NCBI GenBank assembly: GCA_963795555.1 | Contig: CAWCHZ010000001.1 | Location: 20,891 to 52,890, forward strand | Length of the DNA: 32,000 nt | Origin: an uncultured Solirubrobacterales bacterium | GTDB taxonomy: Bacteria > Actinomycetota > Thermoleophilia > Solirubrobacterales > Solirubrobacteraceae | Direction of reading: 5' to 3' | Shown: piece by piece, positions 1 to 32,000 of the stretch | How positions within the stretch are numbered: the first letter of the stretch is position 1 | Layout: each line of letters begins with the position of its first letter | Notes under the pieces: model-generated | Databases searched by the model: none | Told to the model about the DNA's origin: nothing | Seen by the model: the letters and a program-made list of their open reading frames with translations, nothing else | Position numbers and translations under genes: made by a program

Positions 1-2991
1 TACGCCGGGGGGCAGGTGCGGCTCTATATCGATGGCACGTTCAACGTGCTGCAGGCCATCTCCGGCCGCGGCAACGCCAATGCCAACCCGTTTCGCATCG
101 GCGAGGACCTGCAGGCGCAGCTGTCCAGCGTGCGCGTGTACAACCGCGAGCTCGATGCCAACACGGTGAAGGCCAACATGTTCAACGGTCCCGACCCGGC
201 GAGCATCGCGGCCTGGTTCGACTTCGCGCAGGCACCGCCGGTCGACCGCGGTCCGCGCCACCTGCCGATCACCCTGTCGGCGGGTGCGGAGATGCAGGAG
301 CTGACGCCGTCGCTGGGGCTCGGCAGCACCGCCTACGCGGAGCCTCACCGCGACGAGCACGTCAACCCGGGCGGCGGCCAGGTCGATCCCTACACCGTCC
401 AGGGCTGGGTGCACATCGAGGGCAAGGATCCGCCGCACCAGGCGATCTTCGCCAACGGCAACCTCGACGAGGGCAGCGGGATCGCGCTGCTGCTCAACTA
501 CGACGTCGCGGCCGCGGCCTTTCGGGTCGTCTCCCAGCGCGGTCCCCTCTCCGGCGGCATTGCCCTGACCTCCACGGCGGTCATCCGCCGTGGGGTCTGG
601 GCCAACGTCGCGACGACGTTCGATGGCGCGACGCTCAAGATCTACGTCGACAGCGCGCTCGCGGGCAGCAGGGCGTGCGGGCCGATCCCGGTCAGCCGCC
701 TGTTCGGCGCACCGATGATCGGGGCGGCGCCGCGGCAGGGCCAGCCGATCAGCACCACGACCTTGCAGGGGTTTGTATCGCGCCTGGAGATCTGGCAGCG
801 CGCGCTGACCGCCGCCGAGGTGACGCAGTACATGCAAGCGGCGCCCCCGGTGGAGTCGACCGATCTGCAGGGCAGCTATGACTTCACCACGACGCCCGCG
901 CGCAACCGTCGCGACGGCGATCCAGTCGGGCTCGTCGACGGGGCTGAGATGACGACGGAGGTCTCGCACGCTGGTGCCGTGCGCGCCCGGCCGACGACGA
1001 TCGTGGCGGCGGGGCTCGACGAGCGGGCGTCCGGCGAGCGGGCCGGCATGGGACAGGGCGAGCAGCTCGACGAGCAGGCGATCGCCGATCTGCTCGCGCA
1101 GATCGACTTCGCCGGCTTCCTGGCCGAGCACGAGCAGACCCTGCGCGCCGCGGCCACGGCGGACGCCGGCCTCTTCGACGGCGACTCCGACGCCCAGCAG
1201 CTGATCCGCGACGCCTGGGATGACACGATCGAGCGCCTGCGCAGCGACCCGCGCTCGCTGCCGTTCCTGCTGACCTCGCATGTGATCGGCGAGGACTACG
1301 TGCTGCTCTGCCACACGCGCCGCGGCGCCCATGTCGCGATGCGCGCCCGCGTCGCCGATCTCGATCCATGCACGCAGTGGAAGGTCGAGCTGGCCTTCTG
1401 CATCGTGGCGGGCCTGATGGACGCCTTCTTCGGCATCTCGGCCCGGCTCACCCCGAGCGCGACCGACTTCATCGGGCGCGTGCTGCGCAACCCGGGCGTG
1501 ATGGCGCAGATGGGCCGCGGGCAGCTGATGACGGCCTCAGGGATCTACGGCATCCTCTACGCCCTGTGGTCGGGCGGCTTCCTCAAGCCGCTGATCTCGC
1601 TCGTCGTCGACGTCGGCTTCTGGACGCTGGCGCGCATCGCGGCCAAGCTCCTGCTCAAGTTGATCCCCGGCCTGGGGCAGGCGGATGTGATCGCGTCGCT
1701 GGTCGCGACCGCGGCGACGTTCGTCTTCATCTACACACAGCGACGTCCCGCGCAGTGCTCGGCGCTGCCGGCGGTCGACGTCGCGGCGATCAAGTTCAAC
1801 TACGACACGACGGGCGTTGCCGTCGACGCGCTGTCGATCCGCCGCAATTACGCCAAGCACGTCCCGGTCGCCGAGTGGACCAAGGGCGAGACCAAGCCCG
1901 AGCAGTCGCCGGCGGCCTATGCGATCGCCAGCACCACCGGCAAGACGGTGACGATCCAGGCGAAGTTCGTGATCAGCGATCCGACGATCACGCAGGCGCA
2001 GGTCCGCGCCGACGGCGGTGGCGTGCTCGGCGCGATCGACCCGTTCACCGTGACCTTCAAGAACGGCGTCTCCGACCCCGATTTCGTGACGCTCTCGCTG
2101 CCTCACCACACGCTCGCCACCAACGGGGTCGGGCGCACGGACATCTCGTGGACCTGGTACTACAAGACGCTCGGCGACTGGACGCAGTTGACCGTCACCC
2201 AGCACCGCATCTACGTCGTGCTGGCCATGCCGACCACGCCCTGGACGCAGTCCGCCACGCCATCCTCCGACACGCAGGTGCCCTGGGCGGACCTGCTCGA
2301 CTACGCGTGCGTGTGGGCCAACGGGGCAAAGACCGCCGGCGAGGCCGCCGGCCTGATCACGCAGAAGGTCAATGGCGGCATCGGCCTGAGCTACGACGTC
2401 CACGGTGGTGCGAGCGCGTACACCGCCTGGGGCGTCGCCGGCTGGGCCTTCCTGAGCACGGAGTTCCTCAAGTTCCTCGGCGGCCAGGGCGGCAAGGGCG
2501 GTGTGGTCAACTGCACCGACTGCGCGACGATCGTGACGACCTTCGCCAATGCGCTGGGCTGCAATTTGTATGCGTCGCAGATGCACGCCAGCGGAGGCGG
2601 CGGCTTCTATGTCAACAAGATGATCGCGATCGGCGGCACGACCTGGAGCTATCCGTTCGTGGCGCCAAATCCGCCGGCATTCTCCTACCATGAGGTCGCC
2701 TGGACGGGCACCGCGAGCTACTCCGACGGGCTCTACGACGCGTGCCTGAAGGTCGACTCCGGCAACAACCCGTGGAACTGGACCGACCCCAGCATCGTCC
2801 ACACGCCGCAGCTGCCGCAGGCGATGAAGTTCTCGACCCTGGGTGCCAACGTCAGCGTCCCGATCGCGGTGCCCTTCACGGCCTCGTCATACCGCGAGCG
2901 ACTGGCCACCAACGACGCCGCCGGCATCCTGAGCTGCCTGCCCCAGGGGGCGGAGAGCTATTCCAACGGCGGCCGGCGGGAGCTCGTGTGA
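1..2991 (+). CDS. Large membrane protein, 5'-partial: tandem LamG-like domains, 3-4 TM helices, C-terminal transglutaminase/papain-like Cys-His-Asp core (inferred)
   Basis: The frame is open to nt 1 (YAGGQVRLYIDG...), so the gene continues upstream. Two LamG-type jelly-roll endings are present (LYIDG...VRVYNRELDANTV and TLKIYVDS...RLEIWQRALTAAEV). Hydrophobic helices lie at about nt 1380-1740. The C-terminal part has GVVNCTDCATIVTTFANALGC (Cys codons 2512-2523), FSYHEVAW (His 2689-2691) and LYDAC (Asp 2737-2739), spaced like a transglutaminase-like core. GC3 is high throughout. Confidence 0.6.
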   Translation, partial: YAGGQVRLYIDGTFNVLQAISGRGNANANPFRIGEDLQAQLSSVRVYNRELDANTVKANMFNGPDPASIAAWFDFAQAPPVDRGPRHLPITLSAGAEMQELTPSLGLGSTAYAEPHRDEHVNPGGGQVDPYTVQGWVHIEGKDPPHQAIFANGNLDEGSGIALLLNYDVAAAAFRVVSQRGPLSGGIALTSTAVIRRGVWANVATTFDGATLKIYVDSALAGSRACGPIPVSRLFGAPMIGAAPRQGQPISTTTLQGFVSRLEIWQRALTAAEVTQYMQAAPPVESTDLQGSYDFTTTPARNRRDGDPVGLVDGAEMTTEVSHAGAVRARPTTIVAAGLDERASGERAGMGQGEQLDEQAIADLLAQIDFAGFLAEHEQTLRAAATADAGLFDGDSDAQQLIRDAWDDTIERLRSDPRSLPFLLTSHVIGEDYVLLCHTRRGAHVAMRARVADLDPCTQWKVELAFCIVAGLMDAFFGISARLTPSATDFIGRVLRNPGVMAQMGRGQLMTASGIYGILYALWSGGFLKPLISLVVDVGFWTLARIAAKLLLKLIPGLGQADVIASLVATAATFVFIYTQRRPAQCSALPAVDVAAIKFNYDTTGVAVDALSIRRNYAKHVPVAEWTKGETKPEQSPAAYAIASTTGKTVTIQAKFVISDPTITQAQVRADGGGVLGAIDPFTVTFKNGVSDPDFVTLSLPHHTLATNGVGRTDISWTWYYKTLGDWTQLTVTQHRIYVVLAMPTTPWTQSATPSSDTQVPWADLLDYACVWANGAKTAGEAAGLITQKVNGGIGLSYDVHGGASAYTAWGVAGWAFLSTEFLKFLGGQGGKGGVVNCTDCATIVTTFANALGCNLYASQMHASGGGGFYVNKMIAIGGTTWSYPFVAPNPPAFSYHEVAWTGTASYSDGLYDACLKVDSGNNPWNWTDPSIVHTPQLPQAMKFSTLGANVSVPIAVPFTASSYRERLATNDAAGILSCLPQGAESYSNGGRRELV

Positions 2992-3040
2992 GGACGAGGC
3001 GGCGAGCCGGGGTGGGGATGAGGCGACGCGAGCTGGCGAG

Positions 3041-3523
3041 TTGACCGTGGACGAGTACGACGAGCGCAGGGAGCAGGTCAAGGAGCGCTACGGCTTCGCC
3101 TCATGGCTGGGCCGCGAGGCGGCTGGGCCGGCGCGCTTCGCCGCAGATCCCCACCAGCTGCCGCGCGTGCGCTTCGAGGAGCGCGTCGCGATGCCCGGCG
3201 GGCGGACCTACATCGACTACCTCACCCATGAGCAGCCGGGTGGACGTATCGCCGTGACGATCGCCGGGCACGCTGACGCCGTCGCGGCGCAGGAGGCGTT
3301 GATCGACGTGCTGGCGCATTCGATGGCGCTGCGCCTGCCGAGCTGCGGCGAACGCGGGATCGAGGTCGGCGACGTCTGCTTCTGCACGGCCGGAGAGCCG
3401 CTGTTGCGAATCTACTTCGTCCGTGTCAATGTGCTCGTGCGCGTCGAGAGCGTGGGCGAGGTGCCGGTGTCCGTCACCGACGTCGCCGCGGCCGTCGACG
3501 CGCAGATCCGCGCGGCGCGCTGA
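3041..3523 (+). CDS. Hypothetical protein (160 aa), no family recognised
   Basis: Strong GC3 codon bias. It lies on the same strand 49 nt after the LamG/TGase-like gene. The TTG start (or GTG at 3047) has no clear SD. No signal peptide or TM segment. Confidence 0.5.
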   Translation: MTVDEYDERREQVKERYGFASWLGREAAGPARFAADPHQLPRVRFEERVAMPGGRTYIDYLTHEQPGGRIAVTIAGHADAVAAQEALIDVLAHSMALRLPSCGERGIEVGDVCFCTAGEPLLRIYFVRVNVLVRVESVGEVPVSVTDVAAAVDAQIRAAR

Positions 3524-3567
3524 TCTGGCTGGGCCGGAACCCATTCCACCCACAAGCGAGGTGCTCG

Positions 3568-3798
3568 ATGAACGGTGACGGTAACGGCAACGGCGACCCC
3601 ACGCCCACGCCCACCCCGACCCCTACGCCCACCCCTCCGGAGCCATCGCCCAAGCCGGCTCCGCCGCCCCCGCCGCCTCCGACGCCCACGCCGACTTCGC
3701 CCCCCACGCCGACTCCCACGCCTACGCCGACTCCCACGCCCACGCCCTCCGACCCACCGTCGGTGCCGGCTACGCCGACCACAGAGCCGGACGAGTAA
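3568..3798 (+). CDS. Small Pro/Thr-repeat protein (76 aa), intrinsically disordered, function unknown
   Basis: ATG is preceded by GAGGTG (3558-3563). The sequence is MNGDGNGNGD followed by (PT)n, a PPPPPPP stretch and (TP)n, ending at a TAA stop. There is no signal peptide or TM segment. The antisense and +1 frames are also open because of the repeat, so coding status is uncertain. Confidence 0.35.
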   Translation: MNGDGNGNGDPTPTPTPTPTPTPPEPSPKPAPPPPPPPTPTPTSPPTPTPTPTPTPTPTPSDPPSVPATPTTEPDE

Positions 3799-3925
3799 CG
3801 GGTAAGCCGCGGCCGCCCGTCCCGGGGTCTCAGTGGCCTCGGGTGCGGGCGCCCGCGTCTTCTGCGCGCCGCCGCTGCCGTGACCGGTGGGGTCGGCTCG
3901 CCGATCAACCCACCCGCCATCAAAT

Positions 3926-3950
3926 GAGGCGCCACCCCGCTTGGCGCCTC
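3926..3950 (+). terminator. GC-rich hairpin (9-bp stem, 7-nt loop) between the PT-repeat ORF and the next gene; possible terminator or leader structure
   Basis: GAGGCGCCA (3926-3934), loop CCCCGCT, then TGGCGCCTC (3942-3950), a perfect complement. No U-tract follows. Confidence 0.25.
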
Positions 3951-3971
3951 GACCCGATCAAGGAGAGGCCA

Positions 3972-4268
3972 ATGCACGCGCGCGTGGCGACGTTCGAGGG
4001 TGCTGAGCCCGAGCAGGTGCGCCAGATGGCGGAGGGGATCAGGGAGCAGGCCACGGCCGGTCTGCCGGAGGAGGTCCCCGCCGCGGGCCTGCTGCTCCTC
4101 ACGAGCTCCGAGCAGCGCAAGGTCGTGGCGATCGCGCTGTTCGAGACCGCCGAGGACCTGGCGAAGGGCCACGCCACGCTGAGCGCCATCGATCCCCCGA
4201 TTCCCGGCGGCTTCGGCCGGCGCACCTCGGTAGAGCTCTACGAGGTGGGGTTGCGGATCGACCTCTGA
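3972..4268 (+). CDS. Small dimeric alpha/beta-barrel (ABM-like) protein, 98 aa
   Basis: ATG at 3972 has a strong SD, AAGGAGAGG (3960-3968). MHARVATFEG...VVAIALFETAEDL resembles small ferredoxin-like barrel proteins. The upstream part of the 3843 ORF has no start context. Confidence 0.5.
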   Translation: MHARVATFEGAEPEQVRQMAEGIREQATAGLPEEVPAAGLLLLTSSEQRKVVAIALFETAEDLAKGHATLSAIDPPIPGGFGRRTSVELYEVGLRIDL

Positions 4269-4338
4269 GGCACGGCCGCGTTGGTGGCGCTTGCGGGGGT
4301 GGCGCCTGTGGGGCGCTGCGCTCCCGCTGCCGCCGCGC

Positions 4339-4743
4339 CTAGCCCTCCTCCGGGGGCGCGTGCTGCTCGAGGTACTGCTTGGCCAGGCGGGCGGGAGCGC
4401 GCGCCAGCCAGGCCTCGACGATCAGCTCCCGCAGCTCGTCGTGCGCGATCTGATCGAGGCGCACGAGCACGGCGGGGAAGCCGTCGAAGTGCGGCGTCGT
4501 GAAGTAGATGTCGGGATCGGTCGCCAGCAGCGCCTCCTTGGCCACCAGGTGCTCGACCCGCGCGCCGAGGATCGGACCGCTGGGCGCGGCGTCGCCGAGC
4601 GCGCGCAGATCCGATCCGCGAAGCGGGCGCTCCCACACGAAATTCTTGTCGCGCACGCGCCAGAACATGAGCTCGCGCCTGCGCTCCTCGCTGGTCTCGG
4701 GCAGCGCGAGCGCGATCCGGCGTACGTCGTCCCAGCTGGCCAC
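4339..4743 (-). CDS. MmcQ/YjbR family protein
   Basis: (V/M)ASWDDVRRIALALPETSEE...FWRVRDKNFVWERPLR...FTTPHFDGFPAVLVRLD...LRELIVEAWLARAP is the actinobacterial YjbR-type pattern. The GTG start at 4743 was chosen so the gene does not overlap DUF2277; the long N-terminal extension to 5067 is antisense to that gene. Confidence 0.7.
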   Translation of the reverse strand: MASWDDVRRIALALPETSEERRRELMFWRVRDKNFVWERPLRGSDLRALGDAAPSGPILGARVEHLVAKEALLATDPDIYFTTPHFDGFPAVLVRLDQIAHDELRELIVEAWLARAPARLAKQYLEQHAPPEEG

Positions 4744-4776
4744 GCGACGCAGGGTAGCGGCGGCTACGATGGCGGC

Positions 4777-5046
4777 ATGTGTCGCAACATCCGCACCCTG
4801 CACAACTACGAGCCGCCCGCCTCGGACGATGAGATCCGCGCGGCGGCGCTGCAGTACGTCCGCAAGATCAGCGGCTTCGCCAAGCCCTCGCGTACCAACG
4901 AGGAGGCCTTCGAGCAGGCCGTCGAGGCGGTCTCCGCGGCGTCCGCGCGGCTGCTCGAGCAGCTCGTCACCAGCGCGCCGCCCAAGGATCGCGAGATCGA
5001 GGCGGCCAAGGCGCGCGCCCGCGCCGCGCAGCGCTTCGCGGCGTAG
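4777..5046 (+). CDS. DUF2277 family protein (89 aa)
   Basis: MCRNIRTLHNYEPPASDDEIRAAALQYVRKISGFAKPSRTNEEAFEQAV... is the typical conserved N-terminus of this family. ATG at 4777-4779. Confidence 0.75.
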   Translation: MCRNIRTLHNYEPPASDDEIRAAALQYVRKISGFAKPSRTNEEAFEQAVEAVSAASARLLEQLVTSAPPKDREIEAAKARARAAQRFAA

Positions 5047-5065
5047 CGCGGGCCCGGTCGTCGGC

Positions 5066-5086
5066 ACGAGCCGAGCGGGGGCTCGT
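5066..5086. terminator. Hairpin between convergent genes (candidate bidirectional terminator)
   Basis: ACGAGCC (5066-5072), loop GAGCGGG, then GGCTCGT (5080-5086). It sits between the DUF2277 stop (5046) and the ArsR-SRPBCC stop (5086). Confidence 0.3.
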
Positions 5087-5856
5087 CAGGCCGTCCAGCT
5101 GGACGCCTGCGCATAGCGCAGCGAGCCCGGCGTGGTGAGCGTCTCGCCGGTCTCCAGCAGCGTCTTGAGCCCGGACAGGATCATCGGCCAGCCGCCGTAG
5201 AGCTCGCCGTTGGCGCCCTCGCGCAGCTGGTCGTGGATCACGGTCAGGCGGCAGGAGTCCTGCACCTGCTCGATCTCCCAGGCGACCCGTGAGGTTCCCT
5301 CCGCCTTGACCTCGTCGCTCCAGAGCGCATTGAAGCTCTGCACCAGCCGCCGCGGTGGATCGACCTCGAGGTTCTCGCCGGACATGATCGCGGTGCCGGC
5401 CGCGACCCCCCGATAGTCGGAGCCCTTGCTCCAGTCCGACTCGACGCCCACGCCGAAGGTGTACTTCCGGCGCAGCTCGGGGTCGGTGATCGCCTCCCAG
5501 AGGCGCTCCGGCGTCGTCTTGATGTAGATCTCGAAGACCTTCTCCATCGTGCTGTCCTCCAGTCGCTGCTTGAGGTCGCTCAAAGTCGCGGCCCAGGGCT
5601 CGGCGTACTTGCTCACCCAGCGGTCGTGGATGAGCCGGATCGGGACGGGGTTCAGGAAGTGCAGCTTCTCGCGGCCGCGACGCCTGGTCACGACTAGGCC
5701 CGCCTGCTCGAGCACTCGCAGGTGCTTCATCACGCCAAAGCGCGTCATCGGCAGGCGCCCCTCCAGAGCGCTCAGCGTCTGCCCATCCGTGCGGAAGAGC
5801 TCGTCGAGCAGGCTGCGGCGCGTCGGGTCCGCCAATGCCTTGAACACCTCGTCCAT
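5086..5856 (-). CDS. ArsR-family wHTH regulator fused to a C-terminal SRPBCC/AHSA1-like domain
   Basis: FKALADPTRRSLLDEL...LSALEGRLPMTRFGVMKHLRVLEQAGLV is an ArsR/SmtB HTH. The C-terminal half (FEIYIKTTPERLWEAITDPE...) resembles an Aha1/SRPBCC ligand-binding fold. The start at ATG 5856 is supported by promoter geometry; an alternative GTG lies at 5886. Confidence 0.8.
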   Translation of the reverse strand: MDEVFKALADPTRRSLLDELFRTDGQTLSALEGRLPMTRFGVMKHLRVLEQAGLVVTRRRGREKLHFLNPVPIRLIHDRWVSKYAEPWAATLSDLKQRLEDSTMEKVFEIYIKTTPERLWEAITDPELRRKYTFGVGVESDWSKGSDYRGVAAGTAIMSGENLEVDPPRRLVQSFNALWSDEVKAEGTSRVAWEIEQVQDSCRLTVIHDQLREGANGELYGGWPMILSGLKTLLETGETLTTPGSLRYAQASSWTA

Positions 5857-5863
5857 GCCCGGG

Positions 5864-5893
5864 AGGATAAGTGACCTTTCAGTCACATGTCAA
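5864..5893 (-). promoter_or_regulatory. Sigma70-like promoter for the ArsR-SRPBCC gene with an inverted-repeat operator in the spacer; predicts a leaderless mRNA
   Basis: On the minus strand: TTGACA (5893-5888), an 18-nt spacer, TATCCT (5869-5864), then 7 nt (CCCGGGC) to ATG 5856. The spacer contains the inverted repeat GTGAC-N6-GTCAC (5871-5886). Confidence 0.45.
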
Positions 5894-6029
5894 GGGGCAC
5901 GATTCAGGGCAGCGGCTGGTCCTGGTCGAGGTCCGTCTCCACAGTCGGGGGCGCGTCGTGGTCGCCGAGCGAGGGGGGCGTGGACCGGGCCCTACCGCTA
6001 CGATCCGTCATGGTCATCAGGGGGATGGC

Positions 6030-7397
6030 ATGAGGCGAATCGCGATCGTCGGCGCCGGCCAGGCGGGCCTGGTCGCCGCGCACGCGCTGCTGCAACGCGG
6101 CTATCAGGTGACGGTCCACTCCGACAAGAGCCCGGAGGACTTCCTCGAGCGCTCGCGTCCGACGGGCGCGGCAGCGCGGTTCGAGATGGCTGTGGCGTTC
6201 GAGCGCGAGCTGGGCCTCGAGCACTGGGGCCATCAGGCGCCACGCTGTGAGGGCGTCCATTTGACATTCTGCCCCCGGCGCGACAACCAGCTGCTGACGC
6301 TGCTCGGTCGCCTCACCAAGGGCCATCTGATGGCGATCGACCTGCGGCTGCAGAGTGCCACCTGGCTCGAGCAGCTGGCCGAGCGCGGCGGTGGCGTGGA
6401 GATCGAGAGCGTGGATGTCCGGCGGCTCGACGAGATCGCCGCTCGCAACGACCTGACGATCGTCGCGGCCGGTCGCGGTGAGCTGACCAAGCTCTTCCCG
6501 CGCGATCAGGCGCGCAGCGTCTATCGCTCCCCGCAACGCCAGCTGGCGATGATCTGCGTGCGCGACGTGCCGATCGGCGTGCCCTATGCGCCGTGGTTCT
6601 TGCCGATCAAGTTCAACTTCCTCGGCCCCTACGGCGAGGCCTTCTGGATGCCCTGGTACTCCAAGGATGGCGACCATGCCACGGTGCTGGTGGTCGAGGC
6701 GCGCGCGGGCAGCCCGCTGGATCGCTTCCGCGACTGCGCCAGCGCAGAGCAGGTGCTCGCGCGCGCCCAGGCGGCGATTCGCGAGCTGACGCCTTGGGAC
6801 CGCGAATCCTTCGAGCACGCGCGAATCTGTGACGAGAACGCCTGGCTGGTCGGGGCGATTACGCCCGAGATCCGCCACGTGGTTGGGACGCTGCCGTCGG
6901 GACGTCACGTCATGGCGCTCGGCGACACCGCCCAATCGCTCGATCCGATTGCCGGACAGGGGGCCAACAGCGGCAACAAGATGGCGCAGGTCTACGCCGT
7001 TGCGGTCGCCGAGCGCGGCGATCTGCCCTTCGACGCCGACTGGATGCGTGCCACCTTCGAGCGCTTCTGGGCCCGCCACGGTGACTGCGACCGGCTCACC
7101 AGCACCCTGCTCGAACCGCTCAGCCCCGCCGGAGGCATGCTGCTGACGGCGCAGTACGGCAGCACCGGCTGCCCCGACGACGACAGTCCCCAGCAGCGGA
7201 TCGCCAACGCGTTCATCGACAACTTCAACGACCCGATCGAGCTCACCGACGCACTGCATGACGTGGGACGAGCTAAGCAGGTGATCAGCGACGCGTTCGG
7301 CTCGGCGACGCGGCCGCTGGTCTGGGGACGGCTGCGGCTGGCCCGCGGCCAGCTGCGTCAGCGCCTCGGCCGGCCGGCCGGGCATCCCGGCAGCTAG
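6030..7397 (+). CDS. FAD-dependent monooxygenase, StyA (styrene monooxygenase oxygenase subunit)-like
   Basis: SD AGGGGGA precedes ATG 6030. The N-terminus has the GxGxxG motif (IAIVGAGQAGL). ALGDTAQSLDPIAGQGANSGN and FIDNFNDP match the StyA motifs GLGDIQATVDPVLGQGANMAS and FTDNFNYP as I recall them. Confidence 0.75.
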   Translation: MRRIAIVGAGQAGLVAAHALLQRGYQVTVHSDKSPEDFLERSRPTGAAARFEMAVAFERELGLEHWGHQAPRCEGVHLTFCPRRDNQLLTLLGRLTKGHLMAIDLRLQSATWLEQLAERGGGVEIESVDVRRLDEIAARNDLTIVAAGRGELTKLFPRDQARSVYRSPQRQLAMICVRDVPIGVPYAPWFLPIKFNFLGPYGEAFWMPWYSKDGDHATVLVVEARAGSPLDRFRDCASAEQVLARAQAAIRELTPWDRESFEHARICDENAWLVGAITPEIRHVVGTLPSGRHVMALGDTAQSLDPIAGQGANSGNKMAQVYAVAVAERGDLPFDADWMRATFERFWARHGDCDRLTSTLLEPLSPAGGMLLTAQYGSTGCPDDDSPQQRIANAFIDNFNDPIELTDALHDVGRAKQVISDAFGSATRPLVWGRLRLARGQLRQRLGRPAGHPGS

Positions 7398-7448
7398 CGC
7401 GGCGCGTCTCCGCGGCGCGCAGGCGGCCACCGCTCTGCCTGCGGCCGC

Positions 7449-8099
7449 TCAGCCCCAGAGCAGCCGGTTGTTCACGCGACGCCCCGAGCGCGGGACGTTC
7501 GCCTGGGTAGCGAGCGCGTCGGCATGCTGCTGGACGATCTCCAGCGTCCGCTCCAGGAAATTGCCGACGATCTGTCGCTCCTCGGCGGTCAGCTCGCGGA
7601 TGAGCTGATGATGACCGTCGATGAACGCCTCGAGCTGCTCGCAGATCGTGTGCCGAGCAGCGTCGGTGACGTTCAGCACGATGCTGCGCCGATCGCTGGG
7701 ATGGGGCTCACGCGCGACGTGCCCGGCGCGCTCGAGCCGATAGGACAACCCGGTGATCCCTCCCGAGCTGAGCCCGAGCTGCGCGCCCAGCTGGGTCGCG
7801 GTCATGCTGCCATGCGCCAGCAGCTGCTCGAGCGCGGCGATCTCGATGTCGCTGATCCCGAGCGTGGTGGCGAGCTGACCGCGCAGCTTGCCGCCGGCGA
7901 TCTGGCGGCGATTCATCAGCTCGCCAATCCGCTCCGGCGAGAACGCCGGACGGCGGCTCAGCCCGCCGCGGTCCGGAAGCGCCACCAGCCGTCCCTCGGC
8001 TCGCTCGTCGAGCCCACGCCGCCCTCCCCGTGAGCGGGTCGGGCGGGCTCGCCTACCGCCTTCGCGCGGGGCACCAGCGTCGGGTTCGATCTCGCTCAT
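7449..8099 (-). CDS. MarR-family transcriptional regulator with an Arg-rich N-terminal extension
   Basis: LGISDIEIAALEQLLAHGSMTATQLGAQLGLSSGGITGLSYRLERAGHVAREPHPSDRRSIVLNVTDAA is a MarR wHTH. The start is uncertain: ATG 8099 lacks an SD, and an in-frame GTG at 7985 is possible. Confidence 0.8.
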   Translation of the reverse strand: MSEIEPDAGAPREGGRRARPTRSRGGRRGLDERAEGRLVALPDRGGLSRRPAFSPERIGELMNRRQIAGGKLRGQLATTLGISDIEIAALEQLLAHGSMTATQLGAQLGLSSGGITGLSYRLERAGHVAREPHPSDRRSIVLNVTDAARHTICEQLEAFIDGHHQLIRELTAEERQIVGNFLERTLEIVQQHADALATQANVPRSGRRVNNRLLWG

Positions 8100-8118
8100 T
8101 GATCTGGACGCTCGGGGC

Positions 8119-8179
8119 AGAAGCTTCTCATCACTCTGCGAACGTTCAATCGGGAGTTCTCCCTATGCAGGGCCTGCAT
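8119..8179. promoter_or_regulatory. Three perfect palindromes in the 81-bp region upstream of marR and downstream of the LuxR-type gene
   Basis: AGAAGCTTCT (8119-8128), GAACGTTC (8140-8147) and ATGCAGG-G-CCTGCAT (8165-8179). The segment is locally AT-richer than its surroundings. Confidence 0.4.
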
Positions 8180-8180
8180 C

Positions 8181-9959
8181 CTACGACCTGTGCGATCGCC
8201 GGCGGCCGGGGTGGGGTGGCCTGGGTTCGACGCTGCCCGTGAGCCCATGCTCCACCGCGTAGACGGCCGCCGCCGCTCGCGTGGAGACGCCGATCTTCGC
8301 GTAGATGTGTTGGATGTGGTGGTCGGCCGTCTTGGGGGAGATACCCAGTGCAAGGGCAATCTCCTTTGTCGCCAGGCCATTCGCCAGCAGCGTCAGCACC
8401 TGCTCCTCGCGCTCGGACAGGATCGCGCCGGTCGGGCGGGTTGGGCCGTTGGGGGCCGCCGCGGTCGCGCTGGCAGCGGTTGGGCCGGTGGGGGGCGCCG
8501 CGGTCGCGCTGGCAGCGGTTGGGCCGGTGGGGGGCGCCGCGGTCGCGCTGGCAGCGGTTGGGCCGGTGGGGGGCGCCGCGGTCGCGCTGGCAGCGGTTGG
8601 GCCGGTGGGGGGCGCCGCGGTCGCGCTGGCAGCGGTTGGGCCGGTGGGGGGCGCCGCGGTCGCGCTGGCAGCGGCCCCGCCGGGCTCCGTGCGCGGCCGC
8701 GTGCGTCCCGATCCCCCCCGGCTGCCGGACACGGCCCGGGGCTGGTGGCCCGCCCGCGCGAGGACCGCGCTGACCGTGTCGCGGTCCAGCCGCCCGTCGC
8801 TGGCCTCCTGCGCAAGCTGCTTAGCAGCGTCCGGCCCGGTCAACGCCCGTCTGTACGGGCGTGGCTCGACCATCGCCTGATAGGTGTTGGCGGTGGCGAG
8901 CACACGTCCGGCCACGGGGATGTCGGCGGCGCCCAGCCCGCGGTGGTAGCCCGAGCCGTCGCAACGCTCCTGTGACATTGCGGCGAGGCGGCCGAGCTCG
9001 CGCAGCGAGGTCGATTGGCCGAGCAGGCGCTCCGTGTAGTACGGGGCGAGGCGTACCTGCTCACGCTCATCGCGCGAGAGCGGTCCGGGCTTGGACCAGA
9101 TCTGCCCCCCGACCGCGACGCGGCCGATGTCGTGCGTCAGGCCGGCCCGATACAGCTGGGCGACCGTGGCTGGCTCGAGCCCGAGCGCCTCGCCCGCGCC
9201 GGCGGCCACTGCCGCGACCGTACGGGAGTGGCCGACCACGAAGCTCTTGCCGTCGGCGCAGTCGGCGATCGCGGTCAGGCAGCCGGCCAGCGCCGTGTCG
9301 CGCAGGGTGCGTTGCTCGCCGGGCTCGGCGGCGAGCAGGTCATCCCACAGAGCCGGCGAGTCCAGATCGTCCAGCACGCTGTCGGCGTGGGCGACCAGCG
9401 TGTCGGCGATGAGCGGATCGAGGCCACGCCCGGAGCGGGCACGCAGCAGCCGCCGGGTCTCGCGGATGCCCAGCTGCCAGGCAAGCAGCTCGCCCTCCTG
9501 GGCGACCTGGACCACGCGGATCGCCAATGGCAGCTGCTCGCCGGCAAGCCCGCGTGGGAAGCCCTTGCCGTCCCAACGCTCGTAGGCAGCCGATAGGCCC
9601 TGCCGTACCGCCAGATCGAGCCCCAGCCGGTCGGCGAGCAGCTGGGCGACCTCGGTGTGGCTCGTGGTCTCGCCCGCGGCGATCTCGTCGCCGAAGAACC
9701 GTGCCGGGACGTCGGCCTCGCTGGAGCAGCCGGCGTAGCGCAGCGGCGCCAGGTAGTAGACCGCGCGCAGCTGCTCCGGCGCGAGCCCCAGCAGACCGCC
9801 GAGTCGCAGGGCGATCGTCGCCGTGCGCAGCCCGTGCTCGAGCGGCAGGCCCATGCCGAGGTCGGTGGCCAGCGAGAGCGTGAAGACCAGCTCGGCGAGG
9901 CGAACCGGCGGCTGGGGGTCGGTCGGCGTGGCACGCGCGTCAGCCAAGTCGATCATCAT
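8181..9959 (-). CDS. Tandem HD-GYP-type domains (first degenerate, second canonical) fused to a C-terminal LuxR/FixJ-type HTH
   Basis: The second domain has HSRTVAAVA, LTHDIGRV and CDGSGYHRGL, the HD and GYP-like motifs. The first domain aligns in layout (ERWDGKGFPRGL) but has LRYAGC where HDIG is expected. The C-terminus LSEREEQVLTLLANGLATKEIALALGISPKTADHHIQHIYAKIG is a LuxR HTH. A repeat linker lies between the two parts. Confidence 0.8.
   Translation of the reverse strand: MMIDLADARATPTDPQPPVRLAELVFTLSLATDLGMGLPLEHGLRTATIALRLGGLLGLAPEQLRAVYYLAPLRYAGCSSEADVPARFFGDEIAAGETTSHTEVAQLLADRLGLDLAVRQGLSAAYERWDGKGFPRGLAGEQLPLAIRVVQVAQEGELLAWQLGIRETRRLLRARSGRGLDPLIADTLVAHADSVLDDLDSPALWDDLLAAEPGEQRTLRDTALAGCLTAIADCADGKSFVVGHSRTVAAVAAGAGEALGLEPATVAQLYRAGLTHDIGRVAVGGQIWSKPGPLSRDEREQVRLAPYYTERLLGQSTSLRELGRLAAMSQERCDGSGYHRGLGAADIPVAGRVLATANTYQAMVEPRPYRRALTGPDAAKQLAQEASDGRLDRDTVSAVLARAGHQPRAVSGSRGGSGRTRPRTEPGGAAASATAAPPTGPTAASATAAPPTGPTAASATAAPPTGPTAASATAAPPTGPTAASATAAPPTGPTAASATAAAPNGPTRPTGAILSEREEQVLTLLANGLATKEIALALGISPKTADHHIQHIYAKIGVSTRAAAAVYAVEHGLTGSVEPRPPHPGRRRSHRS
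8459..8675. repeat. Perfect 39-bp tandem repeat, 5 full copies plus a 22-nt partial copy (a degenerate half-copy lies at 8437-8458); in-frame, encoding (AASATAAPPTGPT)n
   Basis: The unit is GCCGCGGTCGCGCTGGCAGCGGTTGGGCCGGTGGGGGGC. Copies start at 8459, 8498, 8537, 8576, 8615 and 8654, and I saw no mismatches among the full copies. Confidence 0.95.
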
Positions 9960-10153
9960 TATAGTTGAGATGAAGCGAGAGAGGTCGTAGTCTGTTTACG
10001 TCACCCGCGCGGGGGCAAAAAGTGACGACAGGAGCAGGGGGCGCGCCTTGGCGCGGGCCGCGGCGGGTGAGTGGCTCGCGGCAGCTGCGTGCAGGCAAGC
10101 GGGCGAGCGGCTCGCGGAAAGCCGCCCAGGCAAGGGAATTGCGGGGAGGTCCG

Positions 10154-11614
10154 ATGTCCATGACGGCAAGCGCGCCGGCGCCGGCGCTCGACGAGCGCAT
10201 CTCGGGCGCGACGATCCTCGCGCTGGTGGCGATGGGCTTTGCGGTGTTCGTGTTCGCCAACGACTTCACCGCGCTTGGGGTGGCGCTGCCGCGCATCCAG
10301 CACGACCTGCATGTCGGCGTCGGTGCGGTGCAGTGGCTGATCAACGCCTACGCGCTGGTCTTCGGCGCGCTGATCGTCACCGGCGGGCGGCTGGCGGACA
10401 TGTTCGGCCGCCGGCGCGTCTTCTTCATCGGGGCGGCGATCTTCGCGCTGTGTTCGGCGGTCGGTGGGCTCGCCCAGGGCGCGGGGCTGCTGATCGGCGC
10501 GCGGGCGCTGATGGGACTCGGCGGGGCGCTGCTGTGGCCGGCGACGCTCGGCATGACCTATGCGGTGCTGCCGCCGCGCAAGGCCGGCCTGGCAGGCGGC
10601 CTGATCATCGGTGTGGCCGGTCTCGGCAACGCCTTTGGCCCGATGCTCGGCGGCGCGCTGACCGACGCGCTGAGCTGGCGCGCGATCTTCTTCCTCAACC
10701 TGCCGATCGTCGCCTGTGCCTGCGCCGGCGCGCTATGGCTGATCCATCAGCCGCGCGAGACCCACGGCGCCCGCATCGACTACGCCGGCGTGCTGACGCT
10801 GTCGGCGGCGCTGACGGCCCTGCTGCTGGCACTCGAGCAGGTCGGCAACTGGGGCTGGGGGGACGTGCGGATCATTGCGCTGCTGGGGACCGCCGCGGCG
10901 CTCGTCGCGCTGTTCGCGCTGGTCGAGCGAGGGGGCGGCGAGGGGGCGCTCGTGCCGCGCGCGGTGAGCGCCAACCGCCCGTTCGCGGCGGCCGCGCTGG
11001 CGGTGCTGCTGATCTCGGCAACCTACTTCGCGCTCGTCGTCTACCTACCGCAGACGATGGAGCGCCTGCTCGGCTACAGCCCGCTGCATGCCGGCGTTGG
11101 GCTGCTGCCGATGATGACGACGTTTGCCGCGACCTCGTTCATCGCCGGCTCGCTCTATGCGCGGCTGGGTCAGAAGCTGATCGTCGGCTTCGGCGCGGCC
11201 TGCATTGCCGTCGGAGCGCTGCTCGTCTCGCGCCTGCAGCTGCCCGTCAGCTACGGCGCGCTCGTGCCCGGCATGGCGCTGAGCGGGATCGGCATCGGCG
11301 TCTTCTACTCGACGATCACGACCGCCGCGGTGACGGCGCTGGACCGCGCCCAGTGGAGCCTCGCGGGCGGCATCGTCTACATGTGCCAGATCACCGGCGG
11401 CTCGATCGGGCTGGGGCTCGCGACGGCGCTGTTCACGTCGGCCTCACGCGGCGCGAGCCCCGATCGCGGCTTCGTCAGCGGCATCCACGCCGGCCTGGGC
11501 GCCGACGCGGCGCTGGCGCTCGCCGGGGTCGTGATCACGGTGCTCTTCGTCGGTGGGCGCCTGCCGGTGCGCCGCTTCCTGACAGCACGCGACGCAGACG
11601 CCACAATGAGATGA
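10154..11614 (+). CDS. MFS transporter, DHA2 (EmrB/QacA-like, approx. 14 TMS) drug/H+ antiporter family
   Basis: SD GGGGAGG (10143-10149) precedes ATG 10154. Motifs include FANDFTALGVALPRIQHDL, the motif-A-like LIVTGGRLADMFGRRRVFFIG, and many hydrophobic helices. Confidence 0.85.
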   Translation: MSMTASAPAPALDERISGATILALVAMGFAVFVFANDFTALGVALPRIQHDLHVGVGAVQWLINAYALVFGALIVTGGRLADMFGRRRVFFIGAAIFALCSAVGGLAQGAGLLIGARALMGLGGALLWPATLGMTYAVLPPRKAGLAGGLIIGVAGLGNAFGPMLGGALTDALSWRAIFFLNLPIVACACAGALWLIHQPRETHGARIDYAGVLTLSAALTALLLALEQVGNWGWGDVRIIALLGTAAALVALFALVERGGGEGALVPRAVSANRPFAAAALAVLLISATYFALVVYLPQTMERLLGYSPLHAGVGLLPMMTTFAATSFIAGSLYARLGQKLIVGFGAACIAVGALLVSRLQLPVSYGALVPGMALSGIGIGVFYSTITTAAVTALDRAQWSLAGGIVYMCQITGGSIGLGLATALFTSASRGASPDRGFVSGIHAGLGADAALALAGVVITVLFVGGRLPVRRFLTARDADATMR

Positions 11615-11700
11615 GTCGGGCGGCCGCGCGGGCGATCCTGTGATCGGCGCAGCGCCCGCCGCCCGTATCACCCTCGTTCCCGAGCGTTGGAGCGGAGTCG

Positions 11701-12444
11701 ATGTTCGCGTCGATCGTCAGCGTGGCCCACAACATCGGATATCCGCTGTTGTTCGTGCTCGTCATGGCGGAGTCGAGCGGCTTCCCGGTGCCGGGCGAGA
11801 CGGCGCTGATCACCGGCGCGCTGCTCGCCAGCCAGGGCAAGCTCCAGATCGAGTTCGTGATCGTGCTGGCCGCCACCGCGGCGATCGTCGGCGACAACAT
11901 CGGCTATCTGATCGGCCGCAAGGGCGGCCGCTGGCTGCTCGAGCGCCCCGGGCTCTTCGAGCGCCAGCGCCGGCGAGTGCTGGAAGTCGGCGAGCCGTTC
12001 TTCGCTCGTCACGGGCCCAAGGCCGTCTTCTTCGGTCGCTGGCTGCTGGGCCTGCGTGTGTGGGCGTCGTGGCTGGCCGGCGCGAACCGCATGCGCTGGC
12101 GCTCGTTCGCCTTCTGGAACGCTGCCGGCGGGATTGGCTGGGCCACGACGATCGGGCTGCTCGCCTACTACCTCGGGCACACGGTCAAGAACGTGCTGAG
12201 CCTGTTCGGGCTCTGGGGGCTAATCGGGGTCGTGCTGGCGGGCGGCGGCGCACTGTTGCTGCACTGGCGCCAGCATCGCCGCTCGGTGGCGCAGCGGGCG
12301 GCCCGTCCGACGGACGAGCGCCCCGGCGATGGGCGCGTGGGGGAGGCGCGAGCCGGCGATGGCCGCGTGGCGGAGGCGCGCCCCGGCGATGGGCGCGTGG
12401 CGGAGGCGCGAGTGGTTGACGGCCGCGTCGCTGACGCCCCATGA
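11701..12444 (+). CDS. DedA/SNARE-associated family membrane protein with a C-terminal repeat tail
   Basis: GYPLLFVLVMAESSGFPVPGETALITGALLA...IVGDNIGYLIGRKGG...FFARHGPKAVFFGRW is the DedA signature. SD GGAGCGGAG. The stop overlaps the next start (ATGA at 12441-12444). Confidence 0.85.
   Translation: MFASIVSVAHNIGYPLLFVLVMAESSGFPVPGETALITGALLASQGKLQIEFVIVLAATAAIVGDNIGYLIGRKGGRWLLERPGLFERQRRRVLEVGEPFFARHGPKAVFFGRWLLGLRVWASWLAGANRMRWRSFAFWNAAGGIGWATTIGLLAYYLGHTVKNVLSLFGLWGLIGVVLAGGGALLLHWRQHRRSVAQRAARPTDERPGDGRVGEARAGDGRVAEARPGDGRVAEARVVDGRVADAP
12322..12441 (+). repeat. 30-bp in-frame tandem repeat, 3 good copies plus 1 degenerate copy, encoding x-GDGRV(G/A)EAR
   Basis: Copies lie at 12322-12351, 12352-12381, 12382-12411 and 12412-12441 (degenerate). 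They form the cytoplasmic tail of DedA. Confidence 0.85.
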
Positions 12445-12977
12445 GCGCTCAGCAGGACCCCCTCGAGCGGCTGACGCCGATCGCGCCCGATGCCTTCCGC
12501 GCCGTGCTGGGAGCCGTCTGCACGCCGGTCAGCGTCGTGAGCACGATGCGCAGCGAACGTCCCTACGCCACGACCGTCAGCGCGTTCAGCTCGCTCTCGC
12601 TCGATCCGCCGTTGATAACCGTCGCGCTCGACCGCGGCTCGGGGCTGCTGCGGATGATCCGCGCGACCCGGCGCTTCGGCGTCAGCGTGCTCGCCGACGG
12701 GCAGGACCGCGAGGCGCTGGCGCTGGCGCGCAAGGGTCCCGACAAGCTCGCCGACATCGCTTGGACGGCCGACCACGGGCTGCCGCGCATCGATGGCGCC
12801 TATGCCTGGCTGGTCTGCCGCGTGCACCGGGTCGTCGCGGGTGGCGATCACATGATCGTGATCGGGCTGGTCGTGCACGGTGAGCACTGCGACGCCGGCG
12901 AGCCGATGCTCTACCACCGCCGCGACTTCGCCGGTCTGCGCCGCTACGAACGCGGTGCGCGCACGGGCGCCGGCTAG
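12441..12977 (+). CDS. Flavin reductase family protein (FMN-binding split-barrel)
   Basis: FRAVLGAVCTPVSVVST...TVSAFSSLSLDPPLITVALDR...GDHMIVIGLVV...PMLYHRRDF is the typical flavin reductase domain pattern. It is translationally coupled to DedA. Confidence 0.8.
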   Translation: MSAQQDPLERLTPIAPDAFRAVLGAVCTPVSVVSTMRSERPYATTVSAFSSLSLDPPLITVALDRGSGLLRMIRATRRFGVSVLADGQDREALALARKGPDKLADIAWTADHGLPRIDGAYAWLVCRVHRVVAGGDHMIVIGLVVHGEHCDAGEPMLYHRRDFAGLRRYERGARTGAG

Positions 12978-13027
12978 CCCGGCCCAGGGTGAGCAGCGGC
13001 TAGCCCGGTCCCCGCGCGAGCGGTGGG

Positions 13028-14407
13028 TCAGTGGTGGAACGCTGAGCGCTGCGGCGCGTTCGGTGCTGCGCCGCCCCCGAGCGCGTCGACCGCGCGGCGC
13101 AGGTCGCGCAGCAGCAGCTGCGCCATGTCGCGGCTGAAGCCGTTGCGCACGACGACGCGCAGCACGGCCAGCTGCTCGAGGTTGGCGGGGAAGGTGTAGG
13201 CCGGTACCAGCCAGCCATGGGTGCGCAGCGCCGTCGAGACGTCGAAGACGCTGTAGGCGTCGATGTCCTCGCGCAGCCGGAAGGCGAAGACCGGGATTCC
13301 GCTGCCGTCGGAGATCAGCTCGAACGGGCCGAGCTGGGCAATCTCCTGTGCCAGCCAGCGAGCTGTGTCACGGCAGGCCTGCTGGACGCGCGTATAGCCG
13401 TCCCGGCCGAGGCGCAGGAAGTTGAAGTACTGGCTGATCACCTGGGCGCCGGGGCGCGAGAAGTTCAGCGCAAAGGTCGGCATGTCGCCACCGAGGTAGT
13501 TGACGTGGAAGACGAGCTGCTCGGGCAGCGCCGCCTCGTTGCGCCAGACGACCCAGCCGACGCCCGGGTAGACGAGGCCGTATTTGTGGCCCGAGGCATT
13601 GATCGACTGCACGCGCTCGAGACGAAAGTCCCACTCGAGCTTGCGGTCCAGGAACGGCGCGACGAAGCCCCCGGAGGCGGCATCGACGTGCAGCGGGATG
13701 TCAAGGCCGCTGCGCTGCTGCAGGTCATCGAGCGCCTTGGCGATGTCGTTGACCGGCTCATAGCTGCCGTCGAGCGTCGAGCCGAGGATCGCCACCACGC
13801 CGATCGTGTTCTCGTCGCAGTGCGCGGCGGCCTCCGCGGCCGTCAGGTGCGTGCGGCCGGGTGCCAGCGCAACCAGGCGCGGCTCGACGTCCCAATAGCG
13901 GCAGAACTTGTCCCAGCAGATCTGCGCGTTGGCCCCCAGCACGAGGTTGGGGCGATCGGTCGGCGCGCCGAGCGAGCGCCGGCGCTCGCGCCAGCGCCAC
14001 TTCAGCGCCAGGCCAGCGAGCATGCAGCCCTCGCTGGAGCCCGTCGTCGAGCAGCCGGTCGCGCGCTCGGCCTGCGGCGAGCTCCAGAGGTCGGCGAGCA
14101 TGTTCACGCAGCGCAGCTCGAGCTCGGCCGTCTGCGGGTACTCGTCCTTGTCGACGATGTTCTTTTCGAGGCAGTCGTCGATCAGCTGACGTGCCGCGGG
14201 CTCCATCCAGGTCGTGACGAAGGTCGCCAGGTTCAGGCCGGCGTTGCCGTCGAGCAGCAGCTCGTCGTGGATCAGCTGGCTCGCGACGTCCGGCGCGATG
14301 CCCGCGTCGGGCAGGCGGAAGATCGGGACCTCGTCAGCGTCGAGCTGCGCTCGCGCGCTGTGGACCGCATCGGCCTGCTCGGCGGGCACGGAATGGTGCA
14401 GGGGCAT
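13028..14407 (-). CDS. gadB: Glutamate decarboxylase (PLP-dependent, group II)
   Basis: LNLATFVTTWMEP, KDEYPQTAELELRCVNMLADLW and SINASGHKYGLVYPGVGWVVWR (the PLP-lysine motif) are present. A strong SD, GAGGAGG, follows the pgl stop directly. Confidence 0.9.
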   Translation of the reverse strand: MPLHHSVPAEQADAVHSARAQLDADEVPIFRLPDAGIAPDVASQLIHDELLLDGNAGLNLATFVTTWMEPAARQLIDDCLEKNIVDKDEYPQTAELELRCVNMLADLWSSPQAERATGCSTTGSSEGCMLAGLALKWRWRERRRSLGAPTDRPNLVLGANAQICWDKFCRYWDVEPRLVALAPGRTHLTAAEAAAHCDENTIGVVAILGSTLDGSYEPVNDIAKALDDLQQRSGLDIPLHVDAASGGFVAPFLDRKLEWDFRLERVQSINASGHKYGLVYPGVGWVVWRNEAALPEQLVFHVNYLGGDMPTFALNFSRPGAQVISQYFNFLRLGRDGYTRVQQACRDTARWLAQEIAQLGPFELISDGSGIPVFAFRLREDIDAYSVFDVSTALRTHGWLVPAYTFPANLEQLAVLRVVVRNGFSRDMAQLLLRDLRRAVDALGGGAAPNAPQRSAFHH

Positions 14408-14419
14408 GGGCCTCCTCGA

Positions 14420-15259
14420 TCAACGGCTGTCGGTGGGGGGTCGCGCGGGCTCGGATGGGGCCGTGTGCTCGTGTGAAGCTGGCTGCTCGAATGGGCCGCG
14501 CTGCGCGACTGGCGCGGGCTGCGTGGCTGGCGCGGGCTGCGTGGCTGGCGCGGGCTGCGCGGGTGGGGCGGCGGCGCGGTCGACGATCAGCTCGGTGCGG
14601 GCGCGGTTGAGCAGGCTGGCCGGCGTGCTCTGGCTCGGCCCGGCGAGCGTCGCCGCAACCGCACGAAGCTTCTCCACGCCGATCGCCAGCACGATCGCGC
14701 TGCGCGCGCCGCGCAGCAGTGGCAGCGTCATCGTGACGCGCTGAGGCGGTGGCTTGGGGCCGACGACCGCGGCGCAGAGGCTGTCGCGGCTGCGCAGCAC
14801 GGGCTGATTGGGAAACAGCGAGGCCGTGTGGCCATCCTCCCCAAGCCCCAGCAGAGCGAGGTCCAGCTGCGGCACGCCGTGCTCGTCGCGCGGCAGCTCG
14901 TCGCTGAGCTCGGCGGCGTAGGCGCGGGCGGCCTGCTCGGGCTCCTGCTCGCCGGCGATGCGGTGGACCTGCGGTGGGGTACCGCGGCTGCCGGCCAACA
15001 GCGTCTCGCGGACCAGCCGGTAGTTGCTGCGCGGATCGTCGGGGGCGACGGCGCGCTCGTCGCCGAACCACAGCTCGACGCCGCTCCAGTCGCCGACCTC
15101 CGCGGCCAGGCGCGTGTACACCGCGCGTGGGGTCGAGCCGCCGGCGAGCGCAATGTGCAACCGCGCACCCGCCGGCCGCGGCTGCTCGAGCAGCCGCTCG
15201 ATGCGTGCGGCCGCCAGCGCGGCGGCCTGCTCAGGCGTATCGGTGACCGTCAGCCTCAT
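14420..15259 (-). CDS. pgl: 6-phosphogluconolactonase with a low-complexity C-terminal extension
   Basis: LALAGGSTPRAVY, WFGDERAV and LLGLGEDGHTASLFP are pgl motifs. Start taken at ATG 15259 (MRLTVTD). The last 50-60 aa are a Pro/Ala/Gln-rich tail. Confidence 0.85.
   Translation of the reverse strand: MRLTVTDTPEQAAALAAARIERLLEQPRPAGARLHIALAGGSTPRAVYTRLAAEVGDWSGVELWFGDERAVAPDDPRSNYRLVRETLLAGSRGTPPQVHRIAGEQEPEQAARAYAAELSDELPRDEHGVPQLDLALLGLGEDGHTASLFPNQPVLRSRDSLCAAVVGPKPPPQRVTMTLPLLRGARSAIVLAIGVEKLRAVAATLAGPSQSTPASLLNRARTELIVDRAAAPPAQPAPATQPAPATQPAPVAQRGPFEQPASHEHTAPSEPARPPTDSR
14509..14562. repeat. 18-bp in-frame tandem repeat, 3 copies with one mismatch, encoding (PAPATQ)n in the pgl tail
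   Basis: The unit CTGGCGCGGGCTGCGTGG occurs at 14509, 14527 and 14545. Confidence 0.9.
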
Positions 15260-15308
15260 CGGCGGGGTGCCGCCGATCGCGGGCGCGACCTCGATTGTCC
15301 GGGGACGC

Positions 15309-16352
15309 TCATCCTCGGGACGCCGCAAGGTCCTCGCGCAGCAGCGCCGCGGCCGCCTCGACGGCGCCCGCATAGCCTCGCGCGAAGCGGCCGGCCGGTG
15401 GCAGTGCGTCGGCGAAGAGGTTGCGCAGCCGGTGCGAGGCGGCGCCGCGGTGCAGCTCGATCGTGGTTTCGCCGCCGTGGATGCGCACGCGCTCGATCTC
15501 GTCGGCGCAGCTGCTCGCGCTCGGCTTGATCGTGATCAGGGCGTCGGCGCCGTCCGGGCCGGCGCCCGGCACGCGCCAGCGCCGCCCGTCGCCATGGCAG
15601 CCCTCCAGCGACCAGCCCAGGCGCGCGACGATCCAGCCGGCGAGCAGCAGCGCGTCGGCCACCGCCGCTGCGCCGTGATCGATCTCGATCGTCTCGACGC
15701 CCGCCAGCAGGGCAAGCTGATCCGGCGCATCGAAGCTGGCGGCGATCAGCGCGCGCCAGTGCTCGAGCCGGCCCCAAGCCAGGTCGTGCACGACGGTGCT
15801 GGCGCCGAGCGCCGCGGCGCGGCGCAGCGCCCGCGTCGTCTCGACCGAGCCGGAGTCGAGCACGGCGTGCTCGGCGCGTCCGAGCAGTACCTCCTCGCCA
15901 GGCGCCGGCGTCTCGTCGCACAGCCAGAGCACGGTCGGCAGGCCGCGCACCAGCAGCGGCGCGACCAGCGACTCGGCATGCTCCAGGCGCGCGTCGTCGG
16001 CGATCAGCTTGATGCGATCGTGGCAGTAGCCCGCCTCGCCCGGCGCTCGGCTCATCCAGCAGTCGATCGCGATGCGCGCATCCAGTCGCGGCTCCTGGTG
16101 GCGACAGAGCACGACGGTGCGCGAGGGGTTGTGCCAGCCGAGCGTTGCGAGCGTCTGCTCCACCGCGGGCTGCCCGCGGCTGGCGATCGGCTGCCCGCGG
16201 CTGACGATCAGGTTGAGCGTCCGCGTGACGGCGTGGTTGTGGGCGTCATGGAGGTGCTCGACCTGCACGCGACAGAGCTCTTCGGCGACGGTCGCGATCG
16301 TGACGTCGCTGCCCTGCCAGTTGGACGGCTCGGGGGCGATCTGGGCGCTCAT
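15309..16352 (-). CDS. opcA: Glucose-6-phosphate dehydrogenase assembly protein OpcA
   Basis: It sits between zwf and pgl. TRTLNLIV...NPSRTVVL...LVAPLLVRGLPTVLWL is OpcA-like. It contains a 21-bp in-frame duplication (16168-16188 and 16189-16209, 1 mismatch). Confidence 0.8.
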   Translation of the reverse strand: MSAQIAPEPSNWQGSDVTIATVAEELCRVQVEHLHDAHNHAVTRTLNLIVSRGQPIASRGQPAVEQTLATLGWHNPSRTVVLCRHQEPRLDARIAIDCWMSRAPGEAGYCHDRIKLIADDARLEHAESLVAPLLVRGLPTVLWLCDETPAPGEEVLLGRAEHAVLDSGSVETTRALRRAAALGASTVVHDLAWGRLEHWRALIAASFDAPDQLALLAGVETIEIDHGAAAVADALLLAGWIVARLGWSLEGCHGDGRRWRVPGAGPDGADALITIKPSASSCADEIERVRIHGGETTIELHRGAASHRLRNLFADALPPAGRFARGYAGAVEAAAALLREDLAASRG

Positions 16353-16410
16353 CGCCGGCGCATCGCAGACGTTGCCGGCGCGGCAGCCTGGGCGCTCACC
16401 GCCGGCCGGC

Positions 16411-17985
16411 TCACAGCGCTCGCCAGGCGCGTCCGTCGGCGCCGATCAGCTCATCGGCGGCGGCCGGACCATCGCTGCCTGCCTCATACGACGCAAGCTC
16501 TGGCTGACCGGAGTGCCAGGCCTCGAGGATCGGGTTGACGAGCCGCCAGGCCGCCTCGACCTCGTCGGCGCGCGTGAAGAGGGTCGGGTCGCCGACGAGC
16601 GCGTCGTGCAACAGGCGCTCGTAGGCCTCGGGCGACTCGCGCAGGAAGGCCGCGCCGTAGCTGAAGTCCATCTGCACCGGACGGATCTCCATCGTCGAGC
16701 CGGGCACCTTGGCGACCATCCGCAGGCTGACGCCCTCGTTGGGCTGGACCGAGATCAGCAGCTGGTTGGGCTCCACGACCCCCACACCCCCCGTGAAGGG
16801 CAGGTGTGGCACCGGCCGAAACGCGATCGCGATCTCGGTCGCGCGGACCTTCAGGCGCTTGCCGGTGCGCAGGTAGAAGGGCGTGCCGGCCCAGCGCCAG
16901 TTGTCCAGCTCCAGGCGCAGCGCCGCATAGGTCTCGGTCTGCGAGTCGGCTGGAACCCCCTCCTCCTCGAGATAGCCGGGCACCTGCTCGCCGGCGACCC
17001 AGCCGGCGCTGTACTGGGCGCGCACTGACGCGGTGGCGGCCTCCGCGGGCGTCCAGGGCTTGGCCGCCGAGAGCGCCTTGACCTTCTCGTCGCGGATCAG
17101 CTCGGCGCTGAAGCGCAGCGGCGGCTCCATCGCCACCAGCGAGGTGAGCTGCAGCGCGTGGTTCTGGATCACGTCGCGCAGCGCGCCAGCGTTGTCGTAG
17201 TAGCCCGCGCGATGGCCGATGCCGATGTCCTCGGCAACCGTGATCTCGACGTGGTCGATGTAGCGCCGGTTCCAGAGCGGCTCGAACAGGCCGTTGGCGA
17301 AGCGCAGCACGAGCAGGTTCTGCACCGTCTCCTTGCCGAGGTAGTGGTCGATGCGGAAGATCTGCTGCTCGTCGAAGGCGGCGCGCAGCTGGCGGTTGAG
17401 CTCGATCGCCGAGTCGAGGTCGTGCCCGAAGGGCTTTTCGACGACCAGCGCGCTGGGCGGCTCGGCGCCGGCGCCCAGCCCGACCTTGCCCAGCGCCTGG
17501 GCGATCGGCCCGAAGAACGAGGGCGCGGTCGCCAGGTAGAAGAGGCGGCGCGTCGGGCCACCAAGCCGGCGATCGCTGTCGGCCAGCTGCTCGACGAGCC
17601 GCTGGAAGGTCTCGGGGCTGTCGAAGTCGCCTCCGACCCATTCGAGCTTGGCGCGCAGCGCCCGCCAGGCGTCGGGATCGAGGCCGGTGCGCGAGAAGCG
17701 CTCGATCGAGTCCTCGACGTGGCGTCGGAACGGCTCGTGGTCGTCGGCGCGGCGGCCGACGCCGATCAGCCGGAAGCGCTCGGGCAGCTGGCCGGCGATC
17801 GCGAGGTTGTAGAACGCGGGCAGCAGCTTGCGCGCCGCCAGGTCACCGGTCGCCCCGAACAGCACCATCGTCGAGGGCGGCGGCAGTGGCTGCTGGACGT
17901 CGGCGGCGAAGGGGTTGGCCGGCGCCTCGCTGGGCGCCCTGCTGATGGTGGTGTTGGTGACGGTCGCCGCGTCGGTCGCGCTCAT
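16411..17985 (-). CDS. zwf: Glucose-6-phosphate 1-dehydrogenase
   Basis: LFGATGDLAARKLLPAFYNL (NADP-binding motif) and the RIDHYLGKE active-site signature are present. The start ATG overlaps the tal-pgi stop (ATGA at 17983-17987). Confidence 0.95.
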   Translation of the reverse strand: MSATDAATVTNTTISRAPSEAPANPFAADVQQPLPPPSTMVLFGATGDLAARKLLPAFYNLAIAGQLPERFRLIGVGRRADDHEPFRRHVEDSIERFSRTGLDPDAWRALRAKLEWVGGDFDSPETFQRLVEQLADSDRRLGGPTRRLFYLATAPSFFGPIAQALGKVGLGAGAEPPSALVVEKPFGHDLDSAIELNRQLRAAFDEQQIFRIDHYLGKETVQNLLVLRFANGLFEPLWNRRYIDHVEITVAEDIGIGHRAGYYDNAGALRDVIQNHALQLTSLVAMEPPLRFSAELIRDEKVKALSAAKPWTPAEAATASVRAQYSAGWVAGEQVPGYLEEEGVPADSQTETYAALRLELDNWRWAGTPFYLRTGKRLKVRATEIAIAFRPVPHLPFTGGVGVVEPNQLLISVQPNEGVSLRMVAKVPGSTMEIRPVQMDFSYGAAFLRESPEAYERLLHDALVGDPTLFTRADEVEAAWRLVNPILEAWHSGQPELASYEAGSDGPAAADELIGADGRAWRAL

Positions 17986-20876
17986 CAGGCGCGACCCGTG
18001 CCGTCGCCCTCGCCCGATCGCCCCTGCGCGTCGGTGCTCGCGGATTCGCCGCCGTCGCCCTCGGCGACGTCCGCCACCAGCTGCGCCAGCTGCTCGAGCG
18101 CGCGCTCGACGTCGCCGGAGAGATGCACGTGCACGGCGGGCAGGTCACGCGAGCGCAGCGCGCGCAGGTCGCCGATAGCCTGCGCGCGGATCAGCGTCGC
18201 GAAGTCATAGCCAGCGCCCGGCACCTCGACGTCGCCGCGGCCGTCGTGGGTGATCTGCAGGAAGCGCCCGCTTGGCGGGCCGCCCTTGTGCAGCTGGCCG
18301 GTGGAATGCAGGTAGCGCGGTCCATAGCCGACCGTCGTCGCGACCGCCTGGGCGTCGCGTACGCTGCGGCGCAGCCGCGTCAGCGCCCGGTCGGCGCGCG
18401 CGCTGGGGGCGATGTAGGCGAGCGTGGCGAGGTAGCTGCCAGGGCCGGTCTCATCCAGCAGCTCAGCGAGCGCCCGGGCGACCGTCGTCGGGCCGCCGTT
18501 GCGCGTCGGCCCGAGCACGCGCAGGTCGTCCTGGGTGGCGATCACCTCCTCCTCGGGCAGCCGCCCGTCGCGACGGTAGGCCTCGATGGTCTCGCTGACC
18601 AAATCCTTGGCCTCCTGCACGTTGGGCTGGTCGAAGGGGTTGATGGTGAGCACGGCGCCGGCGGTGGCGACGGCGAGCTCCCAGGTGAAGAACTGCGCGC
18701 CGAGGTCGGCGGCCTCGTCGAACGGGATGCTGATAACCGGGTGGCCGGCGTCGGCCAGCGCGGCCAGACGGCGATCGACCTCCTCGTCAGCCTGCTTGGC
18801 GTTGCGCAGGTGGACGAAGACCCGATCGGCGCCGTAGTCGGCGGGCTCGCCAAGCGGCTCGTCGGCGATCGGGACGATGCCCTTGCCCTCCTTGCCCGTG
18901 CTCTCCGCGACCAGCTGCTCGAGCCACAGCCCAAGGCTCGACAGCGGCTCCGAGACCACGAAGGTCAGCTTGTCCCGGCCATGCTGGGCCAGCGTGCCGA
19001 TCGCCAGGCCGAGCCACAGCGCGCGGTTCTGATCGCAGGCCAGCTCGGGCATCGAGCTGTGCATCGCGACCTCGGCGCTGTCGAGCAGCGCCCAGACGTT
19101 GACGCCGATCAGCGCTGCCGGCAACAGGCCGAAGTACGACAGCGCCGAGTAGCGCCCGCCGATGCCCGGGTCGTTCAGGAACGTGCGGCGAAAGCCCTCG
19201 CGCTCGGCGTGGTCGGCGAGCGCGGTGTCGGGATCGGTGATCGCGACGAAGTGCGAGCCGTCGTCGATCAGGCCGCGGAAGTAGGAGTACAGAGCGCGCG
19301 GCTCGAGCGTGCCCCCCGACTTGCTCGAAACCAGGAACAGCGTGCGCTCCAGCGTCAGGCGCTCGGCGAGGCCGGCGACCGCGTCGGGATCGGTCGAGTC
19401 GAGCACATGCAGGTCGAGGAAGCCGGGCGCGCTGCCGAAGCTGCGCCGCAGCACCAGTGGCGCGAGGCTCGATCCACCCATCCCCAAGAGGACGCAGTCG
19501 GTGAAGCCAGCCTGGCGCAGGTCGGCGGTGAAGCTGGTCAGATCGCAGAGGCGCTCGCGCATCTGCTCGGCGATCGTCAGCCAGCCGAGGCGGTTGGAGA
19601 TCTCCTCCGCCGAGGGCTTCCAGAGCGTGTGGTCGGTGCGCCAGATGCGCAGCGCCACGCGCTCGCGCTCAGCCCAGCGCACGCGCTCGCCGATCGCCTC
19701 GGCGTCCTGCTCGGCCAGGCGCGCCTCGAGGTCGGGCGGCTGACCCGACACAACCGCCTCGCGGCGCCGCTCGATGCCCGCCAGCAGCTTGTCCAGCGCC
19801 TCCGCGAAGGCGGCGATCCCGTCGACGAGCAGCTGCTCGGTGACCTCCGCGAGCGAGATGCCGGCGGCCTCGATGTCCTCGATCAGCTGGTGGGCCTCGT
19901 GCTCGCTGTCGGTCAGCTCGTCGCCCACCACACCGTGATCCTGGAAGGCCTGCAGCGTCGCCATCGGCATCGTGTTGACGACCTGCGGCCCGGCCAGCTC
20001 GGTGACGTACTTGGTGTCGGGATAGCGGGGGTCCTTGGTCGACGTCGAGGCCCACAGCAGCCGCTGCGGGCGGGCACCGTGCTCGCGCAGCGCCACGAAG
20101 CGCGGGTCGGTCAGGCTGCGCGTGAAGTGGCCGTAGGCGACCTTGGCGTTGGCGGCCGCCGCGCGCCCCAACAGGTCGTCGCGTCCCAACGCCATCAGAC
20201 GGGGGTCGATCGCGCTGTCCACGCGGGAGACGAAGAAGCTGGCGACCGAGGCGACGCGATCGATCGGCTCGCCGCGTCCGACGCGCTCCTCCAGCCCGGT
20301 CAGGTAGGCGTCGGCGACACGCAGGTAGGCGTCGACCGAGAACAGCAGCGTGATGTTGATGTTGATCCCGGCGGCGACCGAGCGGCGGATTGCCTCGACG
20401 CCCTCCGGCGTGCCGGGGATCTTGATCATCACGTTCGGGCGGTCCAGGCGCCGCCAGAGGTCGGCGGCGGCGGCGATCGTGCCCTCGGTGTCGTGCGCGA
20501 GCTCGGGCGCCACCTCGAGGCTGACATAGCCGTCGTGGCCGTCGCTGGCGTCGTAGACCGGGCGCAGCACGTCGGCCGCGCCGCGCACGTCCTCCAGCGC
20601 CAGCGTCCAGTAGATGTCCTTGACCGCGCGGCCGTCGCTGGAGAGCTCGCGCAGGCGCTCGTCGTAGTCGGGGCTGCCGAGGATCGCCTTCTCGAAGATC
20701 GATGGGTTGGACGTCACCCCGACGACGCAGTCCTCGTCGATCAGTCGCTTGAGCTCGCCGGTCTCGAGCATCGCCCGGCGAATCGAGTCGATCCAGACGC
20801 TGGTCCCCAGCGCCGACAGCGCGGCCAGAGGGCTCGTGGGGGAGGCCTGGCTGGGGTGGGTGGTGGGGGAGGTCAT
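17985..20876 (-). CDS. Bifunctional transaldolase / glucose-6-phosphate isomerase fusion
   Basis: The N-terminal ~370 aa are transaldolase-like (SVWIDSIRR...VTSNPSIFEKA...MIKIPGT). The C-terminal ~590 aa are PGI-like (LLGMGGSSLAP...GGRYSALS). It is a single 963-aa ORF. Confidence 0.9.
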   Translation of the reverse strand: MTSPTTHPSQASPTSPLAALSALGTSVWIDSIRRAMLETGELKRLIDEDCVVGVTSNPSIFEKAILGSPDYDERLRELSSDGRAVKDIYWTLALEDVRGAADVLRPVYDASDGHDGYVSLEVAPELAHDTEGTIAAAADLWRRLDRPNVMIKIPGTPEGVEAIRRSVAAGININITLLFSVDAYLRVADAYLTGLEERVGRGEPIDRVASVASFFVSRVDSAIDPRLMALGRDDLLGRAAAANAKVAYGHFTRSLTDPRFVALREHGARPQRLLWASTSTKDPRYPDTKYVTELAGPQVVNTMPMATLQAFQDHGVVGDELTDSEHEAHQLIEDIEAAGISLAEVTEQLLVDGIAAFAEALDKLLAGIERRREAVVSGQPPDLEARLAEQDAEAIGERVRWAERERVALRIWRTDHTLWKPSAEEISNRLGWLTIAEQMRERLCDLTSFTADLRQAGFTDCVLLGMGGSSLAPLVLRRSFGSAPGFLDLHVLDSTDPDAVAGLAERLTLERTLFLVSSKSGGTLEPRALYSYFRGLIDDGSHFVAITDPDTALADHAEREGFRRTFLNDPGIGGRYSALSYFGLLPAALIGVNVWALLDSAEVAMHSSMPELACDQNRALWLGLAIGTLAQHGRDKLTFVVSEPLSSLGLWLEQLVAESTGKEGKGIVPIADEPLGEPADYGADRVFVHLRNAKQADEEVDRRLAALADAGHPVISIPFDEAADLGAQFFTWELAVATAGAVLTINPFDQPNVQEAKDLVSETIEAYRRDGRLPEEEVIATQDDLRVLGPTRNGGPTTVARALAELLDETGPGSYLATLAYIAPSARADRALTRLRRSVRDAQAVATTVGYGPRYLHSTGQLHKGGPPSGRFLQITHDGRGDVEVPGAGYDFATLIRAQAIGDLRALRSRDLPAVHVHLSGDVERALEQLAQLVADVAEGDGGESASTDAQGRSGEGDGTGRA

Positions 20877-21030
20877 GCTGGCTTGCGCAGGATGGCGCGG
20901 GTCATGCTGCTGTCGGGTGTCACGCTGGCCGGCGCCAAAGGGATCCTCGGTCGGCCGCTGGGTCGGCCTCGATCACAGCGTAGTCGGTTGTGGCGCGCGG
21001 CTCGCTGGTAGAGGGGGAAATGCCGTCGTG

Positions 21031-21048
21031 TGATGTAGCATTACATCA
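21031..21048. promoter_or_regulatory. 18-bp palindrome abutting the vapB-1 start codon (candidate RHH antitoxin operator)
   Basis: TGATGTA-GCAT-TACATCA ends 2 nt before ATG 21051. There is no room for an SD. Confidence 0.5.
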
Positions 21049-21050
21049 CC

Positions 21051-21317
21051 ATGCACCGCACCCAGATCACCCTCACCGACGACCAGTACGCGCGCCTGCT
21101 GGATGAGTCCGCGCGCACCGGACGCTCGCTGGCGGCGCTGATCCGTCGGTTGCTCGACGAGCGCTACGGCCTGCTGTCGGACGCCGACCGCCTCCGGTCG
21201 CTGGAGAGCGCCTTCGGCGCCTGGGCCGGACGCGAAGAGACCAGTCAGGACTACGTCGAGCGGGTGCGATCGGGTACCGCCCGTCGGCTGGGCGCTCAGC
21301 GTGCCGGGTCTGGCTGA
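21051..21317 (+). CDS. Ribbon-helix-helix (CopG/VapB-like) antitoxin
   Basis: MHRTQITLTDDQYARLLDESARTGRSLAALIRRLLDE has the RHH beta-strand plus two-helix pattern. It overlaps the downstream PIN gene by 17 nt. Confidence 0.8.
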   Translation: MHRTQITLTDDQYARLLDESARTGRSLAALIRRLLDERYGLLSDADRLRSLESAFGAWAGREETSQDYVERVRSGTARRLGAQRAGSG

Positions 21318-21681
21318 CACCTCCGTCCTCGTCGACTACCTGCGTGGGGTTGAGCCTGCGCAAGCGCTGCTGAGATCGGCGATCGAGCGCGGTGAAGTCG
21401 TGGCGGCCTCCGCGCTCAGTCGGCTCGAGCTGATGATCGGCATGCGCCGCTCGGAGCGCCGGCGCACAAGCGCCCTGATCGCAGCGATCCGCTGGCTGGC
21501 GGTCGATGAGCGCGTCCTTGTCGAGGCGGACTCGTTGGCCCTGCGCTACGGCCCCAGTCAGTCCGGCATCGATGCCGTCGACTACTGCATCGCCGCAACG
21601 GCGCGCCTGCATCGGCTCGAGCTCTGGACCCTCAACGTCCGGCACTTTCCGATGTTCGCCGGGCTTCGGACGCCCTGGTGA
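21301..21681 (+). CDS. PIN-domain ribonuclease toxin (VapC-like)
   Basis: GTG start. LADTSVLVDYL (Asp), SRLELM (Glu) and IDAVDYCIAATA (Asp) are arranged as PIN acidic residues. Confidence 0.8.
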   Translation: MPGLADTSVLVDYLRGVEPAQALLRSAIERGEVVAASALSRLELMIGMRRSERRRTSALIAAIRWLAVDERVLVEADSLALRYGPSQSGIDAVDYCIAATARLHRLELWTLNVRHFPMFAGLRTPW

Positions 21682-21834
21682 GGATGCGCTGGCAGCCGCG
21701 GTCCTGACGATCGCCGGCAGCTCGGCCCAGCTGTCCCCCGAGCCTCAGACGCAAGCCGCTACGCCGCTGGCCCGGCGCCCGTAGCGCCCTGATCCGGCAC
21801 GCTTGCGGCAACACTCGTCGCGGCTTCGGCCGAG

Positions 21835-22317
21835 ATGAGCGCCATGGAGGGCAGTCAACTGCGTGGCGACGAGGCGATCCTGTTCGAGGCGCACCACGCT
21901 CGCCTGGCGAGCTTGCTGCGGCGGACGGTGAGGGCGTCACCGGCGGTCATCGAGGATGCCTGTGCGACCGCCTGGGAGATCTTCTTGCGCCGCCAGCCGG
22001 CGCGCGATGACATCGGCGGTTGGCTTTACGTCGTGGCCCGCCGCGAGGCGTGGCGGCTGTGCTCGCGTGAGCTGCGCACGCAGCCGCTCGAGGATCGGAG
22101 CGAGCCGGCCGGCGAGGCCGACATGGAGCTGCGCATTGCGCTCACCGACGGTCTGACGGCGATCCGGCGGCTGCCCCGGCGACGCCGCGAGGCGCTCCTC
22201 AAGCATGTCGCGGGCTTCAGCTACGCGGAGATCGGCGCCGGGCTCGGGCTGTCATGGCGCGGCGTCGACAAGCAGCTTCGCAAGGCCCGTCGCGAGCTGA
22301 AGCGCGGGGCGTGCTGA
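21835..22317 (+). CDS. ECF-type (sigma-70 family, regions 2+4) RNA polymerase sigma factor
   Basis: Region 2-like: FEAHHARLASLLRR...IEDACATAWEIFLRR...WLYVVARREAWRL. Region 4 HTH: LPRRRREALLKHVAGFSYAEIGAGLGLSWRGVDKQLRKARRELK. Confidence 0.8.
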   Translation: MSAMEGSQLRGDEAILFEAHHARLASLLRRTVRASPAVIEDACATAWEIFLRRQPARDDIGGWLYVVARREAWRLCSRELRTQPLEDRSEPAGEADMELRIALTDGLTAIRRLPRRRREALLKHVAGFSYAEIGAGLGLSWRGVDKQLRKARRELKRGAC

Positions 22318-22571
22318 CCAGCCCGGAGCTCGTGCGCCCAAACCACCGTTCTCGGCGCGGGGCCGAAGCGCCCTTTACGAATGGTCTGTACCAATCGTAC
22401 CCTCGTCCGGATTGGCGCAAATTCACTTTGCAATGATCAGGGGAGCCTGGGCATCCTGCCGCCCCCAAATCTGCGCGACATGGGAGGACAGGACGATGCA
22501 TGCGACAGCCACGGCGGCAGCGAATCGTCCGGGAGCAACAGCTGCGGCCGGGTGCTCCGAGTAGGGGATCA

Positions 22572-23921
22572 ATGGCAATCACACCCGACTCTCGCGGCAT
22601 CGCCGAGTTCGAGCGCTTCGTGCGCGCCAACGAGGCGCTGTTCCGGCGCTACGTCGCTCGCAAGCTGAGCGGGTCGCAGGTGAGCGTCGACGACACGTTG
22701 CAGGAGGGGCTGGAGCGGATCTGGAAGGCCTTCCAGAAGGCCTCCTGGCCGAGCGAGCCGGCGGCGAAGGCGCAGTTTGCCCACCAGCTGTTGAAGTGTG
22801 CCGCGATCGACGCGATCCGTGGGGTCGACGGACGCGGCGGCACGCGCCGTGGCCGCGAGATCTTGATCGACCACCGGGCGCTGGACGGAGCTCACACGCT
22901 CGATGGCGCTCACAACGACGACCACCACGGGGTTGCGGTCGCCGCGATCCATCGGATGCTCGTGCGACGCGCCGCCGAGGAACGGGACGTCGATGCCGAC
23001 GCCGCTGTGGTGCTCGGTGCGATCGCCGCGCTGACGGCCGATGAGCTGCGCATCGTCTACCTGGCGGCCGCCGGCTTCGATCACAAGGAGATCGCCGCCA
23101 GGCTGGGGCTGACGCACCAGGCCGTTCGGTCGCGCTTTGTCGTCGCACGCCAACTCGTGCGCGAGCTTGTCGCCTGCGCGTTGGGAGATCGTGCCGGCCA
23201 CGCTCATCGCCAGCGGGTGTACGACTACCTCGATGGTCGCCTCGGCGGTCGCGCCAAGCGGCTGGCGGAGCGTCATCTCCGCTGCTGCCCCTCGTGTCGG
23301 CGGAGCGTCGAGCTCGAGCGCGAAGCGGTCGAGCGCGCGACGCGGATCCTCAGCGGGCTGCCCTGGCTGGGCCCGCTTGGCCTGCTCGGATCGAGCGCGC
23401 TCGCCGGCGCCGCCGCGGCCGCGGGTGTGACCGCGGCTCCGGGCGCGGTGGCGGCTCCCGGTGCGGCTCCGGGCGCGGCGGCGGCTCCGGGAGGGGCGGC
23501 GGCCGTGGGCGGACACACCGCCGTGCTCGCCGGCGCCGGTGCGAAGCTCTGCGTCGCTGGTGCCCTGCTCGCCGCGGCAGGCCTCGCCGCTCCGCGCGTC
23601 GCGGCGGCTCTGCTGGCACGCCATCACGTCATCGGCGCGACGGCAAGGCCGGCCAGGATCGAGCGGGCGCCAGCGGCCGTCGCCCCGACCGCCGGGGCGC
23701 TCGCGGCGGCTCACGTCGCGGCGCGCTCGCCGCACGCTTGGCCGGTGCGCATTGCGCGAACGTCCGCCCGTCCGGCCGTCACCGCCGCGCACGCAGCGGC
23801 GGTTCCCAGCTCGGCGCACCCGACCCCTTCAACCAACCCCACGCAGCGCGTGTCTCCGAACACCGCGCCACGTCCAACAGCCGCCGGCGGTGCCGGTGGA
23901 GCGTTCTCACTGGGCCAATGA
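22572..23921 (+). CDS. Sigma-70/ECF-like factor fused in one polypeptide to a zinc-finger (zf-HC2/ZAS) anti-sigma motif, TM segments and an Ala/Pro-rich C-terminal tail
   Basis: SD AGGGGA (22563-22568) precedes ATG 22572. Region 2-like: FERFVRANEALFRRYV...DDTLQEGLERIWKAF...LLKCAAIDAIR. Region 4 HTH: LTADELRIVYLAAAGFDHKEIAARLGLTHQAVRSRFVVARQ. The next segment, VYDYLDGRL...AERHLRCCPSC, gives H-x3-C-x2-C at nt 23274-23297. Hydrophobic stretches lie at about nt 23350-23600. Confidence 0.65.
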   Translation: MAITPDSRGIAEFERFVRANEALFRRYVARKLSGSQVSVDDTLQEGLERIWKAFQKASWPSEPAAKAQFAHQLLKCAAIDAIRGVDGRGGTRRGREILIDHRALDGAHTLDGAHNDDHHGVAVAAIHRMLVRRAAEERDVDADAAVVLGAIAALTADELRIVYLAAAGFDHKEIAARLGLTHQAVRSRFVVARQLVRELVACALGDRAGHAHRQRVYDYLDGRLGGRAKRLAERHLRCCPSCRRSVELEREAVERATRILSGLPWLGPLGLLGSSALAGAAAAAGVTAAPGAVAAPGAAPGAAAAPGGAAAVGGHTAVLAGAGAKLCVAGALLAAAGLAAPRVAAALLARHHVIGATARPARIERAPAAVAPTAGALAAAHVAARSPHAWPVRIARTSARPAVTAAHAAAVPSSAHPTPSTNPTQRVSPNTAPRPTAAGGAGGAFSLGQ

Positions 23922-23983
23922 CCGGACCCGCGCATCCGCGGCCCGGCGCAACACCCCGTCAGTCCCGACAAAGGAGCTCCCGC

Positions 23984-26800
23984 ATGCCCTCGTCAGCCCG
24001 CTCATCGTTGACCAAGGTCACGATCGTGATCCTGCTCACGCTCGGCATCGGGCTGCACGCCCTCGGTCGCCCGGCAGACGCCCTCGCCGGCAGCTATTGG
24101 GTGCATGGCTGCGATTCGGCAGGCGGCGCGCAGAGCTCCTGGGGTGGCTTCTCGACCACCTCTGCCTATCAGGACACCGTCACCTGTCCGACCAACGGCA
24201 ACGCGCACAACGGCATCACGACCAGCGTCATCGACTCGGGGCTGGTCGGCCTGTACGCCGACGCCGGCTGGCAGGCCTCGGCGCCTTACGGCACGACGCT
24301 CAGTGCGGTGAACCTCACCTTCGCCTTCCCCTGGTATCCCTCGACGCCGGACTTCAGCTTCGGGCTCAACGCCAACAACCAGCTGATGTTCGAATGTGGT
24401 CGGAACTTCCCCGCCTGCCAGGGCTCCGGCTCCAGCCTGCTCACCCTGTCACTGCCATCTGGTACCACGGCACTCACGACGTTCGTCAGCTGCCAGCACG
24501 CCGGCGGCTGCAACACCAACACCGACGGCGGGTTCGCCGTCGCGGTCCAGTCGGCGGATGTGCAGGTGACCGACGACACGCTGCCGGTGCTGACCCACGG
24601 GCAGGGGTTGTGGGCCAACGGCGGCTGGGTGAGCGGCTCCCAGCCGGTCAGCTTCGACGCCAGCGACAACAGCGGCATCCAGGACGCGCGCATCGAGATC
24701 GATCCCGGCCCGGGCAACTACGGCAACCCGATCGATCAGCCCCACCACTGCGACTACAGCCTGATGGGACCGTGCCCCGAGCAGGGCGCGAGCGGCATCA
24801 TCGACACCACGCGCTACAGCGACGGACCCCATGTGCTCAACATCGCCGCCGAGGACGCGGCGGGCAATTGGGCCAGCACCTACAAGACGATCTACATCTC
24901 CAACATGTCACCGCCTGCGCCACAGACGCTGAACGTCATCGGCGGGCAGGGCTGGCGGCAGACCAACTCCTTCGACCTGGTTTGGCAGACGCCCGCCAGC
25001 GCCGACCAGGCGCCGCTCGCCGACCTGGACTTCCACGTCTGCAACGTGCAGACGGGAGCCTGCCGCGACTGGCAGCAGCCGGTCACCAGTCAATCGCAGA
25101 GCGAGCTCGACGGCGTCTCCACGCAGGGCAACGCCGATGAGACCTGGCAGGTCGCGCTGCAGGACGCAGCCGGCAACGTCGGTCCGTACTCCAACGCGAT
25201 TCACCTGCGCTACGACGGGACGGTGCCGGGTCACGACGCGCTGAGCTCCCGAAATGGGTGGATTTCAGCGCACGACGCCGACAGTTTTGCTCAGCAGGTC
25301 CAGATGCGGCAGACCGCGGCAGTAGGGCCTTCCGGAATTGCGGGATACGCACTCTCCGTAGACATGCAGCCGGGCGACGCCGTCACACCGGGCGCTGCGG
25401 CCGATCCAACGACGGCTCAGTGGCTCACCAACTACGCGATGAGCCTGCCTGAGGGCGTCCACACCGTGTATGCGCGAGCCATTTCCGGTGCGGGCGTGCC
25501 ATCGGACACCGTCGACAGCACGGTGGTGCAGGTCGACCGGACGCCGCCGACGGTCACCGCCACGACGGTCGACTCGGCCCGGCCCTACAACCACCCCGTC
25601 ACGATCACGATCACCGGCGCCGACCAGCCCGGCCTGTCGGGCATGGCGCCCGCGCCGGCGGGACAGCCGGTGACCAGCGGCGCCTACATCGAGTACTCGC
25701 TCGACGGTGGCGCGCCGGTCGACGTCCCGGGCGCGAGCGCCACGGTCACCGTCGGCTCGGATGGCCAGCACGCGCTCGCCTATCGCGCCTACGACCTCGC
25801 CGGCAACCCGAGCGCGATCCAGACCAACCAGCTGACGATCGACCAGACGCCACCGATCGGCGGCCTGGCCGGCATCGACGGCAACGTCGTGCGCTTCCAC
25901 ACCGCCGAGACGTGCCTGCAGTCGGCACAGATCCAGTACTCCGCCGGCGGCCAGAGCTGGACCAGCATCCAGACGACGATCGACGGCGGCGACGCCGCGG
26001 CCGCGCTGCCCGACCTCGGGCTCGACCACCCCGCGATCAGCGTGCGCGGCCTGTTCACCGACTGCGCCGGCAACAGCGCGCTGCTGGCGAACTGGCTGCC
26101 GGGCGTCGACGGCGGCGGCCCCGCGGTCGTGGTGGCGCCAAGCGACCGCCAGCCCGCGCAGCTGCGCTGGACCGTGCCGCTGCCCGCGGGCGCCGGCGCG
26201 CTCGTGCGTCGCGGCCAGCTGCTGCACGGGACGCTGCTCGACGCGGCCGGGCATCCGCTGCCCGGCGCGACGATCACGGTCAGCGTGCTGCCGCGCGACG
26301 CGACGACCTGGCTTGCCGTCGGCAGCCTGCGGACGGATGTCGGCGGTCGCTTCTCCTACGCCGTCCCGGCCGGCCCCTCGCGGACGATCCAGTTCGCCTT
26401 CGCCGGTGACGTCGCGCTGCGCCCGGCGGCCGCCGCAGTGACCGTCCGCACGCCCGCGGTGACGACGCTTGCGGCCGACTACCGCGCGATGCGCGTCGGC
26501 CAGGTCGTCACCTTCTCCGGGCGTTTGCTCGGCGGCTACGTGCCGGCGCGCGGCGCGCTCGTCGTGCTCGAGGCGTTCGACCGCGCCCACTGGGTGAAGT
26601 TCGCCACCGCACACGCCAGCTCCCGCGGGCGTTGGACCACGAGCTACCGGATCATCGCCGGCAGCGGCAGCTACGTCTATCGGATCCGCGTGCTCGTCCC
26701 GCTGCAGCAGGGCTATCCCTACCAGGCGGGCGGCTCGCGCCGCGACTACCGGCTGACCGTCTCGCCGTACGGGCCGGTCATCCGCAACCGGGGTCGTTGA
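23984..26800 (+). CDS. Secreted 938-aa protein: signal peptide, Cys-rich N-terminal domain, repeated Ig-like modules, C-terminal carboxypeptidase-regulatory-like beta-sandwiches
   Basis: SD AAGGAG (23971-23976) precedes ATG 23984. The signal peptide is MPSSARSSLTKVTIVILLTLGIGLHALGRPADALA. Modules ending in D-x-AGN recur (GPHVLNIAAEDAAGNWAS, DGQHALAYRAYDLAGNPSA, LQDAAGNVG, TDCAGNSA). The upstream part of ORF 23294 overlaps the preceding gene in another frame and was discarded. Confidence 0.7.
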   Translation: MPSSARSSLTKVTIVILLTLGIGLHALGRPADALAGSYWVHGCDSAGGAQSSWGGFSTTSAYQDTVTCPTNGNAHNGITTSVIDSGLVGLYADAGWQASAPYGTTLSAVNLTFAFPWYPSTPDFSFGLNANNQLMFECGRNFPACQGSGSSLLTLSLPSGTTALTTFVSCQHAGGCNTNTDGGFAVAVQSADVQVTDDTLPVLTHGQGLWANGGWVSGSQPVSFDASDNSGIQDARIEIDPGPGNYGNPIDQPHHCDYSLMGPCPEQGASGIIDTTRYSDGPHVLNIAAEDAAGNWASTYKTIYISNMSPPAPQTLNVIGGQGWRQTNSFDLVWQTPASADQAPLADLDFHVCNVQTGACRDWQQPVTSQSQSELDGVSTQGNADETWQVALQDAAGNVGPYSNAIHLRYDGTVPGHDALSSRNGWISAHDADSFAQQVQMRQTAAVGPSGIAGYALSVDMQPGDAVTPGAAADPTTAQWLTNYAMSLPEGVHTVYARAISGAGVPSDTVDSTVVQVDRTPPTVTATTVDSARPYNHPVTITITGADQPGLSGMAPAPAGQPVTSGAYIEYSLDGGAPVDVPGASATVTVGSDGQHALAYRAYDLAGNPSAIQTNQLTIDQTPPIGGLAGIDGNVVRFHTAETCLQSAQIQYSAGGQSWTSIQTTIDGGDAAAALPDLGLDHPAISVRGLFTDCAGNSALLANWLPGVDGGGPAVVVAPSDRQPAQLRWTVPLPAGAGALVRRGQLLHGTLLDAAGHPLPGATITVSVLPRDATTWLAVGSLRTDVGGRFSYAVPAGPSRTIQFAFAGDVALRPAAAAVTVRTPAVTTLAADYRAMRVGQVVTFSGRLLGGYVPARGALVVLEAFDRAHWVKFATAHASSRGRWTTSYRIIAGSGSYVYRIRVLVPLQQGYPYQAGGSRRDYRLTVSPYGPVIRNRGR

Positions 26801-26860
26801 GGGCGCGTACGCAGGATGGCAGATCGTCCAGACCCGCCAAGCCTGATGCTCTCACCAGGA

Positions 26861-26889
26861 CATCCGTCGAGGTCGCTGGCCATCCGTCG
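26861..26889 (+). promoter_or_regulatory. Direct repeat CATCCGTCG x2 with 20-bp periodicity upstream of the S8 protease gene
   Basis: Exact 9-mers at 26861-26869 and 26881-26889, 27 nt upstream of GTG 26916. Confidence 0.25.
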
Positions 26890-26915
26890 CGCGATCACAC
26901 CAAAATGCCCGAGCG

Positions 26916-29888
26916 GTGAGGTACCTGGATCGAATATGTGGCTTTGCCATCTTCGCGATCGTGCTTGCCCTGGCGATCGGCGTGTCGGGCCGCGTCGCCG
27001 CCGGGGCTCCAGCCGCTCAGCCGGTGGTTGGCGTGCGCCTGCGTCCTCCGGCGCTGTTTCACGCGCCACGACTGGTGCCGGGCCTGGCACGAGCTGGTCG
27101 AGTGAAGGTGCTGATCCGGCTGGCACAAGCCCCGCTCGCTCGGGCGGCGGCCGCCGCGAGCGTGCGGCGGGCGCTGGCGGGACGGCTGTCGCGATCCGAG
27201 CTGGCGTTGTTGCGCCGATCCCACGGCTGGCTTGGCACGACGGCATTCATCGCGCGCGCCAACGCGGTGGCACGGCGTCGCGCGCTGCGTGCGCTGCAGG
27301 GCGCGGCCGATCGCACGATGGTCGCGCTCGGGCGCCTCGCGCGCGACATCGCGCGGGTGGGCGGACGCGTCCTGAGCATCGACCTGCTCGGCGGGTCGCT
27401 CACGGCGACCATCCCGGCCCGGGCGCTGGCGCGGCTGGCCGCACGGCGTGATGTGGCGAGCGTCGCCCCCGCGCCGGTCATCGAGCGCTTCGACACCGGC
27501 GTGCTCGAGCAGACCGACTCGACGGGCGCCCCGGCCTGGTGGGCGGCGGGGCTCACCGGTGGCACGGGCAGCGCTGACCGCCTGCCCGCGAGCCTGGCGA
27601 TCACCGACGACAAGATCCAGGAGGACCAGCCGGCGTTCGCCGGCGTGGCGTTCGAGCGCCCGCAGGGCGAGCCGATCTACGCCGACTGCTCGAAGCTCGG
27701 ATCCGACTGCGGCCACGGCACCGAGGTCGCCGGCGCCGCGGTCAGCCAGGGCGTCGCCAGCTGCCCCACCGCGACCGGCTACACCTGCAACGCGGGCGAC
27801 GTGCAGCCGACCTGGAAGGGCGTGGCCTATGGGGTTGGCCATCTGCTGGATGCGAGTCTCGAGAGCGTCGACGCCATAACCGTAGGACGCTTCAGTGAGG
27901 CGGCATGGGAGATTGGTCTGAGCCAGACCGATCCCCAGACGGGCAACACGCTGCCCGGCGCGGCCGACCCCGCGCAGGTGCTAAACGGCAGCTGGGGCGG
28001 GACGCCTGCCAGCGATGACGACTCCTACATGGAGGCCATCGACGGGATGCTCTACGCCTACGGCCTCACGGGCGCGTGGGCGGCGGGCAACTACGGCAAG
28101 ACGACCGATCAGCTCGCCGAGCCGTGCACGGCGTACAACACGATCTGCGTCGGCGCGGTCGCCGACGCTGGCACCTCGTCGCAGGCCGACGACCAGATCG
28201 CCGACTTCTCGAGCACCGGACCGACGATCGCCGGGCGCAAGAAGCCCGACCTCGTCGCCGTTGGAGCGTCCAGCGCGCCGGAGGGCAACATCACGACGGC
28301 GCGCCAGGACTGGCAGTCCTCGAGCAGCCTGTGGCTGGCCGACAACGGCACGTCGTTCGCGACGCCACAGGTCGCCGGCGCCGCGGCGCTGCTCGTCGGC
28401 TCGGGCATCACGGACCCCAACGCGGTCAAGGCGATCCTGATCGACTCGGCGACCCCGGGCCGTGCGACGCCGTCATCGCCGGTCGGCAGCGCGCAGGGCT
28501 GGGTGCCCGGCTGGGGCTGGGGCGAGCTCGATCTCAACGCGGCGCTCGCCCAGCGCCAGGACTTCGTCACCGACAGCGTTCTCGCCTACGGCGTTCACCT
28601 CTATCGCGCCACGACCACCGCCACGGGTGATCGCGCGACGCTCGTCTGGCAGCAACGCGAGACCGATTGTCACTTCAACGCGGCCTACTGCCCGCCCGCC
28701 TACACGCTCACCCACCTGACGCTGGGGGAGTACGACGCGAGCTCCCAGCAGCTGCTCGCCTCATCCGCATCGGCGCTCGACAACGTCCAGCAGGTCCAGC
28801 ATCCCGCCGCTGCGCCGGCCAGCGAGGCGGTCGTCTATGCCGTCGCGGCGGCCTCCAGCGTCGCTGGACTGACGGCCGAGCCCTACGCGCTCGCGGCCAC
28901 CAACCAGCTCACGCCGCTGGCCAACCCCCAGCCGACGATCACGATCGCCCCGATCGGCGGCCCCTTCCGCCAGGGCCAGCCGGTGACTGTTAGGGCGACG
29001 ATCGCCAACCCCTCCGGCGACCTGACCGCCCCCGCGGTCCAGGTTACGCTGAGCGCTCCGGTCGCGGTGAACATCACCGCCGGCGCCCCGACGCAGTCAC
29101 TCGGCGACATCGCCACACACGGCAGCGCCACGGCCCGCTGGACGATCAGCGCCGGCGCCGACGGGATCTACACATTCACGATCTCGGCGAGCACGGGCCA
29201 GCTCTATGGCCAGACGTTCAGCGCCGCCGCCACGAGCGACCGCTTCCTGGTCGACTCGACGTCGCCGACCGTCGCGATCGACCGCCCCGCCGCCAGCCAG
29301 TCGGCCACGACGATCCCGGTCGGCTGGTCGGCGACCGACGCCGGCTCGGGCGTCGCTGCGTATGACGTCGACGTCGCCGTCGACGGCGGCCCCTACATCC
29401 CGTGGCTGCCAGACACGACCCTGACCTCCGCCAGCTACACCGGCGTCGACGGGCACTCCTACTCGTTTCGAGCCCGCGCGAGCGACCTGCTCGGCAACAT
29501 CTCCACCTACAGCTACGGCGGATTGGTGACGCTGATCATGCCCTCGTGTTGCGGCACCGGCTCCGGCCCGGGCGCTTCGCAGCGACCCGGCCACCATGGG
29601 GGCCTCGCCCCCCGGCTCGCGCTGACGGAGCTGCACCGGCGCGGGGCGCAGCTGGTCGTTGGTGGCACGATCGCCCGAGCCGCGACCGGCTGGGTGCAGA
29701 TCACCTGTCGCCTGCAGCTGGGACGCCAGCCGTCAACCCTGCGCCTGCGCGCGCGCGTCGTGCGCGGACGCTGGCGCCTCGTCTATCGCCTGCGCTGGCG
29801 TCACGCCCGCCTGAGCGCTGTGACGATCCGCTACCCCGGAGACCGCCGCTACGCCGCCGCGACCGCCTTCCGAGCGGTGAGCGGATGA
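26916..29888 (+). CDS. Secreted S8 subtilisin-family serine protease with an I9-like propeptide and C-terminal CARDB/Ig-like domains
   Basis: The signal peptide is (M)RYLDRICGFAIFAIVLALAIGVSGRVAAG. The catalytic triad context is LAITDD (Asp), DCGHGTEVAG (His) and DNGTSFATPQVAGAAALL (Ser). The C-terminus has VTVRATIANPSGDL (CARDB-like) and DSTSPTVAIDRP...SATDAGSGVAAYDV...DGHSYSFRARASDLLGN. Confidence 0.85.
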   Translation: MRYLDRICGFAIFAIVLALAIGVSGRVAAGAPAAQPVVGVRLRPPALFHAPRLVPGLARAGRVKVLIRLAQAPLARAAAAASVRRALAGRLSRSELALLRRSHGWLGTTAFIARANAVARRRALRALQGAADRTMVALGRLARDIARVGGRVLSIDLLGGSLTATIPARALARLAARRDVASVAPAPVIERFDTGVLEQTDSTGAPAWWAAGLTGGTGSADRLPASLAITDDKIQEDQPAFAGVAFERPQGEPIYADCSKLGSDCGHGTEVAGAAVSQGVASCPTATGYTCNAGDVQPTWKGVAYGVGHLLDASLESVDAITVGRFSEAAWEIGLSQTDPQTGNTLPGAADPAQVLNGSWGGTPASDDDSYMEAIDGMLYAYGLTGAWAAGNYGKTTDQLAEPCTAYNTICVGAVADAGTSSQADDQIADFSSTGPTIAGRKKPDLVAVGASSAPEGNITTARQDWQSSSSLWLADNGTSFATPQVAGAAALLVGSGITDPNAVKAILIDSATPGRATPSSPVGSAQGWVPGWGWGELDLNAALAQRQDFVTDSVLAYGVHLYRATTTATGDRATLVWQQRETDCHFNAAYCPPAYTLTHLTLGEYDASSQQLLASSASALDNVQQVQHPAAAPASEAVVYAVAAASSVAGLTAEPYALAATNQLTPLANPQPTITIAPIGGPFRQGQPVTVRATIANPSGDLTAPAVQVTLSAPVAVNITAGAPTQSLGDIATHGSATARWTISAGADGIYTFTISASTGQLYGQTFSAAATSDRFLVDSTSPTVAIDRPAASQSATTIPVGWSATDAGSGVAAYDVDVAVDGGPYIPWLPDTTLTSASYTGVDGHSYSFRARASDLLGNISTYSYGGLVTLIMPSCCGTGSGPGASQRPGHHGGLAPRLALTELHRRGAQLVVGGTIARAATGWVQITCRLQLGRQPSTLRLRARVVRGRWRLVYRLRWRHARLSAVTIRYPGDRRYAAATAFRAVSG

Positions 29889-29924
29889 CCACCGCCCGTC
29901 GGCATGCGTTATGATGTAGACACA

Positions 29925-30188
29925 ATGATGGTACGGACGCAGATCATGCTCGACGCCGAGGCCCATCGGCGCGCCAAGCGCCGCGCCGCCGAGCTGGGCG
30001 TGTCGCTGGCGGAATACGTGCGCCGGGCGGTCGATCGCGACCTCGGCGCCGCACCTCAGCGCAGCGATCCGAGCGCGATCTTCGGCCTCTTCGACTCGGG
30101 TGGCTCGGATGTGGCGCGCGACAAGGACCGCTACGTCGATGCGGCGATCAGCCAGGCCCATGGACGTGGCCCACGCGCGCGGCCGTGA
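29925..30188 (+). CDS. Ribbon-helix-helix (CopG/VapB-like) antitoxin, paralog of 21051..21317
   Basis: M(M)VRTQIMLDAEAHRRAKRRAAELGVSLAEYVRRAVDRDL aligns with the first antitoxin (MHRTQITLTDDQYARL...). Start at ATG 29925 or 29928; the annotated 29904 start would place the TATGAT box inside the CDS. Confidence 0.75.
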   Translation: MMVRTQIMLDAEAHRRAKRRAAELGVSLAEYVRRAVDRDLGAAPQRSDPSAIFGLFDSGGSDVARDKDRYVDAAISQAHGRGPRARP

Positions 30189-30218
30189 GCCCCCCACCGA
30201 CCCTGAATCCCACCGGTC

Positions 30219-30632
30219 GTGAGCCTGTTCGTCGACACCTCTGCCTTCTACGCGGCAGCCGACGCGGGCGACAGCAGCCACCGACAGGCCACCCGCGTGC
30301 TCGGCGAGGCCGAATCGCTCATCACCAGCGACCATGTCCTGATCGAGTCCTGGCTGCTGATGCGAGCGCGTGCCGGTCTGGGCGCGGCGCAGCGCTTCTG
30401 GCAGGCGATTCGTGGCGGCCTGGCCAGCGTCGAGACCGTTCTGCCGACCGACCTCGACCGCGCATGGCTGATCGGCGAGGAATTTCCCGATCAGGGCTTC
30501 TCGATCGTCGATCGCACGAGCTTTGCCGTGATGGAGCGCCTCGGCCTGACCGCGGTCGCGAGCTTCGACGATCACTTCGCGGTCTACCGCTTCGGCGCGC
30601 GGCGCGAGCGCGCGTTCGAGCTGCTGCGTTGA
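30219..30632 (+). CDS. PIN-domain ribonuclease toxin (VapC-like)
   Basis: GTG start. SLFVDTSAFYA (Asp), HVLIESW (Glu), FSIVDRTSFAVM (Asp) and ASFDDHF (Asp). Confidence 0.8.
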   Translation: MSLFVDTSAFYAAADAGDSSHRQATRVLGEAESLITSDHVLIESWLLMRARAGLGAAQRFWQAIRGGLASVETVLPTDLDRAWLIGEEFPDQGFSIVDRTSFAVMERLGLTAVASFDDHFAVYRFGARRERAFELLR

Positions 30633-30747
30633 CGGCATTTCACGCCGCGGCGCGCTGACGGCTGTGTTCGCGCTCCGGCGCTGATCGTTCCGCAGCCACG
30701 GCTGGCAGCCGACAACACCGCGCGGCGCTGCTGCCGAGATAGGGCAT

Positions 30748-31332
30748 ATGGGACCGCCCATGCGACGCCGCGATGTGCGCCAGGCTCTGGCGCTGGGAGC
30801 CTTCGCTGCGCTGCTCGCGTTCCATCTCGTCGGCTGCGCCATGCCGGCATCCCCCTGGCCGGCTGGCGCGCCGACGGCTCCCTCGCGTGGAGCCGGCCTC
30901 GCTGCTCGCGCGAGCGCAACCGGCGCTGCCCCTGATCCACGCTTGACGCCCGGCGCGATCTTCCCCAATGCCTCCACCGCGCTCGTCTGCCGGCGCGGTT
31001 ATGCCCGCGGCGTGCGCGATCGGCTCAACTCGGCACAGTGGATCGCGCTCAAGCGCCAGGTCTATGCGCGCTACGGCATCGCCAGCCACGCGCCCGGCGC
31101 ATATGAGGTCGATCACCGCGAGCCGCTGGCGCTCGGGGGCACGAACTCCATCCCCAACCTCTGGCCCCAGCCGATCGAGCAGGCCCGCGAGAAGGACGGC
31201 CTGGAAGCCTGGGCGCACGACCGCGTCTGCGCGGGACGCCTCTCCCTTCGCGCCGCCCAGGTGCAGCTGCTCGACTGGTATCCGGCGTGGCTGGCCGCCG
31301 GACGGCCACGCGCGTGGGGGGCATTCGACTAG
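30748..31332 (+). CDS. Putative lipoprotein with an HNH-type nuclease motif
   Basis: The signal/lipobox is ALGAFAALLAFHLVGC. YEVDHREPLALGGTNSIPNLWPQP resembles the HNH (D-H...N...N) core. An alternative start lies at ATG 30760. Confidence 0.55.
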   Translation: MGPPMRRRDVRQALALGAFAALLAFHLVGCAMPASPWPAGAPTAPSRGAGLAARASATGAAPDPRLTPGAIFPNASTALVCRRGYARGVRDRLNSAQWIALKRQVYARYGIASHAPGAYEVDHREPLALGGTNSIPNLWPQPIEQAREKDGLEAWAHDRVCAGRLSLRAAQVQLLDWYPAWLAAGRPRAWGAFD

Positions 31333-31378
31333 TCCGGGGCGTGCGCCTACCCAGCGTCCACAGCAGGATGTTGGCGAG

Positions 31379-31399
31379 CGCCAGCCGCGGTCGCTGGCG
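31379..31399. terminator. Hairpin between convergent genes (candidate bidirectional terminator)
   Basis: CGCCAGC (31379-31385), loop CGCGGTC, then GCTGGCG (31393-31399). It sits between the HNH stop (31332) and the GNAT stop (31404). Confidence 0.3.
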
Positions 31400-31403
31400 G
31401 CTC

Positions 31404-31892
31404 TTAGCCACCTCCCAGCAGCCGCTCCAGCACGACGACATCGCGCCATTCGCCCTCGAGGCGGCCGTGACGGCGATGGACGCCCACGACGTCGAAGCCG
31501 GCGTGCTCGGCCAGCCGCAGGCTCGCCGCGTTGGTCGTGAAGACGCGGCCGATGATCTTCGCCTGCCCGCGCTGCTCGGCGGTCTCGACCAGCGCGCTCA
31601 TCAGCGCGCGCCCGACGCCGCGCCCGCGCGCGGCGCGCTCGACGTAGACAGCGTACTCGCCGATCCCGCGCTGGGCGGGGCGGTGGCTCAGCGGCACAAG
31701 ACTGACCCAGCCGAGCACCTCGCCGTCGACCTCGGCGACCAGCACGAACGTCGCCTGCGCGATCACCCCGCGCATCTGCTCGTCCGTCTTGCCCTCGAGC
31801 TGGAAGGTGGCCTGGCGTTCGGCGATGCCCTGGTTGTAGACCCGCGCGATCGCGGCAGCGTCCTCGATGCCCGCCTCGCGGATGCGCAGCAT
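31404..31892 (-). CDS. GNAT N-acetyltransferase, phosphinothricin acetyltransferase (PAT/ArsN1)-like
   Basis: IREAGIEDAAAIARVYNQGIAERQATFQLE...RGRGVGRALMSALVETAEQRG is the PAT-type GNAT pattern. It starts 9 nt after the upstream arsC-like stop. Confidence 0.7.
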   Translation of the reverse strand: MLRIREAGIEDAAAIARVYNQGIAERQATFQLEGKTDEQMRGVIAQATFVLVAEVDGEVLGWVSLVPLSHRPAQRGIGEYAVYVERAARGRGVGRALMSALVETAEQRGQAKIIGRVFTTNAASLRLAEHAGFDVVGVHRRHGRLEGEWRDVVVLERLLGGG

Positions 31893-31901
31893 GGCCAGGC
31901 G

Positions 31902-32000
31902 CTAGTCGAGCAGCTCGAGCACCCGCTCGATCGGCCGCGCCAGCACGGCCCGGTCGCCGCGCTCGACGATCGGTCGCTGGAGCAGCTCGGGGTGCTCGGC
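31902..32000 (-). CDS. arsC: ArsC/Spx-family (arsenate reductase-like) protein, 3' end only; the gene continues beyond the window
   Basis: My manual minus-strand translation gives [32 protein letters not shown], which matches the conserved C-terminus of the ArsC family (..LIERPIV..G..A.IGRP.E.VLE.L). It is not in the ORF track because only 32 codons are visible. Confidence 0.6.

Follow-up and report, generated by a model that had tools for sequence, protein, structure and literature searches.

A transmembrane sigma/anti-sigma fusion and a separate secreted beta-sandwich protein as a candidate signaling pair in soil Actinomycetota

INTRODUCTION

Sigma/anti-sigma fusions are "one-component" transmembrane regulators whose input signals are, to our knowledge, essentially unknown. 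Within group ECF52, we know of one member that has been studied and of no identification of its activating protease or ligand. A fixed external peptide and a coupled secreted partner, as described below, would provide a testable handle on the activation of such a sigma factor and on what is sensed.

Fusions of a sigma factor to a ZAS anti-sigma domain and transmembrane (TM) helices are a described actinobacterial class (ECF48, ECF52, and ECF53) for which proteolytic activation has been proposed, and processing by Prc and RseP has been shown for IutY (PMC8999054, PMC5826349). The closest known kind to the fusion reported here, G2, is the actinobacterial ECF52 type. Like ECF52 (SCO4117 of Streptomyces coelicolor), for which proteolytic release has been proposed, G2 is actinobacterial and combines a sigma core, zf-HC2, a predicted TM helix, and an extracytoplasmic extension in one polypeptide; the extension is Pro rich in ECF52 and in most of the G2 family (PMC5826349, PMC8999054). 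However, ECF52 has a terminal NPCBM carbohydrate-binding domain, which the G2 family lacks, the family ending in EFGP-COOH, and the gene after G2 encodes a multi-Ig protein that has a signal peptide of its own. The fusion contains no sensor domain, and in its place a secreted protein is encoded separately. The nearest precedent for such a split is the Streptomyces clavuligerus ECF52 ortholog, in which a stop codon is reported to split off the CBM.

ECF48 and ECF53 likewise join sigma, ZAS, and one or two TM helices, with proteolytic activation predicted (PMC8999054), although the descriptions on which our comparison is based mention neither a conserved gene for a secreted partner nor a C-terminal motif. 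IutY of Pseudomonas putida (ECF243) is also a membrane-spanning fusion, cleaved by Prc and then RseP, to which an external partner brings the signal (PMC8999054). It belongs, however, to Gram-negative cell surface signaling, with a FecR-type anti-sigma and a TonB-dependent receptor, and lacks a ZAS domain as well as any Ig-like or S8 partner. In the SigR-RsrA, SigL-RslA, and SigW-RsiW pairs, an H-x3-C-x2-C anti-sigma binds sigma2 and sigma4, and the G2 model resembles these sigma factors; the RsiW type is also membrane bound and is removed through regulated proteolysis. Sigma and anti-sigma are separate proteins in these classical pairs, whereas they are covalently joined in G2.

RESULTS

Organization of the locus. 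The window (the whole 32,000-nucleotide stretch of DNA that was analyzed) contains the following four genes.

21835..22317, + strand: G1, free ECF-like sigma factor, 160 aa (Pfam Sigma70_r4_2 5e-10, Sigma70_ECF 2.7e-5, Sigma70_r2 1e-4)
22572..23921, + strand: G2, ECF sigma, ZAS anti-sigma, TM, and extracytoplasmic tail in a single polypeptide, 449 aa (Pfam, AF2, Foldseek, family HMM)
23984..26800, + strand: G3, secreted all-beta multidomain protein, 938 aa (ATG at 23984, preceded at 7 nt by the SD AAAGGAG; AF2; Pfam)
26916..29888, + strand: G4, secreted S8 subtilase, 990 aa (Peptidase_S8 3e-27; signal peptide, basic N-terminal region)

All four are confirmed as codirectional genes, as the initial annotation had proposed, by a coding GC3 signal of 0.82 to 0.90 in each and by Pfam and NCBIfam searches, which returned sigma, zf-HC2, Big_13/CarboxypepD_reg, and Peptidase_S8 matches. 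The four-gene block of that annotation therefore stands as far as its genes are concerned, while several descriptive details are corrected below. A common ECF-type promoter was sought upstream of G1, G2, G3, and G4, and none could be demonstrated. Housekeeping genes flank the block, with tal-pgi, zwf, and opcA upstream and a GNAT gene downstream.

Orthologs of G1 to G4 occur all together in one other genome locus (L002), where their order differs and they adjoin conjugation-type genes (AAA_10, SLT/M23/CHAP, TrwB, and Replic_Relax). Identity between the two loci is merely 28 to 45% for all four genes, which points to long coretention. The four genes are not supported as a general unit: a G4-type S8 protease lies beside G3 in only 4 lineages, and G1 is found elsewhere only in L002. 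To judge from gene neighborhoods, the conserved unit is the G2-G3 pair, recurrent in many soil Actinomycetota, and the protease and the free sigma appear as add-ons of a few lineages.

The fused sigma factor. The parts of G2 were placed as follows.

22590..23183, + strand: sigma core, with sigma2 at residues 7-85, a disordered linker, and sigma4 at residues 117-204 (AF2 pLDDT >90 for both domains; Pfam)
23199..23354, + strand: ZAS anti-sigma helices, residues 210-261 (zf-HC2 1.6e-6; pLDDT ~90)
23274-23297, + strand: H235-x3-C239-x2-C242 (HLRCCPSC motif), read within the ZAS region
23517..23618, + strand: predicted TM helix, residues 316-349 (Kyte-Doolittle 19-residue window <=1.86; AF2 helix at 317-350; matched in the family alignment by a hydrophobic block)
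23619..23918, + strand: predicted extracytoplasmic Ala/Pro-rich disordered tail with C-terminal GAFSLGQ at 23898-23918 (family alignment; pLDDT <50)

The core consists of sigma2 and sigma4 with no sigma3, as expected of an ECF sigma factor (Sigma70_r2 2.6e-5, Sigma70_r4_2 1.1e-5; TIGR02937 at 45.2 bits against a cutoff of 42.9). The ZAS domain is fused C-terminal to it, with zf-HC2 scoring 28.5 bits against a cutoff of 22.2. These matches and the H-x3-C-x2-C residues bear out the proposal of a sigma-like protein joined to a ZAS motif. In contrast, the "TM segments" of the initial annotation reduce to one convincing helix by hydropathy and model. Sigma2, sigma4, and the ZAS helices are confident in the AF2 model, for which ECF sigma factors are the top Foldseek matches. 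The tail is Ala rich, with 15 Pro in 149 residues, and the tails of most family members are clearly Pro rich. Beyond the TM helix, no domain was found in G2 (Pfam, AF2) or in 22 family members (Pfam).

G2 scores 275 bits against the HMM of the fused-sigma family, of which >338 relatives were found in one metagenome scan and which occurs commonly among soil Actinomycetota, Thermoleophilia included. Among 22 members, Pfam detects Sigma70_r4_2 in 18, Sigma70_r2 in 17, and zf-HC2 in 13. The homolog nearest to G2 (P0002) has no G3 or S8 gene adjoining. The family profile aligns with one ECF52-like Streptomyces sigma+NPCBM protein (hhalign E of 1e-19, 99.2% probability), and this alignment, at 18% identity over sigma and ZAS, shows homology without establishing membership in ECF52. 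Four Streptomyces relatives (P0078, P0080, P0086, and P0087) carry PF08305 (NPCBM).

The secreted beta protein. G3 comprises a signal peptide, a domain at about residues 36-205 with no match in Pfam, an Ig/FnIII-like chain, and two basic CarboxypepD_reg-like domains at residues 725-938. Its AF2 model is all beta (pLDDT 84.7), Foldseek returns only generic Ig/FnIII/MG chains, and matches were obtained to Big_13 and CarboxypepD_reg (Pfam) and to an OmpL47-type beta-barrel domain (NCBIfam, 1.3e-10). Neither Pfam nor Foldseek revealed a recognizable ligand-binding or enzymatic domain. The protein had been labeled Cys rich, which does not fit a count of 12 Cys, some of them conserved, in 938 residues. 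The G3 family comprises 299 representative clusters at E <= 1e-30.

It had also been suggested that both secreted proteins contain the same Ig-like module. BLASTP between G3 and G4 is not significant (E = 0.056), but profile-profile comparison of G3 residues 528-823 with G4 residues 695-990 agrees with the suggestion (hhalign probability of 88%, E = 3e-6). On this comparison, G3 and G4 have a common C-terminal beta-sandwich array, and in both proteins the domains at its end are very basic by charge profile.

Pairing of the fused sigma with G3. A fused sigma gene lies directly upstream of the G3 homolog in 28 of 59 evaluable G3-centered genome loci, and G3 lies directly downstream in 44 of 55 sigma-centered metagenome loci (34 of 43 sigma clusters after dereplication at 70% identity). 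About half of the G3 homologs have no sigma gene and follow a DUF1360 gene or sit in lpd/PDH synteny, and G3 has been lost from several fused-sigma loci. In the neighborhood test that the initial annotation proposed, the association of the fused sigma with the Ig-like protein comes out as strong in both directions, also by the overlaps described next, whereas S8 and G1 genes accompany the pair in few loci.

The C-terminal motif and the G2-G3 junction. EF occurs within the last 8 residues of 88 of 90 fused sigma proteins, and 69 of the 90 terminate in EF[GAR]P. At 65 of 90 junctions, the stop codon of the sigma gene overlaps the start codon of G3 (ATGA/GTGA), and a GGGGAG ribosome-binding site precedes the overlap at 8 nt, which indicates translational coupling. 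G2 of the window ends in GAFSLGQ, a degenerate copy of EFGP-COOH, and 62 nt, including a ribosome-binding site for G3, lie between the two genes, with no overlap at the chosen ATG. An alternative G3 start at 23918 would overlap the G2 stop (ATGA).

The EFGP codons overlie the ribosome-binding region of G3, so conservation could be in part at the nucleotide level. Carried to its end, this would make the motif a by-product of nucleotide constraints (the GGGGAG ribosome-binding site, a TTCGGNCC spacer, and the (A/G)TGA start/stop), with no function as a peptide, and the motif codons do fall exactly on the SD, spacer, and start codon used by G3 in 65 of 90 junctions. We consider this improbable, because codon choice for Gly and Pro varies with no change of amino acid, and Phe is invariant even though the spacer requires no set sequence. 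Moreover, the motif persists at loci whose G3 gene uses a distant SD and start codon of its own (L004, L017, and L020) and at sigma loci that have lost G3 (L075, L145, L074, L119, and L125), and 13 of 90 tails contain additional internal copies. Given the synonymous variation, the retention without overlap or without G3, and the internal copies, the motif appears to be selected as protein.

The free sigma factor and the protease. G1 exceeds the cutoffs for Sigma70_r4_2 (39.3 versus 25.7 bits) and Sigma70_ECF (24.6 versus 21.1) and falls narrowly below those for Sigma70_r2 (22.3 versus 24) and the NCBIfam sigma70-ECF model TIGR02937 (40.7 versus 42.9). It matches the fused-sigma family HMM at 43 bits over model positions 25-178 and may be a free paralog of the G2 sigma domain added in this lineage. 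Its only clear ortholog, in L002 (39% identity), is located downstream of the protease gene.

Two regions of G4 were delimited.

27594-28469, + strand: catalytic domain, residues 227-518 (PF00082, 96.1 bits versus a cutoff of 21.8)
28923-29885, + strand: C-terminal beta-sandwich array, residues 670-990 (homologous to G3 528-823; Big_7 5e-5, NPCBM_assoc 1.4e-3)

The triad D232, H267, and S480 is in S8 order and invariant among 4 family members; N357 was read from the sequence as the oxyanion residue, and the last 115 aa have a pI of 12. Apart from the window, this type of S8 adjoins G3 at L002, L008, and L009 only. The L009 locus has a G3-S8 pair with no sigma gene within 10 kb upstream, which means that action on G2 is not a necessary role of G4; the L008 contig begins at G3 and thus offers no upstream sequence. 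Intact genes of another S8 lineage neighbor G3 at L042 (from the cultured Solirubrobacter soli DSM 22325), L045, and L056, all Solirubrobacter-type loci, with fragments at a fourth locus, L058. Across G3 loci, an S8 gene beside G3 is a minority association.

Flanking toxin-antitoxin pairs. Toxin-antitoxin (TA) genes lie on both sides of the block, as initially annotated.

21051..21317, + strand: upstream RHH antitoxin-like gene (Pfam RHH_1 1.2e-5; 17-nt overlap with the next gene)
21301..21681, + strand: upstream PIN (VapC-like) toxin gene (Pfam PIN 6e-13; NCBIfam TA_toxin_VapC 4e-8, below cutoff)
29904..30188, + strand: downstream RHH-like antitoxin gene (weak FitA-like RHH 1.9e-3, VapB 3.4e-3)
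30219..30632, + strand: downstream PIN toxin gene (Pfam PIN 2e-12)

The pairs at 21051-21681 and 29904-30632 fit the VapBC-type order, with a small antitoxin gene directly upstream of PIN, and the downstream antitoxin gene starts 15 nt past the G4 stop. Their description as paralogous does not extend to close paralogy (PIN versus PIN, E = 0.26; RHH versus RHH, E = 0.001 over 40 aa); by these comparisons, they belong to the same broad families. They would be flanking cargo with no relation to the signaling unit.

DISCUSSION

A literature search found no account of a fused sigma paired with a secreted protein from its own gene, nor any of an EFGP C-terminal motif. The initial annotation had not recognized the combination as a described system, which holds for this pairing and the motif but not for the sigma-ZAS-TM fusion, already described as ECF48/52/53 (PMC8999054, PMC5826349).

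A two-gene signaling unit of G2 and G3 is our best explanation of the core of the block, and we give it roughly even chances. G2 would be a one-polypeptide transmembrane sigma factor, its ECF core kept inactive by the fused ZAS domain and one membrane helix, with about 100 disordered residues extending outside the cell. G3 would be a secreted beta-sandwich chain, probably held in the envelope via its two strongly basic C-terminal domains, and may be the extracytoplasmic partner that reads or shields the sigma tail. Activation could follow the route proposed for ECF52 and demonstrated for IutY, with an external cleavage and then an intramembrane cleavage freeing the sigma into the cytoplasm, where it would transcribe its own operon and hence G3 too. 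The lineage of the window seems to have diverged, with a degenerate motif, a gap and separate ribosome-binding site before G3, and the addition of G4, which most likely works at the cell surface, either on G3 or next to it, and which may make the first cleavage. The domain content, the conserved pairing, the overlapping codons, the motif, and the domains common to G3 and G4 are observed, whereas we infer the physical contact of G2 and G3, the proteolytic release, the substrate of G4, and the envelope anchoring. Counting against this mechanism, G2 of the window has neither the canonical motif nor the overlap, and G1 is kept in just one other genome. The sigma-less G3 homologs, the sigma loci that have lost G3, the solitary G2 homolog P0002, the minority status of the S8 association, the sigma-less G3-S8 pair of L009, the coincidence of the EFGP codons with the ribosome-binding region of G3, and the failure to demonstrate a common promoter also count against it. 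A more specific version, which we advance tentatively and think rather unlikely as a whole, is that an undescribed, widespread actinobacterial TM sigma family signals via its EFGP-COOH tip, which a coupled, envelope-anchored G3 reads or shields, and that in a few lineages, including that of the window, this peptide has decayed, with the first cleavage taken over by a dedicated subtilase that has the anchoring domains of G3.

G2 might instead be self-contained, sensing via its tail, the membrane, or ZAS redox, with G3 (and G4) representing the first genes of its regulon, surface or envelope proteins that give no feedback. ECF sigma factors often autoregulate and cotranscribe their targets, SCO4117 is reported to be positively autoregulated (PMC5826349), and the layout is operon-like, with translational coupling. 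The lack of a recognizable ligand-binding or enzymatic domain in G3, the many sigma-less G3 homologs, and the retention of the motif by sigma proteins with no G3 also fit. However, a near-invariant extracytoplasmic C-terminal peptide calls for a reader that is also conserved, and among extracytoplasmic proteins only G3 is coconserved; a 4-nt stop/start overlap is, as a heuristic and not a proof, typical of proteins made in a fixed ratio. Regulon output of this kind is possible but somewhat unlikely.

We are similarly doubtful that G2 and G3 alone belong together, with G1, G4, and the TA pairs as independent cargo brought by chance into one horizontally acquired stretch. The homologous C-terminal array common to G3 and G4 argues against this, as do the two S8 lineages that independently came to adjoin G3-type genes and the retention of four such divergent orthologs in both the window and L002; att repeats, a tRNA, an integrase, and GC deviation were looked for in the window and not found. 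On the other hand, the four-gene set recurs in one genome only, reordered and beside conjugation-type genes, TA pairs bracket the block between housekeeping genes on either side (tal-pgi, zwf, and opcA; GNAT), and most G3 loci have no G4-type S8. The fallback of the initial annotation, that the genes are simply neighbors, may still hold for G1, G4, and the TA pairs. An anti-phage or conflict system built on the TA modules and the protease is very improbable: the flanking pairs and weak G4 matches in NCBIfam and PADLOC to the anti-phage S8 families IetS/IteS would suit it, but these matches (in NCBIfam, 35.7 versus a cutoff of 900 bits) cover the generic catalytic core only, a PADLOC search of G1, G2, and G3 gave no match, an IetA-type ATPase partner is absent, and the signal peptide of G4 implies action outside the cell. 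For the preferred G2-G3 signaling unit, cultured Solirubrobacter species carry the fused-sigma family and are a possible model.

Architecture of the region

What is conserved in this region is the pair formed by a fused sigma factor and the secreted protein encoded next to it, together with a motif at the end of the sigma. The initial annotation had proposed a four-gene envelope signaling and proteolysis module; that observation is largely right, and its interpretation is correct for half of the block only. The four co-directional genes at 21835 to 29888 are present as described, and all show the third-position GC bias of genuine genes (GC3 of 0.88, 0.82, 0.90, and 0.89 for G1 to G4, in sequence of 71% GC).

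Genes of the block
G1, 21835-22317, + strand: free ECF-like sigma factor, 160 aa; Sigma70_r4_2 (5e-10), Sigma70_ECF, and Sigma70_r2; slightly below the NCBIfam ECF cut-off
G2, 22572-23921, + strand: sigma fused to a ZAS anti-sigma domain and a TM helix, 449 aa; Sigma70_r2, Sigma70_r4_2, and zf-HC2 with H235-x3-C239-x2-C242
G3, 23984-26800, + strand: secreted all-beta multidomain protein, 938 aa; signal peptide; Shine-Dalgarno AAAGGAG 7 nt upstream
G4, 26916-29888, + strand: S8 subtilase (3e-27), 990 aa; signal peptide; triad D232/H267/S480 intact

In place of the several TM segments first ascribed to it, G2 has one hydrophobic helix (residues 316 to 349), which is followed by an Ala/Pro-rich tail of about 100 residues. 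In its AlphaFold model, sigma2, sigma4, and the ZAS helices have pLDDT values of >90 and the rest is disordered; the structures it matches best are those of ECF sigmas, SigH and SigL of Mycobacterium tuberculosis included. G3, which had been called Cys-rich, contains only 12 Cys in 938 residues. It is modeled as a chain of beta-sandwich domains (pLDDT 84.7) for which Foldseek returns generic Ig/FnIII/macroglobulin-type chains only, and its N-terminal domain has no Pfam match. Solved subtilases are only distant relatives of G4. The Ig-like module said to be common to G3 and G4 is not supported by BLASTP (E = 0.056) but is recovered by profile-profile comparison of G3 528-823 with G4 695-990 (probability 88%, E = 3e-6). 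The bodies of G3 and G4 are acidic (pI about 4), whereas their C-terminal domains are strongly basic (pI 11.4 to 12), and we infer that the latter may be a shared envelope-anchoring module.

The intergenic gaps are 153 nt (PIN to G1), 254 nt (G1 to G2), 62 nt (G2 to G3), 115 nt (G3 to G4), and 15 nt (G4 to RHH). By Pfam, an RHH antitoxin and PIN toxin pair lies on either side of the block; the two pairs, first described as paralogous, are not close paralogues. In 29889-30188, the downstream antitoxin gene follows the G4 stop without a terminator-like site between them, and this toxin-antitoxin pair may be cotranscribed with the protease. Outside the block are housekeeping genes, with tal-pgi, zwf, and opcA upstream and a GNAT gene downstream. 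The tal-pgi gene is one 963-aa ORF (17985-20876, - strand) that joins a transaldolase (TAL_FSA, 2.5e-80) to a phosphoglucose isomerase (PGI, 2.4e-13) and adjoins zwf and opcA. Elsewhere in the window, a 592-aa protein (8181-9959, - strand) combines an HD_5/HD domain (1e-36) with a LuxR-type GerE HTH (1.9e-16). The nearest relatives are Solirubrobacterales/Thermoleophilia MAGs.

Conservation of the fused sigma/G3 pair

G3 belongs to a large, uncharacterized family (299 representative clusters at E ≤ 1e-30). A G3-centered scan with one genome per species gave 62 loci, nearly all from Thermoleophilia, whose neighborhoods were read from our own gene calls and clustering and from a fused-sigma HMM run against six-frame translations. 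A full-length sigma-ZAS-TM protein is encoded immediately upstream and co-directionally in 28 of the 59 evaluable loci, and a few more have fragmentary versions. Pfam recognizes Sigma70_r4_2 in 18, Sigma70_r2 in 17, and zf-HC2 in 13 of 22 members of this fused-sigma family. From the side of the sigma, at least 338 relatives came up when metagenomes were scanned with the fused-sigma alignment; 80 loci were kept, 55 of them with at least 600 nt downstream, and a G3-family gene follows immediately in 44 of these 55 (34 of 43 clusters when the sigmas are collapsed at 70% identity). Where the exceptions have long flanks, the gene after the sigma is the small one that elsewhere comes after G3, and therefore G3 has been deleted from the same locus. 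The pairing is conserved and reciprocal, whereas the four-gene set as such is a lineage-specific elaboration.

Other G3 homologues have conserved contexts without this pairing, either after a DUF1360 gene or in lpd/PDH synteny, and the closest homologue of G2 (P0002) has neither G3 nor S8 adjoining. At six loci (L005, L006, L016, L018, L147, and L148), a second recurrent partner of full-length G3 homologues, a small DUF1360 membrane protein, is encoded just upstream, with a divergent Zincin_2 gene and no sigma. One synteny group (L004, L007, L011, L020, L074, L075, L119, L125, L143, and L145) has a conserved protein of 151 to 175 aa (MPLCFIEPQDAIRV...) after G3, or right after the sigma where G3 is absent. 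No plasmid homologues of G3 were found.

Apparent sigma-G3 fusions in the related protein P0038 (1552 aa, zf-HC2 plus Big_13) and in a 1157-aa ORF of locus L036 were rejected as artefacts of out-of-frame, Arg-rich run-through in which the G3 signal peptide is retained. Very long ORFs resembling such fusions or N-terminally extended G3 occur in P0038 and at L036 8636-12109, L004 695-3937, and L011 9323-12697; they are run-through or out-of-frame readings over the Pro-rich tail region, where the GC content leaves few stop codons. In this region of fused sigmas, gene calls taken from databases are unreliable.

The junction and the C-terminal motif

Of 90 complete junctions, 65 have a G3 start codon that shares bases with the stop of the sigma (ATGA or GTGA) and is preceded by GGGGAG at 8 nt, a classic arrangement for translational coupling. 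The fused sigmas themselves end in a nearly invariant motif on the extracytoplasmic side, with EF within the last eight residues in 88 of 90 and an EF[GAR]P ending in 69 of 90. We found no mention of this EFGP motif in the literature. Since its codons overlie the ribosome-binding region, nucleotide constraint is a real rival, in which the ribosome-binding site would have given rise to the motif as a by-product. However, its Gly and Pro codons vary synonymously, it is kept both where the G3 start is separate and distant and where G3 is missing, and 13 of the 90 tails carry extra internal copies; these four observations argue for selection acting on the EFGP peptide itself.

EF is missing from only two proteins, and G2 of the window is one of them; its C terminus reads GGAFSLGQ, and 62 nt separate it from G3. 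In the G3 frame, an ATG at 23918 shares bases with the stop codon of G2 (ATGA), 66 nt before the Shine-Dalgarno-preceded ATG at 23984. Because it mirrors the overlap used in most family members, either site may be the start of G3.

Comparison with known sigma/anti-sigma fusions

In the actinobacterial groups ECF48, ECF52, and ECF53, reportedly first described by Huang et al. in 2015, a sigma core carries a fused ZAS zinc finger together with one or two TM helices, and proteolytic release has been proposed but is unproven (PMC8999054; PMC5826349; PMC7826278). G2 shares the sigma, ZAS, and TM features of ECF52, but it is not filed there because the defining C-terminal carbohydrate-binding domain is absent. 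The fused-sigma family profile aligns with Streptomyces sigma+NPCBM proteins at an E value of 1e-19, yet with only 18% identity. The nearest precedent for a separately encoded external protein is the ECF52 orthologue of Streptomyces clavuligerus, in which a stop codon is reported to split off the sensor domain (PMC5826349). G2 would work like the ECF52-type class, except that a secreted protein with its own gene takes the place of the external domain.

Protease, free sigma, and proposed mechanism

A G4-type subtilase immediately after G3 is found only in the window and in L002, L008, and L009. L009 has the G3-S8 pair without a sigma, and the protease is therefore tied to G3 and not to the sigma. 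In the Solirubrobacter-type loci L042, L045, and L056, split G3 genes enclose an S8 of a distinct, shorter lineage, which is present as fragments in L058; the order in L042, from Solirubrobacter soli DSM 22325, is sigma, G3 part, S8, G3 part. Other S8 genes are 2 to 6 kb away in seven more loci. The only clear G1 orthologue (39% identity) is in L002, downstream of the protease and past a divergent HTH gene. This Solirubrobacteraceae MAG is the sole other genome with all four genes, at 28 to 45% identity. In L002 1-8400, its block comes right after conjugation-type genes (VirB4-like AAA_10, an SLT/M23/CHAP hydrolase, a TrwB-like coupling protein, and Replic_Relax) and is followed by a LexA-like repressor; this context suggests that an integrative conjugative element carries it. 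Borders of a mobile island (flanking direct or att repeats, tRNA, integrase, or a GC shift) are absent from the window. The block was also considered as a defense system, which was rejected on PADLOC and NCBIfam results.

In the mechanism that we propose, the ZAS domain of G2 would keep it inactive at the membrane, G3 would contact its external tail, and cleavage would free the sigma to drive its own operon. G4 would act on or beside G3 and, in the lineage of the window, might make the first cut. What the data show is the architecture, a sigma-G3 pairing that is conserved, reciprocal, and coupled in translation, the motif at the C terminus, and the domain array and charge pattern common to G3 and G4. 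G3 and G4 may instead be mere regulon outputs, and G1, G4, and the toxin-antitoxin pairs may be unrelated cargo.

Promoter elements and chromosomal context

The stretch 20800-30900 gave neither sigma-70-like promoters nor terminators. In the search for a shared ECF promoter, most of the signal from bipartite k-mers enumerated upstream of 94 fused-sigma genes came from the coding sequence of an epimerase gene that runs divergently. A footprint of the true intergenic region upstream of one group of fused-sigma genes (c4-type) gave a conserved GCAAAT...CGTCC...GGGGGGAGA...ATGTTCGG, and GCAAWT-N14-18-CGTC is absent from the window. The only GCAAAT in the window, a hexamer that forms a footprint block of the c4-type genes, is at 22417-22422, about 150 nt upstream of G2, and is not significant alone. 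The 32-kb window has exactly two copies of GCAACAC-N1-2-CGTC: the first (21808-21819) stops 15 nt short of the G1 start codon, and the second (23948-23960) is just before the G3 Shine-Dalgarno. Shuffled sequences averaged 0.12 copies and none had two, a statistic that is inflated because those two sites themselves served post hoc to define the pattern.

Many fused-sigma/G3 pairs (L066-L145; L028, L030, L048, etc.) are at one conserved chromosomal site, divergent from a gene for an NAD-dependent sugar epimerase/decarboxylase-like protein and with sugar-phosphate transferase and methyltransferase genes nearby; the intergenic footprint given above is conserved at this site. This location hints at a link between the pair and envelope glycan synthesis.

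Follow-up and report, generated by a model that had tools for sequence, protein, structure and literature searches.

The window analyzed here is a 32,000-nt stretch of DNA from an uncultured Solirubrobacterales bacterium, and it carries on its forward strand a gene whose product joins an ECF sigma factor, a ZAS anti-sigma domain, a membrane anchor, and a low-complexity tail. A second, stand-alone ECF sigma gene lies directly upstream, and genes for a large surface protein and a subtilase lie downstream. The features referred to below are the following:

21835-22317 (+), stand-alone ECF sigma gene, 160 aa
22572-23921 (+), whole fusion gene, 449 aa
22590-22829 (+), sigma region 2 (aa 7-86), from Pfam Sigma70_r2, AlphaFold2 helices, and column conservation
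22830-22991 (+), extended linker between sigma regions 2 and 4 (aa 87-140), from low pLDDT and conserved G87, R93, and D100
22992-23180 (+), sigma region 4 helix-turn-helix (aa 141-203), from Pfam, PDB profile matches, and Foldseek
23175-23357 (+), ZAS anti-sigma domain (aa 202-262), from zf-HC2, a weak RsrA match, and invariant columns
23430-23503 (+), Ala/Gly/Pro-rich region before the transmembrane segment, with tandem repeats of the AAPGA type
23517-23594 (+), best candidate transmembrane segment (aa 316-341), from hydropathy and flank charges
23595-23918 (+), basic, Ala/Pro-rich low-complexity tail ending in GGAFSLGQ, from composition and the C-terminal motif
23984-26800 (+), large surface-protein gene, 938 aa, with a hydrophobic, signal-peptide-like N terminus and Ig-like/beta-sandwich domains
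27102-29888 (+), subtilase (Peptidase_S8), 928 aa, possibly part of the module, since an S8 gene also comes after the fusion in the close relative L011

Reading frame and homologue family

At 71% GC, the window contains long spurious ORFs in every frame, and because these abound, we checked the frame of the fusion gene directly. The ORF spans 22500-23921 on the forward strand and encodes 473 aa when read from its first ATG. The ATG at 22572, which gives the 449-aa product, has the ribosome-binding-like sequence GGGGA just 5′ to it and was chosen as the start in two public records; the exact 449-aa sequence is present in an NCBI record and in a Logan contig. In a GC frame plot, one frame was held from 22580 to ∼23330 (GC2 ∼0.45-0.55, GC3 ∼0.75-0.95), with no switch of frame in codon-position GC across 23170-23230; 3′ of ∼23330, where the sequence is Ala/Gly/Pro-rich, all three codon positions are GC-rich. 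The Logan assembly of run ERR11594400 matched the window with 0 mismatches over 11,325 nt.

Homologues were searched for with aa 1-273 as the query and with an N-terminal alignment, leaving out the low-complexity tail; a full-length query returned only two matches because the tail swamped the word index. An exhaustive phmmer search with aa 1-273 against 1.84 billion representative proteins gave 96 matches, ∼45 of which are proteins of 400-530 aa that align in a single stretch across the sigma and ZAS domains, and a profile search yielded ∼90 further clusters of 420-460 aa. About 110 homologues (420-500 aa) are colinear from sigma region 2 through the tail and have the same continuous sigma/ZAS architecture. 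All carry Solirubrobacterales labels (Actinomycetota, Thermoleophilia), with Conexibacteraceae and Baekduia also among the labels. Column conservation and counts of the C-terminal motif were taken from a 111-member alignment.

In this alignment, whose members come from many samples, the junction between sigma region 4 and the anti-sigma domain (aa 195-216) is in frame and conserved, with R201, H/C202, A203, G205, E212, and L216 as its conserved residues. The frame plot, the identical independent assembly, and the conserved in-frame junction together all but rule out a frameshift or assembly artefact, and we regard the comparative evidence, homologues with the same fusion, as the strongest indication that this is one gene and not two. 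The first-pass annotation had placed sigma and anti-sigma domains in one uninterrupted ORF, and both its coordinates and its content were correct; no switch of frame was seen near nt 23170-23230, where two genes could have been separated.

Domains, anchor, and C-terminal peptide of the fusion protein

The N-terminal half of the protein contains sigma regions 2 and 4 and neither region 1 nor region 3, the make-up of an ECF (group 4) sigma factor. Pfam Sigma70_r2 matched aa 26-83 (24.4 bits, cutoff 24), Sigma70_r4_2 matched aa 148-193 (25.4 bits, cutoff 25.7), and the generic sigma70-ECF model TIGR02937 of NCBIfam scored 45.2 (cutoff 42.9). All three of the model classes by which the first-pass annotation meant its domain reading to be judged, Sigma70_r2, Sigma70_r4, and zf-HC2, were thus detected, although the sigma-4 match falls 0.3 bits short of its cutoff. 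Sequence-profile matches in the PDB were to ECF sigma factors only (SigG1, SigL, SigE, and SigH), and the best Foldseek matches were likewise the ECF sigma factors SigL, SigE, SigH, and RpoE. A weak match to PhyR_sigma2 (19.9 bits, under its cutoff) was also obtained and can be put down to general sigma-2 homology.

The AlphaFold2 model of aa 1-270, built from a 20-sequence alignment, has a mean pLDDT of 80.9. It places sigma-2 helices at aa 7-31, 39-54, and 63-86 (pLDDT > 90) and sigma region 4 at aa 141-203, with a poorly ordered linker between them (∼87-135, with low pLDDT over aa 91-120). Residues D41, L43, and Q44 of sigma region 2 are kept in at least 95% of the family, and R186, A192, and R193 of sigma region 4 in at least 90%. 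The first-pass annotation had described an insertion of ∼60 aa between regions 2 and 4; the linker is indeed long, but its length is a family-wide trait rather than a private insertion, and it exceeds the TIGR02937 model by ∼25-30 aa. It has conserved positions at G87, R93, and D100, followed by a helix at ∼121-132. The short internal duplication noted within it is real, an 18-nt × 2 tandem duplication at 22879-22914 picked up by a tandem repeat finder and encoding LDGAH-T-LDGAH. This duplication is private to the window protein. The part of the linker in which it lies is the least conserved and is modeled with low confidence, and we attach no functional meaning to the duplication.

The anti-sigma domain begins where the last sigma-4 helix ends. 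Pfam zf-HC2 matched aa 213-243 (28.5 bits, cutoff 22.2), and the NCBIfam RsrA model gave a weak match at aa 213-251 (22.1 bits, against a cutoff of 62.5). The zinc motif H-x3-C-x2-C that had been read at nt 23274-23297 maps exactly there, as H235, C239, and C242, and these three putative zinc ligands are invariant across the homologues. Position 202 is His in 107 of the 111 aligned proteins and Cys in the other four, one of which is the window protein; the latter has extra cysteines at both 202 and 238, where most relatives have His. AlphaFold2 predicts anti-sigma helices at aa 210-220, 226-238, and 240-262 (pLDDT ∼88-96). With this motif, an upstream H/C, and a helical domain, aa 202-262 has the features of a ZAS (zinc-binding class I) domain with a predicted zinc site, and the invariance of its ligands is what a functional cis anti-sigma domain would be expected to show. 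The pTM of the model is 0.48, and the packing of the ZAS helices relative to regions 2 and 4 is therefore not established by it.

The position of the fourth putative ligand appears to set the family apart. In canonical ZAS domains, 23-26 residues separate the first ligand from H-x3-C-x2-C. An unrelated fusion of an ECF sigma factor with zf-HC2, P0187, has a C-x25-H-x3-C-x2-C site, and in a BLASTP alignment, its first Cys aligns with C202, with a 7-residue insert in the Solirubrobacterales family, where the spacing from 202 to 235 is x32. By this alignment, the fourth ligand would lie where the last sigma-4 helix terminates, and this helix is separated from the first anti-sigma helix by nothing more than a short predicted break at aa 204-209.

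Beyond the ZAS domain, four elements follow: a conserved P-L-P hydrophobic patch directly after the ZAS helices (aa 262-264; G-L-P in the window protein), a Gly/Ala-rich spacer, one clear hydrophobic segment with the consensus GAKxAxAxxxxxL, and a basic Pro-rich tail. Lys and Arg are abundant between the ZAS domain and the hydrophobic segment. Neither Pfam nor NCBIfam gave a domain in aa 260-449 of the fusion. Mean charge in the family is +1.14 over the 15 residues on the N side of the hydrophobic segment and +0.14 over the 15 on its C side, and the N flank is the more positive in 74 members and the less positive in 16. These charges favor a single pass, with the N terminus predicted to be cytoplasmic and the tail external. 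In the window protein, the flank charges are reversed (0 on the N flank, +2 on the C flank), and aa 259-294 form another, marginally hydrophobic stretch that could give rise to a two-pass hairpin and leave the tail in the cytoplasm. Because of these two features, it is by inference from the family that we assign the window protein a probable single-pass topology with an external tail.

The tail is rich in Ala, Pro, and Arg and is 100-130 aa long across the family; in the window protein, it measures ∼100 aa after the membrane segment, shorter than the ∼130 aa first given for it. At its end is a short peptide with the consensus G-G-[G/C]-E-F-F-[G/C]-G. Of the 111 members, 108 have a Phe or Trp among their last 12 residues, most often at a distance of 3-6 residues from the C terminus, and Phe makes up 13.7% of these 12 residues against 0.4% of the rest of the tail, a 33-fold enrichment. 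Variants include GGEFVLGG, CEFFCG, SEFGFE, and GGWFGEGP; the C-E-F-F-C-G form is disulfide-capable. In the window protein, the last residues are GGAFSLGQ: the Gly-Gly and the Phe are retained and the conserved Glu is missing. A paralogue in locus L006 that has lost the H/C ligands retains a C-terminal GGGEFTP. We know of no described sorting signal or degron of the form G-G-E-F-F-G-G; the peptide could serve a partner protein for docking or recognition, or it could be recognized by a protease.

Genes around the fusion

The surface-protein gene starts 62 nt past the end of the fusion gene. Its 938-aa product matched Pfam Big_13 and CarboxypepD_reg, both weakly, and an OmpL47-type barrel model of NCBIfam (41.6 bits, cutoff 40); the putative signal-peptide-like N terminus was read from the translation. 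In seven of the nine other loci (L003-L005, L007-L009, and L011), a homologue of this gene lies downstream of the fusion, mostly directly, and in L006, it comes after the fusion paralogue.

In most relatives, the fusion and surface-protein pair heads a conjugation module in which the order is fusion, surface protein, a 180-205-aa protein, a small protein, an ArsR-type HTH protein, TcpE, and an AAA_10 ATPase. Locus L005 has a serine recombinase upstream, and L011 has a TraG-like coupling protein, a Replic_Relax (replication-relaxation family) protein, and ParA. The window itself contains no conjugation genes and no homologue of the 180-205-aa protein that follows the surface protein in the relatives, and a plasmid database search in protein mode gave no match. 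Its block is flanked by two RHH-PIN toxin-antitoxin pairs, with pentose-phosphate housekeeping genes upstream. A conserved leader, CGGACA...CTAAC...GCCAGGGAAGG, occurs only in the conjugative-element clade, and we found no convincing promoter motif common to the upstream regions of the window gene and of its nearest relatives. A scan of 21600-30700 for sigma-70-type promoters and intrinsic terminators found none; such a scan is uninformative for ECF promoters.

The stand-alone ECF gene upstream of the fusion has no other anti-sigma gene beside it. No ECF sigma gene precedes the fusion in the annotated loci L004-L011, and a tblastn search with the window's upstream ECF found no match in L002 or L003. 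We rejected the idea that it is a recent paralogue of the fused sigma factor, as the alignment between the two is limited to the helix-turn-helix region. The S8 protease recurs only in L011, the carrier of one of the closest relatives, whose fusion is 36% identical to that of the window over the shared 260 aa (tblastn); a tblastn comparison of the window S8 protein with that of L011 gave no match at E ≤ 1e-3. We identified no site-1 or site-2 protease for the fusion. The S8 gene of the window, the second gene after the fusion, and that of L011 are circumstantial candidates.

Proposed regulation of the fused sigma factor

Fusions of this general design are known. Among modes of ECF regulation, C-terminal extensions rank second in frequency, occurring in 19 groups (PMC7826278), and in the actinobacterial groups ECF48, ECF52, and ECF53, an ECF sigma factor, a ZAS zinc finger, transmembrane helices, and a long extension are combined in one protein (PMC5826349, PMC8999054). 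The first-pass annotation stated that sigma and anti-sigma functions are normally on separate proteins, which is true; the rarity that this implies does not hold, since fused versions form recognized ECF groups. With its ECF core, zinc finger, at least one transmembrane helix, and actinobacterial origin, the fusion described here fits the ECF48/52/53 architecture class.

The resemblance to ECF52 is in the combination of ECF core, zf-HC2/ZAS domain, transmembrane helices, and long Pro-rich extension in one polypeptide, in the restriction to Actinobacteria, and in the proposed activation by proteolytic release (PMC5826349, PMC8999054). Genetic work has been done on the type member of ECF52, SCO4117 of Streptomyces coelicolor, for which release by an unidentified protease was proposed (PMC5826349, PMC8999054). 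However, ECF52 proteins are described as ending in a carbohydrate-binding module, whereas the window protein has a low-complexity tail of ∼100 aa in which no domain was detected; the family also ends in a short conserved peptide of the G-G-E-F-F-G-G type, and its linker between the two sigma regions is unusually long. No obvious Streptomyces-type protein was among the 96 exhaustive phmmer matches, and the sequence relationship to ECF52 is therefore distant. Lacking the carbohydrate-binding module attributed to that group, the family is not to be filed as ECF52; it may belong to ECF48, to ECF53, or to a new group.

Proteins of ECF48 and ECF53 are described as carrying C-terminal extensions of up to ∼400 residues in which one or two transmembrane helices accompany a likely ZAS zinc finger, and their activation by proteolysis has been predicted (PMC8999054); the descriptions consulted mention no conserved C-terminal peptide, surface-protein partner, or linkage to conjugative elements. 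IutY of Pseudomonas putida (ECF243) also unites a sigma factor and a membrane-spanning anti-sigma factor in one polypeptide controlled by regulated intramembrane proteolysis, and its processing by Prc and RseP has been demonstrated experimentally (PMC8999054). Unlike the window protein, IutY is proteobacterial, has a FecR-type anti-sigma domain that does not bind zinc, and is coupled to a TonB-dependent receptor in cell-surface signaling; homology between the two is limited to the sigma core. The separate ZAS factors of the pairs RsrA/SigR, RshA/SigH, RslA/SigL, and ChrR/RpoE share the H/C...H-x3-C-x2-C site, the helical domain, and the Pfam family, but they act in trans and are mostly soluble, whereas the ZAS domain of the window protein is in cis, and their first ligand is not placed at the sigma-4/anti-sigma junction with x32 spacing. 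Three traits appear to be specific to the Solirubrobacterales family: the first putative zinc ligand (H/C202) at this junction together with the 7-residue insert, the extreme C-terminal G-G-E-F-F-G-G peptide, and the downstream gene for an Ig-like surface protein, the pair standing beside conjugation genes in most relatives.

We consider it probable that the fusion is an ECF sigma factor, tethered to the membrane and inhibited in cis, which regulated proteolysis sets free to drive its own operon. The cytoplasmic N-terminal half, with regions 2 and 4, would act as the sigma factor, and the ZAS domain would fold back on these regions and keep them off RNA polymerase, while the single transmembrane segment would put the basic Pro/Ala-rich tail and the C-terminal peptide outside the cell. 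Activation would most likely proceed by regulated proteolysis: the protein would first be cleaved within or close to the tail or the membrane segment, what is left of the ZAS domain would then be removed, and the freed sigma factor would go on to transcribe the operon to which it belongs, with the large surface-protein gene next to it. Self-inhibition or tethering, relieved by proteolysis or by zinc or redox chemistry, had been suggested in the first-pass annotation and is supported: it matches the published ECF48/ECF52/ECF53 model, and the fusion and its putative zinc ligands are kept across the homologues. The analysis establishes the domain make-up, the unbroken ORF, the invariance of the ligands, and the conservation of the anchor, the C-terminal motif, and the neighboring gene, whereas intramolecular inhibition, topology, proteolytic release, and regulon are inferred. 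The following count against the mechanism: the marginal sigma HMM scores, the pTM of the structural model, the reversed flank charges and additional hydrophobic stretch of the window protein, the lack of an identified site-1 or site-2 protease and of a promoter motif, and the Glu-less C-terminal motif.

The same zinc site could also act as a redox or zinc switch without any cleavage, in which oxidation of cysteines or loss of zinc would loosen the ZAS domain and the still anchored sigma factor would engage RNA polymerase. Soluble ZAS proteins such as RsrA and RshA operate in this manner (PMC8999054), and the fusion has a complete four-ligand putative site (always H or C at 202, the rest invariant), the weak RsrA-model match, and the extra cysteines of the window protein. 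Against this, zinc is purely structural in many ZAS domains, the RsrA match is far under its cutoff, and the conserved anchor, long tail, and C-terminal motif would be left without a role in a purely cytoplasmic switch, so we consider such a switch decidedly unlikely. Even less probable, in our view, is that the fusion is a membrane anti-sigma factor for the upstream ECF sigma factor, its own sigma-like domain occupying the ZAS domain until a signal arrives, in an intramolecular version of PhyR/NepR-like partner switching. An upstream ECF gene with no other anti-sigma gene adjacent to it, the marginal sigma scores of the fusion, and the PhyR_sigma2 match are what one would cite for this arrangement; however, the relatives have no such upstream gene, the PhyR match is below its cutoff and owed to general homology, and the sigma-2 and sigma-4 residues named above are conserved as in a working sigma factor. 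As for an indel that joined separate sigma and anti-sigma genes during sequencing or assembly, the high GC content, the repeats, and the many long spurious ORFs would speak for it, but the steady codon-position GC, the identical independent assembly, and the in-frame junction of 111 homologues leave this next to no probability. We retain the proteolytically released, cis-inhibited sigma factor as the preferred reading.

An extension of this reading concerns the conjugation genes. The family may be a surface-signaling switch borne by mobile elements, in which the C-terminal peptide, presented on the external tail, would be recognized by, or cut off the protein by, the surface protein or the subtilase and the released sigma factor would turn on genes for an adhesin and for type IV secretion conjugation; we offer this as a speculation that is conceivable though unlikely. 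If true, this would amount to a mode of conjugation control, or to a peptide signal, that we did not find described for Actinobacteria, and a literature search for sigma/anti-sigma fusions borne by conjugative elements found nothing relevant.

The principle of a sigma factor, its own anti-sigma factor, and an anchor in one protein is already described in Actinobacteria, and the Solirubrobacterales proteins are a new family of this known design. They add to the one-component ECF sigma factors a well-defined, deep-branching actinobacterial family of ∼110 sequence clusters from Thermoleophilia. Proteolytic release is proposed rather than proven even for ECF52, and the invariant zinc ligands, the single anchor, and the domain-free tail with its 8-residue C-terminal peptide provide handles for testing how such a fusion is released. 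Worth pursuing further are the C-terminal peptide, the conserved surface protein encoded next to the fusion, and the link to conjugative elements, and the recurrent position of the family beside conjugation genes suggests, as a conjecture, a possible link between envelope signaling and gene transfer.

Conserved extremities of the fusion genes

The homologous fusion proteins (P0002–P0176) end in a conserved peptide, G-G-[G/C]-E-F-F-[G/C]-G, at the extreme C terminus of a tail that is otherwise low in complexity. Of the 111 aligned members, 108 have phenylalanine or tryptophan among their final 12 residues, and many variants of the peptide place two cysteines on either side of E-F-F. We know of no sorting signal or degron that matches this form. 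The corresponding feature of the window fusion protein is:

23895–23918, C-terminal peptide, last 8 codons

At the other end of the gene, ∼60 nt 5′ of the start codon, five relatives' loci (L003, L004, L005, L007, and L009) share a leader of the form CGGACA-N6-8-C(T/C)AAC-N-GAT...GCCAGGGAAGG, which is found in the conjugative-element clade and is absent 5′ of the window fusion gene. This leader is a possible promoter or operator.

The fusion and surface-protein pair in relatives

The fusion gene and a gene for a large Ig-like surface protein form a conserved pair (relatives' loci L003–L009 and L011; window partner, 23984–26800). In most of these relatives, the pair heads a type IV secretion conjugation module that includes genes for TcpE, an AAA_10 ATPase, and an ArsR-type HTH protein; L005 also carries a serine recombinase, and L011 a TraG-like coupling protein, Replic_Relax, and ParA. 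The modules resemble integrative conjugative elements of Solirubrobacterales.

A surface-protein gene also follows a fusion paralogue in L006, and small protein genes lie 3′ of the surface-protein gene in three loci:

L006 2023–3321, fusion paralogue, 432 aa
L004 11477–12094, small protein gene
L005 11498–12115, small protein gene
L006 5594–6145, small protein gene

The paralogue has its sigma factor, anchor, and tail arranged as in the fusion and terminates in GGGEFTP. Because other residues replace the His/Cys zinc ligands, it is the same fusion in a zinc-less version. The small proteins (183–205 aa) combine a hydrophobic segment at the N terminus with a short collagen-like G-P-x repeat; they matched nothing in Pfam or NCBIfam, and the window contains no homologue.

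The block around the window fusion gene

In the window, two toxin–antitoxin pairs enclose a block that holds an ECF gene, the fusion and surface-protein genes, and the gene for the S8 protease:

21051–21681, RHH-PIN pair, first flank
21835–22317, stand-alone ECF sigma gene, 160 aa, 254 nt upstream of the fusion gene
29946–30632, RHH-PIN pair, second flank

The stand-alone ECF gene lacks a dedicated anti-sigma gene, and the relatives' loci do not conserve it; nor is it a recent paralogue of the sigma factor in the fusion.

Two other domain fusions occur in the window: a single 963-aa ORF (17985–20876, minus strand) joins transaldolase and phosphoglucose isomerase domains (Pfam TAL_FSA and PGI), and a 592-aa protein (8181–9959, minus strand) joins an HD_5/HD-GYP-type phosphohydrolase domain to a LuxR/GerE helix-turn-helix.

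The block adjoins core pentose-phosphate genes (Tal-PGI fusion, G6PD, OpcA, and 6PGL; 14420–20876). It may represent an island or what remains of a mobile element.
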